Part shown: one piece after another, positions 1 through 64,000 of the stretch | Numbering within the stretch: position 1 is the first letter of the stretch | Layout of the letters: every line of letters begins with the position of its first letter | DNA from: Candidatus Woesebacteria bacterium | Lineage (GTDB): Bacteria; Patescibacteriota; Microgenomatia; UBA1400; UBA12028 | Direction: 5' to 3' | Assembly (NCBI GenBank): GCA_040006915.1 | Contig: JBDTWD010000001.1 | Coordinates: 98,229-162,228 of the forward strand | Length of the DNA stretch: 64,000 nucleotides | Position numbers and translations under genes: made by a program | Notes under the pieces: generated by a model | Database searches by the model: none | Seen by the model: only the letters and a program-made list of their open reading frames with translations | What the model was told of the DNA's origin: nothing

Positions 1-378
1 GTGGTTATTGATGTGGTAAAGCATGTGCATCAAGATCGCAATATCAAACTTGGCTACATACTCTGGCCAGATGTTATCCGAATAGATTCTATAATCCAGC
101 TCTTTGCATTCAAGACATGAGTTATGCTTTACAATATCTAGAGCAGCATAGTGGTTGTCTGGATATGCATCCATAAGCTGACGAATAAAAGAGCAGTTCC
201 CAGCGCCAACATCAATGATGCTCTTTTTTTTAGGTTCACCCAGCTGGTCGAGCAATAGATCTCTTATTGAAAATTTTCTATTTGAGTACCTTTTCAAAAA
301 CTGACCTCTCGAGATAATCTGATGATCATTTGTATACAGATCGACTAAAAATGATGGATCTTGGAAAGTACTCATTCG
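1..378 (-). CDS. class I SAM-dependent methyltransferase (N-terminal part; gene continues beyond window start)
   Basis: Minus-strand ORF starts at ATG 376-378 and runs off the edge. Translation MSTFQDPSFLVDLY...IIDVGAGNCSFIRQL carries the glycine-rich SAM-binding motif I (DVGAGxC). It is not in the ORF track because it is truncated by the window edge. Confidence 0.6.
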
Positions 379-2100
379 TTACTTTTCTATTAGTATTTTT
401 TCATTAAAGATGATTGCATCCATCGCCGATGAGTAAAAAGTCTGCAGTGCCTCAGTTGGGGTATTAGCAATGGGAAACCCGCGCAAGTTCATTGAGGTAT
501 TAATAAGCAAAGGAACACCAGTTTTGGTCTCAAAACTCTCTAATAAATTAGTTAGAAAATCATCACTTTCATTTATGATTTGAATCCTACAAGTCCCATC
601 TTCATGAACCAGAGAAGGTATTTTTTTTATCCAATCTTTTTTAACTTCGTAGACATAGGTCATATAGGGACCTTCTTTATATTTGCTGTTGTGTACGAGG
701 AAACAATCAATCTTCTTGGGCAACGCAAAACCACCATATGGTCTGAAATGCTCTCGAAATTTAACTTTGTCATTCAAGTGATCTCTCATTTTAATTGAGA
801 TAGGACTAGCCAAAATGCTGCGATTACAAAGAGCGCGTGGACCACATTCCATTCTTCCCCGAAAGAGACCTACGACCTTGTTCTCCGATAGTTTTTCAAC
901 ACAATACTTTACCGGACTATTGAGAATTTTGTATGCTATCTGGTTATTTTTTAGAATAGAAATAATACTTTCTGTTTCATAGTCAGGACCAAGAAAAGCA
1001 CTATCGGTCGTTTCTGGAAGCTTACCTAAAAGCTTATAATGCAAATTTACGGCGGCTCCAATGGAACATCCCGCGTCATGAGGAATCGGAGGGACAAAAA
1101 AATGATGATTAGTATATTTATTTGTAGCCAATCCATTCATTACACTGTTTTGTGCCACACCACCGGTGAGAACAATGTTTTTTGTATAACGAGACAGATA
1201 ATCGAGTTGATGAAACTCAATTGTTTCGAGTGAGGCTTGCAAAGCGTGGGCGATGTCAAAATGAATTTGTTTCAACTTATCTCTACTCTTGCGTGCAAAT
1301 CCAAAGGTTTGGTAAAATTTCTTGCTTAATCGCTTTCCTTTGGGTTGGAAACTACGCTTGCTTATTAAATTATTACATAATTTGAACTTTCCATTACCTT
1401 TGAGATCAAACCCTTTTCTAAAAAAACCTGTATACTTATTTGTTCCATAGCTTGCCAATGCCATGACCCGTCCTTCCCCTTCTCCTCTCTTAAAGCCCAA
1501 GAATTCGGTTACTGCACCATACAGATAGCCTAATGAATGGGGATCATGCTGAACGATTAAGTTGTGTTCAACAATTTCGCCCTCATCTAATTGAAATTTT
1601 GTAGCCAAAGTACTAATACTTTCTCCTACGCTGTCGTTTGAAAGTACAATACATTCTGAAAAGCCTGAAGCATAATACCCATACCAAATATGAGTAAGAT
1701 GATGATTCATAAAGTAGACTTTGGCGGTGCTATTGCCAAGATACCTATTCAGAAGATATGCATTCGTTACAAATCCAAGCAGCCAAACAATTTCAAAGTA
1801 GAATCTTCCACTCAAGAAAATGGAAGGGTCGATAAAAAGCATGAATGGATTGTTATTCAAAAAATAGGCTGCAATACATTCTTTAGGATTAAAGTAGAAA
1901 GCGACATCAGTCACATCTTGAATAGTACACTTTGATTTCTGCAAACAATAGTCAATGGACAGTGTGGGAAAAGCCCCTGTATGTTTGACACCGTTGAATC
2001 TTTCTTCTTCACAAAATGCAACCAGTTTATTATCCATAATAAGGCAGGCTGAAGAATCATGATTGAAAGCTACAATACCAAGAATTATGTTTTTTTTCAT
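379..2100 (-). CDS. carbamoyltransferase, NodU/CmcH/TobZ family
   Basis: 573-aa ORF. The N-terminus (ILGIVAFNHDSSACLIMDNKLVAFCEEERFNGVKH) and overall length fit the NodU/CmcH carbamoyltransferase family. The start overlaps the upstream ORF by 4 nt (2097-2100). Confidence 0.75.
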   Translation of the reverse strand: MKKNIILGIVAFNHDSSACLIMDNKLVAFCEEERFNGVKHTGAFPTLSIDYCLQKSKCTIQDVTDVAFYFNPKECIAAYFLNNNPFMLFIDPSIFLSGRFYFEIVWLLGFVTNAYLLNRYLGNSTAKVYFMNHHLTHIWYGYYASGFSECIVLSNDSVGESISTLATKFQLDEGEIVEHNLIVQHDPHSLGYLYGAVTEFLGFKRGEGEGRVMALASYGTNKYTGFFRKGFDLKGNGKFKLCNNLISKRSFQPKGKRLSKKFYQTFGFARKSRDKLKQIHFDIAHALQASLETIEFHQLDYLSRYTKNIVLTGGVAQNSVMNGLATNKYTNHHFFVPPIPHDAGCSIGAAVNLHYKLLGKLPETTDSAFLGPDYETESIISILKNNQIAYKILNSPVKYCVEKLSENKVVGLFRGRMECGPRALCNRSILASPISIKMRDHLNDKVKFREHFRPYGGFALPKKIDCFLVHNSKYKEGPYMTYVYEVKKDWIKKIPSLVHEDGTCRIQIINESDDFLTNLLESFETKTGVPLLINTSMNLRGFPIANTPTEALQTFYSSAMDAIIFNEKILIEK

Positions 2101-2765
2101 ATTTGCTTCTGACTAAAATCATTGTCAAAAATATTTTGAGCAATTTCCTCATAGTTATTATTATCAAGATTCACAATTTCCGTATTGATAGAGCCACTAA
2201 ATTGATGAGCAAAATTCACAATGTTTTCTTGCCATAAAATATAATCCGAGCAAACTGTTTTGATTCCACCACGAGCATTAATATAGTCAGCCCAACCTTT
2301 ATTCCTATGCTTCAGTGTCTGGGAAACATTCTTTTCAATATTTTGCGAACTAAGCGTAAAAATGTATTGTTTTATATTCATTTTATTCATGTGTTTAAAA
2401 TGTTTGGCAATTTTTTTCAAGCCATAGCCCTCTACAAGACTGGGTTGAGTTGCTAAATATGTAAGGATAAATCTTTCTATCGTAACAAAAGCTTCCGCCC
2501 CTCTTGGATCGAGAGCAAACTTGGAACGAATAAGCATTTTATGATATACGTCTAAACTTTTGATAAGAGTGGTTATGTGTTTTTGTACCATTAATCCACT
2601 TATTTCATGATTTTCGACAGCCTGCTCAAGCATCCTTTGAGTGTAATGCTCACTAATAAAAAGTTTGGAAGAAGAGAACTTATTCTCAAGAATTTTATTC
2701 TGTAAGATTTTTAATACAGATGTTTTGCCCGCTGAGGCAACTCCATCAATAATGATGCCTTGCAT
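2097..2765 (-). CDS. P-loop NTPase / small-molecule kinase-like protein
   Basis: 222 aa with Walker A GVASAGKTS near the N-terminus. Translationally coupled (4-nt overlap) to the downstream carbamoyltransferase. Confidence 0.5.
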   Translation of the reverse strand: MQGIIIDGVASAGKTSVLKILQNKILENKFSSSKLFISEHYTQRMLEQAVENHEISGLMVQKHITTLIKSLDVYHKMLIRSKFALDPRGAEAFVTIERFILTYLATQPSLVEGYGLKKIAKHFKHMNKMNIKQYIFTLSSQNIEKNVSQTLKHRNKGWADYINARGGIKTVCSDYILWQENIVNFAHQFSGSINTEIVNLDNNNYEEIAQNIFDNDFSQKQI

Positions 2766-2928
2766 ATAAATATACTTTCAGAGTTGTTGAATATTATTCC
2801 TCATTATTAAATTGCCGTAATATTACCACATTTTCCCGAATACGATTCGTGTGATTTGACGTCTCTGGGTAGCCGCTTAATATGGTCCGTCACCTCAGGT
2901 TTTTTAAAATAAATCCGACAAATCTGAC

Positions 2929-3084
2929 CCAAACATTCACTGGAATCAAATTATTAGTATGAGAAATAAGTTAGCACATGAATATTGGGATATTGATAAA
3001 GAGATCGTTTGGATTGCTGCTACAACAGCGGCACCAGCTCTAAAAGAACAACTCTTAGATTTGCAAAGTAGAATTGGACAGTAA
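2929..3084 (+). pseudogene. HepT-like (HEPN, RX4HXY) toxin C-terminal fragment
   Basis: Frame reads PNIHWNQIISMRNKLAHEYWDIDKEIVWIAATTAAPALKEQLLDLQSRIGQ*. It carries the HepT RnxxxHxY motif and the C-terminal helix. There is an in-frame stop at 2926-2928 just upstream, so the N-terminal two thirds are missing. Stop TAA 3082-3084 abuts repeat copy L1. Confidence 0.5.
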
Positions 3085-3103
3085 ATAGGTTCGCACATCC
3101 TCC
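3085..3103 (+). repeat. cassette-array repeat copy L1 (partial: first 19 nt only, ATAGGTTCGCACATCCTCC)
   Basis: Matches the first half of the consensus, then diverges. Starts immediately after the TAA of the HepT fragment. Confidence 0.6.
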
Positions 3104-3127
3104 CGTATTGCGTGCATACTAAGAGAA

Positions 3128-3598
3128 ATGAAAGGCTTGCCCAAACTTATTATTTCCGTCGTTGGCTGTGAGACTATCGGGTTCTTAGGAACACCGTTTA
3201 CCATCTCTGCCATTCCCACTTGGTACGTGACACTGAACAAACCATTCTTTGCTCCACCGAGTTGGATTTTTGGACCGGTCTGGACGATTTTGTACTTATT
3301 CATGGGAGTATCGTTGTACCTGATTTGGAAACAAGGCTATCAAAAAAAAAGAGTGAAGATTGCTTGTCTGTTTTTTCTGGCACAACTTGGTCTAAACTTT
3401 ATCTGGTCTCCAATTTTCTTTGGGCTACGAGCGCCACTGTTGGGATTAGTGGTGATTGTGGCAATGTGGGTGTTTATTGTGATGACGATGAGAAAGTTCT
3501 ATCCACTCTCAAAACCGGCATTCTATCTACTCGTACCGTATCTGCTGTGGGTGAGCTTCGCAACTCTGCTGAATGCGGCTATAGTTCTCTTAAATTAA
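3128..3598 (+). CDS. tspO: TspO/MBR family tryptophan-rich sensory protein
   Basis: 156 aa, 5 TM segments, Trp-rich. Hallmark motif WYxxLxKPxFxPPxWxFGPVWTxLY is present. Confidence 0.85.
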   Translation: MKGLPKLIISVVGCETIGFLGTPFTISAIPTWYVTLNKPFFAPPSWIFGPVWTILYLFMGVSLYLIWKQGYQKKRVKIACLFFLAQLGLNFIWSPIFFGLRAPLLGLVVIVAMWVFIVMTMRKFYPLSKPAFYLLVPYLLWVSFATLLNAAIVLLN

Positions 3599-3613
3599 TG
3601 AAAGGAAACATCT

Positions 3614-3997
3614 ATGACTGGATTTGTACAAAATATTGAAAAAATAACGCTAGCAAATGAGTATTTTCGGCAAGTTCTCTACACAGGTCAACACGCACAA
3701 CTGGTAGTGATGTCACTGAAACCACAAGAAGATATTGGAGTAGAGGTGCACGAAATTGTTGATCAATTCCTACGCGTTGAAGTGGGTGAAGGCAAAGTCA
3801 TTATGAATGGTGAAGAACATATTGTTACCGATGGTGACGCCTTTGTGGTTCCAGCCGGAACGCAACACAACGTCATCAATACGTCTTCGGAAAAACCTCT
3901 CAAACTCTACACAGTGTATTCTCCACCGCACCACAAGGATGGCACTGTACACAAAACCAAACAGGAAGCTGAAAGCGACAAAGAGAATCACTTATAA
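3614..3997 (+). CDS. cupin domain protein
   Basis: 127 aa with cupin motifs (GxxxxxHxHxxxxE-like region VEVHEIVDQF; second motif PAGTQHNVIN). Lies 15 nt downstream of tspO. Confidence 0.65.
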   Translation: MTGFVQNIEKITLANEYFRQVLYTGQHAQLVVMSLKPQEDIGVEVHEIVDQFLRVEVGEGKVIMNGEEHIVTDGDAFVVPAGTQHNVINTSSEKPLKLYTVYSPPHHKDGTVHKTKQEAESDKENHL

Positions 3998-4371
3998 ATC
4001 TGGTGTTTTTTGAATCAAGCAATTGCGAAATGATGTTGGCAAGTTCTCTGCATCGGTGAGCACATGCAAAAGTGGAATGAGATCAAGGAGCTACAAAAAA
4101 CTCTAACGTAAGTGATAGTTTAGCTGATGACTGTATGATTATTTGAAATGAAGTGTTCGTAAAATAAATGCGATAAATCTCTTTAATATTGAAGCTTCTG
4201 GAGATCGAGCCAAAACATATAGACTTGGGGATGATTCCGGTGGATTCGTTACTTCCGCAAATGTTTTGTTTCGTGGAGGAGTTTATCTGTGACCACGAGC
4301 TTCAGATTTCTTTTTATCGAAGATGCCGAATACTATTTTTTTGACATGGGTGAACACGACGAAATATATAA

Positions 4372-4407
4372 ATAGGTTCTGACATCCTCCAGCTCAAGTT
4401 TTGCAAA
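4372..4407 (+). repeat. cassette-array repeat copy L2 (ATAGGTTCTGACATCCTCCAGCTCAAGTTTTGCAAA)
   Basis: Full-length copy. Follows a 375-nt non-coding stretch after the cupin gene and abuts the stop (4408-4410) of the reverse-oriented gene 4408..5190. Confidence 0.75.
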
Positions 4408-5190
4408 TTAATCATCGAATGAAAGCAGATCGTCAATAGACAGAGAGTTTGGATCTTTCCCAAGTTTATTTACAATGTTGGCCCTAAGTATTTCACCTTC
4501 TTTCTCCATTTGAACGGTACCTTCTTCCAGTTCTTCTTGTGCCTGTCGATCTTCTACAGCCATCTCTTCCTCTGTAGGATTTGTGTTTTGTATACGCGTA
4601 AAGATAAATAAGCTGTCCCCTGAGATCTCACTTTTAAACTGTGTATTTGACTTGTCATCTGACAAAAAAGCGGCGGAAATAGCTGGGGCATTCTCAAAAA
4701 AGAGGTGTATGTCAGCGTTCATTTTTTCGTTTGAATTGCCTGTCACAATACCCACGCATTCAAAATCAGGATTAGAAGCAATATTTCTGGCATTCCATTG
4801 ATAATTATTTGCGAGTACGTATCCGCCAACTTTAAGTTGGAGTACGGCTCGTTGTTCATTGAAGGCAGCATTGCTCAAGACGACAATATCAAGTGGAGCG
4901 TCAGGTCTAAAAGCATCCACTGAAGCCACGTGAGTCTCAAACCCCTTTTGCTCCAGAGGAAGCAGGCCGTTCGGGTCAGTATCTACGTGTATAACTCGAG
5001 CGTTTGAAAAGAAATGCGCTACACTGACATCATTTGAACTGCCTGGATAGTAGATGACATCTGTTGATGGCTTGAAGTGGTTTATAAATTCCTGTAAAAA
5101 AGGCGCTGACAAATTGGTCGGATAAAACTCCTGCTCATTCGGTTCTGGCTGAACATCATATGATTTTTCACTCATGAATCTATTATACAA
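4408..5190 (-). CDS. hypothetical protein (acidic C-terminal tail)
   Basis: 260-aa ORF. It is the only unit gene oriented opposite to its flanking repeats. No recognisable motif. Confidence 0.5.
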   Translation of the reverse strand: MYNRFMSEKSYDVQPEPNEQEFYPTNLSAPFLQEFINHFKPSTDVIYYPGSSNDVSVAHFFSNARVIHVDTDPNGLLPLEQKGFETHVASVDAFRPDAPLDIVVLSNAAFNEQRAVLQLKVGGYVLANNYQWNARNIASNPDFECVGIVTGNSNEKMNADIHLFFENAPAISAAFLSDDKSNTQFKSEISGDSLFIFTRIQNTNPTEEEMAVEDRQAQEELEEGTVQMEKEGEILRANIVNKLGKDPNSLSIDDLLSFDD

Positions 5191-5252
5191 TAAAAAAGAA
5201 TCTACCCTAGAGTATTGGTCTTCTGAAAATACTCCTCCTACGCCCTACAACG

Positions 5253-5288
5253 TAGGTTCGGACATCCTCCAACTCAAGCCCCGCAAAA
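5253..5288 (+). repeat. cassette-array repeat copy L3 (TAGGTTCGGACATCCTCCAACTCAAGCCCCGCAAAA)
   Basis: Full-length copy, preceded by the small inverted repeat CCTACG..CGTAGG. Confidence 0.75.
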
Positions 5289-5332
5289 CCTTTTTCCTCG
5301 AGTGAAATCCTCTTTTCTTTAAAATCCTACGC

Positions 5333-5361
5333 TTGACACTGTGTAAGTGAGTATATACAAT
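5333..5361 (+). promoter_or_regulatory. sigma70-like promoter upstream of brnT (TTGACA-17-TACAAT)
   Basis: TTGACA 5333-5338, 17-nt spacer, TACAAT 5356-5361. ATG at 5368 implies a very short or leaderless 5' end. Confidence 0.4.
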
Positions 5362-5367
5362 TAATCT

Positions 5368-5658
5368 ATGATTAGCTTAAAGGAACCTGTTGAATTCGAA
5401 TGGGATGAGGCAAATCAGGATAAAAACTGGAAAAAACATAAAGTTTCTATCTCAGAAGCGGAAGAAGTCTTTTTAGATAAGAGAAAAAAGATCTCAAAAG
5501 ATTTTTTCCATTCAGAGACTGAGGATCGATATATTCTAATTGGGATGACAAAAAGTGAAAGAGCGTTATTAGTCATATTTACTAGACGGAAAGATAAAGT
5601 GAGGGTTATCTCAGCGAGAGATTTGAATAAAAGGGAGCAGTTCTTATTACATATATAG
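5368..5658 (+). CDS. brnT: BrnT family toxin (DUF497 RNase)
   Basis: 96 aa with FEWDExKxxxNxxKH and the C-terminal RVISAR motif typical of BrnT. Confidence 0.75.
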   Translation: MISLKEPVEFEWDEANQDKNWKKHKVSISEAEEVFLDKRKKISKDFFHSETEDRYILIGMTKSERALLVIFTRRKDKVRVISARDLNKREQFLLHI

Positions 5659-5666
5659 GGAGTTTT

Positions 5667-5930
5667 ATGAAGAAAAAACTTGTGTTGCCCCATTTTAAAA
5701 ATGAAGATGATGAGAGAGACTTCTGGGCGAAAATAAACTTGGCTGATTATTTTGATCCTAGCGATTTTCAACCAGTGTCTTTTCCAAATCTAAAGCCAAC
5801 CTCAAAATCAGTTTCAATCCGAATTCCTGAATTTCTCTTGAATAGGATAAAAGAGGAGGCAAATCAGATAAACGTCCCTTATCAATCTCTTATTAAAAGC
5901 TCACTACAAGACAGATTTTTAAGTAAATAG
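5667..5930 (+). CDS. brnA: BrnA family antitoxin (RHH-like)
   Basis: 87 aa with the EDDERDFW...DYFDPSDF...IPEFLLNRIKEEANQINVPYQSLIKSSL pattern of BrnA. Starts 8 nt after brnT. Its TAG stop (5928-5930) is the first 3 nt of repeat L4. Confidence 0.7.
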   Translation: MKKKLVLPHFKNEDDERDFWAKINLADYFDPSDFQPVSFPNLKPTSKSVSIRIPEFLLNRIKEEANQINVPYQSLIKSSLQDRFLSK

Positions 5931-5963
5931 GTTCGAACATCCTCCAACTCAAGCCTTGCAAAC
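5928..5963 (+). repeat. cassette-array repeat copy L4 (TAGGTTCGAACATCCTCCAACTCAAGCCTTGCAAAC)
   Basis: Full-length copy overlapping the brnA stop codon. Confidence 0.75.
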
Positions 5964-6005
5964 GGGGTCTTTTCATGTAGATACCTCTGATATACTCCGA
6001 TATAT

Positions 6006-6614
6006 ATGAAATCAATGAATCAAAAAGTAAAAGAAGGTTACAACCGAGCGGCTAACGCTTATTCAAATAAGTTTCGTGATCAATTCAAAAGTAACCGTCA
6101 CCTAGACATGCTGATTCAGAAGTTGGAAAAGGGTTCAACCATTGTAGATATTGGATGCGGGAGCGGCGCACCCATCGATGCATATTTAGTACGACATGGA
6201 TTTGCAGTGACAGGTATCGACATTTCAGAAGAGCAAATCAAGCTTGCAAAGGAAAATGTTCCTGAGGCAACCTATGAAGTAATGGATATGTCTGATCTTA
6301 AAAAAGAGCAATTTCAGGTCGATGCCGTGGTGTCATTCTATGCATTGTTTCATATTCCACGTGAACAGCATTTGCATGTAGTGCAACTCATGAGGTCTTT
6401 CCTGAGACCGAACGGGTTACTACTCATTACTATGGGAGCGAGTGAGTGGGAGGGAAAAGATGATGACTTTTGTGGTACTGAAATGTATTGGAGTCATTTT
6501 GGTGTTGAGCAGAATAAAGAGCTTATTACTACAGCAGGATTTTCAATCTTATTTGATGAGATTGATACGACAGGAGATGAAAAACATCTCATTGTTCTTG
6601 CGAGGGCGGTATAG
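6006..6614 (+). CDS. class I SAM-dependent methyltransferase
   Basis: 202 aa. Motif I VDIGCGSGAP, motif II acidic residue (GIDISEE) and motif post-I AVVSFYALFH are present. Confidence 0.75.
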   Translation: MKSMNQKVKEGYNRAANAYSNKFRDQFKSNRHLDMLIQKLEKGSTIVDIGCGSGAPIDAYLVRHGFAVTGIDISEEQIKLAKENVPEATYEVMDMSDLKKEQFQVDAVVSFYALFHIPREQHLHVVQLMRSFLRPNGLLLITMGASEWEGKDDDFCGTEMYWSHFGVEQNKELITTAGFSILFDEIDTTGDEKHLIVLARAV

Positions 6615-6704
6615 TCTTGTCCAAAAAGATGGGCATTTGCATTTTCCACTCATCCCTGCATCCATGAGATATGAAAGTGTTTTCCGTTCGGTGAGTCATG
6701 AATC

Positions 6705-6929
6705 CTACAAATGAGTGAGATGTTCTTTTATGAGTGCTCCTGCAGTAGGAGAGACAGCAAGTTTGTATTTCGTATCAACCTCATCAAAGGGAACAAAGCC
6801 TACCCATTCCGTACGTGGATCTGTTGGTGTCCCTCTATCACTAGTCATCTCTGCTTGATAATACATTTGTAAGGATTGATGAAAGCCTGTCTTTGGGTGA
6901 TAGAACCAATCCACGACAGAAAACAGCAA
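6705..6929 (-). pseudogene. NUDIX hydrolase C-terminal fragment (likely remnant)
   Basis: The 74-aa ORF resembles only the C-terminal region of Nudix proteins (EWVGFVPFDEV...). No Nudix box is present upstream. Confidence 0.3.
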
Positions 6930-6941
6930 TTGTCCGTATTT

Positions 6942-7259
6942 TTATTTTCGAACTCTGCTTACTTCAAGTAGATTGAATATCGTCCACATCAACCAATTCC
7001 CACAATCAATTTGAGCCCTGCTCTCACCCAAACTTTTTCTTTCTCTTATTTTATCTTCGACAAGTTCCACTCCTCTTTTATATGCATCGTCTTCTGTATC
7101 CCCATCCTTGAGAGCACTCCTCCCTAAAACTTCAAATGCTAAATCAAGAAAAGCAGGGTCTGCATCATAAGGGGCACCATCAATTCCTCTTCCACCTGCC
7201 CAATATGAAGCTTCCTCAACCTGTTTTGCTGTTTGAATAAGTTCCTCTCGTCTAATCAT
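6942..7259 (-). CDS. hypothetical protein
   Basis: 105-aa acidic ORF in the hinge between the two repeat blocks. No motif. Confidence 0.4.
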   Translation of the reverse strand: MIRREELIQTAKQVEEASYWAGGRGIDGAPYDADPAFLDLAFEVLGRSALKDGDTEDDAYKRGVELVEDKIRERKSLGESRAQIDCGNWLMWTIFNLLEVSRVRK

Positions 7260-7347
7260 TATGCGATTATATCAAAATAGATCAGAGGGACGGAAGGAAT
7301 AAGTTCAAAATAGGACCTATTTTTGAATAACGTATCAATTTAATTCT

Positions 7348-7395
7348 TAGGTTCGAGCCTACTTTGCAGGGCTTAGTAGAGGACGTCAGAACCTA
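7348..7395 (-). repeat. cassette-array repeat copy R1, extended form (coding strand TAGGTTCTGACGTCCTCTACTAAGCCCTGCAAAGTAGGCTCGAACCTA)
   Basis: Terminal inverted arms TAGGTTC...GAACCTA. The distal arm AGGTTCGAGCC equals the T-arm of tRNA-Val at 63.8 kb. The first 3 nt are the TAG stop of gene 7393..7662. Confidence 0.75.
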
Positions 7396-7662
7396 CATGT
7401 TATGCAGTGCATAATTCTGAAGGAGTGTTCCATACATGAGAAAAGTCTCCGCTTCATCTAGTCCTACTTGTGAAGTCTTACTCACTTCTTTTGCAATGTC
7501 TTTTATATACTGTTTTTCAGCAACTAGTTCTAGTCGAGAAGACCATCGCTTTGCCTCAATTAAAAACTTATTAGCTGCGGTATGTGATCCTCGCTGCTTT
7601 AAACTTGCAATACGATATAAGTCATTTGATAGTGAACCAACAAGCATCTGGACATCGGTCAT
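7393..7662 (-). CDS. hypothetical protein, downstream member of an overlapping two-gene pair (possible toxin)
   Basis: 89-aa helical ORF. Its start overlaps the stop of 7659..7997 as ATGA. The stop lies within repeat R1. Confidence 0.45.
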   Translation of the reverse strand: MTDVQMLVGSLSNDLYRIASLKQRGSHTAANKFLIEAKRWSSRLELVAEKQYIKDIAKEVSKTSQVGLDEAETFLMYGTLLQNYALHNM

Positions 7663-7997
7663 AGAATCTCGCTAAAGAAAAATTCAGTTAATTTTTTATA
7701 TTCCTCACGCAATTTTTCGCTCTGAATTTCATTTTTCGTATTGTTATCTCTAGGTCGGATATTAATAAATGAGTTAAAATCTATCTCCTTTGTTTCAAGA
7801 TCTATGCCTCCACCCCAAATCATATGCTGATCTGACCCTTGTTCTAGAAGAATTTGTTCGCCCTCAAAATGTCTATTCATTCCAGAACTACACACTTTAT
7901 TTTCAACATCGATAACAGTTTTTATATACACTTCAAACTGCTCTTTTAACTGCTCAATCTCTTCAGGAGTAAATGGACTGGTCTTTGTGATTATCAT
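7659..7997 (-). CDS. hypothetical protein, upstream member of the two-gene pair (possible antitoxin)
   Basis: 112-aa acidic ORF with a 4-nt overlap to the downstream gene. Confidence 0.45.
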   Translation of the reverse strand: MIITKTSPFTPEEIEQLKEQFEVYIKTVIDVENKVCSSGMNRHFEGEQILLEQGSDQHMIWGGGIDLETKEIDFNSFINIRPRDNNTKNEIQSEKLREEYKKLTEFFFSEIL

Positions 7998-8040
7998 TAC
8001 CAGGATGATAGCAAAAGAACTATAAAGAAGGAATGTGTGT

Positions 8041-8063
8041 TTAGTAGAGGACGTCAGAACCTA
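8041..8063 (-). repeat. cassette-array repeat copy R2 (truncated: TTAGTAGAGGACGTCAGAACCTA; lacks the TTTGCAGGGC half)
   Basis: Matches the GGACGTCAGAACCTA half exactly. Confidence 0.7.
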
Positions 8064-8099
8064 TTTCAACAATTTCCAATGCCTAACTCTTGTTTAAAA

Positions 8100-8942
8100 T
8101 TATCTATTTTTTGAGATTGAAATTGTGGCAGTTGCATAAAAAATTGCATCTTTCGAGTTATATTGAGGAATGGAAAATAATTTATCATCGTAAAACTTTA
8201 TTTTCATTTTTGTTGGCTGGTTCATAGGCTGATGTCTTCCTTTAACTAAATAATAAACCCATTCATCGTCTGCCCAATATGTTGTTACTAGAACCAACTT
8301 TCCCAGTTGTAGTGCAATTTTATAAGAGTTATCCCCTCCTTTTTTAAGTTCACTCTCTGTTATAGTGTTATCAATCCCCATCCATAGAGAATTGTTCTCA
8401 AGATGACTATATCGTTTACTAGGTTCGTGCATTGTGGCCGTAACTAACACATGCTCAGGAATCTTACCTTCATAGAGTAGATTGTAGTGTTCAGGAGGAA
8501 CCACTTTAAAGTAGTTAGTGGCACTATTTAAAACGATTGATGTCTTGAACGTCCACTTTGTAATTAAATCTTTCTCAGATTGAGAAAGATTAATTATTTC
8601 CCTGCTACCCCTAATTAATGGCTTAAGTATATCTAAAGTAGTATCTTCAAGTAATTTCATCCACCCACCATTACAATATCCACATACACCACCTGCTAGA
8701 AAACTGTTCATGAATTGAAAATCTCTTTCTTCAGTGTTTTTATCTTCAAGTGGGCTATAGACGGTCAAACTTATTCGCAAGTTTTCAATGCCGAGATATG
8801 TAATTAACCAATGAGGGATCACATGTTCTTTTTTTCTATTAGACTTACCTAGTTTGCAATTACAAAATAGACATGTAGACCTATCTTCTCTTTCTTTTGG
8901 CTTTGTACTGGAGTGGAGATACTTTTCATCTACGAGTGGCAT
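8100..8942 (-). CDS. HNH-motif protein (CxxC...EHVIPHW...CxYCN) with an uncharacterised C-terminal domain
   Basis: 280-aa ORF. The N-terminus (CLFCNC, KEHVIPHWL, CGYCNGGW) resembles an HNH endonuclease zinc-finger core. The rest has no assignable motif. Confidence 0.5.
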   Translation of the reverse strand: MPLVDEKYLHSSTKPKEREDRSTCLFCNCKLGKSNRKKEHVIPHWLITYLGIENLRISLTVYSPLEDKNTEERDFQFMNSFLAGGVCGYCNGGWMKLLEDTTLDILKPLIRGSREIINLSQSEKDLITKWTFKTSIVLNSATNYFKVVPPEHYNLLYEGKIPEHVLVTATMHEPSKRYSHLENNSLWMGIDNTITESELKKGGDNSYKIALQLGKLVLVTTYWADDEWVYYLVKGRHQPMNQPTKMKIKFYDDKLFSIPQYNSKDAIFYATATISISKNR

Positions 8943-9051
8943 AATTTATTATTATAGAATTGTTGAACCTTGTTTTGAATACTTCGAAGAATATAGATGT
9001 AATACATGGAGAAATTGTGGTTCACTACAATTATGAACGAAAGTGAACTAA

Positions 9052-9086
9052 TTGTAGCAGGGCTTAGTGGAGGACGTCAGAACCTA
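9052..9086 (-). repeat. cassette-array repeat copy R3 (TTGTAGCAGGGCTTAGTGGAGGACGTCAGAACCTA)
   Basis: Full-length copy. The flanking hairpin GGTTCAC...GTGAAC lies at 9021-9051. Confidence 0.75.
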
Positions 9087-9101
9087 TCTAACCGCTAAAT
9101 A

Positions 9102-9881
9102 TTACACTAGCTGATCTAGTCCTTCTTTTATTTCTTCAAGAGAGTGAGAGTTCTCAAATTCTGACTTCGACTTCCAATCATGATTTCCGATAAAGGTTCC
9201 AAAAATTGATTTTTTCCATTTCTTCTCATCAAATCCTCGTGTATTTGTATACGTGTTGTAAACAGATTCGATCAACGTGGTAACCAAATGAACATAAGCG
9301 TTTCTGACAAATTCTAGTCGCTCTTGGACTTCGTCGGTTTTTACTTTTTCCAATCTATCAGGAGAGCCAAAATCAACATGCAGGTTCTCGCTAGAGCCGA
9401 TGTCTTTATCTGCAACAAAATCGTGTGCACCATCTAAGTCAATCTGCCATACCTTTCCACTTCGATCTACTAGCATGTGCCCTGGAGTACGTTCTCCCGC
9501 ACTCATTCCCATCGATAGAACGGCATTTAGTTCTGAAACAACTTGCTTTAGTGCTGACAACGATTGTGAATATCCAGCTTCTTGTATGTACGATTCTAAA
9601 TTTGGACCATCAATTTTCTTCACAGGGAAAGAATTTGTATATCTAGCCTCTTCCCTAAATCGCGCCATTTTTGTAACAACTATTGGAGGAACGAAATCAA
9701 AGAGATCAGCAAGAATGACGTGAAGATATTCTCTCTCACCTAAGCCTGAGGGATCTCCTATCTCCTCATGTATTTCAATAGGTTCAGCGGATGAGTCGTA
9801 TTTGATTTCTCGTTGAAGTTCTTTTTTGTCACGTCTAAAGTATGAAGCTATATCTCGGAAGGCCATGAAATTACTATACAC
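9102..9881 (-). CDS. protein-kinase-like fold protein (APH/Kdo-kinase-like catalytic loop), putative
   Basis: 259 aa. PGHMLVDRSGKVWQIDLDGAHDF resembles the HxDxxxxN...DFG catalytic segment of small-molecule kinases. The N-lobe is not recognisable. Confidence 0.4.
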   Translation of the reverse strand: MYSNFMAFRDIASYFRRDKKELQREIKYDSSAEPIEIHEEIGDPSGLGEREYLHVILADLFDFVPPIVVTKMARFREEARYTNSFPVKKIDGPNLESYIQEAGYSQSLSALKQVVSELNAVLSMGMSAGERTPGHMLVDRSGKVWQIDLDGAHDFVADKDIGSSENLHVDFGSPDRLEKVKTDEVQERLEFVRNAYVHLVTTLIESVYNTYTNTRGFDEKKWKKSIFGTFIGNHDWKSKSEFENSHSLEEIKEGLDQLV

Positions 9882-9971
9882 TTACTCAGTGGGAATCAAA
9901 ATTATGAGAAATACGAACCGATAACCTGGATTTGAAAAGCTTTTTTAGATTGATTCATCAAACTATTAGAA

Positions 9972-10004
9972 TTTGCAGGGCTTAGTGGAGGACGTCAGAA
10001 CCTA
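9972..10004 (-). repeat. cassette-array repeat copy R4 (TTTGCAGGGCTTAGTGGAGGACGTCAGAACCTA)
   Basis: Canonical full-length copy. The TAA stop of gene 10006..10329 is 1 nt away. Confidence 0.8.
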
Positions 10005-10005
10005 C

Positions 10006-10329
10006 TTATTTGCTAGGTATTCTCTTTGAGAGATGACTTGAAAGAATAGCTGGAACTACAAAAATGATTAGTACAAATACAAACCATATCCCATACACCA
10101 CAAGTGGTGTATAGAGATACTCATCTCCGATTACTCTAACCCCGTTTACACTATGAACAAAAGGTGCAATAAAACCGACGAAAGGCAATGGGTCGATACA
10201 TTTATATAATATTCCATTCGCCCAGTTGCTCCAAGAAAAAGATAGCACCAGAAGTAGTGGAACAAAGAAGAAGATATATAGAACAACCGACTGAAGTCTT
10301 ACGTATTGGTCGTGGAGTTTTTTAACCAT
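10006..10329 (-). CDS. small integral membrane protein
   Basis: 107 aa with three predicted hydrophobic helices. Confidence 0.45.
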   Translation of the reverse strand: MVKKLHDQYVRLQSVVLYIFFFVPLLLVLSFSWSNWANGILYKCIDPLPFVGFIAPFVHSVNGVRVIGDEYLYTPLVVYGIWFVFVLIIFVVPAILSSHLSKRIPSK

Positions 10330-10356
10330 ATGCAGATTATAACAAAGTCCTAACTT

Positions 10357-10439
10357 TAGGTTCGATTCCTTATAGACCTAAGGAGATTTGACTCGAGTAA
10401 AAAGTTGAAGCAGGGCTTGGTGGAGGACGTCAGAACCTA
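10357..10439 (-). repeat. cassette-array repeat copy R5, extended (TAGGTTCGATTCC... + GTTGAAGCAGGGCTTGGTGGAGGACGTCAGAACCTA)
   Basis: The core lies at 10404-10439. The distal segment 10357-10369, TAGGTTCGATTCC, is a near-canonical tRNA T-arm/T-loop sequence. Confidence 0.7.
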
Positions 10440-10450
10440 TTTTATTGTTT

Positions 10451-10711
10451 CTAATACTCATCGTGCGTAATAATATCGGTCAAGAGTAATCCTTCTCCTA
10501 TCACCACAAAAGTTATCCGTAGATCACCTTCCAACCAAACAGCATACTCAGTTTTTCTTGAGCCTTTTAATTTATGAGTTTTAAGAGATGGATGGTGAAT
10601 ATTTTGAACTAATAGCTTTAATTGCTTGCTCACTTTTTGTCTCAACTGAGGATTTTTGTCTATTCTTTTTTTGAGTCTTTTCTTGAAATAATCCGAATAA
10701 CTTAGTTTCAT
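10451..10711 (-). CDS. RelE/YafQ-family mRNA interferase toxin
   Basis: 86 aa with HPSLKTHKLKG...YAVWL..DLRITFVV...LLLTDIITHDEY, characteristic of RelE/YafQ. Confidence 0.65.
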   Translation of the reverse strand: MKLSYSDYFKKRLKKRIDKNPQLRQKVSKQLKLLVQNIHHPSLKTHKLKGSRKTEYAVWLEGDLRITFVVIGEGLLLTDIITHDEY

Positions 10712-10986
10712 AAATCATTCAGAAATTCATCAACCTCATCATGTTTGATCTGATGAGTTTTACCTTGAGAGTAATCTTCTAGTGCTTGATCTAACACCTT
10801 TTCAGTTTTTTCACTCATTTTGAAAACTGGCATATCTATATCTTTCACATCAACTAGCACTAGATGTTTAATGTAAGTAGAAATGGACAAACCATATTGA
10901 TCAGCTCTACTCTGGACAAGTTCTTGCAACTTCTCTGGCAAAGTAATTTTTATTTGGGCTGATGGATTAGCAATAATTGTAGACAT
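10708..10986 (-). CDS. ribbon-helix-helix antitoxin (DinJ/RelB-like)
   Basis: 92 aa with an N-terminal RHH (ITLPEKLQELVQSRADQYGLSISTYIKHLV). Its stop overlaps the toxin start (ATGA). Confidence 0.6.
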   Translation of the reverse strand: MSTIIANPSAQIKITLPEKLQELVQSRADQYGLSISTYIKHLVLVDVKDIDMPVFKMSEKTEKVLDQALEDYSQGKTHQIKHDEVDEFLNDL

Positions 10987-11037
10987 AGTACTATTTTAGT
11001 CCCTTTTTAGTCCTTTTTCAAGTACTGAACAGCCATA

Positions 11038-11064
11038 GAGCTTAGTAGAGGACGTCAGAACCTA
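11038..11064 (-). repeat. cassette-array repeat copy R6 (truncated: GAGCTTAGTAGAGGACGTCAGAACCTA)
   Basis: Same truncation type as R2. The last 3 nt are the TAG stop of gene 11062..12030. Confidence 0.7.
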
Positions 11065-12030
11065 TTTCGCTAAAGATTCGGTTGTACTTGGCCTGTAATG
11101 TGGGAATAGCTTTTTCACCTCCCCATCTGAAATCTCTTTTTTTACATGGTAGACCGTAGCCTGATTTTTACCTCTATTCAGGCTAAGCAGACATGACTGG
11201 AGGTCGTTATATTTATCAAGCAATTTTTGATATGCATCTGCCCTCCTATCAAAATCAGGGGTGTGATACTGCATAGCCACGGGTACAAGTTCACGACCAA
11301 CCCAGTAAGCCTGCAATTCCTTTAGCCATAGTGGGAGAGATTCATCTTCATCATCCTGATGGATATGGACTATCTCATGAAGTACCATATTTAACCAGGT
11401 AGCTTTCTCAACAAATTTCTTTGCTTTTTCAATACTTCCCTCTTCTCGCATGAGTGTTTCTCTATTTTGTTCACTTATATTTTCCCAAGTTTCTATGGGT
11501 ATACCTATCACAAAACTTCCTTCTGAGTTGTATGCTCTAAACGTCCCTACCTCATCTTCTGGGATGTATGAAGCGCTTTCCGATTTTAGTCTAGATTTAA
11601 AAAAGTTCTCAAACTTTCTTCGATCAATCTCGGGAATTCCTGAGAGCCACTGTTCTAAATTTGCTTCAGTCAAATCGGTGGCATTTTTACCTTTTTCCTT
11701 TATAAATGTCGAGTAAGATTCCACAATCACCTGTGGAGTTACTTCTTCACTGTCTTTTTCAGCAATAGTGTCTAACTTCCAGTTTGACGTAAATGCTTTC
11801 ATTGTCTCAGGATCTACTAGAACAAAGCGTTTTTTCATCTCATCAAGCGGGATCATTTCACGCTGAGAAAATAGTTTTTGAAATTTAGCAATGAAAAGTG
11901 AATACGCCTCTCCCACAACCTCCTCAAACTCTTTTGCTTTCTCTGGAGATACGGATTGAGCCTCCATTCGCAAGGCATCCAGCTCATCAGCAGATAGGGA
12001 GAAAGAATTTGAACTAGCGTTTTCGGACAT
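11062..12030 (-). CDS. HExxH-motif protein (putative zincin-like metallopeptidase)
   Basis: 322-aa acidic ORF with HEIVHIHQDDED. Confidence 0.45.
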   Translation of the reverse strand: MSENASSNSFSLSADELDALRMEAQSVSPEKAKEFEEVVGEAYSLFIAKFQKLFSQREMIPLDEMKKRFVLVDPETMKAFTSNWKLDTIAEKDSEEVTPQVIVESYSTFIKEKGKNATDLTEANLEQWLSGIPEIDRRKFENFFKSRLKSESASYIPEDEVGTFRAYNSEGSFVIGIPIETWENISEQNRETLMREEGSIEKAKKFVEKATWLNMVLHEIVHIHQDDEDESLPLWLKELQAYWVGRELVPVAMQYHTPDFDRRADAYQKLLDKYNDLQSCLLSLNRGKNQATVYHVKKEISDGEVKKLFPHYRPSTTESLAK

Positions 12031-12078
12031 ACTATTAGTGAGTATACCAAAAATATTAGGGGCGGAAGGAATGAAAGC

Positions 12079-12112
12079 AGGTTCGAGCGTAAAATGCAGG
12101 GCCTAAATGAGA
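12079..12112 (-). repeat. cassette-array repeat copy R7 (degenerate: AGGTTCGAGC + AAATGCAGGGCCTAAATGAG; lacks GGACGTCAGAACCTA)
   Basis: Partial match only. Probably the array terminus. Confidence 0.45.
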
Positions 12113-12144
12113 GCGCATTAGCTCAAAAGTACTTTATCGAAAAA

Positions 12145-12708
12145 TCAGAATGGATATCCCTTTAAACCTTGGATTCCTTTGAGTACGGCAATTTCTCCCA
12201 TGATCGAATAGGCGTGTCCATTTATGATGTTGGCGATGAAGTCATACATTTTTTTGTTTCCCATGCCAAATGCGCTCATATCTACTTCTTTCTCAAGGTC
12301 TGCTTCAGAAAGCGTGGCGACGTACTTTTCCGTTTCTTCGTACACGGACTTGGCATACAGGCGAAATTTCTGTACATCCAAGCGAACTTCTCGCAGCCAG
12401 ATGGGATATTCAGTTTGCCAATCGGTTGGTTGGATTTTACTGGCACCGGTGTTGTCCTTAAAAGTTGTTTCGAATAGTGTCGGAGTTTTCATCAAAAAAG
12501 TATGCACAAACATATCTTCACTAAAGACCAAATGAGCATACACTCCGGCAATTGGGTTGGCAGTCCCTGGAGGCATAAACTGTGCCACTTCATCAGTCAC
12601 ACCAGTCATGGTGTCTTCCAGTGCAGTGTGAGTAGCCTGCAGCTGAGTAACTAAAATTTCGGTTCCAAGATTTTTCATAGATCTCCTGTAGAGTACAAAG
12701 CATTTCAT
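12145..12708 (-). CDS. DinB/YfiT-like (DinB_2) metal-dependent four-helix-bundle protein
   Basis: 187 aa with the C-terminal INGHAYSIMGEIAVLKG, typical of the DinB_2 family. Confidence 0.6.
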   Translation of the reverse strand: MKCFVLYRRSMKNLGTEILVTQLQATHTALEDTMTGVTDEVAQFMPPGTANPIAGVYAHLVFSEDMFVHTFLMKTPTLFETTFKDNTGASKIQPTDWQTEYPIWLREVRLDVQKFRLYAKSVYEETEKYVATLSEADLEKEVDMSAFGMGNKKMYDFIANIINGHAYSIMGEIAVLKGIQGLKGYPF

Positions 12709-12862
12709 TACGTAAATTGGCTTGAGATGATTTTACCCGTTTCAAGAGCTTGATACAAATTTTCGTTTTCGACTCGTTTGAGCTAGTTTATTACCAGGAG
12801 TATTCATGCAGTCAGAATAGCAAAGGTTCTCGTCTGTTATACCAAACTTTCAGTATTCCATT

Positions 12863-12988
12863 CGGGGTCTTGCCCCTCTTTTACAAGGGTTTCCGGGCTA
12901 TGCCCTCCAATGAACGTCGTTTCACTCCGCCCTTGTAAAATTCACCCCGCTGTTTAAGAGACAGATATGGGAGGCATGCACGCCTCCC
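12863..12988. repeat. nested inverted-repeat / hairpin cluster at the array boundary
   Basis: Outer pair CGGGG 12863-12867 / CCCCG 12945-12949. Inner perfect 11-bp pair TTTTACAAGGG 12879-12889 / CCCTTGTAAAA 12930-12940. Separate hairpin GGGAGGC-ATGCAC-GCCTCCC at 12969-12988. No U-tract follows. Confidence 0.6.
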
Positions 12989-13028
12989 AATCAAAAAGTA
13001 TAAAAATGAGGCGTGAAGAAAGGACGAT

Positions 13029-13325
13029 ATGAAACTGGTATCCAAGGAGCTTGAAGCCCTCTTTGCACAAGTGGGGTCACAGGAGAATGTGGCAGATCCA
13101 ATTGTGATTGCGAAGTTTTTCAATCCCACAGGATCTGGTACGTGGTATGCAACCGAGTATGACGCATCTGAAGGGCGGTTTTTCGGCTATGTGTCTATCT
13201 TTGGCGACTGGAATGACGAATGGGGATATTTTTCTTTAGCAGAGCTACAAAGCTATGTGGGAAGACTGGGCTTGGGGATCGAACGAGATCTGTATTTTAC
13301 GCCCAAGCCATTCTCGAAAATTTAA
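13029..13325 (+). CDS. DUF2958-like protein (family common on conjugative plasmids)
   Basis: 98 aa with WYATEYDASEGRFFGYVSIFGDWNDEWGYFSLAEL...ERDLYFTP, recalled as DUF2958. Confidence 0.5.
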   Translation: MKLVSKELEALFAQVGSQENVADPIVIAKFFNPTGSGTWYATEYDASEGRFFGYVSIFGDWNDEWGYFSLAELQSYVGRLGLGIERDLYFTPKPFSKI

Positions 13326-13652
13326 ATATATATAGGAGACATTTATGATCAATCCCATCGTAACGCGCGAATTTGAAAACCAAATTTTAGAACTCATTGA
13401 CACTCAAGAGGACTATACCCGAGGTGATTTGCAAGGAATGGTGACCGTATTGGTGAACAAAATAATGGAACGAGGGCACGAGATTTTACAAACCCAGGAG
13501 AAATGAGCGATATGCACTGAAAACAAGTGATTTTTTCACTGGTGCGTTGAAGTACGTCGTGGGGTACTAGTTGGTATTGTATAATATCGAGGCGACACTA
13601 CCCAAACGGGAGTGGAACGTAGAAATGAGGCCACAGACACTGGAGGTGCAAA

Positions 13653-14174
13653 ATGGCCGAGTTAGTGAAGAGAGAAGACTTTCAAAAGCTTCTCACGGTT
13701 CGTCAACTCATCGACGAAATGATCGAGCTTGACGAAAAAGTTTTAGCGAATGGCGGCGGATTCCGACAGAGAGAATTTAGCTCTTCTCAGGTGGGATCCA
13801 TAAATGCCGTTCTTCGTGAGACACGTCCGCATTCTTTGTATATCGTTGGATTTGAATTCGACGTGAGCGAAGTCGGGGACGTGGTCGATGTGTCAGTTGC
13901 CAACACAGAAGCAACTGATATCGTACTCAATGCTGCATTGGGAGTGAAGAACTCCTGGGAATCGCCGATGCAGACGCTAACGATTCCCGCTGAGGGTGAG
14001 ATTACTTTTCGTTTTCCCATCCCAGTAAGACTGAAGGAAAGAGAGGTGTGCTTTCACTTTAGTGGAATGATGAGTGCGCTGCGGGACATTCACGTCCAGT
14101 ATTGCGCTGATCAAATGCTACCTCCTCTCCCTCCTGAAAAGAAACCGCGAGGTTTCAAGGAGAACAAAAAGTAA
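13653..14174 (+). CDS. hypothetical protein
   Basis: 173-aa ORF with no motif. Confidence 0.45.
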   Translation: MAELVKREDFQKLLTVRQLIDEMIELDEKVLANGGGFRQREFSSSQVGSINAVLRETRPHSLYIVGFEFDVSEVGDVVDVSVANTEATDIVLNAALGVKNSWESPMQTLTIPAEGEITFRFPIPVRLKEREVCFHFSGMMSALRDIHVQYCADQMLPPLPPEKKPRGFKENKK

Positions 14175-14302
14175 GCAGTAATGAGTCGTGGTTGGGGGAT
14201 CCTCGTCCCCCAACCACAAAACCATTTTTCCAGATGGGTGAATTTGAAACCGTATCCGCGTCATCTATTCACTTCTCTACCTCAAACCGATTTGTTTTGA
14301 TC

Positions 14303-16285
14303 CTACCGCTTTTCAATTTCAGATTTAAACTCCACTGCGAAGACGTGTGCCATTCCGCTCTCAATTCCTTCTTGTGCAAGTATTCGTACTTGTCTATTTA
14401 AGCGAATTGCCCAGACTGTTTTGTTTTCTCTAGGCCCGTCAAATCCGGGATATGTTTTGACCAGTCCCGCACCCTTATTGGCCTGAAGTAATTTTTGTTC
14501 GATGCGTTGAATGTCGGAATCATTAAATTTTTCCCGTAATGTACGAACTGTATCTTCCGGGAATACAAATTCAGGCCACAATCTTTTCTCTCGGATTTCT
14601 TCAGCAAAAGTTTTTGACTTTCCTGATTGCTGTTTTTGTGGTTCCAATGACTGTACCACTGTATAATTTTGTTGTCTTTTATGTTCGCCTCTTTCCGTTT
14701 TGGCTTTCCCTTTTTGTCTCATTGGGGCAACGTCATATGAATTAACTCGAGAAATCATGTTTTCGGCAGGTGTTGGGGTATATAGTCTCTCATTCTTTAT
14801 CCGAACAGTGTTATCAAGTAATTGATGGATGAGTGAAAGCGTCTGAGCCTGGAGTGATTCATCAACAGCTTCTTCATCTAACAAACGTAAATAAATTGCT
14901 GGATGGTCAGCGTGAAGATCTATTGCTAAGGTTGTCAAAGAAAACGGCATACTATTCTCCATTGACAAGTGTTCGAGCTCCTCTTCGTTGTGAATAAAAA
15001 ACAATTGTACAAAAAGAATGTCATCATCTTTTTTTACTCGAGCCGTTACGAAGTCTGTTGGGACTGATAAGTGTACTTGATCAAGTTTTGCGAGTGAAAC
15101 CCAACTATCAGAAATCGAAAGTTCAGCAGCGAATGCTCGTATTTCCTGCCACTGTTGTGTCGACCACTCTTGTTTCTCGCCAAAAAGAGCAGCCAGTTGA
15201 TCAGATGAGCAAATAACTACTTTGGAAACTGATTGAACAGTGCCTTTCATATTTTCTGCAAGGTCAAAATACCACGAATCGTTCGTATCTTCTGCAATAG
15301 TATATAAGTTTTTTATAAGGACGAGCTCATCGACGACATTCATTATCCCCCGCTTTACGGCTCCTAAACCGAAATACTGTCGTTTCTCTTCTCGACTACC
15401 TACAATCGCTGGTGACTCGATAAAATCTGTTACAAACTGACGGCTGGCTAGATGTTTTGGATCCTCATCATCTGTAAGTGCGTTATATGTCTGCAAAATG
15501 AAGTCTGAAAAGAGATGGTACATCCTTTTTGTGAGAGCCTTTTCTTTATTTTCTTTAAAATATTTTTTGTAGATTTGCTCAAACTCATAATCGTCCATCG
15601 CAACAAAACCTTTTACAAATATTCCCAAGTAAAAGCTCTCACTCTGCTGAAAAACTTCATGTAAAAGCGTGCTCATTACTTGGTACCGAGCATCGCTAGA
15701 ATTGTCTCCCTCTGTTTCAAGATCAAGAGCCAGTTTTTTGAGAACTGCGAACACTGGCATATATGCCTCTATATCCTCATACGCATCGGACTGCTTGAAA
15801 AAAGATGGAACCGGAATGCGTGCCCATTCTGTAATTTCACGTACGACATTTTGATCAAAATCGACAACGTCTGATCTATGGAGTTGTTTGATAATATCGT
15901 GTCCACTATCGGCTACACGAATATGGGCGTTAAATAACCGAACTATCCATTCTTGAATAGCTGTCTTTCCAATGGGATTTTCTCCATCTTCTAGTCCTGG
16001 CATATTACCTATTAATTCGTATTTTTCAATATTCCATCGGGCGAGTGTCCCCACGAGACCTCCGATATTTTTCACACCGAGTGAACGTGATTGAAGGATA
16101 AACGATCTGGCTCCTTGCTCTAAGTATCGTCTCTCGGGGAGTTCTTCTTGTGCAGTTTCAAATGAAGCAATGTCTGGAAGTTTATATGACCCGTCTGGGT
16201 TTTTTTCAATCTCTATTGGAATAGGAGAAGCAGTGGGCTCACCCACATACAGTGCACGGCTTAATTTAAATTCTCTTTCTTTCAT
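14303..16285 (-). CDS. large hypothetical protein (660 aa); the C-terminal ~60 aa faintly resemble a RelE/ParE fold
   Basis: Long uninterrupted ORF. C-terminal TVWAIRLNRQVRILAQEGIESGMAHVFAVEF is weak. Confidence 0.5.
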   Translation of the reverse strand: MKEREFKLSRALYVGEPTASPIPIEIEKNPDGSYKLPDIASFETAQEELPERRYLEQGARSFILQSRSLGVKNIGGLVGTLARWNIEKYELIGNMPGLEDGENPIGKTAIQEWIVRLFNAHIRVADSGHDIIKQLHRSDVVDFDQNVVREITEWARIPVPSFFKQSDAYEDIEAYMPVFAVLKKLALDLETEGDNSSDARYQVMSTLLHEVFQQSESFYLGIFVKGFVAMDDYEFEQIYKKYFKENKEKALTKRMYHLFSDFILQTYNALTDDEDPKHLASRQFVTDFIESPAIVGSREEKRQYFGLGAVKRGIMNVVDELVLIKNLYTIAEDTNDSWYFDLAENMKGTVQSVSKVVICSSDQLAALFGEKQEWSTQQWQEIRAFAAELSISDSWVSLAKLDQVHLSVPTDFVTARVKKDDDILFVQLFFIHNEEELEHLSMENSMPFSLTTLAIDLHADHPAIYLRLLDEEAVDESLQAQTLSLIHQLLDNTVRIKNERLYTPTPAENMISRVNSYDVAPMRQKGKAKTERGEHKRQQNYTVVQSLEPQKQQSGKSKTFAEEIREKRLWPEFVFPEDTVRTLREKFNDSDIQRIEQKLLQANKGAGLVKTYPGFDGPRENKTVWAIRLNRQVRILAQEGIESGMAHVFAVEFKSEIEKR

Positions 16286-16383
16286 TGAGTGATAGTACTA
16301 TATTTTTTATATTTGGCAAATATCTTGCCCTAGTCACGAACAGGTGTTTTGAATTCTTCTGAAAATGATTTATAATCCCGGGA

Positions 16384-17142
16384 ATGAGAAAAGAACTGTG
16401 TGCATATTGCGTCACTTGGCAAAAATGTTTTTATGAGGATATCTCTCTCAACGGTTTGCAGCAAGCTCTCGAACATGGAAATACTACAAACTGTCCACAG
16501 TTCCCTTCTTTATTGGCAGAAGCCCTAGATCCAGGCACCATTTCTTCGCCTGAAGAAAGTATTGTATCCGTCGTTGAACAGTCTCCTCTTGAAACGGTTG
16601 AAACCATGATTCCACAAGCTGAGGATATAGAAAAAATCATTGACAACACTCCTCCAATAGAGGGAGAAATTCCCAAGCCTCGCATGATAGAAACAATTAT
16701 TTTTAAACGTCTACCGACTAAACGAGAGACAGTTCAGGTAAAAACAAATGGGAAACAAAGGGACATCACAAACGGCAAGGCTGAAAAAGGTGCTGGTACT
16801 CCCAAACGATCCACAGTAAGCATTTCGTTACGTGAATATATTGATGTGCAGGATTATCTTGCTCAAACCGATGTATCTGAACGTCTAAGGAGTGCATTTG
16901 GATACATTACAGAGGCAATTGACAAGTTAGGGAAATATACACAGGATCTCGACTACAAAGAGAAAGAGAGGCTAGGGAAAATTATTACAAGAATTCTTGA
17001 AACGAACGATGTGTTTGAAGATTATGAGGAAGCGCTACATTTCTTGAAAGCTCTAAAAGGAATCGTTACCGTTTGGACTGTGAATACAAAGGGCAAGAAC
17101 AGAAATGAAATTCAAAAATTTGACCTGAATGGATCTACTTAG
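16384..17142 (+). CDS. hypothetical protein with an N-terminal Cys pair
   Basis: 252-aa ORF containing CAYCVTWQKC. Confidence 0.45.
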   Translation: MRKELCAYCVTWQKCFYEDISLNGLQQALEHGNTTNCPQFPSLLAEALDPGTISSPEESIVSVVEQSPLETVETMIPQAEDIEKIIDNTPPIEGEIPKPRMIETIIFKRLPTKRETVQVKTNGKQRDITNGKAEKGAGTPKRSTVSISLREYIDVQDYLAQTDVSERLRSAFGYITEAIDKLGKYTQDLDYKEKERLGKIITRILETNDVFEDYEEALHFLKALKGIVTVWTVNTKGKNRNEIQKFDLNGST

Positions 17143-17231
17143 TAATTTTTTAACTGAAAATATACAGAATGAAACGCCCACTGCATGTATTGATTTGGTA
17201 ATCAACCACACAGTGGGCTTCTTTAGCACCT

Positions 17232-17630
17232 TTACAGAAAAGCATGACGTTTTAGCCAGTATCGAGAATAAAAGATTCCACAGATCCAACCCAAGACTCC
17301 ACCGGGAATATCCAGAAGATCTGGTGTTCCCATATTGAACAGGGGTAAGGCAGGGATTTCCTCATCGAGCACTGCGTAGATGCTTACAACAATTGCGACT
17401 GCAATTATCGCTAATACCATTTTCCTGTTCCGTATTCGCAAGAGAGTGAAGAATACTAACGGGACGAGTATGATGAAAAACGCATTATCCGCGTCACCGA
17501 TATGAGTGAAAATTCCCTGGTTTAAGATTGTTTGTAACCAGACGATATGATCATGATTTGCTATACCACGTAGTGGCTCCAGCAGTAAAACGGGGAAAAT
17601 GATCCACCAACTCCAATGCATTGTTGTCAT
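17232..17630 (-). CDS. small membrane protein (VanZ-like, tentative)
   Basis: 132 aa with 3-4 TM segments. LDEEIP...GGVLGWICG loosely resembles VanZ. Confidence 0.35.
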   Translation of the reverse strand: MTTMHWSWWIIFPVLLLEPLRGIANHDHIVWLQTILNQGIFTHIGDADNAFFIILVPLVFFTLLRIRNRKMVLAIIAVAIVVSIYAVLDEEIPALPLFNMGTPDLLDIPGGVLGWICGIFYSRYWLKRHAFL

Positions 17631-17804
17631 CCTTTTCTGTTTAGATTTTAAAGGGCCGAAAATGCTATAAAATGTCGTATGGCCAAGCTTGAAAGTCGCG
17701 GCAAATTAAAGCACTGGGATTATATCATCAAGATAAAATCGAGGATTTGCAGCATTTATTATTCAAGTCTGGATTGAAGTCTTTAAAACGAGGAATTTCT
17801 ACTC

Positions 17805-17855
17805 TTATATACCCTCTCCCTGAATGTCTGCCCGAATCCCGAGGAAAAAGTTCAT
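17805..17855 (-). pseudogene. remnant of the 3' end of a replication-relaxation-family gene
   Basis: Minus-strand reading MNFFLGIRADIQGEGI* parallels the C-terminus MNFFLGIHKDIQVRGIQADTWESVSD* of gene 18895..19671. The nucleotide similarity extends over about 60 nt. Confidence 0.5.
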
Positions 17856-17858
17856 TGC

Positions 17859-17887
17859 TTGACAAGCATAAAGTGTCACGTTACACT
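17859..17887 (+). promoter_or_regulatory. sigma70-like promoter of the fic gene (TTGACA-17-TACACT)
   Basis: TTGACA 17859-17864, 17-nt spacer, TACACT 17882-17887. ATG at 17897. Confidence 0.45.
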
Positions 17888-17896
17888 TAACGGTAT

Positions 17897-18883
17897 ATGA
17901 CCAATATTCTGACTGTACTCGAGGAGAAGAAACAACGACTCGATGGCTTCAAACCATTCTCTGTTGATCTGGTGACAAACCTCCGGGAGTGGTTCAAGAT
18001 CGAGCTGACCTACACTTCCAATGCAATTGAGGGCAATACCCTCTCTAGAGCTGAAACTGCCCTGGTGGTGGAAAAGGGAGTGACTGTCGATGGAAAGACG
18101 CTTCAGGAGCATTTAGAGGCCGTAAATCACGCCCAAGCCTTTGATTGGGTCATACAACGAATAGATACTACCAAGCAGGACATTACAGAAAGCACTATCC
18201 TGGATTTACATCAACTCATTTTACAAAAGATCGTAGATAATCAAGCCGGGAGATACCGTACTGTTCCAGTCCGTATTGCTGGCTCAACTGTTATCATGCC
18301 GAACGCCATGAAGGTTCCCGAGCTTATGAGTGAGTATGTCTCATGGCTTCAAAAAAACACGGACCACCTAGTAGCTGTCGCAGTAGATGCCCACTTTAAA
18401 TTAGTGAGTATTCATCCCTTTGTCGATGGAAATGGCAGAACGGCTCGATTGCTTATGAATTTACTTTTAATGCAGGCTGGCTATCCTCCAGCCATTATCC
18501 GCAAGGAAGAACGTACACAATACATCGCTAGTATTGAAAAAGCTCAGCTTGGAGGCTCACTCGCTGATTACTACGCTTTGATGTATGAGGCAGTGAATCG
18601 CTCACTCGATATTTACCTTGAAGCTGTAGAAGGGAAAGAGCAAGCCAAGATTCTAGAAAAGAAACCCGTCCTTAAAATCGGCGAGCTGGCTGAACTAACG
18701 AATGAAACAGTCCCTACGATTCGCCACTGGACCAAGGAAGGGCTACTTAACGTGGTTGAATATACCGAGAGTGGTTATCAGCTTTATAGTCAAGATACTG
18801 TGGCTATCGCACGAAAAATTCGCAAGCTCCAAGACACAAAGCGGTTAACACTAGCTGAAATTAAAAAAGAGTTGGCACATTAG
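17897..18883 (+). CDS. Fic family protein (class II, N-terminal inhibitory motif) fused to a C-terminal MerR-type HTH
   Basis: Fic motif HPFVDGNGRTAR. Inhibitory-helix motif SNAIEGN ([S/T]xxxE[G/N]) near residue 40. C-terminal KIGELAELTNETVPTIRHWTKEGLL is MerR-like. Confidence 0.8.
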   Translation: MTNILTVLEEKKQRLDGFKPFSVDLVTNLREWFKIELTYTSNAIEGNTLSRAETALVVEKGVTVDGKTLQEHLEAVNHAQAFDWVIQRIDTTKQDITESTILDLHQLILQKIVDNQAGRYRTVPVRIAGSTVIMPNAMKVPELMSEYVSWLQKNTDHLVAVAVDAHFKLVSIHPFVDGNGRTARLLMNLLLMQAGYPPAIIRKEERTQYIASIEKAQLGGSLADYYALMYEAVNRSLDIYLEAVEGKEQAKILEKKPVLKIGELAELTNETVPTIRHWTKEGLLNVVEYTESGYQLYSQDTVAIARKIRKLQDTKRLTLAEIKKELAH

Positions 18884-18894
18884 TTTATCGACGT

Positions 18895-19671
18895 TTAATC
18901 TGAGACACTTTCCCAAGTGTCTGCCTGAATACCTCTTACTTGAATGTCTTTGTGAATTCCAAGGAAGAAGTTCATTTCAACTTCTTCCCTTCTGAGTTCT
19001 TTGGAAATGAATGAGACGAGATGGTTTTTTAGTTTCGTATTTGGACAAATAACGAGAAACGTGGGGAATGTGAATGCATAATGATCCTGCCAGTGTCGTT
19101 CTTGGTAATACTGAATGTATGTATCAATTTTTCTTTTCGAAGCAAAGAATGGCGTTTTTTTATCAATTACCACGATAAAATATCGCCTTTTGATCTCCCC
19201 ATTTTCCGAAATAGCGACATATCCATCTGGGAGTGGCTCAGGAGCATAGGAAAATTGTTCCAGATCAGTTGTGGTATAGAACTCGAGCGTTGTTCCCACT
19301 TCTTTGGTAGCCTTCAAAAATTGAAAATACAGATCAGCGATAAACAGCCAATGGTATTGAAAGTCTAAAGATCTCTTCTTGTCTGTGTAGGCGCGAGTCA
19401 GGAGTTTCGGAATGCAGTGCGCATTTGAGCGCAAGTACTGCCTGCTCTTAAGCCCTAGTGAATAGACTGCTGGTCTATGTGTGTTCTCTGTTGTTCTTTT
19501 ATATGTCCGATTTACCATTTTCTTCTCCGTAAGATCTTTGAGCCAGGTAGATATACGAGAGGAATTGGAATGATTGAGCAGATGTTGAATATGAAGAGTG
19601 GAAAGAAAACGATAGCGGTAAAGGTAAAGAAGGATGTCTGTTTGAGTCGGTGTAATAGAGTCAGTATGCAT
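18895..19671 (-). CDS. replication-relaxation (Replic_Relax) family winged-helix protein
   Basis: The ORF is open to 19758, but that extension would encode across a strong tetraloop hairpin, so the start is placed at the internal Met (MHTDSITPTQTDILLYLYRYRFLSTLHIQHL). Confidence 0.5.
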   Translation of the reverse strand: MHTDSITPTQTDILLYLYRYRFLSTLHIQHLLNHSNSSRISTWLKDLTEKKMVNRTYKRTTENTHRPAVYSLGLKSRQYLRSNAHCIPKLLTRAYTDKKRSLDFQYHWLFIADLYFQFLKATKEVGTTLEFYTTTDLEQFSYAPEPLPDGYVAISENGEIKRRYFIVVIDKKTPFFASKRKIDTYIQYYQERHWQDHYAFTFPTFLVICPNTKLKNHLVSFISKELRREEVEMNFFLGIHKDIQVRGIQADTWESVSD

Positions 19672-19682
19672 AGAGTGTTGTG

Positions 19683-19700
19683 CCACCCCTTCGGGGTGGA
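19683..19700. other. stable hairpin CCACCCC-TTCG-GGGGTGG
   Basis: 7-bp GC-rich stem with a UUCG-type tetraloop. No U-tract on either strand. Confidence 0.6.
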
Positions 19701-19772
19701 GGGATTGTACTCTCTCTTTAGAGAGGAAGAGAACAAAAATTGTGTATATCTTCCTCAACTAGTTTGTAGTTT

Positions 19773-19798
19773 ATATGTATAAATCGATTTATACATAT
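19773..19798. repeat. perfect 26-nt palindrome ATATGTATAAATCGATTTATACATAT (candidate operator/oriT inverted repeat)
   Basis: Self-complementary. Lies between the T4CP stop (19800) and the replication-relaxation gene. Confidence 0.7.
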
Positions 19799-19799
19799 T

Positions 19800-22442
19800 T
19801 TAACTAAAATTAATGGATTTCATTTGTGGTGTTCGTTGTCTCTGTATTTTTTTCTGGCTCAAAAAAGTATGATCTTCTTTTGGTTCCTGATACTCGGTAG
19901 AGTACAACCTACGTGACCTCTTAATCACCCGGTTGGTAATCACTTGATTTGCCGTTTCAACAATTGGAATCGTTTCACCGGAAAACGGTTCTTGGGACTG
20001 AAGCCCACTAATTTTTGCATAGAAATGGTATGCAGGTAGATTGCCAATTTCTCCCTCTCGTACGTATGGTTGGAATTGTGGCAAGATAAGTCGTTCATCT
20101 TCCGGGTTGGCTGTGCGAAAACAAATAATCGTTCCGGTATTTGCCAGAGTGACATTGACTAGAGACTTGTCTTCCAGTTGAGACGTAGTTTGGTGAGCAA
20201 GGATTGCATTCAAACGGTACTTTCTGGCTTCTGATAAGATCTGCGCAAAGGAAGGAGTGGCAAAGTTTTGAAATTCATCGACATACAGATAAAAATCTTT
20301 TCTCTCTTCACTCTTCATTCGAGCTCTTTTCAACGCCGCTAACTGAATTTTTGTCATGAGTAGCGATCCAAATACCTGCGAGTTGTCCTCACCGATTTTC
20401 CCTTTGGACACGTTACATAACAGTATTTTTCCAGAATTTATGATGTCATCAAAATCTATGGTCGATTTTTCTTGTTCCAAGATTCGTTTCGCTATCGGAG
20501 AGAACAAGAAGCGTCCGATTTTATTGGTAATCGGAGAGATCATGGAGACTTTTTGATAGTCACCGGCGGTACTAAACTCATACTTCCAGAAATCGTGAAG
20601 GTTCTCGTCCTGAATTTTGGGAATGACTTGGTTGCGATAGTCATCGTTAATGAGGAGCTTGTAGATTGTAAAAAGCGTTGGATTGGGAGTCAGAAAAGCC
20701 GTATGAATCGTATTCCGCAAAATATACTCCATACGAGGACCGGAATATCGTGCGTCATACAATTTATGAAACAGAGAAATGATGCTTTCGGTAATAACTT
20801 CTTTTTCTCGCAAGAGTAGATCTCCCGTCAACTCAGGGGGAATTTCCAAAAGATTTAGTCCGACTGGAAAATGAATGTCATCCGGATTGACGTATACCAC
20901 ATCATTGATTCTATTTTCCGGTATGAGTGGCAGGATATTTTCGATCAAATCTCCATGCGGATCTATCACGCAAACACCTTTTCCGTGTTCAATGTCCTGT
21001 TTGATCATTGAGAGTAACATCGTCGACTTCCCAGTCCCAGTGGCTCCCAAAATATACATGTGTCGTCGTCGTTCTTCGATGTTTAAACCAATTGGCGTTG
21101 TCGTTCCTCCATAGGTGTTTCTCGCAAACACAACATCAAAGTCTGCTGCACTCTTTAACGAGACGGGGGCTGGTAGTTCCCGACTATGCACTTTCTGGAT
21201 ATCTTCTGTTTGTGTCGTGGTTGTGTACGGAAAATGATAGAGATCAGAGACTTCAGGAACGGATAAGATCGAATGTCCGAAAAACCCAATCAGCCGATGC
21301 TGAAAGATAAACAGTTGGAGTTTGTACAGAAATTGTAGTCGTATCAGTGGCGTGAATCGTAAGGATTGATATGCGGTTGCGAATGAAGACAGTGCGGACG
21401 CAAATCCCCTGATTTTGGTATGAGACTCCCTTGCCTTCCCAATCGCTAGAACGCGTATGGATGTTGAAAATAGCTGTTGATCAAGTTTGGCTTTAACCAG
21501 TGTTTCAAGTTCGGTTTGGTAGGGATTGAGCGTTTTTTTCTTGATCTTCTCAAAGGGAAAAGAGAGAAATGGACCTTCATTCCCTCCCGTGGCAATGAAG
21601 ACAATGACACCAATTGGCAGCATCACTAGATGAATACAGAAAAGTACGCTCGTGTGTATTACAGTAGAGATGAATCCTTTCCGAGTTCCACTCGTTAACG
21701 CTTGGACCAAATCAGTATTTGTATACAGGATATGAGAGAGTCGTTTAATATCCGTCACCCATTTTTTGTTGACTGGGGAGGCAACGATCTGAAAGGCAAC
21801 AAGTTCATCAGGTGCAAGTTTTGTCATGCTACCGGTAAGATATGCAATGGGATCATGCTCCTCTAATACATTCTGTGACTGTAACGGAAAGGCAAAGTGA
21901 GTGCGTGTGCTCCATTCGGCAATCACTACTCTTTCCCGGCTCACTGAGGGTGAGAGATAGTCATCTGCTTCTTTGATCCGCATTCCCGGCAAGTACGACA
22001 GCAACCCTTTCTTGATGATGTCTACATCCTCAGTACGAACACGTAATATGTAGCGAATACCCTCATGTTTGGTTGACACTATTTCAAATGCGTACGATTT
22101 CTGATATCCAACAAGTCTGTGTATCCACGATTCATAGTTTGTAAGTCCATGCAGTACCAGGAAAAGCTGCTGAGTTGCATAGGAACTCTGTAGAGTTTCA
22201 GTCGGAGGATGCAATTCTAGAAATGTATAGTTTTGACGAAGTTGGATCTGCACTCGTAGGAACGCCGCGAGCACTTTAAGAACGAGAACAATACAAATGA
22301 GAAGACACACTAGCATCACGACTGAGAGAAGAATCGGAAGATAAGAATCAAAGGATAGAGATAGCGTAGGAACGGAAACAGAAGCAGACAATGATCCAAG
22401 AATGATTTGAACGACGAGATTATTTTTGAAGAGATCAATCAC
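19800..22442 (-). CDS. TraG/TraD/VirD4-like type IV coupling protein (membrane-anchored P-loop ATPase)
   Basis: 880 aa with two N-terminal TM helices. Walker A ILGATGTGKST, VIDPHGD, Walker B YLYVDEFQNF and ARKYRLNAILAHQ resemble the T4CP/TraG-D C-terminal domain. Confidence 0.6.
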   Translation of the reverse strand: MIDLFKNNLVVQIILGSLSASVSVPTLSLSFDSYLPILLSVVMLVCLLICIVLVLKVLAAFLRVQIQLRQNYTFLELHPPTETLQSSYATQQLFLVLHGLTNYESWIHRLVGYQKSYAFEIVSTKHEGIRYILRVRTEDVDIIKKGLLSYLPGMRIKEADDYLSPSVSRERVVIAEWSTRTHFAFPLQSQNVLEEHDPIAYLTGSMTKLAPDELVAFQIVASPVNKKWVTDIKRLSHILYTNTDLVQALTSGTRKGFISTVIHTSVLFCIHLVMLPIGVIVFIATGGNEGPFLSFPFEKIKKKTLNPYQTELETLVKAKLDQQLFSTSIRVLAIGKARESHTKIRGFASALSSFATAYQSLRFTPLIRLQFLYKLQLFIFQHRLIGFFGHSILSVPEVSDLYHFPYTTTTQTEDIQKVHSRELPAPVSLKSAADFDVVFARNTYGGTTTPIGLNIEERRRHMYILGATGTGKSTMLLSMIKQDIEHGKGVCVIDPHGDLIENILPLIPENRINDVVYVNPDDIHFPVGLNLLEIPPELTGDLLLREKEVITESIISLFHKLYDARYSGPRMEYILRNTIHTAFLTPNPTLFTIYKLLINDDYRNQVIPKIQDENLHDFWKYEFSTAGDYQKVSMISPITNKIGRFLFSPIAKRILEQEKSTIDFDDIINSGKILLCNVSKGKIGEDNSQVFGSLLMTKIQLAALKRARMKSEERKDFYLYVDEFQNFATPSFAQILSEARKYRLNAILAHQTTSQLEDKSLVNVTLANTGTIICFRTANPEDERLILPQFQPYVREGEIGNLPAYHFYAKISGLQSQEPFSGETIPIVETANQVITNRVIKRSRRLYSTEYQEPKEDHTFLSQKKIQRQRTPQMKSINFS

Positions 22443-22536
22443 AGGTTAAGTACTCCTGTCCATACGCGAACTATTACCGAGGAGTCTATAGCAGCCCCTC
22501 TCAGAAGTAAACCACTCGATATGAGATGAGATATTT

Positions 22537-23976
22537 CTACGAACCTTTTACTGTATCCACCAGCTTCTCCCAAATCCGCACCATAGCGAGGGTATCGAGT
22601 TCACAGTATTTGAGTAAATTCTTCTTGATCTTTTCCTTCTCTTCTTGGGTTCCTTCTTCATATACCATCTGCCACCAGGCATTCATAGCAGTAGCACCTT
22701 CACCAATCTCTAAATTCTTGTAACTTAATTCTGGAACCAGAACTGGCAATACGTTTTTGATAGACCAGCTGCCTTTAAATTCCGGCATCACATACATGTC
22801 ATTTTCTTTAAACGGATCACCTAAGTCATACATGCGATCATTCACATCCATGAGGAAGTCTCGGTATCCAGGATAGAGCTCGGCCATCTGGACATTACAC
22901 CCCATTTCGTATGATTTATTCCAGGCAATCACAGTTCCCACTTTTGGCATATCTTGTTCCAACCGGTAGATGATTTCTTTGCTTGGATCAACTTTGGTTG
23001 TCACAATATGTTCAAAGTGCGTAATAGGTTCTCCGATATGTTCTAACACGTGAAGTGAATACTGAAAAGTCATTACCCCGTATGGATGGTAACCATCATA
23101 TATAGGAATGCCAGGATTAAAGGTTTCGTAATCCAAGAATGCGAGCGGAGTGATGAGTTGTTCTAGTTCGTGGCGAATTAAATCACGATCTATAAACGGC
23201 TTCCCTAGTTTTGTAACTTCAATTTGCTTGCGTTGTTTGGGTTTTAATGGAAAGTCGTCCGGGATATCAAGCATCGAAAGAATTCCCTGTTCTCGTAACT
23301 CCTTTTTATGCTTGGCCCATAGTCCTGAAACTTCAAAGATAGAATGCTCGGGGAGATTCGGGTTACACAGATCTGGACATGAACACGTCTTTGGATTTAA
23401 ACATCCTTCTATATGTTCTGAAGATTCTGCAAGGCATAGTTTCCATGCTTCTTCGCGCTTGGCACTGACTTCTTCGAACAAGTGTTTAATGGTGAGATCA
23501 ACCAAGGTGATTGTGAAAAACGCTTTGGGATCGATTTCTCCTGCTCGCACATATTCAGAATTGACTGTAACAATATAGATGTGACGAAGTTTTACGTGCT
23601 CTTGGAGAATCAGCGCTTGAAATGCTGCATCATACAAATGTCTGGTATCTCGGGCGTCCGTGCTACTTTTGATCTCGTAGAGATCGTAGACATCCTCAGT
23701 CTTGTCATGGACGAGTGCGTCAGTGCGCGCTTCAAAGTGAACATCGGTAAAGGTTTGTTGCCACAAGACCGTATTGATATCAGATTCAAGTGTCTGAGAA
23801 AGGAATTTTTTAGCCAGATCTTCAATCTGATATCCCTGTTTGGTTAAATGTGCATCAAAGGGAGAAAGTGGTGCCGGCGGAAGATTGGCATGTTTGCGCG
23901 CCCACAAATGCATGGGTGCTTCAAGATACAACAGAAAGTCGGATTTACTCAGTGTCATGAAGCTGTAGTATAGCAA
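22537..23976 (-). CDS. RecB/Cas4-like PD-(D/E)xK nuclease-domain protein with a Cys cluster (DUF2779-like)
   Basis: 479 aa. D...YDLYEIKSS (D/ExK) followed by a QALIL (QxxxY-like) region. Cys cluster EGCLNPKTCSCPDLC. C-terminal half unassigned. Confidence 0.5.
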   Translation of the reverse strand: MLYYSFMTLSKSDFLLYLEAPMHLWARKHANLPPAPLSPFDAHLTKQGYQIEDLAKKFLSQTLESDINTVLWQQTFTDVHFEARTDALVHDKTEDVYDLYEIKSSTDARDTRHLYDAAFQALILQEHVKLRHIYIVTVNSEYVRAGEIDPKAFFTITLVDLTIKHLFEEVSAKREEAWKLCLAESSEHIEGCLNPKTCSCPDLCNPNLPEHSIFEVSGLWAKHKKELREQGILSMLDIPDDFPLKPKQRKQIEVTKLGKPFIDRDLIRHELEQLITPLAFLDYETFNPGIPIYDGYHPYGVMTFQYSLHVLEHIGEPITHFEHIVTTKVDPSKEIIYRLEQDMPKVGTVIAWNKSYEMGCNVQMAELYPGYRDFLMDVNDRMYDLGDPFKENDMYVMPEFKGSWSIKNVLPVLVPELSYKNLEIGEGATAMNAWWQMVYEEGTQEEKEKIKKNLLKYCELDTLAMVRIWEKLVDTVKGS

Positions 23977-23991
23977 CTCAAATACGAAAGT

Positions 23992-24186
23992 TTACCGTCG
24001 CCTTCTACTCACAAATTTTTTGCGTCGCCTTCTCTCATATTCAGCAGTTTTCTCCTGTTTTTCTTTTTCCAATCTGTCTTCTTCATGAATAGCCTCGATC
24101 ATGTCCTCGTAGCTTCCTTTTATAACCTCAATCGGTACACTTTGATCAGGTTCTTCTCTCCGATCATCGTATTCTCTCCGTCCCAT
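23992..24186 (-). CDS. small highly charged protein (possible)
   Basis: 64-aa ORF, Arg/Glu-rich, between the nuclease and helicase genes on the same strand. Confidence 0.25.
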   Translation of the reverse strand: MGRREYDDRREEPDQSVPIEVIKGSYEDMIEAIHEEDRLEKEKQEKTAEYERRRRKKFVSRRRR

Positions 24187-24250
24187 AAATTCTCCTTTGA
24201 TGAAATCCTTTTCAGGATGGTAAACCCATACTCATTTTCTGGCAAGAAGA

Positions 24251-25909
24251 TTATTCGACTTTCATAATCTTTTCCGCATTAAAGGTAAGAAGTTTTCCAG
24301 ATTCGGAAACTGCCGACAGGCCCAAAAAGTGTTTTCCTTGGTGAGACATTTCTTGCAATGATTTTGGAGTCACTGTTTGCGTGGATTCTTCTCCCAGTGA
24401 CTTCAGGTACGTCAATTGAATTGTTGTTCCCATTTCGATAGCATCAGCCACGCGTTGATATTTTTCTTCTCGTGATTGTTCTCCATCGGAAACTCGTATT
24501 GTATAGCTGGTTAAAAACTGTGTAATACGCCAATTCAGTTTGATGTCTTTGGCCGTAACGGGATGAGTAAGAGTAATACCTTCAAAAGTTCGACAGCGTG
24601 AGAGCGCGACATATACTTGCCCATGAGCAAAAGCTCCGTGTTCTAGGTTGATAACAACTTTATCAAAGGTTTTCCCCTGGGATTTATGGATTGTGACCGC
24701 CCACGCAAGCATCAATGGTAATTGGGTAAACTCTCCGAGTTTTTCTTTTTCTAACTCTTTAGTTTTGGAAAGAACCGTGTGGGTTAATTCCCAGGTGTGT
24801 GGTTCAATCTCTTCTCGTTTTCCCTCATCGATGGCCACAATGACGCTGTCAGCCTTTAATTTTTTAATCACTCCTAATGTTCCGTTTACGTATCGTCCTT
24901 CTGGATCATTGGCAACAAACATGACCCGGGCACCAACTTTAAAGACCAGTTGATCAATTGTGGGTAAATGCCCATCAGGAAAAGCGCCGACGTGTTTACT
25001 ATCGTAAAACTGTTTCTTCCCAGGAAGTTTCGCAAGCTGGTCTTGATTGATTTGTGCAGCTGTATCACGTCTGCCGGTTAGCGTGATTGGAGGATGAGTA
25101 TCGTTCTCTTCATTTTTGTTCACTCTGCTATTCAGTTTCTCTATATGTTCGTTTGCGATCGCATTCATGCGGACACTGCCTAACAGAGAGATAAAATCTG
25201 GATCATTTTGTCTATAGATAGTTTCAAGTTCAACCATGGTAAAACTTTCGGTTTCGCTTTCCATGATTCCCCGCATCACTTGGCTATCAAAAAACCATTC
25301 ACTTTGATACAAGGTCCGGAAGGTTTCATACTCTCTGCTGGTTACGACTGGAGGAAGTTGATACAAATCTCCAAAGAATACCATTCGTATTCCCCCAAAA
25401 GGACGGTCGTCATCTCGAACAATACGTAAATATGTATCGACGCAATCTAACAGATCACTTCTGACCATGGAAATCTCATCAATGATGATCATGTCCAATT
25501 TTTTGTAGAGAGTTCGATCTTCAGTGAAAAAGGCATCGGAGCGCGCTTCTTTTTTGGTTATATTCGGAGCGAAGCGAAAAAAAGAATGGATTGTTTCTCC
25601 ACCCACGTTAATAGCAGCTACTCCGGTGGGAGCGAGAACTACGAGTGGAATTTTGGTATGAAGTCTGAAGTGCTGTAAGAGGGTTGATTTTCCAGTTCCG
25701 GCCTTACCAGTGATGAAGATATGTCCTCTCCCATTTTCAAGGTTTTCTAGTATTTGAGAGAACTGAGGAGAAATAACAATATCAGGCATGGCCTTAGATA
25801 ATACCCTACAGATGGCCTTTGTGTCTCTTTCGTTTCTATCCTCAATCCAGAATGACTTTCTAGACTCAGGATAGTCCCTCTTCCGTTTAGAAAAGAGGGA
25901 CACGAACAA
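24251..25909 (-). CDS. PIF1/RecD-family SF1 DNA helicase
   Basis: 552 aa. Motif I ITGKAGTGKST, motif II IIIDEISMV, FFGDLYQLPPV, TIHKSQGKTFDKVVI. Carries a C-terminal extension of about 100 aa. Confidence 0.75.
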   Translation of the reverse strand: MFVSLFSKRKRDYPESRKSFWIEDRNERDTKAICRVLSKAMPDIVISPQFSQILENLENGRGHIFITGKAGTGKSTLLQHFRLHTKIPLVVLAPTGVAAINVGGETIHSFFRFAPNITKKEARSDAFFTEDRTLYKKLDMIIIDEISMVRSDLLDCVDTYLRIVRDDDRPFGGIRMVFFGDLYQLPPVVTSREYETFRTLYQSEWFFDSQVMRGIMESETESFTMVELETIYRQNDPDFISLLGSVRMNAIANEHIEKLNSRVNKNEENDTHPPITLTGRRDTAAQINQDQLAKLPGKKQFYDSKHVGAFPDGHLPTIDQLVFKVGARVMFVANDPEGRYVNGTLGVIKKLKADSVIVAIDEGKREEIEPHTWELTHTVLSKTKELEKEKLGEFTQLPLMLAWAVTIHKSQGKTFDKVVINLEHGAFAHGQVYVALSRCRTFEGITLTHPVTAKDIKLNWRITQFLTSYTIRVSDGEQSREEKYQRVADAIEMGTTIQLTYLKSLGEESTQTVTPKSLQEMSHQGKHFLGLSAVSESGKLLTFNAEKIMKVE

Positions 25910-25923
25910 TAGTGTGAAAAGTG

Positions 25924-26487
25924 TTATAGGTGGAATTTAGGGCAAAGGATTTCGAGTGCGGCAGTCGGCACCCACAGATTGAAACTGGTTGATTCTACAG
26001 ATTCCTGCTGCGTATTATGTAACGAATAGCGGATGACTTGACCTGCTATCCATTTCCCATCATAGTTTCCTCCTACTAAGACGATTGTTTCGCCCGGATA
26101 AAGAAGATCCGCCGGCGGCTGGTAAAAGGGGTTCGTTTCGTCTTTTGTGTCTATGTTCCCAGACCATTTTGTTGACATAGTCGTTGTGATCACGACTGCA
26201 CTGCAATCGTCGCCGGTTAAGCGGCTTCGATAAAGAGGAGGTGCGTCACTAAGCTTCACGCAGTCCTCCACTGTTTCACCTACAGTGGGATATACACACT
26301 GTCCATTAATCCAGTAGAGCTTGCCTGTAAGGTCATATACAGGGGTTGCTGTTTGAAGAGCTTTCTCCTTTATTATGTGGTTAAGACCTGTAATTACTGA
26401 AGTCCCTCCGATGATCGCCAAGACCAAAACTAAAGCGATGATGGTGATCAAATTCTTGTCGAACAAATGCTGTCTCTCGTTACGCAC
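25924..26487 (-). CDS. membrane-anchored hypothetical protein
   Basis: 187 aa with an N-terminal TM helix. Confidence 0.45.
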   Translation of the reverse strand: MRNERQHLFDKNLITIIALVLVLAIIGGTSVITGLNHIIKEKALQTATPVYDLTGKLYWINGQCVYPTVGETVEDCVKLSDAPPLYRSRLTGDDCSAVVITTTMSTKWSGNIDTKDETNPFYQPPADLLYPGETIVLVGGNYDGKWIAGQVIRYSLHNTQQESVESTSFNLWVPTAALEILCPKFHL

Positions 26488-26750
26488 GTTTCTACTCCTT
26501 ATTTGATAAAAGTTTGTCTTCCCCTGCTATACAGGCTATGACAAGGGACGATTGTCCACTCTCAAAGCCTGTATAGGGTTTTCACACTAGAGTTGTAAAA
26601 GAGCGATGCACATATGACTACAAAACGTGATGTTCTGTGCCCCATATGCACGAATGAGTATTGTACCAAAAGAAGGCAGAGACATCAATATTATAGGTTC
26701 TTACAATGAGAGTTATCGAGGCGGTGGTCTGTATTAGCGCGTGGTCGCAT

Positions 26751-27803
26751 TCATTTCTTATTCCCCACTCCAACGATCCACCAAAATGGAACGAGGATGG
26801 ACACACTCACAGGGTTAAACAGCATTACTGTCAGAATGCCGAAAAAAGATGCTAGCAAAACAATATCTTTTTTACGTACCAATCCTATTACAGTCATTCC
26901 AACTACACTCGAAAAAAAAGTCAACCCAATAATTCCACCTTGTACCCACCAATCCAAAAATACATTGTGACTGCTATCTACATATTGGAAGCGTACCGAA
27001 TTGTGAAGAGTTTGTGCTGCATGTTGTAATCCCACTTCAGTGTTCCCCACTCCCCATCCTACGATTGGTTTCTCCATACCAGCCTGTAGTGCTGTTTGCC
27101 AAATGGTAGCTCTAGAGTCAAATTCCTGTTTGGTATCCACAAAGGGTAGCAGTAGGGTGACGGTCAGAAAGAGACTAGCAACTGCGACTGTCCAACCTAG
27201 ACGAAAGCGTTTGGATCCAATGAGAATAATCCCTTGAGCTACTAGTCCAATCAGGGCTGAGCGTGATCCGGAAAGAAAAATAAGAGCGATTGCAGGGACA
27301 AGTGCGAATGGAGTCTGGGTGAGTGGAAGAACAAAGAGTGTGTAAGCTCCAAGGGAATTGGCTTCACCAACTGCCCCGACTGCTCTGCCAGCTCCATCCA
27401 GCCTCCCAGTTAAGGCAATAAGAAGAGTTCCCAGGATGGCAATGCAAGCAAACAGTCGTCGTTTCTTATGCGTGGTCAATATTGGGCTAATTATGCTCCA
27501 TAGAAGGAGGGCCCAGAGGAGAAAAACACCCTGCATGCGAAAGGCATTTCCCAGGAATGTCGTATCTGTGTGTTCAGTCAGGAATCCGAAAATTGAGAGA
27601 ATACCCAGTCCTCCAAGTGCTATTTTGGTTTGAAAGGTGACTGATATTTTCTTCCAACTCTCACCTTTCCAGAAAAACAGTATCGATAGGAGCGCAATAC
27701 TGAGGAGTGCGACTACAACTTTGGGAATTTCGTGCCAAGAAGTACCAAATGGCAGTACTACAAAAGCTAGACCAAAGAGAAAGAGGGCGTAAAAACTACT
27801 CAT
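26751..27803 (-). CDS. polytopic membrane protein (O-antigen ligase/Wzy-like, tentative)
   Basis: 350 aa with more than 9 hydrophobic helices. Confidence 0.35.
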   Translation of the reverse strand: MSSFYALFLFGLAFVVLPFGTSWHEIPKVVVALLSIALLSILFFWKGESWKKISVTFQTKIALGGLGILSIFGFLTEHTDTTFLGNAFRMQGVFLLWALLLWSIISPILTTHKKRRLFACIAILGTLLIALTGRLDGAGRAVGAVGEANSLGAYTLFVLPLTQTPFALVPAIALIFLSGSRSALIGLVAQGIILIGSKRFRLGWTVAVASLFLTVTLLLPFVDTKQEFDSRATIWQTALQAGMEKPIVGWGVGNTEVGLQHAAQTLHNSVRFQYVDSSHNVFLDWWVQGGIIGLTFFSSVVGMTVIGLVRKKDIVLLASFFGILTVMLFNPVSVSILVPFWWIVGVGNKK

Positions 27804-27834
27804 GTCTATTTACAGTAGCAGATTTTACACACAC

Positions 27835-28266
27835 TTAGCGGTGAGAAAATTGTGAGAACCAGTGTCGGCAGATCTCAAACCAACGCACAAACACATGATG
27901 GAATCGATTGTCATCATCATGACGTGGCATAGGGGTTGGAACTGGAGTTGGTCTCGGGGTTGGTTTTGGTGTATGGGTTGGTCGTACTGTAGGTGTTGGC
28001 TTTGGAGTAGCCGTTGGTGTTGGGGTTGGAGTAACTACAGGCGTCGCTGTTGGGGTTGGTGTTGGAGTAACCACTGGTGTAGCTGTCGGAGTTGGGGTTG
28101 GACTTCCAATTGGTGAGGTAACTGGTGCGGTCACTGGAGCCGTGATTGGTCCAGAAACAGGTCCACCAGCTTGTACCTGGAACTGTACAGAGTTGAAGGT
28201 TTCAGAAGCTACAATGGCAGTGACTGCCAAACTTGTCACAATGAGAGCGATTCGAGTTTTTTGCAT
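27835..28266 (-). CDS. secreted Pro/Thr-rich repeat protein
   Basis: Signal-like N-terminus followed by tandem TPTPTATPVVTPTPT repeats. Confidence 0.5.
   Translation of the reverse strand: MQKTRIALIVTSLAVTAIVASETFNSVQFQVQAGGPVSGPITAPVTAPVTSPIGSPTPTPTATPVVTPTPTPTATPVVTPTPTPTATPKPTPTVRPTHTPKPTPRPTPVPTPMPRHDDDNRFHHVFVRWFEICRHWFSQFSHR
27985..28115. repeat. tandem ~45-nt DNA repeat encoding the PT-rich linker
   Basis: Repeated GTTGGGGTTGGAGTAACTACAGGCGTCGCT-like units visible in the sequence. Confidence 0.6.
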
Positions 28267-28312
28267 AAGTTGCTATTATAACAATAACTATAGGCTTGTC
28301 AATCGAGGAGTT

Positions 28313-28630
28313 TTAGAGAAGAAATTCGTTTTCCAGTGCGCATGCTATTTCCTGCAGGTATTTTTGCTGTTCTGTCGGAGTTAAGACATTTTCTGGCTTC
28401 TGATAGAGAGCTGCATACAGTATATCGTACGCTGATACATATTGAAACGCTCGAGTATCTTTGCGAATCATGTTGGTTACCGCCCCAATCTGTTGTTCAT
28501 TCGGTACGCCTTTCATTGTTTGCACTTTGTCACGGACTTGGTCAAGTGCTCTCTTGACGAGAGGTGCTCCGTCTATTACCTGAAACTGTACCCAATCAGT
28601 CTCTCCAAAGCCAGGATTTTCTTTTTTCAT
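28313..28630 (-). CDS. hypothetical protein
   Basis: ORF trimmed to an internal Met to avoid overlap with the PAP2 gene. Confidence 0.35.
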   Translation of the reverse strand: MKKENPGFGETDWVQFQVIDGAPLVKRALDQVRDKVQTMKGVPNEQQIGAVTNMIRKDTRAFQYVSAYDILYAALYQKPENVLTPTEQQKYLQEIACALENEFLL

Positions 28631-28637
28631 ATGGCGA

Positions 28638-29288
28638 TTATATCTTTTTCTCTTGTGGAGTGAAGAAGAGATTCGCACAAACCAAGCATACTGCCAAACT
28701 CCCCCCTCCGATGACATCTGTGGTCCAGTGCTTTCCCAGGACAATCAAGCCTGTAAGGAGTAGAAGAGTACCGATGGTAGCCAAACTTCCAAGTATCGAG
28801 AACAACAGTCGTTTTTTGTGAGTAACGAGCGCCGTTCCCAGAAGCATTGTGGTCAGAAATACAGTCCGATAGGTGTGGCCTGAAGGATAGCTGTATTCCA
28901 CTTGGACATGCATGGATGGAAATGGTAACCCTTTCGAAAGCCTCTGGAACATAAATGGAGGTGCAGGATGAGGTAGAATGGACTTTCCCATCAAGACAAA
29001 CACAAGACCAGCTCCATAGACCCCAAGTAGTAATAACTTTTGTCGTTTGCGCAGCGGTAGAAAGAGCAGAACAACGAGGAACAGTATTCCTTGGACCTCC
29101 ATACTGCCAAAGTCGACCAAAATCGCAACATTATCATCGAAACGTTTGGGAAATCTATCCTGAAGTTTGACCGTTGAGGTAAAATCAAGCGTAGTAAACA
29201 AATGTTTTTTCACTCCTGCTGTTACTGCTAGGAAAAGTAATCCAGAAGTAAGAGCACAAATGAGCAGAATTTTGGATCGTAAAGACAT
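28638..29288 (-). CDS. PAP2-family phosphatase (phosphatidic acid / undecaprenyl-PP phosphatase-like)
   Basis: 216-aa membrane protein with PAP2 motifs PSGHT and GKHWTTDVIGG. Confidence 0.7.
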   Translation of the reverse strand: MSLRSKILLICALTSGLLFLAVTAGVKKHLFTTLDFTSTVKLQDRFPKRFDDNVAILVDFGSMEVQGILFLVVLLFLPLRKRQKLLLLGVYGAGLVFVLMGKSILPHPAPPFMFQRLSKGLPFPSMHVQVEYSYPSGHTYRTVFLTTMLLGTALVTHKKRLLFSILGSLATIGTLLLLTGLIVLGKHWTTDVIGGGSLAVCLVCANLFFTPQEKKI

Positions 29289-29333
29289 GAAAGAGTATTG
29301 TATATCATTTTGGAGCGTGGCATGATAATCACT

Positions 29334-29831
29334 ATGAATAGCCGAGGAAACCTAAATATAGTGATCGCGGTGCTTTTAGGGGTGGTACTGGTCATGGGCG
29401 GGGGCTTGGTCTATATCTCTAATCGGATACCAAAAACACAAACCCAGTCCACAACTTCTCAAGATGCAACCCAAAGTGCTGATCTTGAATCAGATGCTTC
29501 ACCATCAGCTGCTCTAGTGGTGAAATATACAGGAGCGACGGCTTTAAGCGATGCTCAAAAAGATCAGATAGCTAAAAGAGTGGTAGCTCCGGTTAGGGAT
29601 TTTTACGCTTGGATAGGTGGAGAACATGTAGTGACCAAACTATCTATAGAGGCAACAAAGGAAAATACCTATTTTGCGACTGTAACTCATAGCGATGGTT
29701 CCGAAGAAGGATTTCTTTTAAACAAAGCAGATGATGGGTTTGGCTGGTGGTCACCTCCCTGTCAAACCAGTTGTGTGTTCTCTCCTGAATTTGCGACGAA
29801 ATATCCCTTGATCGTAAACCCCGGACCGTAA
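29334..29831 (+). CDS. hypothetical secreted/membrane-anchored protein
   Basis: N-terminal TM or signal segment. Start chosen at the internal ATG (MNSRGN...). Confidence 0.45.
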   Translation: MNSRGNLNIVIAVLLGVVLVMGGGLVYISNRIPKTQTQSTTSQDATQSADLESDASPSAALVVKYTGATALSDAQKDQIAKRVVAPVRDFYAWIGGEHVVTKLSIEATKENTYFATVTHSDGSEEGFLLNKADDGFGWWSPPCQTSCVFSPEFATKYPLIVNPGP

Positions 29832-29896
29832 TGTAACTGGTATACTGTACTTCTCTCCCGAAACGCCTTTTTTTGTAGACGATTTGTAGGATTCAT

Positions 29897-30394
29897 ATGA
29901 ACACAGCAACACTTTTTGATACAGTTTCTGATGCTATTACAGCCGCGATGGGTTCAACTCTTTCGATCTTGATTCACACCATATTGTTTGGAGCAATATT
30001 TGTTCTGGTTCTTCTCGGTATTTCCGTGGAAAAAATTATGTTGACCCTAACAACTGTAGTTTCTTTGGAAGCTATTTACTTGTCTCTTTTTATTCAACGA
30101 GCAGTTAACAAACAGTCAGCAAAACTTGAAACTGCAATTGATAAAATTGTGGCAAATGTCACGCAGAACTTGGAAAAGCCTTTGGATGAGGTAGTAGATG
30201 AGATTCGTCAGACTGTTAAAGAAACTCATGCAGCCGTGATTCGTGTTGTGGCTCAAGAATCGGATGAAGTGATCGAAAAAGTCCAAGCAACAATGGCTGC
30301 GGAATCCGATGATGTGGTGAGAGAGCTAACTGAGCATGTTACTGAAGAGACTGATGAGCTGGTTACCGAACTGCGAGAACAGAAGGAACATTAA
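29897..30394 (+). CDS. DUF1003-like membrane protein with an acidic coiled-coil tail
   Basis: 165 aa, two TM helices then a helical acidic region. Confidence 0.45.
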   Translation: MNTATLFDTVSDAITAAMGSTLSILIHTILFGAIFVLVLLGISVEKIMLTLTTVVSLEAIYLSLFIQRAVNKQSAKLETAIDKIVANVTQNLEKPLDEVVDEIRQTVKETHAAVIRVVAQESDEVIEKVQATMAAESDDVVRELTEHVTEETDELVTELREQKEH

Positions 30395-30900
30395 GATTCA
30401 AAAAATCTCTGTGCTGCTTGGAGAAATGTTAGATCTCTGGGAACAATGTATGATTTTCCCTCCTGATTTGTTGCTTGATTTTTTGATATGAGAGCAAGCG
30501 CTTCACTGTAAGGCATCCATATTTGTTTAAATCCTTCAGCTATTTCTTTGGGGGTAAAGTCTGGCTTTCCCTTTTTCCCTTTCACCTTGGCTACGTAACA
30601 ATATGATATTTGTTTTAGGGTAAAAAGTTTTCGGTATTCGATTATTGACCCAATCTCATCAAGTATTTCGACGGTGCAGCCAATTTCTTCCATACATTCA
30701 CGGTATAACGCGACTCTCCTGTCTTCCCCTGCTTCGATCCCTCCACCTGGGATTTTGTAATAGTTGTCACTCGCTACATATAGAAGCGCAATAAGTCCGT
30801 TGTCATCGATAACAACGGCTCGGGCAGTCTCGCGAACTGGGTATTCCTTAACGTCGCTTTCAGATACAGCCTCAGGATTAATCACTTCTAGTAATTTCAT
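30391..30900 (-). CDS. NUDIX hydrolase
   Basis: Nudix box GGGIEAGEDRRVALYRECMEEIG. Confidence 0.75.
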   Translation of the reverse strand: MKLLEVINPEAVSESDVKEYPVRETARAVVIDDNGLIALLYVASDNYYKIPGGGIEAGEDRRVALYRECMEEIGCTVEILDEIGSIIEYRKLFTLKQISYCYVAKVKGKKGKPDFTPKEIAEGFKQIWMPYSEALALISKNQATNQEGKSYIVPRDLTFLQAAQRFFES

Positions 30901-30975
30901 ACCGTGAGTCTATCACAAGGCGTTTCTTCGGATCTACATCTTTTGCTCATGCTCATTTTCGAGTATAAACACAGG

Positions 30976-32403
30976 ATGAGTCCTTTTTCTTTTTACCTTT
31001 TTGGTGTCACAGGGAATCTTGCCCAGATTAAAGTAATTCCGGCTCTCTATGATCTGTTTGAAAAGAAATTAATCCCCAAAGGCAGCCACATTATAGGCGT
31101 AGCCAGAAAAGAGATGACTCCAGATCAATTCCGTTCCTTTGTATGGGATATTTTACAGACTCCAAATCGCCACCATACACATCCGATTCGTGATGAAGTA
31201 TGGCAAGAGATGTGTGAACATCTCTCCTATCAAAGTGGTGATTTTTCCGATCCAAAACTCTACAGTACGATCAAAGCTTCTTTAGAAACTCATCAAATTC
31301 ATAATACAATTTTTTATCTCGCGACCTACCCACAACTCTACGAAAGTATCTTCACGAACTTAAAAACCGCCGGACTTACAAATCAAGACAAAGGCTTTAC
31401 TCGTTTGATGCTTGAAAAGCCTATTGGTATAGATTTGGCGTCTGCCAAAAGACTCAATGCCCAGGTCTCACAGTACTTTGAAGAATCACAGGTGTATCGA
31501 CTCGACCACTATTTAGGCAAAGAGACTCTACAAAATATATTAACCTTTCGCTTTGGTAATGGTCTTTTAGAACATTTGTTTAATCATGAATTTGTTGATC
31601 ATATTCAAATCACCGCTAGCGAAGATTATGGTATTGGTAGACGCGGAACCTATTTTGATAGTGTAGGAATGTTAAAAGATGTCGGGCAAAATCATAGTTT
31701 GCAGATGCTTACGACTGTGACCATGGATGCCCCTAAAGAATTTAGCAACGAAGCCGTCACCCGTGAACGAGTAAAGGTCTTAGAAAAGTTACTCTCTGAT
31801 CCAGAGCATGTCGTCTTTGGTCAGTACGAAGGCTACACGGGCGAAGAATTTGTTACCAAAGATTCATCCCAAGATACCTTCTTTGCCTTGCGCACCACAA
31901 TTGATAACGAGCGCTGGCAAGGTGTTCCTATTTATATTCGTGCCGGGAAACGATTGAATCAAACTTGTACTGAAATTTCTTTGGTCTTTAAAAATCCTAT
32001 TAACAGATTGTTCTCCCACTTAGATTCGGGAAATGAGCCTAATATTTTAACCTTTCGCATTCAACCGAATGAAGGAATTGTGTTTAAGTTTTTGTCCAAA
32101 GTGGCAGGACATGACTTGAAGTTAGAGCCACAATATATGCAGTTTTGTTACAAGTATCAAGGTACGGATATGCCTGATGCCTATGAGAATCTAATTTCAG
32201 ATGTAATTAAAGGGGACCAGACATTTTTTAATGATGCAGTTGAAGTGGAAGCGCAGTGGTCTTTTACCGACCCACTCTCCGCTATCCGCAACCGACCGAT
32301 AGCGTACGAACAAGGGTCGTGGGGTCCGCAAGCAGCGTTTGAGTTATTGCAGCAAGACGGCCGTGAGTGGCTTGAACCCAGTTTAGCTATGTGTGCAATC
32401 TAA
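30976..32403 (+). CDS. zwf: glucose-6-phosphate 1-dehydrogenase
   Basis: N-terminal FGVTGNLAQIKVIPALYDL and the active-site motif RLDHYLGKE. The ORF-track start (GTG at 30904) was trimmed to the ATG at 30976. Confidence 0.85.
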   Translation: MSPFSFYLFGVTGNLAQIKVIPALYDLFEKKLIPKGSHIIGVARKEMTPDQFRSFVWDILQTPNRHHTHPIRDEVWQEMCEHLSYQSGDFSDPKLYSTIKASLETHQIHNTIFYLATYPQLYESIFTNLKTAGLTNQDKGFTRLMLEKPIGIDLASAKRLNAQVSQYFEESQVYRLDHYLGKETLQNILTFRFGNGLLEHLFNHEFVDHIQITASEDYGIGRRGTYFDSVGMLKDVGQNHSLQMLTTVTMDAPKEFSNEAVTRERVKVLEKLLSDPEHVVFGQYEGYTGEEFVTKDSSQDTFFALRTTIDNERWQGVPIYIRAGKRLNQTCTEISLVFKNPINRLFSHLDSGNEPNILTFRIQPNEGIVFKFLSKVAGHDLKLEPQYMQFCYKYQGTDMPDAYENLISDVIKGDQTFFNDAVEVEAQWSFTDPLSAIRNRPIAYEQGSWGPQAAFELLQQDGREWLEPSLAMCAI

Positions 32404-32418
32404 GATTTATCTTCTTCT

Positions 32419-32751
32419 TTAAGAATGTTTTAGAGATATTGGACTTGTAATTTCAACTGGAATTTTGGGAATAAGAGAAGCAAACCATGTCATAGACTCT
32501 GAATGCGCTTTTTTAGGCCAAGTCACATTCTGAGAATCATATCCACCATGTTGACCAAGGAATGTCATTAATAGACGAAACGCACTTTCGACTGCGTCTT
32601 TGTGTCCATACAGTTCAATCCAAGACTGTGAAATATTTTCTGCTGTTCCATCACGTCTAATATGTACTCCGAGAGGGAAATCCAAAGTTATTGGTTTTGA
32701 GAAAGTGTTCTCAGTTTTAGCTACCCGAAGCTCGATTGATACTAACGACAT
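32419..32751 (-). CDS. hypothetical protein
   Basis: 110-aa ORF. Confidence 0.4.
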   Translation of the reverse strand: MSLVSIELRVAKTENTFSKPITLDFPLGVHIRRDGTAENISQSWIELYGHKDAVESAFRLLMTFLGQHGGYDSQNVTWPKKAHSESMTWFASLIPKIPVEITSPISLKHS

Positions 32752-32763
32752 ATTCCACCTCCT

Positions 32764-33696
32764 CTATTTCGTACTGTGTCCCCCAAATTTACCTCGTTGT
32801 GCGGTAACCACTTTGTTACGAAAACTGTCGCCGTCATTCGCTGAATTCTTGCGAACATTCAAGGACTCTTCGATAATTGGGATGGGTATCCCTAATTCTT
32901 TGGCCGCGTTGACAGTCCATTCCCCTTCGCCGCTATGTGCAATGACTGGGCTGACACCGGTAAGCGTTGGGTTTTCGGCAAGAGCTTCTTGGGTCCAAGC
33001 TACCAGTCTTGATTCGATGACGCTTCTGGTATTGTAGATTCGGAATACTTCTGCCAAATCAAAATGGAAATCCGATTTTTCAAGCACTGCTGCGCCTTCA
33101 GCAATTGCTTCCATCATTCCATATTCAATTCCGTTATGGACCATCTTGGCAAAGTGCCCGGCACCAGTTGGTCCCACATGTGCATAGGCAAGAGGGGCCG
33201 CAATCGATTTTAAGAGTGACTCAACTTGTTTAAAATCGTTATCTTCACCGCCAACCATAAGACAAGCTCCGTTGCGTGCGCCGCCAGGACCTCCGGAAAC
33301 TGCCACGTCCATGAATCGGATTCCTTTTTCTTTGAACATATGTGCGCGTCGGAGAGTATCGGTATATAAACTGTTTGCTCCATCGATTACTAGGTCGCCC
33401 TCTGTAAGCAACGGAAGAAGCTCAGTAAGAAAATCATCGGTAACTTGTCCAGCGGGAAGCATAAGCCAAATAACGTGAGGAGTTGGAAGCTGGCTGATGA
33501 GGTGAGAAAGATCGACGGCTTTTTTTGCACCCGCAAGAACGACTTCTTCAACTGGTTCGGGTGATCGGTTCCAAGCAATCACATCAATATGTTGTTCGAG
33601 CAAACGGAACACCATGTTTTTACCCATTTTCCCTAATCCGATGTAGCCAATTGTCATACTAGGATCTCCGTTCGGTATCAATTGTATTTTGTGCAC
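32764..33696 (-). CDS. 6-phosphogluconate dehydrogenase-like NAD(P)-binding enzyme (short 6PGDH/YqeC type)
   Basis: IGYIGLGKMGKNM Rossmann motif. Adjacent to zwf. Confidence 0.7.
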   Translation of the reverse strand: MHKIQLIPNGDPSMTIGYIGLGKMGKNMVFRLLEQHIDVIAWNRSPEPVEEVVLAGAKKAVDLSHLISQLPTPHVIWLMLPAGQVTDDFLTELLPLLTEGDLVIDGANSLYTDTLRRAHMFKEKGIRFMDVAVSGGPGGARNGACLMVGGEDNDFKQVESLLKSIAAPLAYAHVGPTGAGHFAKMVHNGIEYGMMEAIAEGAAVLEKSDFHFDLAEVFRIYNTRSVIESRLVAWTQEALAENPTLTGVSPVIAHSGEGEWTVNAAKELGIPIPIIEESLNVRKNSANDGDSFRNKVVTAQRGKFGGHSTK

Positions 33697-33955
33697 GTTC
33701 CTGAATTATTTTTCTTCCTTCAGGCGTTAGACTATATGCATTCCTGGATAAGGAAATTGTTCCGTCCTCAATTAATTCTTGGAGATGAGTTGTGAGGTGT
33801 CTCTGAAATTTTGATGGGAGTAATGCTTTGATCTGCAGCAAAGTCCAGCTCTGTTGTTTATCGATTCCAGACAGCAATACATTGCGAATGAATTCGTCAT
33901 CAGCTTTATATTTTGCGTCGCTTCTTGTCTTCTCACGTTTCTCTTTATTTTCCAT
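33659..33955 (-). CDS. hypothetical small protein (possible winged-helix regulator)
   Basis: 98-aa ORF. Its 3' end overlaps the 6PGDH-like gene start by 38 nt. Confidence 0.3.
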   Translation of the reverse strand: MENKEKREKTRSDAKYKADDEFIRNVLLSGIDKQQSWTLLQIKALLPSKFQRHLTTHLQELIEDGTISLSRNAYSLTPEGRKIIQERAQNTIDTERRS

Positions 33956-34059
33956 ATGTGTTTTATACCATACTTTATGGTGATCGAAATCACAGTAATC
34001 TGTAACAGATTTGTGTCACACTACTTGTAGTATTCTCTAGTATAGAGTGTAATAAATCT

Positions 34060-34971
34060 ATGGAAACTTCTTCTCCTGTTCCTCAATCAACTCCTTCAGA
34101 GACGAAACCAGAGTGTGGTGTAAATTGCAAAGACTGTTTAAAGGGAGGATTACCAATCAAACGTGAGTGGCTTTCCTTTATTACTTTGACTCTCTTTACC
34201 ATGTTAGTGATATTGTTTGTGTTTTTTGTACAAGCGAAGCGCGATCTTTCAAGTACTGGGCGTGATGATCGAGATGAATTGGCAAGTTCTCAAGCTGCAT
34301 CACCCTCTGCCTTTCCTGTATCCAATGCTCGCAGCTATCCGACAACGATTTCTCTACCTACAGTCAAAAATACAGGAACTCTTTCTGTGGAAAAAGCGAT
34401 TGCGACGCGCAGAAGTCGTCGTGAATTTTCAGATACTTCAGTGACACTCGCTGAACTCGGACAAATGCTCTGGAGCGGACAAGGAATTACTGATTCTGCG
34501 ACTGGAAAGCGCACTGCCCCCTCAGCTCGAGAGTCATACCCAATGACACTCTTTGTGGTGGTTAAGCGTGTGAGTGGTTTGGAACCTGGGTTATATGAAT
34601 ATATTCCCAAAACTCATGCCTTAGGAAAGATGGCTGCTACCGATTTGGATCCTGCCTTGAAAGAAGCCGGAGTGCAAGAAGGAGCACAGAAAGCTCCCGT
34701 TGTCTTTTTAATTAGCGCCAGCTTTGGAAATTATCAAGCCAAAACCAAGTCAGCGAATGTCACCGCAACATATATGGAAGCCGGCCACATCGGGCAGAAT
34801 ATGTATCTTGAGGCAGAATCATTAGATATGGCGATGGTGGTGATGGCAGGATTTGATAGCAGTAAAGTAACCCAGGCCTTGCAGATGGATGGTGCCGAAA
34901 CGATTGAATATGTCGTTCCCTTTGGTCACCGTGCTCCAGAACTTGTGGCTACCCCAGTGCCAAAAGAATAA
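34060..34971 (+). CDS. SagB/ThcOx-type nitroreductase-family dehydrogenase with an N-terminal TM anchor
   Basis: ATRRSRREFSD and nitroreductase-fold motifs. An N-terminal Cys pair plus a TM segment. Confidence 0.55.
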   Translation: METSSPVPQSTPSETKPECGVNCKDCLKGGLPIKREWLSFITLTLFTMLVILFVFFVQAKRDLSSTGRDDRDELASSQAASPSAFPVSNARSYPTTISLPTVKNTGTLSVEKAIATRRSRREFSDTSVTLAELGQMLWSGQGITDSATGKRTAPSARESYPMTLFVVVKRVSGLEPGLYEYIPKTHALGKMAATDLDPALKEAGVQEGAQKAPVVFLISASFGNYQAKTKSANVTATYMEAGHIGQNMYLEAESLDMAMVVMAGFDSSKVTQALQMDGAETIEYVVPFGHRAPELVATPVPKE

Positions 34972-34973
34972 GT

Positions 34974-35636
34974 ATGAAACATAAAATTTTACTCATTGGC
35001 GTTTTTACGATTCTCACTGTATTTGCCTGTTCGCGTCTGGCCTTGGCTCAAGAAAAAGCCTTTACTCCACAAGAACTTGCTCAAAATGATGGGAAAGATG
35101 GACATGCAGCCTTCTTTGCGTATAAAGGAAAAGTCTACGATGTGAGTACTAGTTCATTCTGGAAATTAGGTGAACATTTCGGTTTGCATGCAGGAGTAGA
35201 TTTGACCGACAAGATGGCGGGTGCGCCGCATGGTGAAGAAGTATTATCTAAATTTCCTGTAGTGGGAACCTTTGGGAGTGTGACTTCGAGTCCGGCTCCT
35301 GCTGTAGATAGTATTCCTGAAAAGGCTCCTGCAGCCAGCAGTACAAAACATTGGTATGACGCCCCGATTCGGATTGCCGGGATCTCCATTATTGGTTGGA
35401 CCGGAATACTACTGGGAATTGTGTTTGTCTTAAACTTTGCAACTTGTTTTGCTCTGCCCTGGGGAAAGTTGCCGCTGCCATGGAAAGGTAAGCGGCCTGG
35501 ACCTGACGCTTTAGATGGCGCTCCTGTCCATTTAAACTTTGCGAGCATTCATAAATACTTTGCCTGGGCAACTGTCATCGTGGGAATCGTTCATGGAGTC
35601 TTGGGCCTACTGCAGCTGCTTGGATTCTATTTGTAA
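34974..35636 (+). CDS. cytochrome b5-like heme/steroid-binding domain membrane protein
   Basis: FTPQELAQNDGKDGHAAFFAYKGKVYDVS...HFGLHAGVD, then C-terminal TM helices. Confidence 0.55.
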   Translation: MKHKILLIGVFTILTVFACSRLALAQEKAFTPQELAQNDGKDGHAAFFAYKGKVYDVSTSSFWKLGEHFGLHAGVDLTDKMAGAPHGEEVLSKFPVVGTFGSVTSSPAPAVDSIPEKAPAASSTKHWYDAPIRIAGISIIGWTGILLGIVFVLNFATCFALPWGKLPLPWKGKRPGPDALDGAPVHLNFASIHKYFAWATVIVGIVHGVLGLLQLLGFYL

Positions 35637-35692
35637 GGCATGCCAACTGATCCTTCGGTTTGTTATGAGTCATGACGAAGTGAGTTTTTCTT

Positions 35693-36115
35693 TTATTTCC
35701 AACTAACTAAAATTGCACCAATAACCACCAGAACTATCCCCGCCACTGATTTAGGAGAAAATTTTTCGCCTAATACCAGCCCCGAGAAAATAGCAATGAA
35801 GATTAAACTGGTTCGATCGATGACGCTCACTTTTCCTGCGTCTCCAGCTTTCAGAGCTGCAAAATAAAAAAGTAAGGAGGCAGCTCCGGCAATTGCCGAT
35901 AATACAATAAACGTCAGCTCCCTCCCCGTCAGAGCTTGTAATTTAGTGATGTCAATTTTTTGTAGTCCAATACTGACCCCGATCATCAAAACAGCCATGA
36001 TCACGGTACGTATGGTTGTCACCAGCGTAGAATCCAGTGTCTTGACGCCCAGTTTCGCAAAGATGGTAACGAGTGCCGCAGTGAGGGCTGAGAGAATCGC
36101 AAGTGGAAGCCACAT
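35693..36115 (-). CDS. EamA/DMT-family transporter (single EamA domain)
   Basis: 140 aa with four TM segments of EamA type. Confidence 0.6.
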   Translation of the reverse strand: MWLPLAILSALTAALVTIFAKLGVKTLDSTLVTTIRTVIMAVLMIGVSIGLQKIDITKLQALTGRELTFIVLSAIAGAASLLFYFAALKAGDAGKVSVIDRTSLIFIAIFSGLVLGEKFSPKSVAGIVLVVIGAILVSWK

Positions 36116-36118
36116 AGT

Positions 36119-36772
36119 TTACAGTGGCCGCATACCCAAGAGCTTGGGAAACGGCATTCCTTTCATGGTAACGATAAAACACAGACGTCGATCGCGTTTT
36201 GCGTAAATGTGTCCAGTATGTGGATCTTTAGTTTCGTTGTCATCCCACCAGCGTGACTCAAACCATTTGAGCGAAAAATATCGGTACTCTTCATTGAACG
36301 TATGGTACGGATCGACCATCACAATTTCATCGTTTTCTGGATCAATGGAAGAAATAATACTGTAGTGGCCAAAGTCTTGCTGCTCTGGATGACCGTTCGT
36401 ATCTTCGTATTCTTCCTGAATAGAATCATAAAAAAGGTTTTGCCATTCGACGGCCACGGGATACATGAACTGCTGTACCAAAGCGACGAGATCCTCAGTA
36501 CTGGTATATTCTTTGCACCACAACTGTGCTTGAGGGGCGATCACTTTTACCGCCGCAGCCAGCTGATCAGGCCTGGTACCATACTCTTCGATATATTCCT
36601 CGGCGTGGATAGCTTTATCGATATCAAGCTGAGAAACATCAATTCCAATATGGGTCATAACCATCTGGAGAACTGCAGGGCCACAATGCACGTCATCGAT
36701 TTGCTTTACTCGTCGCATCCTCGAGTACGGTTGCACGATTTGGCTACCCCATGCAGAGAAAGGATTGTCCAT
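36119..36772 (-). CDS. peptidase C39-like domain protein
   Basis: QIDDVHCGPAVLQMVMTHIG matches the Q...CGxAxL catalytic-Cys signature of C39-like peptidases. Confidence 0.5.
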   Translation of the reverse strand: MDNPFSAWGSQIVQPYSRMRRVKQIDDVHCGPAVLQMVMTHIGIDVSQLDIDKAIHAEEYIEEYGTRPDQLAAAVKVIAPQAQLWCKEYTSTEDLVALVQQFMYPVAVEWQNLFYDSIQEEYEDTNGHPEQQDFGHYSIISSIDPENDEIVMVDPYHTFNEEYRYFSLKWFESRWWDDNETKDPHTGHIYAKRDRRLCFIVTMKGMPFPKLLGMRPL

Positions 36773-36836
36773 ACCTGCTCATTGTACCTCTTTCTCGCAA
36801 CTGGAAAGGTGGGAGTTGCTGTATACTATAGGATCT

Positions 36837-37187
36837 ATGGCTAAAGAAAAACAAATGAACTTGATTGAGTTCATGGAACGCGTTCCTGAACTCCACAACA
36901 AATCTCTAGAAGAAATCGCACGGTTATGCATTATGAGCCCACGACGTGTCAGTGACTTTATTGATTTTATTGGATCGCAGTATGTTTCTAAAGCTGAAAA
37001 AAAACTATGGCTCTATGTCTCTGCAGATGAATGGCAGAAAATCGTCGAATCAGAACGAAAAGTACGCGGTCTACATAGGATTGGCCTGGTTACAAGAATA
37101 GCTAATAGTGGTCGCAAATCACGCGGAGAGTATCCACCAGAGTCCTTTGATGACGATTCGTTGCACCAAGAAGAGGCTCTAGACTAA
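36837..37187 (+). CDS. hypothetical protein
   Basis: ORF trimmed to the ATG at 36837 (MAKEKQM...). Confidence 0.4.
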   Translation: MAKEKQMNLIEFMERVPELHNKSLEEIARLCIMSPRRVSDFIDFIGSQYVSKAEKKLWLYVSADEWQKIVESERKVRGLHRIGLVTRIANSGRKSRGEYPPESFDDDSLHQEEALD

Positions 37188-37192
37188 CCGGA

Positions 37193-38266
37193 TTACGGCA
37201 ATAGTTTTGCGTACTTACTCACCAAACTTGAAAGCACATCAGGAAATTTCATTCCGTGCATTGCTAACACTTCTGTGAATGGTAAACCAATATCAGGTCC
37301 AAAAGCCGTGTTGGGATTACAGTCGGTAAAGTAGACCGTATTGGTACTTTCCTCAATGCGTAAATCAAACTTCGCGTAATCTTTGAATTCACACGCTCTG
37401 AAGGCTCTCACCACTAGTTTGCTGACTTTACTCGCTAGTGGCTCCTCAACTTTCGTATATACGTATGCATCTTCATCGTTTGAATATGATTCAAGACTGG
37501 TAAACGAATGCTTGCCATCTGGCTTAAAGCGGAACTTCTTTTGTCCTAAGAAAACGTGTTTCCTTGTCCCATCATCAAACACACACGCAGTAATTTCTAA
37601 CCCATCGATAAATCGTTCGACAACGCATGGAATGTGATATGTAGAGATCATCTTATCTACTTTTTTCTGTGCGGCATCAACAGTTTCTTTGACTGCTTTA
37701 TTATCAATTCCAACACTGCCACCGCCCTCGTTGAGTTTCACAATTAGTGGGAGTCCGAGGGATTCATCGATTGAAGTTCCAGCGCGTCTGATGAATTGAA
37801 ATGCGGGAGTGGGAATATCATAGGCAAGCAACATACGCTTGGTAATATTACGAGAATTGCCAATAACCATTCCCTCTATTCCTGAACCAGTGTATGGAAT
37901 TTGTGCAAGTTCTAAGGCTGCAGGAACAGAAGGTTGGAGTTTGTCGCGGCCACGCAATGTATCTACCAAGTTTAAAACGACGTCGGGCTTATCTACCAAT
38001 AGGTTGGTGAAGAAATATTGATCACCCGGATACCCTTTGGCATTGATTCCTAACGATTGAAGCATATCGATCACTTCTTGGGCACGATCCTCCACTTCAA
38101 GTTCCGCAATATAAGACTCTTCAGTCGGAAACCATTCTCGTTCAACGTGACTATATGCAACAGCCACTAAACGCAACTTCTTTAGCGCATCTTTATCGAT
38201 CGCTAATTCTATTTTCGTCGGTTTTCTTTCTTCTGGTTTAATTTCTTGTTTGATATCTGCGGACAT
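37193..38266 (-). CDS. ATP-grasp ligase, D-alanine--D-alanine ligase-like
   Basis: PLIVKLNEGGGSVGI and the C-terminal FDLRIEE...VYFTDCNPNTAFGP resemble Ddl-family ATP-grasp motifs. Confidence 0.65.
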   Translation of the reverse strand: MSADIKQEIKPEERKPTKIELAIDKDALKKLRLVAVAYSHVEREWFPTEESYIAELEVEDRAQEVIDMLQSLGINAKGYPGDQYFFTNLLVDKPDVVLNLVDTLRGRDKLQPSVPAALELAQIPYTGSGIEGMVIGNSRNITKRMLLAYDIPTPAFQFIRRAGTSIDESLGLPLIVKLNEGGGSVGIDNKAVKETVDAAQKKVDKMISTYHIPCVVERFIDGLEITACVFDDGTRKHVFLGQKKFRFKPDGKHSFTSLESYSNDEDAYVYTKVEEPLASKVSKLVVRAFRACEFKDYAKFDLRIEESTNTVYFTDCNPNTAFGPDIGLPFTEVLAMHGMKFPDVLSSLVSKYAKLLP

Positions 38267-38418
38267 GATGCGCTCCTTTGGTATGTTGATTTTTTGTGCA
38301 CGATTTCATTTCTCACACTACTGCATCAGTAATACTGCGGTCAAGAGGTTCCTTGACACTTTAGTACAAAAATGGTCTACTAACCACTTCGTTATTAATA
38401 TAAGAAAGTGTTTTCCTT

Positions 38419-40503
38419 ATGAAACGTCACCGCAATATTCGCAAATTTAACCTAGTTTTAGTTGCTTTGTTTTGTTTTATTGCGATTGCAGTAGTCGGTG
38501 CAGTATTTGGCCAAACAGCTCTAGTTGCTCGGCCCACACACCCTGCGGTGTTGGCGGCAACACGCTCAACGGTGACATACGTTGCATCACAAGTGTTCAC
38601 TCAGGATGGAACGTCGTATGGACAAGGAAACTGGTTTGGAACTGCAGGAAATGCTGGGAACTCATATACGGGTATCCGTTTCGAAGGCATTAGCGTTCCC
38701 AAAGGGGCAGCAATTGAAAATGCAGTGCTTCAAGTTACTTCCTCGAATGAACAGTGGATTGCGCAATCAACCACCGTATATGCAGAAACTTCTGAGACAC
38801 AAGAGGCTTTTAGTGCTTCAAACCCACCTTCTAACCGAACAAAATCAACACAGAGTTTAGGATTTAGTGATAATAAGAAATGGACAAAAGGTACTCCGTA
38901 TGAATTTCCAAGTCTTCTACAAATTGTACCGGCGATGAGTATGACAAGTAGATCGACGGTTTCTTTGATTCTGAAAGGAGGTGGAAACTCTTGGGGACGT
39001 AAATTTATCAATGGGACTGAATCACAAGCTTCAGCACCCAAATTAATCGTCACCTATTCAACTGACAGTAGTAGTCCAGTTCCCTCGCCTGCGGCTACAG
39101 TACAGCCAACCGCGCAACCAACCGCTACACCTGGTGCCTCGATTGTTCCAAAGAATCCAGAAGGTTCCTTACCTCCGCCAACACAAACACCAGGGGCAAC
39201 CGGAGGAAACAGTTTTGCAATGGGAACGTGGATTCCTTCTAAATGGGATACCTGTCCAGCTGCGTTTCACGATAGCTTCTCGGTCATTGGTCCAGATGGA
39301 AAACGATACCCAACTTGGCATCCACCGACAGCAATTAACCCAGCGACGGGGAAAATGTGTACTTTTGGCCATGAGCATGGGAGAGATCCTAAAGGATCAC
39401 GCCTCTATGCATGGATCCAACAACAAAATGCGTACGATGCAAATCGCAATGGGAAAATCGAAAGCGAAGAAACAGAAGCGAGTGGCATTCCCTTTGGCTA
39501 TGCCAACGAACAACTGGACGTATACAACACGGCCAATGGTATAGCGAACGGTATGCGACATGAAGATCATGCTGGATTTAAGATTATGTGGGAAAACCAG
39601 GTACAACGCGATCAAAGTCAGGTTGCGGGCGGTTCCAATCGCAAACCAGTTGATTTGTACTGTGACATGTTGATGGCCCAACACCAAGGTACCCATTCCA
39701 AAGATGCGTTTACCAACAATGTCCATGCAACCCAATACTATATTGACTGCAATAAGGGATCACTGGTTTCTCAGTATCCAGTGAAATTAGCACTGCAATT
39801 TATGTCGGTGTTTGGGAAGGCTGGAGGGTTTTCCGAAGGTGGATTTGATGGTGGTTTCAAATTTATTTCTGTAGGAATTCCTTCACCAGCCAATTCTCCT
39901 TCAGCCGGCGAGCCAGGTCGTAGCTTGCCAACAATTACTAGAGTTAAAGATTCGGTTCTCGTTCCTGAAGGTCAGTTTTCACAATTTAGTTTAGGCCTGT
40001 ATGAAGATTGGATCAGTGGCAGTCATTTGATGAGTAGTGATGGGAGAGAATTAGTGTATGTTGATCCACACTTTGCCGTGTTTTCTCCAAGTCGCTTTTA
40101 TGATCCCAGCCAACCAGATAATGTGGGACGATCAATTGACGTGTGTTATATGAAAGAGGCAAATGGCGATCGAGCCCGAGGCGGAGAGTGTGATGAGGTA
40201 ACAAACTATAAAGATGGTTCAACGATTCCTGAATCACAGCGTATTCCCTACGATGATCCACGTTCTCCATTTAATGGATGCACGCGTGAGTTTTATTTTA
40301 ACAACAACGCGATCTCCAATGCGGGTGGACCGACATATTGGTATACAGATCCATATGGCAAGAATGGCAAAACCAGTCCATTTCCAGGATCAATTCGTCA
40401 ATATATCCCTTCCGCCAAAACCTCTTTGCCTTTCAACTTAGAGTCAATCGCGATTGGCAAAGACATGAATTGGTGTGGTACTGGGGTTCACGCGCCGAAT
40501 TGA
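38419..40503 (+). CDS. secreted/membrane-anchored protein with a C-terminal conserved His-motif domain (paralog of 41057..42823)
   Basis: N-terminal TM helix, a beta-rich domain, a Pro/Thr linker, then a domain with YPTWHPP, FGHEHG, GIPFGYANE, RHEDHAGFKI and HQGTHS, ending ..GTGVHAPN. Confidence 0.6.
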   Translation: MKRHRNIRKFNLVLVALFCFIAIAVVGAVFGQTALVARPTHPAVLAATRSTVTYVASQVFTQDGTSYGQGNWFGTAGNAGNSYTGIRFEGISVPKGAAIENAVLQVTSSNEQWIAQSTTVYAETSETQEAFSASNPPSNRTKSTQSLGFSDNKKWTKGTPYEFPSLLQIVPAMSMTSRSTVSLILKGGGNSWGRKFINGTESQASAPKLIVTYSTDSSSPVPSPAATVQPTAQPTATPGASIVPKNPEGSLPPPTQTPGATGGNSFAMGTWIPSKWDTCPAAFHDSFSVIGPDGKRYPTWHPPTAINPATGKMCTFGHEHGRDPKGSRLYAWIQQQNAYDANRNGKIESEETEASGIPFGYANEQLDVYNTANGIANGMRHEDHAGFKIMWENQVQRDQSQVAGGSNRKPVDLYCDMLMAQHQGTHSKDAFTNNVHATQYYIDCNKGSLVSQYPVKLALQFMSVFGKAGGFSEGGFDGGFKFISVGIPSPANSPSAGEPGRSLPTITRVKDSVLVPEGQFSQFSLGLYEDWISGSHLMSSDGRELVYVDPHFAVFSPSRFYDPSQPDNVGRSIDVCYMKEANGDRARGGECDEVTNYKDGSTIPESQRIPYDDPRSPFNGCTREFYFNNNAISNAGGPTYWYTDPYGKNGKTSPFPGSIRQYIPSAKTSLPFNLESIAIGKDMNWCGTGVHAPN

Positions 40504-40516
40504 TACAATATGGCGT

Positions 40517-41020
40517 ATGATCCGAAAACTAACTAAGGCTGATGTTCGTAAGTATAAGCAACTTCGTTTGCTAGCGTTGACCACTGATCCCGATGCATAT
40601 TTTGCGACATATGCGGAAGAAGAGCGTCGAGACGAATGGTCGATTGCAACGGAAATTGCCGCCCACGCGTTCCCTTTTGGCTACTTTGGTTGGTTTGATA
40701 CCGATCAACATCTACGTGCTTACATTCAAATTGCACCAGCTTATTTTGCGAAAACGAATCACACCGCAGATGTATATAATTTGTATGTACATCCTGAATT
40801 TCGTCGTCAAGGAATCGCGAAAGAACTGCTCTTGCAAGTCTTAAGTCACTTGCGCGAGAGAAAAAGTGTCGAAATTCTGTATTTATCCGTGATGCAGTCA
40901 AATAGCGCTGCACTTCATATGTATGAGAGACTAGGGTTTACAACTGTAGGAATAAAAAAAGCGGCGGTGAAGCTAGGATCTCAGTATGAAAATGAGGTAT
41001 TACTTCAGCTTGAACTGTGA
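40517..41020 (+). CDS. GNAT family N-acetyltransferase
   Basis: Motif A RRQGIAKELL. Start trimmed to an internal Met to avoid overlap with the upstream gene. Confidence 0.7.
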   Translation: MIRKLTKADVRKYKQLRLLALTTDPDAYFATYAEEERRDEWSIATEIAAHAFPFGYFGWFDTDQHLRAYIQIAPAYFAKTNHTADVYNLYVHPEFRRQGIAKELLLQVLSHLRERKSVEILYLSVMQSNSAALHMYERLGFTTVGIKKAAVKLGSQYENEVLLQLEL

Positions 41021-41056
41021 TTGACATTCCAGCCAGTTCTTACGTATGATGAAAGT

Positions 41057-42823
41057 ATGTCTCGTCGCGTCGATGTCTTTCGTGTTTTATTTTTCTGTTT
41101 GTTTATTGTCCTGGTAGGCGGACTTTTCTTGTTGAAGACAGCTCCAGCACAGGCTGTAACTGCCGCACAGGTGTGTCAAGCGGATATCAATCAAGATGGT
41201 ACTGTCAATCTCTCTGACTATTCGATTTTTATTAAAAACTTTTTGGTAAGCCCAGTGGTAGCTTTACGTGCAGATATCAACGGAGACGGAACTGTCAATA
41301 TTAGTGACTATACGTTATTGGTTGGTTCTTTCTTGCAACAGTGTGCGGTAGCTCCAACAGCAACTCCGGTAACTTCAGGTGGCGCTCCAGGTGACAGCAT
41401 GGCGATGCAAGCATGGAGCGTGGGTGGAAAGAATGCCCCTAATCCTAAATATGATAAGTGTGACGATGGCACTGATGTGGTGAAGGCACACAACTCTTAC
41501 TATGTAGTCGCGTACGATGGAATGAAGTATCCCACTTGGCATCCTCCAGTTGTGACAAATCCAATTACTGGAGTTGGAAAATGCTACTTTGGTCACGAAC
41601 ATGGAACCAATCCACAAGGTTATCAGTATTGGGATGAGATTGTGCAGCATTTCGGCAAAGACGTGAATGGTGACGGTAAAATAACTGCAATGGTAATCGG
41701 TACGGATGGCAAAATTACACCTGGTGATCATGCCGGTATTCCGTTTGGAATCGCAAATGAACACATGAACGAATACTACAACCAAGAAGGACGTGATTCG
41801 ATCTTCGTACGACATGAAGATCACGTCGGACACAAAATTGAATATGTAAACGGTGAAGCAGACATGGTGGGAAATACTACTCATGTGATGCAGCCGATCA
41901 ATACGACCGGTGGAATCAATGTTCCGTATTATAAAGGTACTGACTCAAATACCTACTATCCGACTGGTGTCAAATGCACCCACTTTCATAAGTTCCATCA
42001 AGGGACGCATTCAGGTGATGCGATGAGAAATAATTTGCATGAAGTGATCTTCCATTCCAACTGTACCAGTGATCGACCAGAATATCCAAGTAACGAAGTA
42101 ATCCTCACCGGTATGATGAGTTTTGGAAACCCTGGAGAGTATAAGCGTTTCTGTGGGAACGATCGAAGTACTGTTGTTTGTGTAGATGGCAAAGACTCAA
42201 GTGGAAAATGCATCATCACAGACCCTCTCATTAGTAAATTGCCGGGAAGCATCTACAGTAACACCTTAGGTCGCAACATGATTGATCGATATTGTTTGCA
42301 GAACGTGGACAGTATTACCGGAAGCTTCTACTTCAATCCGTACGAAATTTGGCAAGGTGATTTCCGTATTTCGACTCCAAACGGAAAGTTATTAGCGGAA
42401 CACGGCAGACAGTGGGATGTCTTGGATCCAATTCGCTTCGTCGATCCAAACTCAGCTACAGGCTTTGGATATAACTCACAGGAATGTGGACCAGGAGGAC
42501 TCTTATACAAGCGAACCCTAAACTGTGGAGCTCTTGAAAGCAAGAGTGTCCCGTGGGACTCACCGCAATCAGGATTTAGAGGTCTGAAACGTACAACCTA
42601 CTTTGGTCGCAATCGAGTTTCAAATGCTGGTGGATCGCAGACTTGGTGGACAGATCCACTCGGAGGAAATGCAACCACGACGCAGTTTGCTTCAGGACTA
42701 AAGCAGCACTTCTCTTCCGTTGAGGCTGACATCTGTAAACTGACCGAGTGCTCAAAACTCAATGATCGAGCTATCCAGAGACAGTTTAATGATGGTGGTG
42801 GAACTGTACACGCTCCCAACTGA
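41057..42823 (+). CDS. secreted protein with two dockerin-like Ca-binding repeats plus the conserved His-motif domain (paralog of 38419..40503)
   Basis: Signal/TM segment. DINQDGTVNLSDY and DINGDGTVNISDY repeats. Then YPTWHPP, FGHEHG, GIPFGIANE, RHEDHVGHKI and HQGTHS, ending ..GGTVHAPN. The track start is TTG; the ATG at 41057 is preferred. Confidence 0.6.
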   Translation: MSRRVDVFRVLFFCLFIVLVGGLFLLKTAPAQAVTAAQVCQADINQDGTVNLSDYSIFIKNFLVSPVVALRADINGDGTVNISDYTLLVGSFLQQCAVAPTATPVTSGGAPGDSMAMQAWSVGGKNAPNPKYDKCDDGTDVVKAHNSYYVVAYDGMKYPTWHPPVVTNPITGVGKCYFGHEHGTNPQGYQYWDEIVQHFGKDVNGDGKITAMVIGTDGKITPGDHAGIPFGIANEHMNEYYNQEGRDSIFVRHEDHVGHKIEYVNGEADMVGNTTHVMQPINTTGGINVPYYKGTDSNTYYPTGVKCTHFHKFHQGTHSGDAMRNNLHEVIFHSNCTSDRPEYPSNEVILTGMMSFGNPGEYKRFCGNDRSTVVCVDGKDSSGKCIITDPLISKLPGSIYSNTLGRNMIDRYCLQNVDSITGSFYFNPYEIWQGDFRISTPNGKLLAEHGRQWDVLDPIRFVDPNSATGFGYNSQECGPGGLLYKRTLNCGALESKSVPWDSPQSGFRGLKRTTYFGRNRVSNAGGSQTWWTDPLGGNATTTQFASGLKQHFSSVEADICKLTECSKLNDRAIQRQFNDGGGTVHAPN

Positions 42824-42883
42824 TCGCTTTCCTCGAGAATAGACGAAATTCTTGCCTCCTTATTTTTGGTGTTTGCATGAATA

Positions 42884-42892
42884 TGCTATACT
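42884..42892 (+). promoter_or_regulatory. extended -10 promoter element TGCTATACT for the his leader/operon
   Basis: TGn plus TATACT. A weak -35 (TTTGGT) lies 17 nt upstream. Confidence 0.35.
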
Positions 42893-42901
42893 GTATTTTC
42901 T

Positions 42902-42982
42902 ATGTGTAAACGATTTGGGTTTACCAGCAATGTCCATCATCACTCCTCGCATATTTCGCGTGGGAGTGTTTCTCTGTTGTAA
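42902..42982 (+). CDS. candidate his operon leader peptide (MCKRFGFTSNVHHHSSHISRGSVSLL)
   Basis: 26-codon ORF with four His codons (CAT CAT CAC ... CAT at 42935-42952) that overlap hairpin segment 1. Confidence 0.4.
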   Translation: MCKRFGFTSNVHHHSSHISRGSVSLL

Positions 42983-43009
42983 TTCTTAATCACCTTTGAT
43001 CAAAACACC

Positions 43010-43033
43010 ACTCCTGCGCGCGGGAGTTTTTTT
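43010..43033 (+). terminator. intrinsic terminator / attenuator hairpin (ACTCCTGCGCGCGGGAGT + T7)
   Basis: 7-bp stem with a CGCG loop, followed by TTTTTTT (43027-43033). The alternative pairings 42941-46 with 42963-68 and 42963-68 with 43009-14 (CACTCC/GGAGTG) give a classical attenuator layout. Confidence 0.55.
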
Positions 43034-43094
43034 GTGTCTGTTGACATAAAAATTTCTCAGATACTCTCCGTTTTGGTCAAGTTTTAAGGAATAT

Positions 43095-43868
43095 ATGAAA
43101 ACAACTGAACAACAAACAACAATCCTTCTCCCTTCAGGGGAATGGTTGAATAATTTTATAGTAGGAATGAAAAACAGCGGCTTTCCGCTGGAAAAGCCAT
43201 CAGAACGAAGCTTGTCTTGGACAATGCCAAATTGTCGGCTGCCGATTCTGTTCAAAGAAGTACGAGCTTCAGACGTGCCGGTAACGATGCTTGATTCTGA
43301 TGTTACCGCGAAGGCTGGGTTTACCGGATCTGATATCGTCATAGAAAGCGGATTGCTCTCTTTGCAATTCGGAGCATCTGGTCAGGATCGAGGTGAAAAA
43401 GATTGTAGTCCGTTGTTAAAAAAGATTTGGAATTTTCCAACGGATCAACTCGTCCCAACGCCTATACGACCTCGATTAGCTATCTCGGTGGATCCTCAGA
43501 AGTATACGAAGAATCCTAAGGCTTTCCAGCTTACTGATTTGCGAGGGACGACCGTCTACACTTCATTTCCACGTATTACTCAAACTCTATTTGATCGTAG
43601 TGGTGTAAATGCTATTCCGATTCGGATAAAAGAGCGACGAGGCAAAATCGAAGCACTACCAAGTTTAGATAGGACCAGTCTAGCGGAAGTAGACATTATT
43701 AATACAGGGAGAACACAGACGGAAAATGAACTCGTTGAAGCAATGACGATACTTGAATCCGCCTTATTATTATTGGTTTCCGCAGATGTAAATCAGCGAG
43801 ATGAGCAACGAATCGATGACTTCATCGCGCTCGTGAATGAGGCAACCAAAAAAGAAAGGATGGTGTGA
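43095..43868 (+). CDS. hisG: ATP phosphoribosyltransferase
   Basis: N-terminal LPSGEWLNNF... and GFTGSDIVIESG fit HisG. First gene after the attenuator. Confidence 0.75.
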   Translation: MKTTEQQTTILLPSGEWLNNFIVGMKNSGFPLEKPSERSLSWTMPNCRLPILFKEVRASDVPVTMLDSDVTAKAGFTGSDIVIESGLLSLQFGASGQDRGEKDCSPLLKKIWNFPTDQLVPTPIRPRLAISVDPQKYTKNPKAFQLTDLRGTTVYTSFPRITQTLFDRSGVNAIPIRIKERRGKIEALPSLDRTSLAEVDIINTGRTQTENELVEAMTILESALLLLVSADVNQRDEQRIDDFIALVNEATKKERMV

Positions 43869-43872
43869 AACT

Positions 43873-44952
43873 ATGAACATTTCATCCTTTTTTAGACCAG
43901 TAGTACGTGAGAATTTTTCGACGTATGTACCTTCTCTGTCTCTAGAACAAATTGTCAATATAACGAAGCAACCAAAAAGATCGATTCTGAAGCTCGATAG
44001 TGGAGAAAATCGGTGGACACCCAAAATACCGATTGACTGGAAGACGATAGAAAAAAATGTTGCACTTTATCCAGATTCAGACTCACTGTCTTTGCGACAA
44101 GCTTTATCTTTGGACTTGGGGGTAAGTCCAGATTGTATCGTGATTGGAAATGGATCGGATGAATTGATTGATTTGACATGCCGACTGTTCTTAGAGAAAG
44201 GTAAAATATTGATCGATTTCTCTCCCACATTTCCCATGTACGCTTTTTTTGGGAGGCTGTGTGGCGCCACCGTGATTACAGTCCCCAGAGAGAAAAATTA
44301 TCAGTTAAATGTGAAAGCAGTGAAACAGGCACTGAAAAAATCTCAACTCGCGTTTATTGCCAACCCAAACAACCCGACTGGAACAGTGATTCCCCGCCCA
44401 ATCCTCGTTGAACTGTTGTCTGTAGGCATACCAATTGTGATTGATGAAGCATATTTTGAATTTTATGGTGAAACAGTCATTGATCTTGTATCGGAGTTTG
44501 AAAACCTCATCGTTTTACGTACATTTTCAAAATGGGCAGGTGTAGCTGGTCTGCGAGTAGGATACATGGTCACGAATCCGACTATTGCCGATCGTATTCG
44601 CGCTATAAAACCACCCTACGGGGTAAACAGCTTTGCGCAGGCAGTTGCATGCATTCTGATACAAAATAAAAATCTATTTCTCCCATCCTTGCGTGCGATA
44701 CAAGCGTCTAGAGAATGGTGCATTGCTGAGATCAACAGTCTACCGGGATTGAATGCTGTAGCCTCGCAGGCGTCGTGCGTTTCTGTGTTATCGGAGCAAA
44801 TATCAGCATCAATGATTGTTGAAAGACTTTTGCAGAAAGGGATCGTTGTCAAATTGCTCCCACAAAATCTGTTACCGAATGCCTTTCGCATGAGCATCGC
44901 TCCTAAAAAGGAAATGAAAATCGTTATTCAAGCTTTACTGGAAATTATATGA
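43873..44952 (+). CDS. hisC: histidinol-phosphate aminotransferase
   Basis: Class II aminotransferase motifs: NPNNPTG and the PLP-Lys region FSKWAGVAGLRVGY. Start set at the ATG at 43873. Confidence 0.75.
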   Translation: MNISSFFRPVVRENFSTYVPSLSLEQIVNITKQPKRSILKLDSGENRWTPKIPIDWKTIEKNVALYPDSDSLSLRQALSLDLGVSPDCIVIGNGSDELIDLTCRLFLEKGKILIDFSPTFPMYAFFGRLCGATVITVPREKNYQLNVKAVKQALKKSQLAFIANPNNPTGTVIPRPILVELLSVGIPIVIDEAYFEFYGETVIDLVSEFENLIVLRTFSKWAGVAGLRVGYMVTNPTIADRIRAIKPPYGVNSFAQAVACILIQNKNLFLPSLRAIQASREWCIAEINSLPGLNAVASQASCVSVLSEQISASMIVERLLQKGIVVKLLPQNLLPNAFRMSIAPKKEMKIVIQALLEII

Positions 44953-45048
44953 ACAAAAAAATAACCAAAATCTTCATTGCCGAACCAGGAGAATCTCCTC
45001 AAAAAATCGTTGACTGTGTAAAAAATTTAGTTGAGGAGAATAACACTT

Positions 45049-46353
45049 ATGCTTAATATTTATCGCTGGTCAGAGACCGATCTAAAGAGAAAGAAACAAA
45101 TCACTGAGCGTGCCATGCTCGATATTTCTGAGATTAAAGAATACGTGGCTGGGTGGATGGAAACCATTAAAAATGAAGGAGACGCTGGAATTGTGAAGTA
45201 CACACGGCAATTTGATAAAAAGGATTTTGAAATAAAAGATTTACGAGTTACTAAAGAAGATATTCAGAAAGCATATGAATCTGTAGATCCTCGTGTGGTA
45301 GAAGTACTGAAACGTCAAATTAGTATTTCTAGACAAAATGCCCTTTCAAAGGCTGGTCAGGAAACTGTTTTAAAGTCCTTTGTCCCTGGCGTGCAAGTTG
45401 GTTACAAAATTACTCCTATTGAATCGGTTGGGCTTGCTGTGCCAGCTGGTCAAGTGCCTCTGCCAACTGTGATGCAGATTTTGACGGTTACTGCCAAAGC
45501 CGCTGGAGTTCCTAGAGTGGTTGCCTGTTATCCACCTACAGGTGACTATCCAGAAATGCTGATTGCAGCAGACTTAGCTGGTTGCGATGAAGTTTATCGA
45601 GTGGGTGGGATTGCGGGCATTGCTGCTATGGCCTACGGGACTGAAACCATCAAACCTGTCTTAAAGATTTCGGGACCAGGCAGCATTTATACTCAGGCAG
45701 CCAAAATGCTCGCTTATGGTAGGGTCAGTATTGATATGGTGGCAGGACCATCTGAAGCAATTATCCTCGCTGACAAAGATGCTAATCCTATTTTCTGTGC
45801 TGCAGATATCCTGGCTCGAGCTGAACACGCTCCAGACGCAGCTGGAGTATTGGTGACTGATTCTGTTGAGTTAGCTCAGGCGACGCAAAAAGAAGTTGAG
45901 CGACAAATTCAGTACCTCAGTAGACGAGAAGTGATTGAGAAATCATTGGCTAAGTACTCATGTGCAATTGTCACAGAGTCATGGCAAGAAGCAATTGATT
46001 TTACCAATGACTATAGTCCAGAACACTTAGAAGTTTTGGTCGCAGAGCCATTCGCTATTTTGCCATTCATTAAAAATGCGGGATCAATTTTTCTAGGTCA
46101 ATATGCGCCAGTAGCAGTTGGAGATTATGCCAGTGGGACTAACCACATTTTGCCTACTGGATACTGGTCAAAGATGGTTTCAGCGGTGAGTGTCGAGACT
46201 TTTCAGAAATCTTCAGAATTACAGTATTTGACCAAAGAAGGTTTAGAAAACTTAGCCGAAATTGTTGATGTGGTATCGGGAATAGAAAAACTTGATGCTC
46301 ACTGGAATAGTGTGAATGTTCGATTAAATCAAAAAAGGAGAAAATATGAATGA
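45049..46353 (+). CDS. hisD: histidinol dehydrogenase
   Basis: AGPSE and SPEHLE motifs. GAGGAG SD before the ATG at 45049. Confidence 0.85.
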   Translation: MLNIYRWSETDLKRKKQITERAMLDISEIKEYVAGWMETIKNEGDAGIVKYTRQFDKKDFEIKDLRVTKEDIQKAYESVDPRVVEVLKRQISISRQNALSKAGQETVLKSFVPGVQVGYKITPIESVGLAVPAGQVPLPTVMQILTVTAKAAGVPRVVACYPPTGDYPEMLIAADLAGCDEVYRVGGIAGIAAMAYGTETIKPVLKISGPGSIYTQAAKMLAYGRVSIDMVAGPSEAIILADKDANPIFCAADILARAEHAPDAAGVLVTDSVELAQATQKEVERQIQYLSRREVIEKSLAKYSCAIVTESWQEAIDFTNDYSPEHLEVLVAEPFAILPFIKNAGSIFLGQYAPVAVGDYASGTNHILPTGYWSKMVSAVSVETFQKSSELQYLTKEGLENLAEIVDVVSGIEKLDAHWNSVNVRLNQKRRKYE

Positions 46354-47005
46354 AAAACTAGGTTTGTTTATTAACGAAGTGAAAAAAGAGAAAATTTCTT
46401 TGTCTCGGGTGACGCGAGAATCACAAATCGATATAGTAATCGAAGATGCACCAAGACGTGACTACAACATTCAAACTGGCAATAGGTTCTTCAATCACAT
46501 GTTAACGGGAATCGCTTCCAGAGCGTGTTTAAATCTAGATGTTCAATATACACCGACGATTGCGGAACCACTCGACCACGTTGTGGTGGAAGACACTGGT
46601 CTTACGATGGGGAGGGCTATCCGTGAACTTTTGGACTCCCGTCAATCCGATGGTGTCAGTCAACGTGGAACATACACAGTGGCCTTTGATGAGGCGTTAG
46701 TACAAGTAACACTTGCGTTTGATGGAAGGGCCTATACCTTTCTGCGCGGAGAGGTTCCTGGGATGATGTTAGAAAAAGTCGAAGATATTCTTAGTACAAA
46801 TTTACGGCAATTTTTTGACGGATTTTCTCAGGGAGCCGGATGCGTGGTGACTGTTCAATTTATTTCTGGAAACGATTCGCACCACACTTGGGAGGCAGCT
46901 TTCAAAGCCTTTGGTGAAGCTCTACGAGAATCTTTGCAACCCTGTCCTTACCGAGCAGGAACCACCATCGGATTGAAAGGGACCGGTATGGAGGGAAAAC
47001 TATGA
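46346..47005 (+). CDS. hisB: imidazoleglycerol-phosphate dehydratase
   Basis: FNHML and LDHVVVEDTG metal-binding motifs of IGPD. Confidence 0.85.
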   Translation: MNEKLGLFINEVKKEKISLSRVTRESQIDIVIEDAPRRDYNIQTGNRFFNHMLTGIASRACLNLDVQYTPTIAEPLDHVVVEDTGLTMGRAIRELLDSRQSDGVSQRGTYTVAFDEALVQVTLAFDGRAYTFLRGEVPGMMLEKVEDILSTNLRQFFDGFSQGAGCVVTVQFISGNDSHHTWEAAFKAFGEALRESLQPCPYRAGTTIGLKGTGMEGKL

Positions 47006-47337
47006 TTTCAGCAAATCTCGACCTTCGTAAAGGAGGAGGCTTGATACCCGCCATCATTCAAGATGAACAAACTAAAGCTATTCTAATGCTTGGATATATG
47101 AATGAGGAATCTTTGGGAAGATCTGTATCAACGGGATTCGTCTGTTTTTGGAGTCGAAGCCGAAAAAAATTATGGATGAAAGGAGAAGAATCGGGAAACA
47201 CATTACGAATCAAACGCATTTTTGTTGATTGCGATGAGGATACTCTCCTTATTTCTGTCGAGCTGAGTGGTATATCGGCGTGCCACACGGGAAAGTACTC
47301 GTGTTTCTTTACCGAATTGAGGGAGGATAGTCTATGA
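47002..47337 (+). CDS. hisI: phosphoribosyl-AMP cyclohydrolase
   Basis: LIPAIIQD...WMKGEESGNTL..DCDEDTLL and a CHTGK C-terminus. Confidence 0.8.
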   Translation: MISANLDLRKGGGLIPAIIQDEQTKAILMLGYMNEESLGRSVSTGFVCFWSRSRKKLWMKGEESGNTLRIKRIFVDCDEDTLLISVELSGISACHTGKYSCFFTELREDSL

Positions 47338-47636
47338 CCATTACGCAATTATTTGGGATAATTACCCTCAAAAAAAACCTGAGACAAGAAAATTCATATA
47401 TCAGTTCTTTGTTCAGTCAGGGTGTAGATCGAATCATTCAGAAAGTGGGAGAAGAAGCCGTGGAATTGGTAATCGCTGCTAAAAATCAGAGTAAAGAACG
47501 AGTGATTTCTGAGGCAGCAGATCTTGTGTTTCACAGTCTCGTCCTTTTTTCCGCCCTCGGAATTTCTCCCAACGAGATTATGCAAGAGTTAGAACTGAGA
47601 AATGTAAAAAGAAATGATACGATACAACAGGAGTAA
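47334..47636 (+). CDS. hisE: phosphoribosyl-ATP pyrophosphatase
   Basis: 100-aa MazG-like protein with ...KVGEEAVELVIAAKN...EAADLVFH. Confidence 0.8.
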   Translation: MTITQLFGIITLKKNLRQENSYISSLFSQGVDRIIQKVGEEAVELVIAAKNQSKERVISEAADLVFHSLVLFSALGISPNEIMQELELRNVKRNDTIQQE

Positions 47637-47640
47637 TATT

Positions 47641-48876
47641 ATGAATCAACCACAAGTATTAAAAGGATTTCGAGATTTTCTGCCCAGGGACATACGAGCA
47701 CGAGAGTATGTCATGGGCAAAATTAAGCAAACCTTTAAACAGTTTGGCTTTGAGTCTATTGAAACACCCACGATTGAATACAAATCCACAATTATGGGAA
47801 AGTATGGAGAAGAGGCAGATAAATTAGTGTATGCCTTTACGGATAATGGTGATCGTGAAGTGGCGCTTCGATATGACCAGACCGTTCCGACTGCTCGTTT
47901 CATTGCCAACAACTTTAATGAAATCTCCTTCCCTTTCAGACGCTATCAAACCCAGAACGTATTCCGAGCTGATAAACCTCAAAAAGGCCGTTATCGTGAA
48001 TTTACTCAGTGCGATATCGATATCTTTGGAAGCAGCGATCCAACCGCTGATGCAGAGATCCTTGCCTGCACATACGCAGCCTATAAGGCCATAGGGTTTC
48101 AAACGATCCAAATCTTGGTTAATGATAGACAGACATTAGTCTCCGTTTTAAAGCCGTATGAAACAGATACAGTTAGTGTGTTTTCAATTATCCAAACAAT
48201 AGATAAGATGGATAAGCTACCTAAAGATGAGGTCATTGCTGAGTTGGTGCGAAAAGGAATGACGAATGTAAATGCCGTTGACGCTTTAACTAATTTGCTT
48301 GCAGTTAACCCCTCAGCTAATCTAGAGCAAATAATGTCACTAGCTGAGGCATTAGGCGTTAGTGATGCCGAGATCTCATTTGAACCAACCCTTGCTCGGG
48401 GACTTGATTATTACACAGGCATGATCTTTGAAGTAAAAATTCCAGAGTTTGCAGTTGGCTCAGTAGGGGCTGGTGGTCGTTATGACAATTTAATTGAACA
48501 ATTATCTGGAGTGGAGATGAGTGCTGTGGGTATGGCTGTTGGTTTTGATCGCACTGTCGATGCGGCTATACAGTTTGACTTGATTCCTACAGCACTGGAT
48601 GACAAAAAAGTGTTGGTTACTGTTTTTGATGCAGCTTTGATTGGAGAATCAGCCAGCGTGACCAAAACCCTTCGAGAACAAGGATTGTCAGTAGAGCTGT
48701 ACCCAAAATTTACTAAACTTGATAAACAGTTTAAGTATGCAGACAAAAAAGGGATCCGCTATTGCATTGTTATTGGCTCTCAAGAAGTGGAGAACAATCA
48801 AGTGATGCTCAAAGACCTGTCTGATGGAAAGCAGGAACTCTTGAATCTTGATGCTCTAGTTGAAAAACTGAAATAA
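47641..48876 (+). CDS. hisS: histidyl-tRNA synthetase (full length with anticodon-binding domain), embedded in the his operon
   Basis: LKGFRDFLP motif 1 region, class II core, and a C-terminal anticodon-binding domain. CAGGAG SD before the ATG at 47641. Confidence 0.75.
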   Translation: MNQPQVLKGFRDFLPRDIRAREYVMGKIKQTFKQFGFESIETPTIEYKSTIMGKYGEEADKLVYAFTDNGDREVALRYDQTVPTARFIANNFNEISFPFRRYQTQNVFRADKPQKGRYREFTQCDIDIFGSSDPTADAEILACTYAAYKAIGFQTIQILVNDRQTLVSVLKPYETDTVSVFSIIQTIDKMDKLPKDEVIAELVRKGMTNVNAVDALTNLLAVNPSANLEQIMSLAEALGVSDAEISFEPTLARGLDYYTGMIFEVKIPEFAVGSVGAGGRYDNLIEQLSGVEMSAVGMAVGFDRTVDAAIQFDLIPTALDDKKVLVTVFDAALIGESASVTKTLREQGLSVELYPKFTKLDKQFKYADKKGIRYCIVIGSQEVENNQVMLKDLSDGKQELLNLDALVEKLK

Positions 48877-48893
48877 AAATATCAGCATTCAAC

Positions 48894-49247
48894 TCATTCT
48901 CTGTTTGATTTTAGTATCACCTTAAGAAAGTTATGGTTTGCGGACATGATTTGAACAAGCATTTCAGTGGTCTTGAGCGGTCGCCTAGTTGGTGGTGTAT
49001 CGATTTTTTTCGTTTCTGAGTCATACACTGCCAGTGTTGGTCCGACAGGCTGCCCGGGATCTGGAGGTGCTAGTACAATATTTATCGACTCGCTTACTCC
49101 TAAATTTATGAACGCTATAATTTGGGCTTGGTGAGTACCTTTTTTATCATACGAGGTGTACTCAACTACATCCCCAACTGTGGCATGAACTTCTGTAGTT
49201 GTAGGCATATACTCCCTTTTTTGGTTACTTATTACATTTTGAAACAA
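48894..49247 (-). CDS. hypothetical protein
   Basis: 117-aa ORF. Confidence 0.4.
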   Translation of the reverse strand: MFQNVISNQKREYMPTTTEVHATVGDVVEYTSYDKKGTHQAQIIAFINLGVSESINIVLAPPDPGQPVGPTLAVYDSETKKIDTPPTRRPLKTTEMLVQIMSANHNFLKVILKSNRE

Positions 49248-49265
49248 GCCATATCTAGTGAGGTT

Positions 49266-50129
49266 CTAATCTCTGGGACCTCGTTGTAATCGCATGAGAT
49301 TTTTCTGTGGAAGGAAGCTACCCACTTCTTTTTTCGCGAAACTTAACAATGCCAATGGCAGAATGAAGGCCGTTTTGTTTCCCTTTTGAATATTTTGAAT
49401 CTCTTGGGGAACGATTTTTATTCTTTTTTCTATCTCTGCTTCAATCTTATCTTCTAAGCCTTCGTCTTCATCCTGTTCTTCTGTTCGTCCGCTTCTAGCA
49501 GCCATTCGCTTACTCCATGACACAAATAGCAGAGCGCCAAAATTCAAGATCATTCCAAACAGTGGATTAAAAATGTATTTACTGTTATCTGTAAACGCGC
49601 CCAAAAATTCTATCAGATACTCCAGCATTAATAGCGGATACAAGGTCGTGATGGCTTCATCGAGCAGAATACTGTGATATTCTTTAAAGAATTCATGTGC
49701 ATCCATTCGCTGGAGAACTTTCAGCTGAGCTCTTAATTCTTGGTCCAAAGCCTTTACATACTGACCAATATCATCGTTGGTTGACTCCCTCAATTGGTCT
49801 GCTGGAAGTTGAACTCGAACAGAATTGGATAGTCGTTGGGTTTTACCTTTTTGGCTCTTTTCTCGAGCAACAGAAATAGCCAGTGTCGTACTTTCTGATG
49901 AATCTGGAAGAGAGAAAGCTTCGCCTCTCCCATTGTTTGCTAGCGTGGAAATGAAAATCTGATTAGGGTAGAAGAGTCTGTCGACTACTCGCTGAATTTC
50001 TTCAACATTCAATTCTATTTCCTGGGCGTAAGGCAGCGAACTCCAGGCAACATCACCAGCAGTCATTGCTGATTTTACCTCTCCTCTCACTTTCATTGGC
50101 ACCCATCCAGTTTTGGACTGCTTTTCCAT
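49266..50129 (-). CDS. hypothetical protein with a central TM region
   Basis: 287-aa ORF. Confidence 0.45.
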   Translation of the reverse strand: MEKQSKTGWVPMKVRGEVKSAMTAGDVAWSSLPYAQEIELNVEEIQRVVDRLFYPNQIFISTLANNGRGEAFSLPDSSESTTLAISVAREKSQKGKTQRLSNSVRVQLPADQLRESTNDDIGQYVKALDQELRAQLKVLQRMDAHEFFKEYHSILLDEAITTLYPLLMLEYLIEFLGAFTDNSKYIFNPLFGMILNFGALLFVSWSKRMAARSGRTEEQDEDEGLEDKIEAEIEKRIKIVPQEIQNIQKGNKTAFILPLALLSFAKKEVGSFLPQKNLMRLQRGPRD

Positions 50130-50142
50130 ACTCAGTACTATA

Positions 50143-50658
50143 TCATGCTAATTCGAGAACAATTTCATGCACTCTACCATACAATTTACCGTAGTCTGAC
50201 CAACTAAAATCCCTGGCATCGCTTAAATGTGAGAAACGATCAATAAGAGTTTTCATTTCATCTGTACTTAAATGTACCACACCTTGTATATCATCGGCTG
50301 GAACTATCTTTTCAGTCGTACGAAGCTTTGTTTCAAATAAAAAGATCTGAAACTCCTGCGTTTTCTCTGGAGAAGTCACCGCAATGGTTATGGTCGCTTT
50401 CGGCTCCATTTCTCCTGGTGATCGATCAATTCCGAGCTCTTCTTTTAGTTCTCTGGCAGCAGCAATCTGAGGATCTTCACCTTGATCTACTCCCCCACCA
50501 GCGAGTCTGTATATGTCCTTTGGATACACTTCTTTACTTCCTAAAACATATTTCCCCTCCGGATCAAGGAGGATTAAAAGCGAGCGATCCCCACGATTTA
50601 AGACCTCCATCGTACGAGAAAACTGCAGTGAAATAGTATAGTTTTTGGGAGTATTCAT
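50143..50658 (-). CDS. NUDIX hydrolase
   Basis: Nudix box GGGVDQGEDPQIAAARELKEELG. Start trimmed to an internal Met. Confidence 0.65.
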   Translation of the reverse strand: MNTPKNYTISLQFSRTMEVLNRGDRSLLILLDPEGKYVLGSKEVYPKDIYRLAGGGVDQGEDPQIAAARELKEELGIDRSPGEMEPKATITIAVTSPEKTQEFQIFLFETKLRTTEKIVPADDIQGVVHLSTDEMKTLIDRFSHLSDARDFSWSDYGKLYGRVHEIVLELA

Positions 50659-50690
50659 CACTCTATTGTAGCAACTGATACAATGACACA

Positions 50691-51443
50691 ATGCAGCAAA
50701 CACAATCTTGGGATCACGTCGCTAGCTGGTATGACTCTCTAGTCGGGGGAAAAGGCCAGTATTACCACCAACATGTTATATTCCCCAGCGTTTTAAAACT
50801 GATGGAAATCAAGGCCGGATTGAAGGTTTTGGACCTGGCTTGTGGTCAAGGTGCGTTTTGCCGAGAGCTCGTTAAGCTCCATGCCAAAATTACAGGTGTC
50901 GATGCTAGTAGCCGGATGATAGAGACGGCGAAGAAATATGCCATGGGTGTGGAGTACATTGTTGATGATGCCAGAACCTTACGTAGTCAAACTGATCAAT
51001 CCTTTGATCGCGTCGTATCGATTCTGGCTTTACAAAATATGGATCCAATTGACGGTGTATTTTCTAGAGTACGAGACCTCCTGCGTGAGAGAGGTACGTT
51101 TACGATTGTAATTCTACATCCTGCATTCCGCTCGCCTCGCATCACGGGTTGGGGAGAAGACGAAGCACGTAAATTACAGTTTCGTCGTGTTGATCGGTAT
51201 ATTTCCCCAATGAAGATTCCGATTGATATGCATCCAGGAAAAGGAACAAAGCAATTAACCTGGACGTATCATCGTCCATTACAGACATACGTTCAGATCG
51301 CCAAAGAAAATGGATTTGTCATTGATGGAATGGAAGAGCTAATAAGCGATAAAGTTTCTGAAGGAAAACATGCCAAGCAAGAAAACCTAGCTCGACAAGA
51401 AATTCCCATGTTTATGACTTTACGCTTTCGCAAGAGCGTCTGA
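50691..51443 (+). CDS. class I SAM-dependent methyltransferase
   Basis: Motif I VLDLACGQGAF. Confidence 0.7.
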   Translation: MQQTQSWDHVASWYDSLVGGKGQYYHQHVIFPSVLKLMEIKAGLKVLDLACGQGAFCRELVKLHAKITGVDASSRMIETAKKYAMGVEYIVDDARTLRSQTDQSFDRVVSILALQNMDPIDGVFSRVRDLLRERGTFTIVILHPAFRSPRITGWGEDEARKLQFRRVDRYISPMKIPIDMHPGKGTKQLTWTYHRPLQTYVQIAKENGFVIDGMEELISDKVSEGKHAKQENLARQEIPMFMTLRFRKSV

Positions 51444-51797
51444 CTGTGTCAATCGTATCTGTGGATTTGCCATTTCTCCAGGACTTCTTACTTTCGCCGT
51501 GGCTGCAAGCGCTTTAATGAATAACGGAATAGAATCTCTATTCTCTTGGGCATCAACAAATTCTGACATAATGGCATCGAAATCATTCTCACTTATTTCT
51601 CTATCAATATTCTTTACCGGTAAATTGATCAAAGCGGCAAGATCTCCAGGTAAAACGAGTTGTTCATCGACGAGAACTTGTAATACCGTTCGATAGCTAT
51701 ACCTTGTAATTTTTTCTCGATCTATCATAGAAGCTCCTTTTGGTATCTTAGGATACAATAGATCTATGAAAACGCTAGTAGTTCTTTCTTTGATCAT
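51420..51797 (-). CDS. hypothetical protein
   Basis: 125-aa ORF. Confidence 0.35.
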   Translation of the reverse strand: MIKERTTSVFIDLLYPKIPKGASMIDREKITRYSYRTVLQVLVDEQLVLPGDLAALINLPVKNIDREISENDFDAIMSEFVDAQENRDSIPLFIKALAATAKVRSPGEMANPQIRLTQSDALAKA

Positions 51798-52323
51798 TCT
51801 ACCTATCTGGTGGATATTCTTTCTTATCTGGCAACCAGCAGTTGTCCACTTTGTGGCGAATAATAGTTCACCCGCAATAGATCGGGCGTTGGAATACGCT
51901 ACGCGTGGCGGCTCTCAAGTCGAAGATATCTATTTTACTAAAGATGAGATCGCCCATTTAAAAGATGTATCAAGATTGTATACACCAATCTCCGTCACTA
52001 TTAGCCTTCTAGCATTAGGCGCTTGGCCAGTATTGATCGTAGCGGTAGTCGATAAAATAAAGCTTCAATCAAGCTTTAAACGAGCGGCAAAAACTCTGGG
52101 AGTCCTGGTCATCGTCTTACTCCTGTGCCTGGCGCTCTTTCCGTTATTTTTTGAAACATTTCATGAAGTTTTGTTTCCTCAGGGAAACTGGTCCTTTCCG
52201 GCAGATTCAATGCTGATTACAATCTTCCCAGAGATCTTTTGGAAGTTGATTCTCTCTTCTTTAATCGGGGCTCTAGGAATATTCGCAGCACTCTATTGGA
52301 TACTGGGAAATAAAAATGAATAA
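51766..52323 (+). CDS. integral membrane protein
   Basis: 185 aa with four TM helices. Confidence 0.45.
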   Translation: MKTLVVLSLIILPIWWIFFLIWQPAVVHFVANNSSPAIDRALEYATRGGSQVEDIYFTKDEIAHLKDVSRLYTPISVTISLLALGAWPVLIVAVVDKIKLQSSFKRAAKTLGVLVIVLLLCLALFPLFFETFHEVLFPQGNWSFPADSMLITIFPEIFWKLILSSLIGALGIFAALYWILGNKNE

Positions 52324-52909
52324 ATATCTTCATTACATTGTGTTGTTTATTAGTCTTGCAGATACCTTGTTTGGATCGGGTTCGAAAATAGATTTGACTA
52401 AACTTCCTGCTCCAACTCCCACAGTCCTGGCTCTGTCTACCAACGTTCCAGATGGGTACGTGAAAGTTCTGGGTAACGCCGATGGCGATACGATTTATGT
52501 ATTGCTGGATGGAAAAAAAGAAACGGTTAGACTTCTGGGCGTTGATACCCCTGAGACCAAAGATCCTAGACGTTCCGTTATGTGTTTTGGTCATCAAGCG
52601 AGTGACTATACTCGGAGTCTTGTAACTGACAAGGCCGTCAAATTGATTCCAGATTCGATGCAAACTGATCGTGACAAATATGGACGATTGCTTCGATATG
52701 TCCAATTTGAAGATGGGACGACTCTGAATGAGAAGCTAGTATATGAAGGGTATGCTTTTGCATATGAAGCATATCCTGATTCCAAATTGGAAGACTATAA
52801 AAAGTTAGAAGCAGATGCTAGAGAGAAAAATAGAGGACTTTGGGGGGGATGCGAAGTCACGATCAAAAATAAAGGAAAGTCAAAAAGTACACAAAGTGTT
52901 AAAGAGTGA
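52316..52909 (+). CDS. thermonuclease (staphylococcal nuclease-like, SNc)
   Basis: GDTIYVLLDGKKETVRLLGVDTPE motif plus an N-terminal signal/TM segment. Confidence 0.75.
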   Translation: MNKYLHYIVLFISLADTLFGSGSKIDLTKLPAPTPTVLALSTNVPDGYVKVLGNADGDTIYVLLDGKKETVRLLGVDTPETKDPRRSVMCFGHQASDYTRSLVTDKAVKLIPDSMQTDRDKYGRLLRYVQFEDGTTLNEKLVYEGYAFAYEAYPDSKLEDYKKLEADAREKNRGLWGGCEVTIKNKGKSKSTQSVKE

Positions 52910-52924
52910 TAGTATGCTTCCTGC

Positions 52925-53593
52925 ATGAATTCACAAGGAATATCATATCTGCTACAGCAGTCTCCCCGTACTCGTCGTTTGACGATTCGTGTCGATGCGA
53001 GAGGACAAGTGATTGTCACTGCACCACTGCGATTTCCAAAGTACAGAGTAGCTGAATTCGTGGAGTCTGCTCGTGACTGGATTGTCAAGCAAAAAACAGT
53101 ACAAATACAAAAGCCGATTCTATTGTCAACCACAACCGTTTTGTATTTTGGTAAAGAATATAGCGTTAAAGTTTCCCAGAAAATGGATGGAACGGTAAAA
53201 CTAGGTAAAGAAGTAATCATCGTTTCTCCGCTTTCGATCACTTCTTCTGCCGTGTTATCACTCCTCTCAACCTGGTTGAAATCGAGAGCAATCGAATACG
53301 TGACAACTCGAGTCTATGTGTTAAGCAAACAAATGAATCTCTCTTTTAAAAATTTGGCATTTAAACAACAAAAAACCAGGTGGGGATCATGTTCATCGCA
53401 AAAAAACCTAAACTTTAATTGGAAATTAATCCATGCCCCAAAGGACGTGATTGATTACGTTATCATCCATGAACTCTCACACCTCGAGCATATGAATCAT
53501 GGTAAGAATTTTTGGGAATTGGTAGCTCGTTTTGATCCAGACCATCCGCATCACAGACGTTGGTTGGAGCGGTATGGCAGTACCGAGGATTAG
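52925..53593 (+). CDS. YgjP/DUF45 (M48-like) metal-dependent hydrolase
   Basis: HELSHLEHMNHGKNFW with a HExxH motif in the family's typical context. Confidence 0.7.
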   Translation: MNSQGISYLLQQSPRTRRLTIRVDARGQVIVTAPLRFPKYRVAEFVESARDWIVKQKTVQIQKPILLSTTTVLYFGKEYSVKVSQKMDGTVKLGKEVIIVSPLSITSSAVLSLLSTWLKSRAIEYVTTRVYVLSKQMNLSFKNLAFKQQKTRWGSCSSQKNLNFNWKLIHAPKDVIDYVIIHELSHLEHMNHGKNFWELVARFDPDHPHHRRWLERYGSTED

Positions 53594-53896
53594 CTATCCC
53601 CGTTTTCCACCCAGAGTTTGGAGTGAGCGAATAAAATCGCTAATATTTCTACCAGTGTCGCTCATCAAATACTGACCTTTACTTTCCGGAACGTTTTCAA
53701 AAAGTTGCTCTAGCATGGTCTCATCGGGTGGTGTCTGAGCCACAGAAATTCCAGCTGCGTCCTGCAGAAACCATAGTGCATGTGCTCGATAGAGTGGAGT
53801 TTGAAGTAATGAGCCCAATAAGTCCCTATCTTTTTTTGCAGAAATTTCTCTCTTTGCTTGAGCGATCAAATCTTCAATGTGTTTATTATCGGACAT
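53594..53896 (-). CDS. hypothetical protein
   Basis: 100-aa ORF. Confidence 0.4.
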   Translation of the reverse strand: MSDNKHIEDLIAQAKREISAKKDRDLLGSLLQTPLYRAHALWFLQDAAGISVAQTPPDETMLEQLFENVPESKGQYLMSDTGRNISDFIRSLQTLGGKRG

Positions 53897-54042
53897 ATGC
53901 GTGACTATAACCCTTAAGGATCCCTTCTGTCAATAAAATATGAGATAATACATGCATGTGCTTTTCTCCTGAGAAAAAACCACCGAAAGTTTTATAACGG
54001 TTCTTTTTTGTATTCTCCTCTCTTATTTTGAAAGATATCTCT

Positions 54043-55083
54043 ATGCAAACGACTTGGCAACGTCTTAAAAACCATCCTGAAAAAATCGAATTCTTATACA
54101 AGCGTGAAAAAATCGTGGATACTATTCGTGATTTTTTTAAAGCTGATGGTTTTCTAGAAATTGATTCACCTCTGATGGTCAAATCTCCGGGAATGGAACC
54201 ATACCTAGAAGTATTTGAAACAACTCTGATTGATGACACCCAGCAGAAGCAAAGAGCATTCTTGCTTACCTCTCCCGAGTATGCGTTAAAGAAGTTATTG
54301 GTAACAGGAATTCCCAAGCTGTTCTCAATCTGTAAATCCTTTCGCAATGGAGAAGGTTTGTCACGGAAACACAATCCCGAATTTTCGATTATGGAATGGT
54401 ATCGAACAAATGCCGACTATACAGACATTATGAAAGATTGCGAAAATGTATTTGTGAGTTTATCTCAAAAATTGGGAGGCAGTACCCAGTGGACATATCA
54501 AGGAAAAGTTTACGATATACAAACTCCTTGGGAGCGAATCAGTGTAAAGGAAGCATTTGAAAAATATTGCGAGATTGATGTGGATACGCTTCTTGATGAA
54601 GAGAAGCTAAAAATGGCAGGAGCAAAGCGTGGATTCCAGGTAACCAGTGAGACGACTTGGGAGCAAGTGTATAACCAGTTCTTCTTAAACGACATAGAAC
54701 CACACCTGGGAGTTGATAAACCGACAATCATTTATGATTTTCCGACTTCACAAGCTAGTTTGTCCAAAAAGAAAGATGATGACCCGCGATTTGCAGAACG
54801 TTTTGAATTCTATGTCGCAGGTATTGAAATGGGAAACGCATTCTCGGAGCTTACCGATGGAGATGAGCAACTGAAACGTTTTGAGATTGAGCGAGCTGAG
54901 CGACAATCTTTAGGAAAGACGATGTATGACATTGATATGGACTATATAGAGGCTATCAAAGCTGGCCTGCCACCTACTGGAGGGATCGCAGTCGGAATCG
55001 ATCGCATTGTCATGTTTTTTGCGGATGCACCAAACATTCAAGACGTGTTGGTATTTCCAGCCCAAGAATTGTGGACGAGCTGA
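54043..55083 (+). CDS. epmA: EF-P lysyl-transferase (PoxA/GenX, class II LysRS paralog)
   Basis: Class II aaRS-like motifs, FLEIDSPLMVKSPGMEPYLEVFETTL. Adjacent to efp. Start trimmed to the ATG at 54043. Confidence 0.7.
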   Translation: MQTTWQRLKNHPEKIEFLYKREKIVDTIRDFFKADGFLEIDSPLMVKSPGMEPYLEVFETTLIDDTQQKQRAFLLTSPEYALKKLLVTGIPKLFSICKSFRNGEGLSRKHNPEFSIMEWYRTNADYTDIMKDCENVFVSLSQKLGGSTQWTYQGKVYDIQTPWERISVKEAFEKYCEIDVDTLLDEEKLKMAGAKRGFQVTSETTWEQVYNQFFLNDIEPHLGVDKPTIIYDFPTSQASLSKKKDDDPRFAERFEFYVAGIEMGNAFSELTDGDEQLKRFEIERAERQSLGKTMYDIDMDYIEAIKAGLPPTGGIAVGIDRIVMFFADAPNIQDVLVFPAQELWTS

Positions 55084-55515
55084 TTATGCTCTTGTTGGAG
55101 TGAACTCGAAGAGAGAATGGTATACCGCGTTAAATGGGAATTGAGCATCATGGATTAGCGGATTAGCGAAATATTTCCGTCTGCATTCTTTAAGATAGTC
55201 GGCTGACAGCTTTATCCCACCTATTTCCTTTTCGACTCTTTGAAAGCCGCGCAAAGTTGCCACCAATGTGATTACTTCATCTGTAATCTCTGCCCCTTCA
55301 ACCTCTTGGAATGTGGGCAGACCTTGAATGGCTCTAATAAAAGCAGATCCTAAGTACTGAATCAATTGAAGTTCAGCTGGAGAATCAAGCGAGGAAGTTT
55401 CAGATTTCAATTGCCTTGAGAGACCTTTCAAATGTGCAAAAAGACAAGAAGTATAGATTCCGATCATTTCTTCTGGAGAAAATTCAAAGGGAGCAAGTTC
55501 TTGTGAGGGCATCAT
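55084..55515 (-). CDS. hypothetical protein
   Basis: 143-aa ORF. Confidence 0.4.
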   Translation of the reverse strand: MMPSQELAPFEFSPEEMIGIYTSCLFAHLKGLSRQLKSETSSLDSPAELQLIQYLGSAFIRAIQGLPTFQEVEGAEITDEVITLVATLRGFQRVEKEIGGIKLSADYLKECRRKYFANPLIHDAQFPFNAVYHSLFEFTPTRA

Positions 55516-55581
55516 AGGGTGACTTTCTGCTAATTAGTAGGTATAATACTCGAGAAGTATCACTTTTCAATAAGGAATTTT

Positions 55582-56145
55582 ATGGCATTAACTGGCGGCA
55601 ACATCAAAAAAGGCACATATATCATGTTTAAAGGAGAGCCCGTCTTGGTTACCTTTACTGAATTTGTTTCCCCTGGAAAAGGGTCAGCTTTCATGCGGTC
55701 AAAACTCAAGAGTCTGAAGACTGGGAATGTGGTGGAATTTACCTTCAAATCTGTTGAAACTGTTGAGGAAGCAGATGTTGAGACTATCGAAATGCAATAT
55801 CTGTATCAGGATGGCGAAGATTTCGTTTTCATGAATCCTCGTACCTACGATCAGGTGACTGTTCCAGGAACAGTCATGAAAGAGTACGTTCGCTATCTGG
55901 TTGCCGAACAAACAATGTACGTTGTCTTTTTTAATGAAAAAGCTATTGGAATTCGCTTCCCTGGAAAAGTGCCTTTGAAAGTTGATTATGCTGAAGATGC
56001 AGTAGCTGGCAATCGTGTCAATGCGCCAAAGAAAAAAGTCAGATTAGAAACCGGTTATGAAATTGAAGTCCCACTGTTCATCAAAAAAGGTGACACTATT
56101 GCGGTTGATACAACCACAGGCTTATACGTCAGTCGAGGGGAATAG
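55582..56145 (+). CDS. efp: elongation factor P
   Basis: 187 aa with the conserved KPGKGxAFxRxKL loop (SPGKGSAFMRSKL). Confidence 0.9.
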   Translation: MALTGGNIKKGTYIMFKGEPVLVTFTEFVSPGKGSAFMRSKLKSLKTGNVVEFTFKSVETVEEADVETIEMQYLYQDGEDFVFMNPRTYDQVTVPGTVMKEYVRYLVAEQTMYVVFFNEKAIGIRFPGKVPLKVDYAEDAVAGNRVNAPKKKVRLETGYEIEVPLFIKKGDTIAVDTTTGLYVSRGE

Positions 56146-56422
56146 GCTGTCTTGATCGCAGAAGCGTTTTTCTCATGCCTGCAATTTTACTTCTATTTAG
56201 CGGCATGACCTTTGGTTTACTTATTGAACAGACATACTTCATAAACAGATGGTACGCTACAAGGAAATCAGTACGCGAGAGCTTTGGATCATTCAATATG
56301 GATTCAAACTTTGAAATCATTACATCTGGGATAAACGTATCGTAGATCGTTCTCCCTTCCTCGGTTCGACTATTTTTGCGAAAAGTTTCAAACAGACCTT
56401 GAAGGTCCTCTTTGTGATTCAT
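56129..56422 (-). CDS. hypothetical protein
   Basis: 97-aa ORF. Confidence 0.35.
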   Translation of the reverse strand: MNHKEDLQGLFETFRKNSRTEEGRTIYDTFIPDVMISKFESILNDPKLSRTDFLVAYHLFMKYVCSISKPKVMPLNRSKIAGMRKTLLRSRQPIPLD

Positions 56423-56786
56423 ATCCGCAGAGTATACCTCGTTTGGTCAAGAAGAGGAAAAAAAACAATCAGTCTCGGTTTCTTGAACGAAGAATTTTAA
56501 TAGTATACTCTTTGTGTTTGATTGCCTTTCCTACGAGTTCTAGATTCCGTTTTCTCTGTTTGTTTGTTTTATTCTCCCTACGATGCATCCGAAGAATTTG
56601 AAGGAAGTGAATCTTTAATTTGATGAGCTCAGAGTATTCTTTGGCGATTTCGATTCCGTATCTTGGCATCTTTATTTTCAGTATATCGTAAACGGTCAAT
56701 GGATAGCAAAATGCAAGGTTTTTTGTTAGGATAGACGGGTGCGAATATTCCATAGTCTCTTTCACAAGCGTCGACGGCAAGCCACG

Positions 56787-59366
56787 ATGGTTAGTAATGG
56801 CCAGGTGCGTGCCCCATTGCATCACAACTTGCGTTTCCTTAAATTTGTCCGCATTGCATCCATTGCCTGCTTTGCCTGTACTGTGGTTGGAATTATTGGA
56901 TTTTTAATCACTGCAACAGTTATCTCTGCGACTCTTCCCAATCCTCAACAAGTGGTACGTCATGAAGGTTTTTCATCCAAAGTTATGGATCGTGATGGAA
57001 ATTTGCTTTACGACGTGTTTAACGACGAACGCATTGTTCCCGCCAAAGAAGAGGACATTCCCAAGTATCTACGTGAAGCTACAGTAGCGACTGAAGACAA
57101 GGACTTCTACAAACATGGAGGATATGATCCTATCGGTCCATTTCGCATCCTGTATAACGTGATCGTCAATCATCGTTTGATCGGTAGCTCTACTTTGACT
57201 CAACAATTGGTAAAAAATAAGTTATTGACCAATGAGCGAACGATTGTCCGTAAATTCAAAGAACTCCTGCTTTCGATGCAAATCGAACAAGCCTTTAGTA
57301 AAGATCAAATTTTAACGATGTATTTAAATGAAGCTCCGTATGGTGGAAATTCTCGAGGAGTTGGAGCAGCTGCAGAACAATACTTCGGGAAGTCAGTCAA
57401 GGATCTAACTTTGGTAGAGTCTGCGATTTTGGCGGGTCTTCCACAGTTGCCTTCGGTCTACTCACCCTTAACTGGAAAGAAAGATAGTAATGGGGTTGGA
57501 TATTGGGTTGGTCGTACGACCGGAGTTTTACGTCGTATGCGTGAAGATGGGTACATTACTGCTGATCAAGAAAAGTTCGCTTTGGATGAGATGAAAATTA
57601 AAACCTTCCAAAAGCCAGAAATTGCCATCAAAGCCCCTCATTTTGTCTTCTATGTGAAAGATTTGTTGGAGAAAGAATATGGAGACAAAGTGTTAGAGAC
57701 CGGTGGCTTAAAAGTGACGACGACTTTAGATTCACGAGTTCAAACCGATGCGCAAACTATTGTGAAAGAAGAAATAGATAAGGTGAAGAACTTGAAGATT
57801 ACGAATGGTAGTGCCATGGTTATGGATCCCAAAACTGGCGAGATTCTCGCTATGGTTGGAAGTAAGGACTATTTCTCTAAGGACATTGATGGTCAGTATA
57901 ACGTGGCTGTTGATGGATTACGTCAGCCTGGATCATCAATCAAGCCAGTAACGTATCTACTCGCATTGCGCAAAGGCTTTACGCCGTCATCTATGATCGT
58001 TGATGCGCCAACAACCTTCCCTGGTGGAACTGGACAGAAAGATTACGAGCCTAAAAACTACGATGGCAAGTTTAGAGGTCCAGTCCAACTTCGATTTGCA
58101 CTTGGCAGTTCTTTGAACATTCCCGCCGTTAAACTTCTCGCTAAAGTTGGAGTGAAAGATATGTTGGGATTAGCCTACGACATGGGTTTTGATACTCTGG
58201 AGCCAAGCGTGGTCAACCAAAGACGCTTTGGCTTGGCCGTTACTCTAGGAGGTGGAGAAGTGCATTTAATTAACACTGTGACTGCCTACAGTGCCTTCGC
58301 TAATGGAGGGCAAAAAGTTCAGCCGGTAGGAATTTTGAAAATTGAAGACAGTAGCGGAAAAGTACTGTTTGAATATAAACCAACCACTGGGAAACAAGTA
58401 ATGTCAGCGCAGGAAGCATTCTTGATGGATCATATGCTTTCGGATAACAATGCTCGCTTGCTTTCATTTGGAGCCAATACTCAATTAAATTATGGCCAAC
58501 GTGCAGTGGCTGTCAAAACTGGAACGACAAATAACCAAGTTGATAACTGGACGATTGGATGGACCCGTAATGCGATTATTGGGGTTTGGGTAGGAAATAA
58601 CGATAACAGTCCAATGAAGTCCGTGGCTTCAGGTTTAACTGGGGCCTCGCCGATTTGGAGACGATTGATGGATTCAACTATTGCGAAGGGATACAAAGAT
58701 GAAGCTTGGCCAATTCCGGAAGGAGTAGAAGCGAAACAAGTCGATACTGTATCAGGGTATCCTGAACATGATGGCTTCCCTTCACGGGCTGAATATACAA
58801 TTAATGGCACTCTACCGAACTTGCCAGATCCGATTCACACCAAGCTGAAGCTTTGCCGCGGGCAAAACAAATTAGCTTCGGAGGCAGATTTAGCCAAAAA
58901 CGAGTTCGATGAAAAAGAATTTATTACTTTAAAAGAAGATGATCCGGTGAGCACAGATGGAAAGAACCGTTGGCAGGAAGGGATAGATTCCTGGATAGGT
59001 GGTCAATCAGATACCCGCTATCACCCACCGACAGAGAACTGTGATAGTTCTAATGATATTTTTATTACCTTTGATCCTGGATTAGATCACCAGAACATCT
59101 CTGGAAATGAAGTAGAGTTGAATGTGAAAGTGGCTACCGACGGTGATATCGATCGAGTAGAGATAAACGTCAATGATGTAGTAAAAACAACTTTACGTGA
59201 TCGACCGTATAAAACCAAACTGGTATTGGATCCTGGTCAATACAAAATCTATGCCAGAGCCTATCGTAAAGATGGGAAAATCGGAACCACAGGAGATCAA
59301 CACATTGGTATGGGAGGAGTCGCTTGGGACGCATCAGCCTCCCCGAGTCCAAGCCCTACTCCGTAA
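56787..59366 (+). CDS. class A penicillin-binding protein (transglycosylase + transpeptidase, PBP1a type)
   Basis: TM anchor, GT51 motifs (EDKDFYKHGGYD, RKFKELLL) and transpeptidase motifs (SSIKP, SLN, KTGT). Start uncertain: the track uses GTG 56739; the ATG at 56787 is preferred. Confidence 0.8.
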   Translation: MVSNGQVRAPLHHNLRFLKFVRIASIACFACTVVGIIGFLITATVISATLPNPQQVVRHEGFSSKVMDRDGNLLYDVFNDERIVPAKEEDIPKYLREATVATEDKDFYKHGGYDPIGPFRILYNVIVNHRLIGSSTLTQQLVKNKLLTNERTIVRKFKELLLSMQIEQAFSKDQILTMYLNEAPYGGNSRGVGAAAEQYFGKSVKDLTLVESAILAGLPQLPSVYSPLTGKKDSNGVGYWVGRTTGVLRRMREDGYITADQEKFALDEMKIKTFQKPEIAIKAPHFVFYVKDLLEKEYGDKVLETGGLKVTTTLDSRVQTDAQTIVKEEIDKVKNLKITNGSAMVMDPKTGEILAMVGSKDYFSKDIDGQYNVAVDGLRQPGSSIKPVTYLLALRKGFTPSSMIVDAPTTFPGGTGQKDYEPKNYDGKFRGPVQLRFALGSSLNIPAVKLLAKVGVKDMLGLAYDMGFDTLEPSVVNQRRFGLAVTLGGGEVHLINTVTAYSAFANGGQKVQPVGILKIEDSSGKVLFEYKPTTGKQVMSAQEAFLMDHMLSDNNARLLSFGANTQLNYGQRAVAVKTGTTNNQVDNWTIGWTRNAIIGVWVGNNDNSPMKSVASGLTGASPIWRRLMDSTIAKGYKDEAWPIPEGVEAKQVDTVSGYPEHDGFPSRAEYTINGTLPNLPDPIHTKLKLCRGQNKLASEADLAKNEFDEKEFITLKEDDPVSTDGKNRWQEGIDSWIGGQSDTRYHPPTENCDSSNDIFITFDPGLDHQNISGNEVELNVKVATDGDIDRVEINVNDVVKTTLRDRPYKTKLVLDPGQYKIYARAYRKDGKIGTTGDQHIGMGGVAWDASASPSPSPTP

Positions 59367-59379
59367 ATTCGAAGGGACG

Positions 59380-59577
59380 TTACTCTTTTTTTGAAACACC
59401 TTGATTGGCAATATTATCTGCAGCCGTATCCAAATCTCTTTTCGCTTTGAAAAGATCTTCTTTGAGTTGGCCAAAGCCAAGCAGTTTCCCCTCTTTTTGT
59501 TTTTCCTGAATCGTAGCTTCTATCTCATCTACCCTCTGTTTTTTTGTACGAAATTCTTCAATAAGAGATTTATCCAT
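59380..59577 (-). CDS. small coiled-coil protein (possible)
   Basis: 65-aa ORF downstream of rplT. Confidence 0.3.
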   Translation of the reverse strand: MDKSLIEEFRTKKQRVDEIEATIQEKQKEGKLLGFGQLKEDLFKAKRDLDTAADNIANQGVSKKE

Positions 59578-59739
59578 AGAAAACCAGTTTATAGAGAAAT
59601 TGTTCAGACTGCAATATTGCGTTGGAAATTTACCTGTAAGGAAAGCGCTTATACGATTCTTCTTGATATACCACGGACTTTTCTCGAACTAAATCAAGGT
59701 GGTGTACAAAAGATCTAATAACTGATCAAATGGAAAAAA

Positions 59740-60093
59740 TTAGGCAGTAACGTGTTTGACAATGGCGGCGAAGGTTTTCTCATCCTTCAACGCAATGTCT
59801 GCCAAGACTTTGCGGTCCAAAAGCACGTTAGCTTTTTTGAGCTGGTCGATAAAGACACTATATCGTAGAGTTTCATCAATAGCTTTGAGTGCTGCGTTCA
59901 AACGAACGATCCAGAGTCTGCGGAAGTCTCGCTTACGGAGTCGTCGACCCGCGTACGCGTATTGACCAGCATGTAAATCTGCTTCAATAGCGACGTGAAT
60001 CAATCGATTCTTCGTCATGCGAAAGCCTTTGGTGCGAGCCAAGACTTTTTTGTGTGATTTGCGTCGAGCAAATCCGGTTTTTGTACGTGCCAT
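59740..60093 (-). CDS. rplT: 50S ribosomal protein L20
   Basis: MARTKTGFARRKSHKKVLARTKGF... Confidence 0.9.
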   Translation of the reverse strand: MARTKTGFARRKSHKKVLARTKGFRMTKNRLIHVAIEADLHAGQYAYAGRRLRKRDFRRLWIVRLNAALKAIDETLRYSVFIDQLKKANVLLDRKVLADIALKDEKTFAAIVKHVTA

Positions 60094-60106
60094 ATATTCC
60101 TTCTAT

Positions 60107-60322
60107 TTATGCGAGTCCAAGCATTCGTCGAATTTTGCGAGCCATAGCTCCTTTGACTTCTACTGGTACTCGGTATTTACGAATTGCCTTTTTACTTTTA
60201 TTGGTACGCAAGTGTCGACTGTTTTGTCGGCGGCGCATGATCTTTCCTGTAGCCGTAACAGTAAATCGTTTGGCGACGATTTTACGAGTCTTGGTCTTTA
60301 AGTTTGGTTTCAGTTTTGGCAT
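60107..60322 (-). CDS. rpmI: 50S ribosomal protein L35
   Basis: MPKLKPNLKTKTRKIVAKRF... Confidence 0.9.
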   Translation of the reverse strand: MPKLKPNLKTKTRKIVAKRFTVTATGKIMRRRQNSRHLRTNKSKKAIRKYRVPVEVKGAMARKIRRMLGLA

Positions 60323-60327
60323 AGAAT

Positions 60328-60873
60328 TTAGTTCTCCTCTGTTTCCTCAGTCTTTTTCTTCTTTACCGGGGAAAGTTGCATAAATGCATTTTTTCCGACC
60401 AGTCTTGGTCCCATCTCAACTTTACTAATATCATCCAGAAGATCGATGGCTTTGGTGAAGATTGCATCTCCAAAGTCTTTCTTCGTAATTTCTCGACCTT
60501 TGTATTTTACAACCAGTTTCACTTTATCGCCACCCTCCAAATATTCTCGGGCTTTTTTGACTCTCATGTCGAAATCGCCTTTGGCAATAAAGGGAGTAAA
60601 CCAGATTTCCTTTAGCTCTATGGTCTTGCTTCTTTTCTTGTCATCTTGTTGCTTCTGCTGCAACTGATACTTAAACTTGGCAAAATTGATAATCTTTGCA
60701 ACCGGAGGAACAGCGCTAGGAGCCACTTCCACAACGTCCAAATCAAGCTCATTTGCTTTTGCCAAAGCTTCTGCCTTGGTCATGACGCCTAATTGTTTTC
60801 CGAACTCGTCTAGAACTCGAAGGCTCGGCGCCTGGATGAATTGATTGATTTTGAAAAATACCTTTTTTGCCAT
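60328..60873 (-). CDS. infC: translation initiation factor IF-3
   Basis: INQFIQAPSLRVLDEFGKQLGV...VAKIINFAKFKY. The open frame extends to 60891, but the ATG at 60871-60873 (MAKK...) is preferred. Confidence 0.85.
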   Translation of the reverse strand: MAKKVFFKINQFIQAPSLRVLDEFGKQLGVMTKAEALAKANELDLDVVEVAPSAVPPVAKIINFAKFKYQLQQKQQDDKKRSKTIELKEIWFTPFIAKGDFDMRVKKAREYLEGGDKVKLVVKYKGREITKKDFGDAIFTKAIDLLDDISKVEMGPRLVGKNAFMQLSPVKKKKTEETEEN

Positions 60874-61156
60874 TATGACGTAGTATAGCAAAACTCTCGA
60901 CTAAAATACAGGCCCAGAGATAGGTTACGAGGATATAGCCCATTGTCAGTTCCGCAGGTCCTACTTTATTCGACGTTCCTTGTAGGCTTGAAGATTTTGA
61001 AACTAAGACGATTAATGGTTCAATTCCCCGGCGAACCCAGAGCGGTGAGGTCGAAGAAAAGTAAACGATGGCCAAAAGATAGGGAATCATAAATACTCCC
61101 CAAACAATCATTTTGGCCTGGTTTACACGCAAATACGAGCGAAACCGCTTGATCAT
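60749..61156 (-). CDS. possible small membrane protein (doubtful; overlaps the infC 5' end)
   Basis: The 135-aa ORF has an N-terminal TM helix, but its 3' part overlaps infC. Confidence 0.2.
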   Translation of the reverse strand: MIKRFRSYLRVNQAKMIVWGVFMIPYLLAIVYFSSTSPLWVRRGIEPLIVLVSKSSSLQGTSNKVGPAELTMGYILVTYLWACILVESFAILRHNGKKGIFQNQSIHPGAEPSSSRRVRKTIRRHDQGRSFGKSK

Positions 61157-61172
61157 ATACCTTCAGTATACG

Positions 61173-62933
61173 CTACACTTCTCTTGATCTGGTATCGATC
61201 TTTTTCATCAGTTCTTTGGTAAACTCGCCGACCGTCCAAACTCCACGATTTTTGTTCCCTCGGGCTCGTACTGAGACTTGCTCCCCCTCCTCTTCCCGTT
61301 TGCCGACCACCAACATGTAGGGAATCTTTTCTCCTTCAGCTTTGCGAATCTTGTTTTGCATACTCTCTGCCTCATCCCAATTTTCCGCTCTGATACCATC
61401 TGCCTGTAAGGTAGCCACTACTTTGGCTGCGTAGGCAGCTTGATCCTGAGAGATGGGAATAACGACAGCTTGCACTGGCGAGAGCCAAAGTGGGAAAGCT
61501 CCAGCAAAATGCTCAATTAGAAAGGCCATGAAACGCTCATGAACAGAGAGTGGGGCTCGATGAATGACGAATACGTCGCCATTTTCTTTGCCTTTTTCAT
61601 CGGTGTAGTGTAATCCAAAGCGTTTTTTTGCCGCAAAATCGAGTTGGATGGTAGACATTGTTTCTTCTCGTCCGATGACCGATTTAAATTGCACATCTAC
61701 TTTTGGCCCATAAAAAGCGGCTTCGTCATCGACTTCGACAAACTTGACGCCAAGCTTTTCCAGCACTTCCCGTAAAACACTTTCTGAGAATTTCCAGTTT
61801 TCTGGCTCGTCGATGTATTTTTCGGTGTGTTTAGGATCCCACTTTGAGAGTCTAAACCAGTAGTCTTTCAAGCCAAAGATTTCAAAATATTCCATCGTGA
61901 GTTTTAAAACTCCGGTAAACTCGTCTTTGATCTGCTCTTTGGTACAGTACATGTGTGCATCATTCATGGTCATTCCACGAACGCGTAAAAGCCCTGCCAG
62001 AGTCCCAGAGAGCTCGTTACGATAACATGTGCCATACTCAGCTAGACGCAGTGGCAGTTCTTTGTAGCTTCGCGGACGAAACTGGAAAATACGATGATGA
62101 TGCGGACAGTTCATTGCCTTGAGATAGTACGTCCCATCATCCATGACCATCGGTGGATACATACTGTCTTTATAGTACGGAAGATGTCCAGACGTTAAAA
62201 ATAGTTCTTCCTTGGCAATGTGAGGAGTTGCAACTCGGAGATATCCAGCTGCAGCTTCTTTTTCTTTGGCAAGCTTTTCGACTTGATCACGCAAAATGGT
62301 TCCTTTAGGAAGCCACATGACAAGGCCTTTGCCGACCATATCATCAATAAAGAAGAGTTCGAGTTCTTTCCCGAGTTTTCGGTGATCTCGCTTTTTGGCT
62401 TCCTCAAGCTGTAACAAATGTGCCTCAAGTTCATCTTTGGTGGCAAAGGCAGTTCCGTAAATGCGCGTGAGCATGGGATTCTTTTCGTTCCCTCTCCAGT
62501 ACGCACCAGCGATTTTGAGCAACTTAAAGTGTTTTAACTCGCTGTTTGGATGTTGAACATGACCACCTCGACACAGATCCCAATACTCCCCAGATTTATA
62601 AAAGGTAAGTGTCTGTCCCTCTCCAGAGAACTCATCAATGAGTTCATGTTTATACTGGTTGTCCGGATATTCTTTTCTCGCCTCTTCTGGAGAAAGTTCG
62701 CTGCGTTCAAAACCTTTCCAGGATTTAGCTATTTCTTTCATCTTGGCTTCGATCGCTGGAAAGTCACTCTCAGAGATTGGTTTTGAAAATTCAAAATCAA
62801 AATAGAATCCATTTTCAATTGAGGGACCGATAGTACGTTTGGTATCAGGCCAAAGCTCCATAACGGCCGCAGCCAGCAGGTGCGCTGTACTGTGGCGAAG
62901 ATCATTTAAATATTCAGGTGATTGTTTGTTCAT
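61173..62933 (-). CDS. thrS: threonyl-tRNA synthetase
   Basis: 586 aa with class II aaRS motifs and a C-terminal anticodon-binding domain. Classical thrS-infC-rpmI-rplT order. Confidence 0.9.
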   Translation of the reverse strand: MNKQSPEYLNDLRHSTAHLLAAAVMELWPDTKRTIGPSIENGFYFDFEFSKPISESDFPAIEAKMKEIAKSWKGFERSELSPEEARKEYPDNQYKHELIDEFSGEGQTLTFYKSGEYWDLCRGGHVQHPNSELKHFKLLKIAGAYWRGNEKNPMLTRIYGTAFATKDELEAHLLQLEEAKKRDHRKLGKELELFFIDDMVGKGLVMWLPKGTILRDQVEKLAKEKEAAAGYLRVATPHIAKEELFLTSGHLPYYKDSMYPPMVMDDGTYYLKAMNCPHHHRIFQFRPRSYKELPLRLAEYGTCYRNELSGTLAGLLRVRGMTMNDAHMYCTKEQIKDEFTGVLKLTMEYFEIFGLKDYWFRLSKWDPKHTEKYIDEPENWKFSESVLREVLEKLGVKFVEVDDEAAFYGPKVDVQFKSVIGREETMSTIQLDFAAKKRFGLHYTDEKGKENGDVFVIHRAPLSVHERFMAFLIEHFAGAFPLWLSPVQAVVIPISQDQAAYAAKVVATLQADGIRAENWDEAESMQNKIRKAEGEKIPYMLVVGKREEEGEQVSVRARGNKNRGVWTVGEFTKELMKKIDTRSREV

Positions 62934-62966
62934 ATTGTAATAATAATAAAGGATACGTGTACAAGT

Positions 62967-63251
62967 TTATTTTTCTGGGAGAGGTGTAGACATCAGTCTC
63001 GTTCTCTCCAAGGTAGTACTGATAGTAGTCAGTATAGAATCAACTCTGGGGCTAATAAAGCCGGCAATAATGACTGTTACCGTAAAGCCGACCAGTACTG
63101 TAGCTAAACTCTCTCCCAATCCAGATACAAAGCCAGCAAAAAATTGACGCCTGGCAATCTCTTTATAGCTGACTGCAAAAACACTGGGCGTTTCGGTATA
63201 TAGTTTATTTTCAACCTTTTTTGTCTTTTTCATACAAAAAAAACCACTCAT
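62967..63251 (-). CDS. small membrane protein (paralog of 63387..63743)
   Basis: 94 aa; the FFAGFVSGLGESLATVLVG... TM region is shared with its neighbour. Confidence 0.4.
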   Translation of the reverse strand: MSGFFCMKKTKKVENKLYTETPSVFAVSYKEIARRQFFAGFVSGLGESLATVLVGFTVTVIIAGFISPRVDSILTTISTTLERTRLMSTPLPEK

Positions 63252-63386
63252 ATGTCTTTTGTTCCAAACGTTCCAACAAAAGATCTGGTGGTCTTATATC
63301 CTCCCGTTCTCAGGGATCAGAGTCTTGTTGCGCCGATTGGTGAAGTCGACCAAGAATATGTAACTGCGTGTAGTATATCACCTCTT

Positions 63387-63743
63387 TTATTGCTGTTGAA
63401 GCGATCGCTGTACTTGCTGAAGTAGTTCAGCCGGGATGGCTATCGTTCCCCCAGTTGTAGCAGCTTTTGATCCGGACTGCGGTACCATCAAATTTGTTGA
63501 GCTTGGAGCTCCTGTTCCTTGGATCTTTTCTAGGCTTTTCATAAGACCTTCTGCCTGAGTCAGCATACCGGAGATTTGAGGAAGAACAATGTTGACGACG
63601 AGAACGTATATGAGTACCCAAGAAATTAAAGTGACTACCAGTCCTCCTAATCCCTGCATCATGCCGGCAAAAAAATGCTTGATTGCCACTTCACCAAGCG
63701 GAGCATCGTACATAGACCGCGGACCTTTTGAAGTATCACTCAT
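63387..63743 (-). CDS. small membrane protein (paralog of 62967..63251)
   Basis: 118 aa with FFAGMMQGLGGLVVTLISWVL... Confidence 0.4.
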   Translation of the reverse strand: MSDTSKGPRSMYDAPLGEVAIKHFFAGMMQGLGGLVVTLISWVLIYVLVVNIVLPQISGMLTQAEGLMKSLEKIQGTGAPSSTNLMVPQSGSKAATTGGTIAIPAELLQQVQRSLQQQ

Positions 63744-63782
63744 GGTTTCTACTATGCGGGAAGATTTCTAAAGTATCAAGTG

Positions 63783-63856
63783 TGGGCCCGACAGGGCTCG
63801 AACCTGTGACCTTTACAATGTCAATGTAACGCTCTAGCCAACTGAGCTACGAGCCC
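63783..63856 (-). tRNA. tRNA-Val (anticodon GAC)
   Basis: The reverse complement folds as a cloverleaf. Acceptor GGGCTCG/CGGGCCC, D-arm GCTC-AGTTGGCTA-GAGC, anticodon loop TTGACAT, T-arm CAGGTTCGAGCCCTG, discriminator A. No encoded CCA. Confidence 0.8.
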
Positions 63857-64000
63857 ACGTGTGTGAAAGGAGATTATATCAGACTGATTCCTCTATAAGG
63901 AGAGCGATATTTGTTCACAGTACTTCGTATTAGATAGAGGGAGTTGGTTCTGTTGCCGCAGGATCCCAACTTTTTTGCGAATTACTCGACAATGGTTATC

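Follow-up and report, generated by a model that had tools for sequence, protein, structure and literature searches.

Two convergent arrays of small gene units closed by tRNA-end-like repeats in a Candidatus Woesebacteria contig

The arrays and their genes

The stretch of DNA analyzed here, a window of 64 kb, contains two convergent blocks of one- and two-gene units punctuated by a short repeat (Table 1). Ten strong copies of this repeat, all within 3086-11064, are found by matching of its 18-nt head, TAGGTTCKRACRTCCTCY; four lie on the plus strand and six on the minus strand, with their 5' ends at the first coordinates of L1 to L4 and at the last coordinates of R1 to R6 in Table 1. With up to three mismatches allowed, the head has these 10 matches, against 0.34 expected from shuffled sequence, and an nhmmer profile of the 10 copies recovers the same set from the 64 kb and nothing else, with E = 1.8 for the hit ranked next; neither head matching nor the profile finds the repeat in the remaining 52 kb of the window (about 45 genes). 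The sequence-only reading of this DNA had counted at least 11 copies, and all are where it placed them, but the eleventh (R7, at 12079) is a degenerate form related to R1, with 81% identity to 7349-7375 over 27 nt, and is left unscored by the profile. With two more partial tails (5231-5250 and 6642-6661) the degenerate remnants number three.

The spacing of 0.43-1.29 kb and the common orientation of copies and unit genes, with the gene at 4408-5190 as the exception, are as that reading described them, and so are the truncated variants (L1 reduced to its head, R2 and R6 with altered tails, R7 degenerate) and the inverted arms of R1 and R5. Its statement that every copy sits at or within a stop codon is true of only some: the distance from stop codon to head ranges over 0-37 nt, being 0-2 nt for L1, L4, R1, R4 and R6 but 11-37 nt for R2, R3 and R5, while L3 lies past the inverted gene on its start side and no ORF of at least 50 aa terminates at L2.

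Table 1. Genes, sites and remnants of the two arrays, in window coordinates
Feature	Position	Strand	Basis
HepT-like (HEPN toxin) truncated fragment, 41 codons, final coding piece before L1	2959..3084	+	Pfam HepT-like E = 1.1e-8
Site L1, head only, tail replaced	3086..3103	+	head matching, profile
Cassette: TspO/MBR (3128-3598) and cupin (3614-3997)	3128..3997	+	Pfam
Site L2, head and tail ...GTTTTGCAAA	4373..4407	+	head matching, profile
ORF of 260 aa, family unassigned; sole unit gene in opposite orientation	4408..5190	-
Headless tail remnant ACTCCTCCTACGCCCTACAA, immediately before L3	5231..5250	+
Site L3, head and tail ...GCCCCGCAAA	5253..5287	+	head matching, profile
Promoter-like TTGACA-17-TACAAT, 3' of L3	5333-5361
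Cassette: BrnT toxin (5368-5658) and CopG/BrnA antitoxin (5667-5930)	5368..5930	+	Pfam E = 1.2e-23, 5e-27
Site L4; its TAG is the antitoxin gene stop codon	5928..5962	+	head matching, profile
Cassette: SAM-dependent methyltransferase, last unit of plus block	6006..6614	+
Degenerate tail remnant TTTTCCACTCATCCCTGCAT, end of plus block	6642..6661	+
Two small ORFs (74, 105 aa), no family match; last unit of minus block	6705..7259	-
Site R1: head and tRNA-Trp-type tail (7363-7395), inverted T-arm-like arm (7348-7362)	7348..7395	-
Cassette: DUF5674 gene (7659-7997) and 89-aa partner (7393-7662)	7393..7997	-
Site R2, head with replaced tail (ACACACATT)	8040..8063	-
Cassette: ORF of 280 aa, no Pfam match; promoter-like site 8979-8951	8100..8942	-
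Site R3, head and tail GCCCTGC	9054..9086	-	profile
Cassette: ORF of 259 aa, no family match	9102..9881	-
Site R4, nearest to consensus among copies	9972..10004	-
Cassette: ORF of 107 aa, no family match	10006..10329	-
Site R5: head and tail (10407-10439), plus distal inverted fragment	10356..10439	-
Cassette: YafQ-like toxin (10451-10711) and ribbon-helix-helix antitoxin (10708-10986); promoter-like site 11021-10993	10451..10986	-
Site R6, head with diverged tail (GCTCTAT); its TAG is the 322-aa gene stop codon	11035..11064	-	head matching, profile
Cassette: ORF of 322 aa, no family match	11062..12030	-
R7, degenerate array-proximal site: diverged head, GGCCCTGC, inverted arm GCTCGAACCT	12079..12126	-	repeat D12
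DinB-family gene, proximal border of minus block	12145..12708	-	Pfam DinB_2 E = 4.5e-11

The genes carried are of accessory type by Pfam (toxin-antitoxin pairs, TspO, cupin, methyltransferase and unknowns); 16 cassette ORFs of the window are intact, without internal stop, and promoter-like sites stand between site and gene in three units. G+C is 0.36-0.39 inside the arrays against 0.41-0.45 outside them, and within one array the repeats share 85-100% identity across some 30 nt. At the borders, the HepT-like match covers profile positions 86-117 of 120 only, and R7 begins 18 nt past the DinB gene stop codon. The 375 nt after the cupin gene contain a duplicated cupin fragment (repeat D15) and no ORF of at least 50 aa in the cassette frame. 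About 27 nt beyond its tail R5 has an inverted, canonical T-arm/acceptor-like fragment (10356-10380, on the plus strand TTAGGTTCGATTCCTTATAGACCTA).

Related loci and the likeness of the site to tRNA 3' ends

Forty-seven other loci hold two or more sites with the same head, and wherever the record gives a taxon they belong to CPR/Patescibacteria. In these 47 loci adjacent sites are co-oriented in 109 cases and opposite in 7, with a median spacing of 679 nt over the 109 intervals. Arrays reach eight sites in 8 kb. The site has a fixed length of about 33 nt and consists of a near-universal head, A..tAGGTTCkAACrTCCTCyA, nine variable bases and GC; in a position matrix of 187 sites from 68 loci, the conserved parts are three, namely an A at position -3, the head itself and the GC of +28/+29, and conservation ends sharply past +29. 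The head, which resembles a T-arm without being a copy of the local tRNA's, exceeds its tRNA equivalent by 6 nt and is kept to 18 nt across lineages that bear over a dozen different CPR candidate-phylum names.

The variable tail reproduces the acceptor 3' strand and discriminator of the neighbouring tRNA, which in the related loci is that of Trp (CGCCCCTGC vs. AGCCCCTGC), Gly(gcc) (CACCCGCTCCA vs. ATCCCGCTCCA), Tyr (CCTCTGGAC vs. GACTCTGGAC) or Asn (GGGGGAGC vs. six sites with the end TTCGGAGC). Matches of at least 7/8 between tail and tRNA occur in 12 of 33 local pairs, as against 23 of 1598 pairings with tRNAs of other identity. The window tails are of the tRNA-Trp type, GCCCTGC, and R4 is identical at 33/33 positions to a site of locus L090, itself downstream of a tRNA-Trp gene. 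Mixed tail types are seen within single arrays at L135 and L139, which would be awkward if strand exchange demanded strict tail identity.

Arrays elsewhere lie mostly directly downstream of a tRNA gene. A tRNA-Trp gene is upstream and co-oriented in 13 loci, and among tRNA-head pairs no more than 3.5 kb apart the head is downstream and co-oriented in 51, against 16 for all other arrangements; the retrieval pattern for the metagenome loci required a CCCTGC tail, so that their tail type was pre-selected, while their tRNA neighbourhood was not.

Among the relatives, joining the left side of the first L121 junction to the right side of the last one gives the empty site of L149, with the switch point inside CTG[A/C]A. 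This one clean filled/empty pair, together with a supporting comparison in which L143 and L142 share a right-hand sequence that adjoins either a tRNA-Trp gene or a head, places the probable crossover in the tail, beside the head. Three Logan contigs of the window's own population are identical to it, and cassette polymorphism is therefore not visible in them. The DUF5674 cassette recurs amid differing neighbours, at 86% aa identity in L101 and 63% in L069, and the altered R2-type tail is common to R2 of the window and the cassette copy in L101. The arrays at 47 other loci, the filled/empty pair and the DUF5674 cassette in its different settings support the proposal, already made in the sequence-only reading, that the region is an array, rich in toxin-antitoxin genes, of small mobile units with a recombination site at the end of each.

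A proposed mechanism and its rivals

Our best explanation, held with moderate confidence, is that these are two convergent arrays of small one- to two-gene mobile cassettes with sites that mimic a tRNA end and a recombinase that is unlinked. It draws on the site architecture, the match of tail to tRNA, the tRNA anchoring in relatives, the pair that locates the crossover and the DUF5674 cassette. Cassettes without an integrase of their own would be inserted serially at tRNA-like 3' ends: the recombination partner of a cassette circle with one site would be the 3' end of the matching tRNA gene, a tRNA-like fragment or an array site, and strand exchange would take place in the tail, at the mature tRNA 3' end, so that the tRNA would be left intact and the inserted cassette closed by its own head and tail. 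Serial insertion would produce co-oriented arrays, and excision between two sites would lead to loss or reshuffling of units. No recombinase, IntI or other, was found in the window, as had been noted there for tyrosine recombinases, or in the related loci, about 160 in number. The catalyst is therefore hypothetical; the candidate enzyme would be encoded elsewhere and is most likely a tyrosine recombinase of the tRNA-gene-targeting kind. We infer its class and the circular intermediate, and the window arrays, which have no adjoining tRNA gene, presumably arose in the same way as those of the relatives.

It seems rather unlikely that the units descend from larger elements (prophages, ICEs, IMEs or tycheposon-like elements) that were serially inserted at a tRNA gene and decayed, each insertion now reduced to its partial-tRNA attachment repeat and a cargo gene or two. 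Prochlorococcus tycheposons are a documented case of tandem tRNA-gene insertion (bioRxiv 10.1101/2020.12.28.424599). In L150 and L156 the 3' half of tRNA-Trp is present as a genuine partial duplicate, and conjugative-element genes (type IV coupling protein, Replic_Relax, DUF2958, PIF1 and Fic) lie directly beside the minus block. However, the units are uniformly small and compact, integrase genes or fragments are absent from the roughly 160 loci, the viral contigs searched lack matching sites, and the repeat carries the longer universal head rather than a copy of the local T-arm; the intact ORFs and upstream promoter-like sites also speak against decay.

The reading first offered for this DNA was an integron/CALIN-like array. 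A divergent integron or CALIN, in which the repeats would be attC hairpins recombined by an IntI encoded elsewhere, we consider quite improbable, although the short units, each followed by a co-oriented site and rich in toxin-antitoxin genes, would suit it, as would the similarity of GTTCTAAC, GTTCGAAC and GTTCTGAC to the R'' box RYYYAAC. Some few sites form complete but imperfect palindromes of about 90-100 nt with unequal arms (R1 and R5; elsewhere two in L026, two in L057, L142 and L135#3), and one subfamily has head, tail, hairpin and then inverted head. Folded as single-strand DNA, 10 of the 11 regions did no better than shuffles, with z-scores of -0.9 to +1.9 for every region but R1, which alone among the copies folds over its whole length (z = -1.67). 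In the window the inverted arm is confined to R1 and R5, perhaps with R7 and L3, and a partner arm is lacking in at least seven of the 10 copies; an inverted head copy scoring at least 8/10 lies downstream of 15 of 180 sites, little more than the 5 (upstream) and 9 (shuffled) of the controls. A minority of sites have an inverted arm 40-81 nt downstream, a feature to which the tRNA-end reading gives no role, and in L155 this arm matches the canonical head rather than the local left arm, which argues against pairing-driven co-evolution of the arms. The crossover appears to separate head-plus-tail from the hairpin or inverted arm instead of falling at a distal G|TT or R' box, and the promoter-like sites of three cassettes, the tRNA-anchored relatives and the failure to find an intI in the window or the related loci all count against an integron. 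What stands of the early reading is its fallback, a divergent or undescribed cassette system.

We give equally little credence to the idea that no dedicated recombinase exists and that the repeats of about 30 nt serve as portable homology for RecA-dependent swapping of units after DNA uptake. CPR bacteria are generally considered able to take up DNA, and both the missing recombinase and the high identity of repeats within an array would fit, but the L121/L149 junction sites share little homology past CTGA, and the site has a fixed length with a sharp limit to its conservation. The tail, moreover, follows the identity of the neighbouring tRNA over four tRNA species, and the head is conserved across the CPR lineages, which together point to recognition by a protein rather than mere homology. 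A cis-acting 3'-UTR RNA or regulatory element (terminator, processing or stability signal, REP/BIME-like) with no role in mobility is very improbable, since sites directly behind stop codons, a terminator-like hairpin and T-run after the site in many relatives and an anti-Shine-Dalgarno-like CCUCC within it are outweighed by the lack of any Rfam match to the repeat, a fold neither stable nor conserved, the restriction of the repeat to the arrays, filled/empty polymorphism bounded by sites, and cassettes common to genomes with different neighbours.

Comparison with known systems

The cassettes described here resemble integrons in logic and tRNA-targeting islands in targeting. They look like a gene-capture system apart from integrons and apparently undescribed, with no account of such a tRNA-end-mimic cassette system in the literature searched. 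As in integrons and CALINs, units of one or two genes follow each other, each closed by a site in the gene's orientation, toxin-antitoxin pairs and unknown genes are over-represented among the cargo, the recombinase would lie outside the unit, and the head includes an RYYYAAC-like heptamer. In contrast, most sites here are simple and asymmetric, of about 33 nt rather than the 57-141-nt folded palindromes of attC, the crossover appears to fall beside the head, in the tRNA-mimic tail, the relatives' arrays begin at tRNA genes instead of at an attI beside intI, and three cassettes have their own promoter-like site, with no IntI found.

The pdif sites of Acinetobacter plasmids are 28-bp XerC/XerD sites in alternating inverted orientation. 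Their modules are likewise small and often toxin-antitoxin, with short sites and a housekeeping recombinase encoded elsewhere, whereas the sites here are direct repeats without dyad symmetry or similarity to dif. CIMEs, integrase-free elements bounded by attachment sites and accreting in tandem (Streptococcus thermophilus ICESt1/ICESt3), share the tandem arrangement at one chromosomal att site and the integrase supplied in trans; they are deletion derivatives of ICEs, several kb in length and few in number, while here there are tens of minimal cassettes with one site family, spread over more than a dozen CPR candidate-phylum names.

The Prochlorococcus tycheposons, with tandem tRNA-gene insertion and partial tRNA copies between and within islands (bioRxiv 10.1101/2020.12.28.424599), are similar in insertion at specific tRNA 3' ends with the tRNA genes intact, in tRNA-like direct repeats between tandem insertions, in having the newest material adjoin the tRNA, and in a target tRNA that differs by lineage. 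They differ in being multi-kb elements with hallmark genes, whereas the units here are of about 0.4-1.3 kb and have no integrase or replication genes; their repeat is a 40-nt tRNA copy, that of the cassettes a universal pseudo-T-arm plus 8-9 nt of tRNA identity; and the hosts here are CPR, with as many as 8 sites per 8 kb.

Repeat and cassettes in the window

The 18-nt head of the repeat (TAGGTTCKRACRTCCTCY) matches the 64-kb window 10 times at three or fewer mismatches, against 0.34 matches expected by chance, and all 10 lie within 3086-11064, four on the + strand and six on the - strand, so that the strong copies which a sequence-only reading had listed are indeed there (sites are called L1-L4 on the + strand and R1-R7 on the - strand). 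When the ten copies were made into a profile HMM and the 64 kb searched with it, only the same ten came back, with E-values of 2e-12 to 2e-7 and a next-best match at 1.8. An eleventh copy, reported at 12079, stands in part: the stretch 12079-12126 is related to R1 (81% identity over 27 nt), but it is degenerate and receives no score from the profile. There are also two tail remnants without a head.

Repeats of the REP, BIME and MITE types have many intergenic copies genome-wide, to which MITEs add terminal inverted repeats and target-site duplications. Since the profile finds the ten array copies only, the repeat is, within the window, not a dispersed REP-like element; with zero copies by head pattern or profile in the 52 kb of the window outside the arrays, and no terminal inverted repeats flanking the units there, a REP/BIME/MITE-type repeat was rejected. 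Rfam gives no match at the sites, either at gathering thresholds or at E up to 10, and ARAGORN at default settings finds no tRNA at them; tRNA remnants in the arrays were likewise rejected, as ARAGORN with introns allowed and a lowered threshold made spurious calls only. A complete tRNA-like or permuted-tRNA fold was dropped because the stems fail to pair, and dif/Xer sites were dropped for want of any similarity.

Each unit is 0.4-1.3 kb long and holds one or two genes, which are co-oriented with their site, as had been remarked, with 4408-5190 the sole exception. The further statement that every copy sits at the stop codon of the preceding gene proved too strong: the gap is 0-2 nt in five copies, it is 11-37 nt in R2, R3 and R5, and L3 comes after the start side of an inverted gene. 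Integron cassettes consist of short, mostly promoterless ORFs followed by the site. The window units show short ORFs and then the site, and in three of them (BrnT, ribbon-helix-helix and 280-aa) there are promoter-like sites between site and gene, these being consensus matches only.

Coordinates and content of array and flanking features in the window
Feature	Strand	Position
Head copies (n=4)	+	3086, 4373, 5253, 5928
Head copies (n=6), 5' ends	-	7395, 8063, 9086, 10004, 10439, 11064
Tail remnants without head		5231-5250, 6642-6661
Unit gene: truncated HepT fragment
Unit genes: TspO + cupin
Unit genes: BrnT/BrnA
Unit gene: SAM methyltransferase
Unit genes: DUF5674 + 89-aa partner
Unit genes: YafQ-like toxin + ribbon-helix-helix antitoxin
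Unit genes: several ORFs without family match
Left flank of arrays		379-2765
Carbamoyltransferase		379-2100
DUF2958		13029-13325
ORF		13653-14174
660-aa ORF		14303-16285
ORF		16384-17142
ORF		17232-17630
Fic-MerR		17897-18883
Replic_Relax		18895-19758
Type IV secretion coupling protein		19800-22442
DUF2779		22537-23976
PIF1-type helicase		24251-25909
ORF		25924-26487

The G+C content of the arrays is 0.36-0.39 as against 0.41-0.45 in the remaining window, which is ordinary chromosome with genes for aminoacyl-tRNA synthetases, histidine biosynthesis, G6PD/6PGD, a penicillin-binding protein, IF-3 and EF-P. The histidyl-tRNA synthetase has 100% identity to an NCBI protein from a Candidatus Woesebacteria metagenome-assembled genome (251-kb contig), so that the host belongs to the CPR bacteria. 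Conjugative-element remnants adjoin the - block, at 12.7-26 kb; no integrase was found in this stretch of conjugative or mobilisable genes (12750-26500), and Pfam, PHROGs and NCBIfam give no family for its 660-aa ORF or for the other tabulated ORFs without a name. To the left of the arrays the flank is accessory as well, and its G+C is low (0.374); the carbamoyltransferase there has no homologue of more than 60% identity but itself, and shares with methyltransferase genes a cluster that reaches past the start of the window, as seen from Logan contig L163. The stretch before L2 (4000-4372) is without a gene. It carries a diverged duplicate of a cupin gene fragment (4038-4063, 81% identical to 3669-3694) and, at 4160-4180, a 21-nt match, 90% identical to 2905-2925 upstream of the HepT fragment, and this composition suggests that it may be a decayed duplicated unit.

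The site in other genomes and at tRNA genes

Related loci, given three-digit numbers here, were gathered by scanning species-representative genomes with a degenerate 17-nt head pattern, in which the head alone was constrained, and metagenomes with a pattern that demanded the window's tail type. The genome scan returned mostly chance single matches and about 40 real loci, with arrays in metagenome-assembled genomes labelled Saccharibacteria, Levyibacteriota, Paceibacterota, Minisyncoccia, Adlerbacteria, Roizmanbacteria, Curtissbacteria, Nealsonbacteria and others; the metagenome scan returned 41 loci with 59 sites, several from 0.1-µm groundwater filtrates. The system is found in lineages under more than a dozen different candidate-phylum names of the CPR (Patescibacteria), and a full-text search of the literature on the motif, on integrons of CPR lineages and on cassette arrays at tRNA-Trp found no description of it. 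CPR-type arrays also occur in metagenome-assembled genomes filed as "uncultured Pseudomonadales" or "Gammaproteobacteria" (L101, L090/L072, L039/L084, L045 and L050), the taxonomic labels of which may be wrong.

At least two sites are present in 47 of all the loci gathered; adjacent sites are co-oriented in 109 pairs and opposite in 7, with a median spacing of 679 nt (interquartile range 536-1006). In the position matrix of 187 non-redundant sites from 68 loci, conservation is seen at an A (-3), over the head tAGGTTCkAACrTCCTCyA and, after nine variable positions, at a GC (+28/+29), and it ceases past +29. Both the A at -3 and the GC lay outside the search pattern. With nothing conserved beyond them, the length of the site is fixed at about 33 nt, with a sharp 3' boundary.

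An element that targets a tRNA gene lies immediately 3' of the intact gene, and its attachment repeat has sequence in common with the 3' end of that gene. Both properties are seen in the relatives of the window arrays, where the tail matches the tRNA end and the arrays lie downstream of the gene and co-oriented with it. In 13 loci the first site is closely preceded, on its own strand, by a tRNA-Trp(CCA) gene, and among tRNA-site pairs within 3.5 kb the site is downstream and co-oriented in 51, with any other arrangement in 16. The variable part of the site, its tail, is a copy of the local tRNA 3' end, whichever tRNA that is (Trp, Gly, Asn or Tyr): the terminal 8-mer of the nearest upstream tRNA agrees with the tail at 7 or more of 8 positions in 12 of 33 pairs, compared with 23 of 1598 when the same sites are set against tRNAs of other identity. 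Since the Gly, Asn and Tyr cases came from the head-only scan, their tails were not pre-selected.

Ends of tRNA genes and tails of the sites that accompany them
tRNA	tRNA 3' end	Site tail	Locus
tRNA-Trp	...CGCCCCTGC	...AGCCCCTGC
tRNA-Gly(gcc)	...CACCCGCTCCA	...ATCCCGCTCCA	L108
tRNA-Tyr	...CCTCTGGAC	...GACTCTGGAC	L115
tRNA-Asn	...GGGGGAGC	...TTCGGAGC (six sites)	L044
tRNA-Gly(tcc)	...GCCCGCTC	...TCTCGCTC	L036

The head is T-arm-like (GGTTCGAATCC in tRNAs, GGTTCkAACrTCC in the sites), and the conserved GC falls at the mature tRNA 3' end, on the discriminator base and the one following it; the distance from T-loop to end is 6 nt greater than in a tRNA, so that the site imitates a tRNA gene and is not a piece of one. 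ARAGORN places no tRNA gene beside the window arrays. The - block tails, GCCCTGC and in many cases AAA after it, belong to the tRNA-Trp type, and R4 is identical at 33 of 33 positions to a site of L090 that lies downstream of a tRNA-Trp gene. Some 60 nt beyond the tRNA-Trp gene of L150 and of L156 lies a direct partial duplicate of its 3' half, from the anticodon-loop region to CCA, as is classically left behind when an element integrates at this tRNA and excises again. Two tail types, ...ACGAGCCCCTGC and ...GTCYCTCCGAGC, occur within one array in L135 (1793, 2280) and L139 (6541), and short true tRNA 3' fragments, such as GGTTCGAATCCTATCGCCGGAGCACC, come after some of the sites.

As to the units themselves, L101 has a second example of the window's DUF5674 cassette (7659-7997), with 86% amino-acid and 78% nucleotide identity; the homology begins at the preceding site, the genes upstream differ, and an unusual mutated tail is common to the two cassettes. 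The DUF5674 cassette is also present in the Curtissbacteria contig L069 (63% amino-acid identity), with the site in opposite orientation. A gene of the ordinary chromosomal part of the window (30391-30900, 169 aa) has a 37%-identical homologue in the Minisyncoccia contig L030 (109-612), where it is a cassette between two sites. In exact-protein look-ups the proteins of cassettes and flanks matched nothing but Logan contigs of the source population (SRR26386622 and SRR26386599), which are 100% identical to the window and hence uninformative on polymorphism. Two of the source-population contigs end within or beside the arrays. Contigs L119, L161 and L163 of SRR26386622 end at about window position 3028, at 7034-7055 and 11960, and near 2814; these ends, which lie in the arrays or beside them and none of them exactly at a site, may be repeat-induced assembly breaks.

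Structure of the site, recombinases and position of the crossover

The arrays had been read from the sequence as integron- or CALIN-like. In an integron the array is adjoined by intI, the gene for a tyrosine recombinase with an IntI-specific insertion, and a CALIN is without intI. The attC site is an imperfect palindrome of about 57-141 nt, with R''/R' (RYYYAAC / GTTRRRY) and L''/L' boxes, which folds as a single strand with extrahelical bases, and the cassette boundary, where crossover takes place, is in the distal R' box, after the G of GTTRRRY.

When each site region of the window was folded as single-stranded DNA, R1 alone paired end to end (-7.0 kcal/mol, z = -1.67), and the other regions gave z of -0.9 to +1.9, no better than shuffles. 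A clear inverted arm is present in the window only at R1 and R5, with weak ones at R7 and L3. Across 180 sites from all gathered loci an inverted partner arm is barely enriched: the head's first 10 nt, sought in inverted form 25-160 nt downstream, reach 8/10 at 15 sites, compared with 5 in the upstream control and 9 in the shuffled one. At a minority of sites (L026, L057, L142 and site 3 of L135) there is a true palindrome, with a distance that is constant at about 71-81 nt, and one subfamily has the layout head, tail, terminator-like hairpin, inverted head. In this subfamily (L155) the inverted arm matches the canonical head rather than the local left arm, and so is not the expected product of base-pairing constraints. 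Inversion as the source of head-to-inverted-head sites was dropped, because its geometry does not yield them.

The observation that the window holds no tyrosine recombinase was confirmed, neither a tyrosine nor a serine recombinase being found by Pfam or by phmmer on the window ORFs, and no Phage_integrase or IntI1/XerD-like protein was found among the window ORFs or in the related loci. Pfam counts over the pooled ORFs of the related loci show no recurrent recombinase, just two IS-type rve transposases, and phmmer with IntI1 and XerD gave matches in two unrelated loci only, L113 and L098, though very divergent recombinases could escape these two queries and the Pfam counts. The case of a site beside an integrase in L112/L113 was rejected as an unrelated local repeat without a tail, and viral contigs scanned for an attP-bearing phage gave only chance matches in coding regions, the site being absent. 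Elements that target tRNA genes, tycheposons among them, carry their own integrase, and tycheposons also carry hallmark replication and mobility genes; no recombinase was found in any unit here.

Of most direct bearing on the crossover is the pair L121 and L149, two loci that are syntenic around an RNase HII gene and then a tRNA-3'-like fragment, AAGGTTCsAATCCTTTCTCCCCTG; at that very point L121 has a 4-kb array of at least three sites and L149 has nothing. In a three-way alignment the left part of the empty site of L149 is the left side of the first L121 junction up to CCCCTG[C/A]A, and its right part is the right side of the last L121 junction from AACATTTTTAA onward. The same spacer and inverted arm are found in L143 and L142, joined to the tRNA-Trp gene in one and to head-plus-tail in the other, and at R1, R3, R4 and R5 of the window conservation ends directly after GCCCTGC. 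One clean filled/empty pair and these supporting comparisons place the presumed strand exchange in the tail, next to the head. L140 and L148 differ by an extra gene without a second bounding site and are therefore uninformative on mechanism. With exchange in the tail, a cassette would begin directly behind one tail and finish with the following one; it would contain a hairpin and inverted arm, which are optional, a promoter-like site in some units, one or two genes, and head plus tail.

The evidence, then, is against the sites being attC. Structure (folds at shuffle level except for R1), crossover position (the L121/L149 pair and the L142/L143 comparison both point to the tail and not to a distal R' box) and context all argue against it, and membership of the integrons was rejected on attC structure, on crossover position and on intI, which was found neither in the window nor in the related loci.

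Mechanism and relation to known systems

Conservative site-specific recombination is the best-supported mechanism. One partner would be the cassette-borne site and the other the matching 3' end of a tRNA gene, a tRNA-like fragment or a resident site, with exchange taking place within the 8-9-nt tail; the catalyst would be an unlinked recombinase, by analogy a tRNA-targeting tyrosine recombinase. Site-specific recombination in the tail explains the co-oriented arrays, the intact tRNAs, the match of tail to tRNA, the sharp boundary and the filled/empty pair, and it does not yet account for the inverted arm in a minority of sites, for the mixed-tail arrays of L135 and L139, or for the convergent arrangement of the window arrays and their lack of an adjacent tRNA gene.

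The arrays might instead be decayed tandem insertions of larger elements, the concept of tandem insertion being on record for tycheposons (bioRxiv 10.1101/2020.12.28.424599); however, the units are uniformly minimal, no integrase fragments were found, and the head is not copied from the local tRNA. Exchange driven by RecA, with the repeats serving as homology, fits poorly with the L121/L149 junctions, which are nearly without shared homology, and with a tail that follows tRNA identity. A purely regulatory 3'-UTR element would explain neither the insertion polymorphism nor why the remaining window lacks the repeat.

Site-specific recombination in the tail leads to a wider proposal, which we put forward tentatively and rate at somewhat under an even chance: that this is a second cassette platform, widespread in the CPR and independent of integrons. 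Its sites of about 33 nt, made of a universal pseudo-T-arm and the acceptor end of a chosen tRNA, would guide cassettes of one or two genes, in some cases with a promoter included, one after another into tRNA 3' ends and tRNA-like fragments by means of an unlinked recombinase, and the platform would be a main route of accessory-gene turnover in these reduced genomes. It could turn out to be distinct in kind should a dedicated recombinase be identified. In CPR bacteria genomes are tiny, recognised mobile elements are few, and little is understood of how accessory genes come and go; with a compact cassette system these bacteria would have an integron-like device for evolvability with a site logic of another kind, the cassettes here carrying toxin-antitoxin, stress-related and unknown genes. 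The combination of a constant head, for protein recognition, with a swappable 8-9-nt tail, for the tRNA target, suggests a recombinase with modular target choice, and such an enzyme, once identified, would interest genome engineers. In addition, the 18-nt head can serve as a simple probe for hypervariable regions, and for the assembly breaks that result from them, in CPR metagenome-assembled genomes.

Among known systems, tRNA-directed integrative elements and their islands are the closest in targeting, although the autonomous ones carry their own integrase and the units here are without one. Integron cassettes are the closest in logic, being likewise minimal units with a site at the 3' end and an enzyme acting in trans, and differ from the present arrays in attC structure, in crossover position and in intI.

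Follow-up and report, generated by a model that had tools for sequence, protein, structure and literature searches.

In the pAD1-type plasmids of Enterococcus faecalis (pAD1, pTEF1), the TraW-TraX pair consists of a type IV coupling protein (T4CP) gene, a short spacer and then a gene for a PF13814 (Replic_Relax) protein of about 260 residues. In pAD1, oriT2 lies between the T4CP and relaxase genes. TraX is a relaxase composed of a winged helix and a restriction-endonuclease-like domain (PMC12857230). PF13814 corresponds to the MOBC relaxase superfamily (PMC5357655, PMC12857230), whose members are PD-(D/E)XK enzymes with a winged helix at the N-terminus (PMC12857230, PMC6736028). The streptococcal integrative mobilizable elements (IMEs) with Rel_PF13814/MobC encode their own relaxase, integrate by means of a serine or tyrosine recombinase and borrow only a mating pore (Coluzzi et al. 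2017, PMC5357655). CloDF13 is likewise mobilizable, with a relaxase of its own and a borrowed pore. It and many IMEs also carry their own coupling protein, as do the elements described here. In Patescibacteria, whose type IV secretion systems (T4SS) were also treated by Wang et al. 2023 (PMC10633639), a survey of 2,918 genomes found 5,713 VirD4-like T4CPs, mostly far from virB4 (Quinonero-Coronel et al. 2025, PMC12102498). The same survey found only 109 relaxases, 58 of them MOBC, and 39 of the 109 were near a t4cp gene (PMC12102498).

Here we analyzed a 64-kb stretch of DNA (the window) containing a region that is part of a Candidatus Woesebacteria (Patescibacteria) chromosome. The T4CP encoded there is 100% identical to an NCBI protein of a Candidatus Woesebacteria metagenome-assembled genome (MAG), the right-hand part of the window holds housekeeping genes, and the PIF1-DUF2779-T4CP-Replic_Relax junctions were recovered at 99-100% identity in an independent Logan assembly (L001). 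We think it reasonably likely that the region represents an integrative mobilizable element from a family widespread in Patescibacteria, inserted in the chromosome, devoid of an integrase and probably unable to move by itself any longer. A preliminary description had seen conjugation-type mobile DNA of degraded appearance within the chromosome, a view supported by the results below, and the six protein families that it named all gave Pfam matches above the curated cut-offs where it had placed them. The features are as follows.

12861-12992, plus strand: structured non-coding element (covariance model R1)
13029-13325, plus strand: DUF2958 protein, 98 aa (Pfam PF11171, E 1e-16)
13345-17630, unstranded: accessory insert of orphan genes, no family match
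13345-13506, plus strand: orphan gene, 53 aa
13653-14174, plus strand: orphan gene, 173 aa
14303-16285, minus strand: orphan gene, 660 aa
16384-17142, plus strand: orphan gene, 252 aa
17232-17630, minus strand: orphan gene, hydrophobic, 132 aa
17808-17855, minus strand: Replic_Relax 3'-end remnant, 16 codons and stop
17897-18883, plus strand: Fic AMP-transferase with MerR-type HTH (Pfam Fic E 1e-22, MerR_1 E 4e-16)
18895-19758, minus strand: Replic_Relax ORF (PF13814, E 8e-13; 49.7 bits against a cut-off of 25.3)
19672-19799, minus strand: T4CP/relaxase spacer, 128 nt, with three palindromes
19800-22442, minus strand: VirD4/TrwB-like T4CP, 880 aa (TrwB_AAD_bind, DUF87/HerA, TraG-D_C)
22537-23976, minus strand: DUF2779 Cas4/RecB-like nuclease (Pfam E 2e-33; weak Cas4 matches)
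23992-24186, minus strand: 64-aa gene
24251-25909, minus strand: PIF1/RecD-type SF1B helicase (Pfam E 3e-28)
25924-26487, minus strand: 187-aa gene
26527-26576, unstranded: hairpin with 23-nt arms and a 4-nt loop (inverted repeat I5, 83% complementary)

The genes from 26487 to 18895, six on the same strand and tightly spaced, have an operon-like arrangement. To their right, the hairpin at 26527-26576 lies within the spacer that separates the 187-aa gene from a Wzy_C gene and may act as a terminator or mark where the module ends on the right; housekeeping-type genes (Wzy_C, PAP2, NUDIX, G6PD) follow it. The cassette array that had been reported to adjoin the module is real: its repeat of about 47 nt, with the core GGAGGACGTCAGAACCTA, occurs at 7366, 8034, 9057, 9975, 10410 and 11035, with a partial copy at 12079 and inverted copies at 3080, 4367, 5247 and 5922.

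The T4CP has hydrophobic N-terminal segments at residues 9-69 and 256-288, a Walker A motif (GATGTGKS) at 466 and a Walker B motif (YLYVDE) at 718, and its top sequence match in the PDB is TrwB (E 1.5e-6). Unlike the pAD1/pTEF1 protein, it is larger and has an extra DUF8128 domain, which is listed in the precomputed annotation. More than 1199 homologues exist; the best 120 of these are 55-72% identical to it, and those with named hosts come from several lineages of Patescibacteria. The window protein keeps all invariant columns of a ten-sequence alignment (A1) and appears to be a member of the surveyed "orphan" Patescibacteria T4CP population.

The adjacent Replic_Relax protein is a candidate MOBC-type relaxase. 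Its likely true start is the ATG at 19671, which gives 258 residues (18895-19671). An AlphaFold2 model (pLDDT 91.5) has an N-terminal winged helix and a PD-(D/E)XK-like core, a predicted architecture that is that of MOBC relaxases, and a Foldseek comparison of the model with the PDB returned FokI as the best match, the others being MarR/ArsR-type winged-helix (wHTH) proteins. The preliminary description had recognized no relaxase or integrase in the window: the first half of this statement falls because Replic_Relax (PF13814) is the MOBC family, while the second half stands. All 23 PF13814 neighbours of the T4CP that were tested pass the Pfam cut-off. The order T4CP then Replic_Relax also occurs in the transfer regions of a Shouchella plasmid, an Embleya plasmid and pTEF1, and in the last of these the replication-relaxation family gene lies downstream of the T4CP gene and MOB-suite assigns MOBC. 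A profile comparison with a TraX homologue aligned the winged-helix part only, the one region in which sequence similarity to that protein is detectable, and the acid motif is E-x-x-(E/D) here as against E-x-E in TraX-like proteins. In the window relaxase D149 is retained and a V (codon GTG) takes the place of the E or D found at position 167 in relatives, a predicted loss of one catalytic, metal-binding glutamate whose role is assigned solely by motif alignment to TraX-like proteins. The acid at this position is also missing in about 20% of 137 family representatives, so the protein may be able to do without E167, or copies of this kind may often be non-functional.

To place the locus in context, we compared it with 80 related loci, taken from genome contigs, that encode this T4CP. 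Of the 70 loci whose sequence extends far enough past the T4CP gene, 69 have Replic_Relax after it, and the spacer between the two is usually about 100-190 nt. A large serine recombinase (Resolvase and Recombinase domains), the usual integrase of the family, diverges from the T4CP in 42 of the 47 loci with at least 4 kb of upstream sequence. On the opposite strand, 0.9-5.5 kb beyond the T4CP end, DUF2958 is present in about 40 of the 80, at 58-74% identity in most of them and 26-48% in about a dozen. The family backbone is some 6-7 kb long, comprising the serine recombinase, the T4CP, Replic_Relax, one to three small opposite-strand genes (DUF2958 or ArdC-like) and the 130-nt structured element that heads them, and it is followed by variable cargo. 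In relatives this cargo includes VirB2-like pilins, PrgI, VirB4-like ATPases and ArdC-like genes (by Pfam and HMMs) and P-type ATPases (by sequence inspection). About 7 of the 80 loci encode a T4SS next door, and a few members of the family are conjugative; most lack an adjacent T4SS, unlike pAD1/pTEF1, and the elements are integrated and carry a serine recombinase rather than being plasmid-borne. What sets them apart from CloDF13 and the streptococcal IMEs is the Patescibacteria host and the conserved DUF2958/ArdC-like backbone under the structured element.

Flanks differ in every locus of the set, and four MAGs have two loci each with this T4CP. One pair of loci, L029 and L030, is 98.7% identical over 7.2 kb and then 93% identical over a further 6.2 kb; the last 100 nt or so of the recombinase gene already belong to the shared stretch, and upstream of that point the two sequences differ. 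The varied contexts, the two-copy MAGs, the near-identical copies with different upstream flanks and the near-constant serine recombinase argue that the relatives are mobile DNA. Only T4CP-Replic_Relax(-DUF2958) recurs in this set, and we did not find the whole block in an identical context across distant genomes. The idea of the module as a unit therefore holds for these genes, and DUF2779, PIF1 and Fic fall outside it.

The palindromic and hairpin DNA noted earlier proved real and non-random at three sites: 12864-12988, 26527-26576 and, three times over, the T4CP/Replic_Relax spacer. The structured element, which the preliminary description had missed, begins with hairpin A (12864-12876) and the long stem B (12879-12889 paired with 12930-12940). 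A single-stranded stretch with the conserved motif TTCACCCCGCT comes next (12941-12951), followed by hairpin C (12969-12988). RNAalifold gave 21 pairs, 13 showing compensatory changes; 95.2% of cells are paired, a value reached by 0 of 500 shuffles, and slid controls gave 42-61%. With covariance model R1 the window yields a single copy (92.4 bits, E 1e-24), and 54 of the 80 related loci likewise yield one each, always on the strand opposite the T4CP. The element has no Rfam match at E<=1. It forms the left edge of homology to related elements, with DUF2958 as the first gene downstream; in 7 of the 54 loci the first gene is ArdC-like instead. We consider it a candidate oriT, single-strand promoter or 5' leader. 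The leading regions of conjugative plasmids have Frpo-type single-strand promoters ahead of anti-restriction genes. By analogy, and as a lead only, a hairpin-rich non-coding element directly before the first small genes beside transfer genes may be of that kind; the element here showed no sequence or Rfam relationship.

Within the T4CP/relaxase spacer, palindrome P1 (19773-19798) has 13-bp arms, P2 (19712-19725) reads CTCTCTAAAGAGAG and P3 (19683-19699) reads CCACCCCGAAGGGGTGG. P1 and P2 occupy the same relative positions, with differing sequences, across 51 distinct related spacers; P1-type palindromes are present in 59% of these compared to 6% in shuffles, and P2-type in 78% compared to 11%. 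P3 shows three compensatory pair changes relative to L002/L003. The spacer is a candidate promoter/operator and/or oriT; with its conserved palindromes it is the equivalent of the spacer that contains oriT2 in pAD1.

The remaining genes of the window copy are variable accessory genes. DUF2779 is found in 4 of the 80 other loci, at 36-42% identity and elsewhere within the cargo, and the PIF1 helicase in none. The four tightly spaced same-strand genes upstream of the T4CP (22537-26487) occupy the site of the serine recombinase in relatives. Fic genes occur in 4-5 of the 80 loci and adjoin Replic_Relax in L014, L032 and L037. In the translation of the window Fic gene, the HPFVDGNGRTAR motif is intact and an inhibitory motif, SNAIEG, is present. 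The gene remnant reported earlier is genuine: 17808-17855 on the minus strand encodes MNFFLGIRADIQGEGI and a stop, with 75% identity to Replic_Relax residues 233-248. It is part of a 48-nt direct repeat (17809-17856 and 18929-18976, 75% identical) that duplicates the Replic_Relax 3' end, and the Fic gene is accordingly flanked on both sides by relaxase 3'-end copies. The orphan genes at 13345-17630 matched no Pfam, NCBIfam, PADLOC or PHROG family and have no homologue among the 80 loci. The distance from the structured element to the Replic_Relax end is 5.9 kb in the window versus 38-2329 nt (median 914) in relatives.

Transfer of an intact relative would begin with excision of the element by the recombinase. 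The winged-helix/PD-(D/E)XK relaxase would bind and nick an oriT, for which the structured element and the palindromic spacer between the T4CP and relaxase genes are the two candidates, and the T4CP would then pass the DNA to a T4SS. Loci without a T4SS of their own would need one provided in trans, most obviously the chromosomal MPF-FATA-like T4SS of most Patescibacteria; CloDF13 (MobB and MobC) uses a helper's pore. The window copy differs from IMEs in having no recombinase: Pfam found no recombinase or transposase among 60 ORFs spread across the window, HMMs built from the relatives found no recombinase in it, and there is no T4SS gene within the 64 kb. Given the lack of a recombinase, the loss of the predicted metal-binding glutamate of the relaxase, the foreign genes in the backbone and the relaxase fragment beside Fic, this copy has most likely been left stranded; at best, it could still be mobilized with outside help. 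Its G+C content does not differ from that of the flanking chromosome. A search for ends, att sites and a relative with an unoccupied site gave nothing, so that for the window copy integration as a discrete insertion is presumed.

All backbone ORFs of the window copy, including T4CP and DUF2958, are intact, and together with the strongly conserved T4CP and the six-gene operon appearance this also fits a retained cellular function. The cell could have recruited the T4CP and Replic_Relax for its own use, such as the delivery of protein or DNA substrates to the essential Patescibacteria T4SS; the window copy would then be a working host operon with PIF1 helicase and DUF2779 nuclease rather than a dead element. 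The identity among T4CP homologues across lineages, the retention of every invariant residue, the six tightly spaced genes and the absence of an integrase and of G+C contrast to the flanks speak for such domestication, and the literature leaves exaptation of Patescibacteria T4CPs open (PMC12102498). We nevertheless consider it unlikely in view of the varied contexts, two-copy MAGs, near-identical copies with different upstream flanks and near-constant recombinase partner; moreover, the PIF1/DUF2779 association is unique to the window, and the t4cp homologue is reported to be non-essential in Southlakia epibionticum (PMC12102498).

The region might instead be an integrated plasmid-like replicon module in which Replic_Relax serves mainly as a nicking replication initiator and forms, with the PIF1/RecD helicase and Cas4-like nuclease of the same gene string, a rolling-circle replication/processing unit in place of a conjugative relaxosome. 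The Pfam name of Replic_Relax is replication-relaxation, both roles are listed in PMC3424549, and PHROG matches are to "replication initiation by nicking" (E 1e-5) and "replication initiation protein" (E 3e-6). However, the near-invariant partner (69 of 70 loci) is the T4CP, the helicase is found in the window and in no other locus, and the plasmid homologues lie within transfer regions. We regard this as quite improbable, and replication and transfer roles are not mutually exclusive. An anti-phage reading, in which the Fic protein, HerA/mad8-like ATPase, Cas4-like nuclease and RecD/PIF1-like helicase form one or more defence systems, draws on PADLOC matches to PDC-S04 (E 5e-37) and SoFic (E 2e-32) for Fic, mad8 (E 9e-22) for the ATPase, PDC-S68/RecD for the helicase and, weakly, Cas4; by sequence inspection, cargo of relatives seems to include a DUF262-type protein and a restriction-type helicase. 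Yet there is no complete known system here, nor other mad genes or a methyltransferase, the mad8 match is limited to a generic P-loop domain that TrwB and T4CP models also match, and the genes do not co-occur in other loci. A defence island is therefore very improbable, although Fic or other single cargo genes may serve in defence or addiction.

The integrative mobilizable element family is widespread in Patescibacteria yet undescribed, the T4CP-PF13814-serine recombinase context in these bacteria not appearing in the literature searched. Unlike the reported "orphan" T4CPs, those of 69 among 70 loci here are encoded beside a PF13814 gene, and in most cases a serine recombinase accompanies them, which argues for mobile elements rather than an exapted part of a T4SS. 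This family-level result bears on the reported puzzle of orphan T4CPs and missing relaxases in Patescibacteria.

All six gene families named in the preliminary description were recovered where it had placed them when we listed the ORFs and searched them against Pfam:

13029-13325, + strand, DUF2958 protein
17897-18883, + strand, Fic protein fused to a MerR helix-turn-helix
18895-19758, - strand, Replic_Relax protein
19800-22442, - strand, 880-amino-acid protein with TrwB_AAD_bind, DUF87/HerA and TraG-D_C domains
22537-23976, - strand, DUF2779 protein with weak Cas4 matches
24251-25909, - strand, PIF1/RecD-type helicase

The orphan genes (53, 173, 660, 252, 132, 64 and 187 amino acids) matched no Pfam, NCBIfam, PADLOC or PHROG model. 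The G+C content of the module is chromosome-like (0.40-0.44) and falls lower only in the neighboring cassette array (0.35-0.39). The right flank carries envelope and housekeeping genes (Wzy_C, PAP2, G6PD, histidine genes, tRNA synthetases, PBP1, IF3/L20 and tRNA-Val). A partial histidine biosynthesis cluster (HisG, class I/II aminotransferase, HisD and IGPD) adjoins HisRS at 43095-48876, and G6PD is accompanied by a 6-phosphogluconate-dehydrogenase-like gene (30904-33696); biosynthetic genes of this type are unusual in a reduced Patescibacteria genome. The same flank encodes a 600-amino-acid protein with a dockerin type I domain and EF-hand-like calcium motifs (41021-42823), preceded by a 694-amino-acid orphan (38419-40503); the dockerin-domain protein may serve at the surface or in host attachment.

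The 880-amino-acid protein is a TrwB/VirD4-type P-loop NTPase with a TraG-D_C region, and we refer to it as the coupling protein (T4CP). It scored 44.4 bits against TrwB_AAD_bind (cut-off 20.5), 44.6 against DUF87 (23.2) and 26.6 against TraG-D_C (22), it contains a Walker A motif (GATGTGKS at residue 466) and a Walker B motif (YLYVDE at 718), and its best PDB match is TrwB. Scores with the NCBIfam TraD/VirD4 equivalog models were far below their cut-offs. Kyte-Doolittle analysis identified hydrophobic segments at 9-69 and 256-288, and an N-terminal membrane anchor is predicted. The protein is 100% identical to an NCBI entry from a Candidatus Woesebacteria MAG and has more than 1199 homologues, the best 120 of which share 55-72% identity and come almost entirely from Patescibacteria where a source is named.

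We scanned one genome per species and collected 80 related loci, in which ORFs were called, clustered and compared with the window proteins by simple procedures. The loci were taken as the best matches by tblastn to a single T4CP family, and the frequencies reported here therefore describe that family only. MAG taxon labels are unreliable: the loci are assigned to Woese-, Levy-, Shapiro-, Collier-, Pace-, Nomura-, Gottesman- and Woykebacteria, WWE3 and Saccharibacteria, and many other labels are doubtful. Several loci (L003, L004, L006, L007, L009, L010, L012, L013, L019, L027 and others) are titled Gammaproteobacteria, Pseudomonadales, Methylococcaceae, Anaerolineae, Woesearchaeota and the like; these MAGs are probably mislabelled or contaminated bins and not true cross-phylum hosts. 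Four MAGs contain two T4CP loci each.

A compact arrangement recurs in these relatives. T4CP is followed on the same strand by Replic_Relax in 69 of the 70 loci with enough downstream DNA, usually across a spacer of ~100-190 nt. Divergent from T4CP lies a protein of ~560 amino acids, present in 42 of the 47 loci for which 4 kb or more of upstream sequence was available, that its Resolvase and Recombinase Pfam domains identify as a large serine recombinase. DUF2958 is encoded in about 40 loci on the opposite strand, 0.9-5.5 kb beyond the T4CP end, and ArdC-like genes and VirB2-type pilins occur in 15 and 13 of the 80 loci, respectively. A VirB4-like ATPase and PrgI lie within 10 kb in 7 of 80 relatives. 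The view that the six families form one module did not hold up, since only the T4CP/Replic_Relax pair, in part with DUF2958, recurs while the flanks vary: DUF2779 was found in only four other loci, elsewhere in the cargo, Fic in four or five, and the PIF1 helicase in no other locus of the 80. Fic genes recur beside Replic_Relax in L014, L032, L037, L055 and the window in varying positions and orientations, which would fit a role of Fic as a favored passenger or addiction module of these elements.

Conservation of the whole block in an identical context, named in the preliminary description as the finding that would speak against a mobile element, was looked for in the relatives and not found: flanks and neighboring genes differ at every locus. 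Two MAGs share more than 13 kb of DNA (L029:7453-20765 and L030:6802-21135) that is 98.7% and then 93% identical. The common DNA begins within the serine recombinase gene, ~100 nt from its 3' end, and the sequences upstream are unlike one another, which suggests an attachment site within the end of this gene. The cargo is variable and includes apparent heavy-metal P-type ATPases, restriction-type genes, DUF262-type genes or a T4SS cluster. As read from the sequence, the P-type ATPases lie beyond the structured element described below in L003, L004, L016 and L040, and the element family may therefore spread metal resistance in Patescibacteria. With differing flanks, near-identical DNA in two MAGs and variable cargo, the family behaves as integrating mobile elements.

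No relaxase had been recognized in the window at first reading. This has to be revised, because the Replic_Relax protein matches PF13814, which is the MOBC relaxase superfamily (PMC5357655), at 49.7 bits (cut-off 25.3) over profile positions 3-187 of 191. All 23 Patescibacteria relatives tested also exceed the Pfam cut-off, and an exhaustive search gathered 802 clusters at 50% identity (E<=0.001). Translation probably begins at the ATG at 19671 (258 amino acids), since the alignment with homologues starts near residue 30. Relaxases of the MOBC type, among them pAD1 TraX and CloDF13 MobC, are PD-(D/E)XK enzymes whose N terminus forms a winged helix and whose metal site is of the D-E-E kind (PMC12857230, PMC6736028, PMC3424549). 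An AlphaFold2 model of the window protein (pLDDT 91.5) has a winged helix at residues 8-72 and an alpha-beta-beta-beta-alpha-beta core at 102-209; the protein is thus predicted to combine an N-terminal winged helix-turn-helix with a PD-(D/E)XK restriction-endonuclease-like core. The best PDB match found by Foldseek was FokI, and the remainder were winged-helix regulators. At the sequence level, we found no PDB relative, tblastn against PLSDB plasmids gave no match, hhalign against single TraX-like sequences was weak, and a word-indexed search with the single relaxase sequence returned two proteins only. The same gene pair is present in pTEF1, a pAD1-type plasmid typed MOBC, in which a "TraM recognition" T4CP precedes a replication-relaxation family protein, and inside the transfer regions of a Shouchella and an Embleya plasmid.

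Motif comparison with TraX-like proteins places the family PD at P148-D149 and the first acidic strand residue at 167, which by this alignment corresponds to the first E of TraX FEIEL. The window protein keeps D149 and D170 and has V167 (codon GTG, one transversion from GAG), leaving the D-E-E triad of TraX and MobC incomplete as judged by motif alignment, and its relaxase may be catalytically impaired. E or D occupies position 167 in 109 of 137 diverse representatives (P0242-P0390). About 20% of the 137 lack an acid at this position, and the change in the window is accordingly suggestive, not decisive; about 23% lack D149. Such widespread loss means either that many genomic copies are dead or that the residues are not essential. 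We discarded other deviations from family-conserved residues as signs of decay, as most are common to the window's own subclade.

The palindromic and hairpin DNA noticed at first reading proved to include three palindromes in the spacer between T4CP and the relaxase gene (19672-19799, - strand). Among 51 distinct related spacers, a palindrome directly after the T4CP stop codon occurs in 59%, compared to 6% in shuffles, and is built from 15 different sequences; a CCTT(A/T)nAAGG-type palindrome ~75 nt into the spacer occurs in 78%, compared to 11%. The third hairpin has three compensatory pair changes between the window and L002/L003. Because a promoter-like motif and a ribosome-binding site surround the second palindrome, the spacer may serve as a promoter plus operator, as an oriT or in both roles.

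Upstream of DUF2958 we identified a strongly conserved, structured element of ~130 nt (12861-12992) with three helices and, in single-stranded form, the invariant motif TTCACCCCGCT. Of the 21 pairs predicted by RNAalifold, 13 show compensatory changes, and 95.2% of cells pair, a value reached by none of 500 shuffles; slid controls gave 42-61%. A covariance model detected a single copy in the window and a single copy per locus in 54 of the 80 loci. Of the backbone genes, only T4CP, Replic_Relax and the serine recombinase are conserved in more loci than the element. The element always lies on the strand opposite T4CP, past the relaxase gene at a median distance of 914 nt (range 38-2329), and the first genes it heads encode DUF2958, ArdC-like proteins and three unnamed families. 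Rfam contained nothing resembling it, and counts of G-U and A-C pairs were about equal, giving no signal as to its strand. These properties would suit an oriT, a leading-region single-strand promoter or a leader RNA.

Several features set the window copy apart from its relatives. The initial failure to see an integrase was borne out: none of 60 window ORFs scanned encodes a serine or tyrosine recombinase or a transposase, and an HMM of the relatives' recombinase had no match. Its place is occupied by four same-strand genes (187 amino acids, PIF1, 64 amino acids and DUF2779). The structured element lies 5.9 kb from the relaxase gene, as compared to at most 2.3 kb in relatives, because orphan genes and the Fic gene intervene. 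The pseudogene remnant reported earlier duplicates 48 nt of the relaxase 3' end; it lies beyond the Fic gene and is the scar of a rearrangement. In addition, the relaxase carries the E167V change. The window DUF2958 is 58-74% identical to most homologues in related loci, and the module junctions were reproduced by an independent assembly. Searches around the module revealed no convincing flanking direct repeats (att), and neither ends nor an empty site were found; a metagenome scan with the flanking Wzy_C gave only relatives at 34-39% identity, whose neighboring genes were not the same. Using tblastn and HMMs built from relatives, we detected no VirB4, PrgI, pilin, M23 or ArdC-like genes within the 64 kb. 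A phage origin found no support among PHROG matches, of which the relaxase gave the only one, or in IMG/VR scans with PIF1 and DUF2779, which yielded no match.

The cassette array to the left of the module is real. A repeat of ~47 nt with the core GGAGGACGTCAGAACCTA recurs in both orientations across 3080-12105, with six or seven copies in one orientation (7366-12105) and four inverted (3080-5962), separated by single genes for TspO, a cupin, a methyltransferase, DUF5674, a YafQ-like toxin and DinB_2. The array looks like an attC-type array without an integrase, as no integron integrase was found within the window. We rejected it as usual cargo of the element family: the repeat is absent from 86 of 86 loci, and no other locus has a comparable array.

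Considered together, the findings make it reasonably probable that the module belongs to a Patescibacteria family of integrative mobilizable elements (IMEs), as an integrated copy that lacks an integrase and is probably stranded. An IME would carry a relaxase and an oriT, with a T4CP optional, and an integrase or excisionase; the window has a PF13814 protein, a T4CP and conserved candidate cis-elements, with a catalytic caveat at position 167, and lacks the recombinase that is present in 42 of 47 relatives. The mating-pore (MPF) genes of its own that an integrative and conjugative element would carry are absent from the window. The earlier notion of an integrated or degraded conjugative element is partly supported, in that the module is conjugation-type mobile DNA with signs of decay. 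In intact members, the serine recombinase would excise the element, the relaxase candidate would nick site-specifically at oriT in the manner of MOBC enzymes, and T4CP would pass the DNA to a T4SS, which a minority of the elements encode in cis and the others would borrow.

We weighed three other explanations. The T4CP/relaxase pair could have been domesticated by the host, and the T4CP retains all invariant residues of a 10-sequence alignment; given a family that behaves as mobile elements, we hold this to be unlikely. Replic_Relax could act as a replication initiator within an integrated replicon, an account compatible with the IME reading to which we give little weight. That the region is a defence island appears very improbable: candidate systems (MADS, HerA-type and Cas4) produced generic domain matches only, the MADS gene set is incomplete, with a mad8-like P-loop match and a weak mad1-like HTH match, and PADLOC found no methyltransferase or further mad genes. 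The degraded IME that we favor is an element type already known, and its wider interest lies in the family context.

Patescibacteria account for a large share of bacterial diversity. Their T4SS, essential in the only genetically tractable species of the phylum, has been argued to be non-conjugative, as relaxases and nearby coupling proteins seemed to be absent (PMC10633639, PMC12102498); Wang et al. noted that coupling and relaxase proteins are lacking at this essential Southlakia T4SS (PMC10633639). A 2025 survey counted 5,713 T4CPs in 2,918 Patescibacteria genomes, mostly distant from virB4, and only 109 relaxases, 58 of them MOBC; its authors allowed for exaptation as well as for "very different relaxases yet to be found" (PMC12102498). 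We found no description of the recombinase-T4CP-Replic_Relax-structured-element unit in the literature searched. In the window and the 80 loci, which represent one T4CP family, the abundant "orphan" T4CPs almost always adjoin a MOBC-type relaxase candidate, usually also a serine integrase, and have a conserved structured element (DNA or RNA) nearby. We tentatively propose that these units could be the "missing" Patescibacteria transfer modules, a large IME family riding the conserved, essential chromosomal T4SS, with the structured element as an oriT or as a single-strand promoter driving expression of leading-region genes (DUF2958, ArdC-like) in the recipient, and with the window copy as a fossil. 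The message of the window itself is more modest: next to a cassette array lies the decayed remnant of a mobile element, ordinary in appearance. For the family, the question of whether conjugation occurs in the phylum, and through which pore, can now be put to concrete, testable elements and sites; if the proposal is true, the Patescibacteria T4SS does perform conjugation.

Follow-up and report, generated by a model that had tools for sequence, protein, structure and literature searches.

A conserved His-codon leader as a probable ribosome-mediated attenuator of the histidine operon in a Woesebacteria genome

CPR/Patescibacteria are usually portrayed as having a minimal metabolism, and how they regulate their genes is poorly known; a literature search found no paper on attenuation in this group. 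The question is raised by a Woesebacteria genome in which hisG is preceded by a short open reading frame (ORF) containing His codons, by RNA segments with alternative pairings and by a terminator hairpin. Does this leader tie the expression of the his operon to the charging of His-tRNA? The locus lies in the window, that is, the whole 64,000-nucleotide stretch of DNA analyzed here, for which a sequence-only reading had proposed the classical 1:2 / 2:3 / 3:4 logic with control codons in segment 1. This logic was supported by conservation in 12 leaders and by covariation in the 2:3 and 3:4 pairings. We consider with good confidence that the leader is a ribosome-mediated transcription attenuator controlling the hisG-C-D-B-I-E-hisS operon, and it would represent a new family of a known mechanism, conserved and absent from Rfam.

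Table 1 Features of the leader and the his operon, in positions of the window.
Feature	Position	Strand	Basis
Extended -10 promoter TGCTATACT	42884..42892	+	Read from sequence
Leader ORF MCKRFGFTSNVHHHSSHISRGSVSLL, 26 codons + TAA (42980-82)	42902..42982	+	Sequence, ORF list
His box p1-p6, CAT CAT CAC TCC TCG CAT (HHHSSH)	42935..42952	+	Sequence
Segment 1 CACTCCTCGC, pairs with segment 2	42941..42950	+	Folding
Segment 2 CGCGTGGGAGTG, pairs with segment 1 or segment 3	42957..42968	+	Folding, RNAalifold
Outer helix, 5' arm GATCAAAAC	42998..43006	+	CM alignment
Segment 3 CACTCCTGCGCG, antiterminator 3' strand, overlaps terminator 5' arm	43009..43020	+	Folding, RNAalifold
Intrinsic terminator, ACTCCTG / CGGGAGT, loop CGCG, U7	43010..43033	+	Terminator scan
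Outer helix, 3' arm GTTTTGGTC, ends 16 nt before hisG start	43070..43078	+	CM alignment
hisG Shine-Dalgarno sequence AAGGA	43086..43090	+	Read from sequence
Putatively regulated operon hisG-C-D-B-I-E-hisS	43095..48876	+	Pfam
hisG-like	43095-43868	+	Pfam HisG E=1.6e-14
hisC	ORF from 43837, ends 44952	+	Pfam
hisD	ORF from 45031, ends 46353	+	Pfam
hisB	46346-47005	+	Pfam
hisI	47002-47337	+	Pfam
hisE	47334-47636	+	Pfam
hisS	47614-48876	+	Pfam

The elements of the leader were located in the window (Table 1), and every element listed in the sequence-only reading was confirmed at its coordinates. The 26-codon ORF, its His codons overlapping segment 1 and the ATG of hisG were all found where they had been placed, and so were the segments CACTCC (42941-46), GGAGTG (42963-68) and CACTCC (43009-14). 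The terminator hairpin (43010-27) and its T7 (43027-33), 62 nt before hisG, were likewise present as described and were also recovered by the terminator scan. The proposed 1:2 and 2:3 pairings both exist, but the lengths given for them were too short: the 1:2 helix (CACUCCUCGC / GCG-U-GGGAGUG) has 10 bp, and the 2:3 helix (CGCGUGGGAGUG / CACUCCUGCGCG) has 12 bp including two G-U pairs. Folding in the window was more stable than in dinucleotide-shuffled sequences (z = -2.15 and -2.9), a modest difference when taken alone; the argument against chance is conservation, as the same arrangement is found at eleven other distinct loci. The operon genes mostly overlap or nearly abut, and the largest gap (78 nt) lies between the hisC stop and the hisD ORF.

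The gene upstream of the leader encodes a dockerin protein (41021-42823) and is on the same strand as the his operon, without any other terminator. The hairpin and U7 could thus be the terminator of this gene, with the his promoter provided by a perfect TTGACA after the terminator (43041-46, with TACTCT 15 nt further) and the His-containing ORF arising by chance, in keeping with window-only fold z-scores of just -2.2 to -2.9. The relatives of the leader bear directly on this explanation.

Relatives were sought by several routes. A HisG protein search returned only the window's own protein, and a metagenome scan with HisG peptides gave no relative; a HisG alignment was too divergent to serve as query for a scan. 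The HisD relatives were 68-93% identical and mostly from Microgenomates, and in those examined (14 genome loci and four contigs) the operon is ordered differently, with neither an upstream hisG nor a leader; they offered nothing for the comparison. The HisC of the window is only ~30% identical to the HisC of these hisD-type loci, and the HisC search was the route to informative leader-bearing relatives. A metagenome DNA-pattern scan yielded 81 stretches, among which only two (L055 and L086) were true leaders, the rest being chance matches in GC-rich DNA. In total, 11 further distinct leader copies were obtained, all on unrelated metagenome contigs, giving 12 with the window. The covariance model (R1) matched once in the window (42929-43081) and once at each of the 11 other loci (E 4e-24 to 1.4e-4); in 15 hisD-type loci it had no credible match and a single marginal one (L004, E=0.95). 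Ten leader copies are upstream of a hisG-hisC module and L086 is directly upstream of hisS, while in L055 the downstream gene is off the contig. The HisG proteins of the leader loci share only 24-36% identity, yet the leader core is kept.

The upstream neighbors of the leader vary among loci (a GNAT gene, a tRNA gene, a Trp-repressor-family (PF01371) gene), and three of them (L022, L026 and L033) have an upstream gene on the opposite strand; therefore, the terminator belongs to the leader and not to the upstream gene. The ORF, segments 1-4 and the terminator travel together with hisG or hisS at the 11 other loci, which have differing upstream genes, and in L020 the syntenic neighbor is a GNAT gene, with the dockerin gene absent. 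The TTGACA is inside a window-specific insertion (~25 nt), and the relatives are without it. A terminator serving the dockerin gene was thus rejected on comparative grounds, and we regard this explanation as extremely improbable.

A T-box or another riboswitch had been named in the sequence-only reading as a possible alternative. In the Rfam search of the window at gathering score no family matched the leader, and the region 42700-43250 had no match even at E<=10; the 11 relatives likewise had no match at gathering score. Membership in the T-box family (RF00230) was rejected on these searches (the window and the 11 relatives at gathering score, the window leader at E<=10), and so was membership in His_leader (RF00514; the window and the 11 relatives at gathering score, 42700-43250 at E<=10).

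All 12 leaders have an ORF of 23-32 codons in frame with the His box. A lack of His codons in relatives would have spoken against attenuation; each of the 12 boxes keeps 3-4 of them, always in the frame of the start codon. In the window the four His codons, not all consecutive, are at 42935-43 and 42950-52, and the peptide of L025 has five His overall, the fifth near its C-terminus. The box has the form [H/Y/V][H/Y]H-x-x-H in 11/12 leaders, and that of L026 is one codon shorter (HHHSH). The N-terminal region is kept open: none of its 115 codons is a stop, whereas the other two frames have 18 stops in 208 codons (P about 3e-5). The peptide itself is conserved only in the His box. Its C-terminal part is in differing frames among the leaders, and in L022 and L033 the frame over segment 2 changes while the nucleotides of the segment are kept. 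The variable peptide and the change of frame over segment 2 therefore point to the His codons and the RNA, not a protein, as what is under selection. No synonymous variation occurs at the His codons of the 12 leaders, with p1 and p2 changing only between CAT and TAT (His and Tyr) and p3 always CAC, so constraint at the nucleotide level and at the codon level are inseparable there. The spacing is also kept: measured to the GGGAG core, p1-p3 are 18-30 nt upstream (mostly 21-27 nt), and the invariant last His codon, p6, is 11-15 nt upstream (12 nt in 9/12). The stop codon is 7-19 nt past the segment-2 core (13 nt in the window, at 42980), and the U tract begins 43-54 nt after the stop codon.

How would such an ORF be translated? 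No Shine-Dalgarno sequence precedes it in the window or in any of the 12 leaders. The ATG in the window is 9 nt downstream of the extended -10 box as read from the sequence, and the transcript would probably start at the AUG or 1-3 nt before it, giving a leaderless mRNA. A -10 box is found 6-12 nt before the ATG or GTG start in 12/12 leaders, and because of this spacing a leaderless leader mRNA is implied in all of them. The same geometry recurs beyond the leader: among the 30 genes of the window that come first in their operon, 14 have a -10 box 5-10 nt ahead of the start codon (3.7% for all ATGs), which makes leaderless initiation plausible for this Woesebacteria genome. The leaderless start suggested in the sequence-only reading is thus backed by both the leaders and the genes of the window.

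The alternative pairings were evaluated across the 12 leaders. RNAalifold, run on an unguided MAFFT alignment (A3), returned the 2:3 antiterminator as the consensus helix with compensatory changes, so the relatives do have the alternative pairing. This plain alignment was used to assess 2:3, as L034 is displaced by one column in the CM alignment A7. At the column pair 82/148, 8 sequences have CG and 4 have UA, the UA cases maybe representing few independent events. Because column 148 sits in the terminator loop, 3:4 pairing cannot account for the covariation there. The covariation score of 2:3 was 0.192 versus a shuffle mean of 0.118, and 0/500 shuffles reached 0.192. The terminator was present in 12/12 leaders with U tracts of 4-8; in its stem, 4/7 pairs show compensatory changes, and pairing holds in 92.9% of cells. 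The 1:2 helix, the upstream anti-antiterminator of the classical scheme, is 85.7% paired, with 3 invariant pairs and 1 with a double change, and its support is conservation and not covariation because it is almost invariant.

The covariation of the antiterminator also bears on what the ORF is for. Being conserved as an ORF, it could encode a functional small protein co-transcribed with the his genes, or the leader could control hisG translation only, the hairpin then being a stabilizing or partial terminator without amino-acid sensing. A pyrimidine stretch after the leader stop pairs with the hisG Shine-Dalgarno sequence in the MFE folds of 5/11 leaders. This pairing is, however, inconsistent among the leaders and P(unpaired) of the Shine-Dalgarno sequence is not systematically lowered, and the peptide varies outside the His box and ends in different frames. 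Covariation in an antiterminator would moreover be purposeless in either case, and we judge such roles very unlikely. Shine-Dalgarno sequestration by the leader was examined and rejected, as the pairing is inconsistent and the conserved output is an intrinsic terminator.

The effect of a ribosome on the leader was assessed with an equilibrium model in which its footprint masks the RNA. With a stall at p1-p3, P(terminator) was <=0.11 in 8/12 leaders and 0.35 in one more, which switches partly, and with the ribosome at the stop codon it was >=0.8 in 10/12 leaders. A ribosome stalled at p6 would hide half of segment 2, and termination is what the model predicts for this position. Judging from this model, p1-p3 are likely the sensing codons; only 2-3 His codons are within the zone where a stall would derepress, compared with seven in E. 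coli hisL. In the window, P(terminator) was only 0.14-0.22 whether the nascent RNA was free or carried a ribosome at the stop codon (0.22 in the latter state), and a nested 1:4 + 2:3 fold competes with the terminator. Because of this competing fold, the attenuation argument for the window leans on the co-transcriptional order of events.

Three leaders (L024, L029 and L086) showed no switching in the equilibrium model, and together with the small number of His codons this leaves room for a different sensor. The switch could be set by a trans-acting factor (a protein, uncharged tRNA(His) or a small molecule) that binds the highly conserved YAUCACUCC...GCGGGAGU hairpin, with the ORF and its His codons as by-products of constraints on the RNA sequence. 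The primary sequences of segments 1 and 2 are unusually conserved and 1:2 hardly covaries, and the His codons have no synonymous changes, just His/Tyr transitions. CAC is also complementary to the GUG anticodon of tRNA(His). A factor-binding RNA, however, has no need of a start codon 6-12 nt past a -10 box and in the frame of the His box (12/12 leaders), of an N-terminal region that stays open though variable in sequence, or of a stop codon kept in position relative to segment 2. The conservation of the segments is already explained because the four are mutually complementary and one is coding. UGGG, which would pair with the 3' end of tRNA(His), is found only in the window, the other leaders having CGGG, and the Rfam searches gave no T-box or other match (the window leader at E<=10, the relatives at gathering score). 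We therefore consider a trans-acting factor unlikely.

Under ribosome-mediated attenuation, the leader would work as follows. The extended -10 box would direct transcription to begin at the AUG (42902) or right beside it, producing a leaderless mRNA, and a ribosome would translate the 26-codon ORF while RNA polymerase continues through the leader. When His-tRNA(His) is scarce, the ribosome would stall when p1, p2 or p3 (42935-43) occupies its A site, covering segment 1 and leaving segment 2 free to form the 12-bp 2:3 antiterminator; the terminator would then be blocked and the polymerase would read into hisG. When His-tRNA is plentiful, the ribosome would reach the stop codon, 13 nt beyond the segment-2 core, and either mask the 3' end of segment 2 or depart, in which case 1:2 would form. 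Segments 3 and 4 would then pair as the terminator, and transcription would end in the U tract near 43033. In this scheme we infer the translation of the ORF, its leaderless mode and the response of read-through to His-tRNA charging.

Among the closest known systems is the enterobacterial his attenuator, in which charged His-tRNA is sensed through ribosome position (PMC3896937, citing Johnston et al. 1980). Like hisL (RF00514), the Woesebacteria leader has a short ORF with many His codons upstream of hisG, overlapping alternative hairpins and an intrinsic terminator. The two have no sequence or structure homology (cmscan gave no match even at E<=10), and whereas hisL has seven His in a row, there are 4 in the window, not all consecutive, and 3-4 in the boxes of the relatives. 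The Woesebacteria ORF is also without a Shine-Dalgarno sequence and apparently leaderless, and the leader differs further in its extra helix around the terminator, the hisS in its operon and its CPR host. hisL has six segments (A-F), compared with four here.

A second likeness is to the ilvBNC attenuator of C. glutamicum, where the leader peptide is translated from an ORF lacking a ribosome-binding site (Morbach et al. 2000, as cited under reference 42 in PMC4046766). Like it, the Woesebacteria leader would be a transcription attenuator with an SD-less leader peptide and few control codons (3-4), in a host that, like C. glutamicum, probably often uses leaderless mRNAs; the amino acid and the phylum (Actinobacteria) differ and the sequences are unrelated. 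Leader peptides have also been predicted for trp, leuA and aroF in C. glutamicum and are further parallels, whereas its his genes do not rely on a His-codon leader peptide (PMC3896937). In mycobacteria, polycysteine sORFs are described as leaderless first cistrons in which stalling on cognate codons remodels the downstream RNA and so controls biosynthetic genes (Canestrari et al., bioRxiv 10.1101/834739). A leaderless sORF with cognate codons ahead of biosynthetic genes is likewise predicted here, whereas the downstream sequestration of a ribosome-binding site in that type was not seen consistently in the Woesebacteria leaders, whose alternative structure, an intrinsic terminator followed by a U tract, would make control transcriptional. 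Like the T-boxes of Firmicutes, the leader is a terminator/antiterminator element upstream of his genes or hisS that would report tRNA(His) charging. Unlike them, it has no specifier loop, T-box sequence or Rfam T-box match, and it is ~130 nt long up to the terminator and contains a conserved ORF.

A conserved His-codon leader would show that some Microgenomates-type genomes make histidine-pathway enzymes and HisRS, and that they tune these genes to tRNA charging by classical ribosome-sensing logic, here running on a leaderless mRNA. The leader would lend itself naturally to testing the coupling of leaderless translation to transcription termination, and the covariance model is ready for annotating hisG and hisS leaders in metagenomes.

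The leader has one more element, an outer helix that is not part of the classical attenuator scheme. It encloses the terminator and is possible only in read-through RNA. It could, tentatively, be a second, undescribed layer that acts once termination has been decided and determines what becomes of the full-length his mRNA, an idea we find more doubtful than convincing; possible roles include a processing site, a 5' stabilizer or control of hisG translation. If true, CPR bacteria rich in leaderless mRNAs would have a two-step leader of their own, and these reduced genomes would keep tRNA-charging-based control of a partial his pathway. In the CM alignment the helix has 8 pairs, 7 of them changed on both sides, with 99% of cells paired, and a helix covarying so strongly around the terminator is material for experiment. 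The seed alignment A5 misaligned its 3' arm, and A4 was used instead. Across the leaders, 14-31 nt separate the end of the 3' arm from the start codon of hisG.

We have very high confidence that the region upstream of hisG is a real his-linked terminator/antiterminator element, and we think it likely that this element is ribosome-mediated and senses His-tRNA. The sequence-only reading had proposed a His-codon attenuator, with a leader open reading frame (ORF), segments pairing as 1:2 (anti-antiterminator), 2:3 (antiterminator) or 3:4 (terminator), and a hairpin followed by T7; the ORF, segments and hairpin were all found where it had placed them. Its pairings are also present and proved longer than described, with 10 bp for 1:2 and 12 bp for 2:3, the latter between CGCGUGGGAGUG (42957-68) and CACUCCUGCGCG (43009-20). 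Both conformations were recovered by structure prediction, the minimum free energy (MFE) fold being either 1:2 plus terminator or the 2:3 antiterminator according to the stretch folded, and the fold energy z-scores against shuffles were -2.15 and -2.9. The ORF has no preceding Shine-Dalgarno (SD) sequence.

Features of the his leader and its surroundings, and starts used as examples of first-in-operon genes
Feature	Position	Strand	Remarks
Dockerin-domain gene	41021-42823	+	upstream neighbour of leader
Leader region	42824-43094	+	between dockerin-domain gene and hisG-like gene
Extended -10 box TGCTATACT	42884-92	+	ends 9 nt upstream of leader ATG
Leader ORF	42902-42982	+	encodes MCKRFGFTSNVHHHSSHISRGSVSLL
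Segment cores	CACTCC 42941-46, GGAGTG 42963-68, CACTCC 43009-14	+	read in sequence
Outer helix arms	42998-43006 GATCAAAAC / 43070-43078 GTTTTGGTC	+	complementarity, kept in every leader
Terminator hairpin ACTCCTG-CGCG-CGGGAGT, then seven T	43010-27	+	sequence; also reported by terminator scan
hisG-like gene	43095-43868	+	Pfam HisG E=1.6e-14
his operon hisG-hisC-hisD-hisB-hisI-hisE-hisS	43095-48876	+	most genes overlap or almost touch; widest gap 78 nt
First-in-operon starts with -10 box, without SD	6006(+), 7259(-), 7997(-), 10329(-), 12030(-), 16384(+)		examples
First-in-operon starts with -10 box, without SD	23958(-), 28266(-), 51766(+), 53896(-), 60873(-)		further examples

Relatives of the leader were reached through the neighbouring genes (L numbers denote the loci and metagenome contigs compared). 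The HisG query recovered itself alone in a word-indexed search of 5.8 billion proteins, its NCBI record being a Candidatus Woesebacteria MAG, and had no match in a metagenome scan. HisD relatives were many and close (68-93% identity, labels mostly Microgenomates), and they lie in differing gene orders (e.g., hisS-hisC-hisD-hisB-...-hisI-hisE) with a HisC only about 30% identical to that of the window and with neither an upstream hisG nor a leader. The relatives of the window HisC (41-55% identity) were all on contigs with a hisG-hisC module preceded by a non-coding spacer of 200-310 nt, and the same leader was read by inspection in each spacer. A metagenome pattern scan from the conserved core (ATCACTYCNCNCAT N5-10 GYGGGAG) returned 81 stretches, of which L055 and L086 are true leaders, the latter directly upstream of hisS; all the others were chance matches in GC-rich DNA. 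This gave 12 distinct leaders, window included, from deeply diverged lineages, as seven aligned HisG proteins share only 24-36% identity. The HisG-like protein of the window has 257 aa and a highly diverged sequence; it and the leader-linked HisG of L026 carry insertions of about 20 residues. On five contigs with HisD 78-84% identical to the window's (L002, L003, L008, L010 and L013), the MAG labels were Aggregatilineales, Chloroflexota, Anaerolineaceae or Gammaproteobacteria, possibly reflecting binning contamination, mislabelling or gene transfer.

The leader accompanies hisG or hisS beside differing neighbours, divergent ones included, which contradicts the idea that the terminator is a property of the upstream gene, as does the position of a perfect TTGACA (43041-46) within a window-specific insertion. 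Contigs L019/L020 share the order ddl (minus strand), large protein, GNAT gene and leader-hisG with the window and lack the dockerin gene, which separates the GNAT gene from the leader in the window only (41021-42823, compared with L020 1612-4259); the comparison suggests that this gene was inserted in the window. The DNA at 43034-43069, which separates the U tract from the outer 3' arm and is specific to the window, is unconserved in relatives and pairs with the U tract as its own hairpin in the MFE fold. Its TTGACA is followed 15 nt later by TACTCT, and the two could form a candidate internal promoter for basal his expression.

The 12 leaders have a common anatomy. Each has a -10 box 6-12 nt upstream of the start codon (with an upstream TG in 8), an ATG (10) or GTG (2) start, and an ORF of 23-32 codons in which [H/Y/V][H/Y]H-x-x-H, one codon shorter in L026, is the sole motif conserved at the amino-acid level. 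Relatives thus keep the His codons in every case, with 3-4 in frame in the box, and the L025 peptide carries one more His, its fifth, close to the C-terminus. The first two codons of the box (p1 and p2) are CAT (His) or TAT (Tyr) and never CAC, the one exception being GTG in L034. The hisC family has a role in aromatic amino-acid synthesis in some bacteria. The stretch from the start to the His box is unconserved in sequence, yet it holds 0 stops in 115 codons in the His frame versus 18 in 208 in the other two frames (P about 3e-5). Every leader has the segment 2 core GCGGGAG downstream, its first G being 18-30 nt from the three leading His codons (21-27 in most leaders) and 11-15 nt from the final one. 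The core is followed after 7-19 nt by the stop codon, and the hairpin and U tract begin 43-54 nt beyond the stop. The spacing between His box and segment 2 is shifted by one nucleotide in L022 and L033, where unchanged segment 2 nucleotides are translated as AGV rather than RGS; beyond the His box it is therefore the RNA, not the protein, that is constrained. With conservation confined to the His box, the ORF is unlikely to encode a functional small protein.

The alternative pairing is also kept in relatives. RNAalifold, applied to the 12 leaders after unguided alignment in MAFFT, gave the 2:3 antiterminator as consensus, its 12-bp helix being 83.9% paired and covarying (score 0.192, versus 0.118 in shuffles, none of 500 reaching 0.192, and 0.049-0.172 in slid controls). 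At column pair 82/148, eight sequences have C-G and four have U-A, a covariation that cannot come from 3:4, as column 148 is within the terminator loop in these sequences. A covariance model of 1:2, the outer helix and 3:4, seeded with five sequences, recovered 7/7 non-seed leaders (E 9.6e-13 to 1.4e-4) and gave a single match in the window (42929-43081) and no credible one at the hisD-type loci (one marginal, L004, E=0.95). In the alignment from this model, which is fitted to and thus biased towards the model structure, 92% of cells in all modelled helices were paired versus 39-53% with slid partners; the terminator has changes on both sides at 4/7 pairs (92.9% paired), and the 1:2 helix is almost invariant (85.7% paired). 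The near absence of covariation in 1:2, and His codons that vary only as CAT<->TAT and never synonymously, would suit a switch that binds a factor, tRNA or ligand, with the ORF incidental, but such a switch does not account for why the start, frame, openness and stop position are conserved, and we regard it as improbable. A T-box or another riboswitch had been considered as a replacement for attenuation; a single tRNA was the sole Rfam match in the window at gathering score, and at E<=10 the region 42700-43250 had four weak chance matches only, neither T-box nor His_leader among them. The leader is not homologous to T-boxes or to His_leader (RF00514).

An outer helix that the sequence-only reading had not described encloses the terminator. 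Its complementary arms lie just upstream of segment 3 and downstream of the U tract in every leader, the 3' arm ending 14-31 nt upstream of the next gene's start codon. Besides the window, the leaders with this helix are those of L019, L021, L022, L024-L026, L029, L033, L034, L055 and L086. The sequences are highly variable (in L034, ACGCAATAATCATCA / TGATGATTATTGCGT, 15 bp), with compensatory changes at 7/8 modelled pairs and 99% of cells paired in the same structure-fitted alignment. Since the 3' arm is transcribed only past the termination point, the helix cannot influence whether transcription terminates; it must form solely in read-through transcripts and act on read-through RNA. Sequestration of the hisG SD aided by this helix was inconsistent between leaders.

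To model ribosome-mediated attenuation, terminator-stem probability in nascent RNA was calculated with the ribosome masked (A-site first base +12), equilibrium folding being a crude proxy for co-transcriptional folding. Stalls placed on the first three His codons (p1-p3) gave a terminator probability of <=0.11 in 8/12 leaders (0.00 in the window) and of 0.35 in L022; they changed nothing in L024, L029 and L086. A ribosome at the stop codon gave >=0.8 in 10/12 (window 0.22, L021 0.45), and the window's free RNA preferred a nested 1:4 + 2:3 fold. When the ribosome halts on the final His codon, its footprint covers the 5' half of segment 2, and the model predicts termination. By position, these modelled stalls point to p1-p3 as the sensing codons. 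Each leader has 2-3 His codons there, a number similar to that in trpL, which has two Trp codons.

The leaderless start implied by the sequence-only reading agrees with promoter geometry, which matches in 12/12 leaders and in 14/30 first-in-operon genes of the window. At these 14, a -10 box (>=5/6 matches) lies 5-10 nt before the start, versus 3.7% of all ATGs; eight have an upstream TG, often as TGnTATAMT. SD sequences occur at operon-internal genes, e.g., hisG and hisD. Leaderless mRNA thus seems to be the usual first-cistron form in this Woesebacteria genome, and the leader ORF would use this usual mode of initiation. Similarly, the leader peptide of Corynebacterium glutamicum ilvB is described as produced without an RBS (PMC4046766). 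Mycobacterial sensory short ORFs are leaderless, as predicted here, but their output is RBS sequestration (bioRxiv 10.1101/834739), unlike here. The logic is shared with hisL, described as classical attenuation (PMC3896937). No description of attenuators in CPR/Patescibacteria was found in the literature; the leader is classed as a new family of a known mechanism type, probably classical attenuation, with a predicted leaderless leader ORF and a covarying helix enclosing the terminator as its noteworthy features.

The his pathway may be split or incomplete. With three L001 proteins as tblastn queries, hisH, hisA and hisF were not found anywhere in the 64-kb window; in L001 they sit between hisB and hisI (5900-8750). 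Several leader-bearing contigs have hisG-hisC alone, or plus hisE, hisI or hisS. In L055 (minus strand), about nine tandem copies of TTTATTAG extend from the outer 3' arm to the next ATG; this array could be genuine or arise from misassembly. The L086 leader (minus strand, about 1069-1183) is separated from the hisS start by two more hairpins. Directly upstream of the leader promoter in L025 (2996-3068) and L086 is a tRNA gene, probably tRNA-Ala(CGC) by its anticodon loop.
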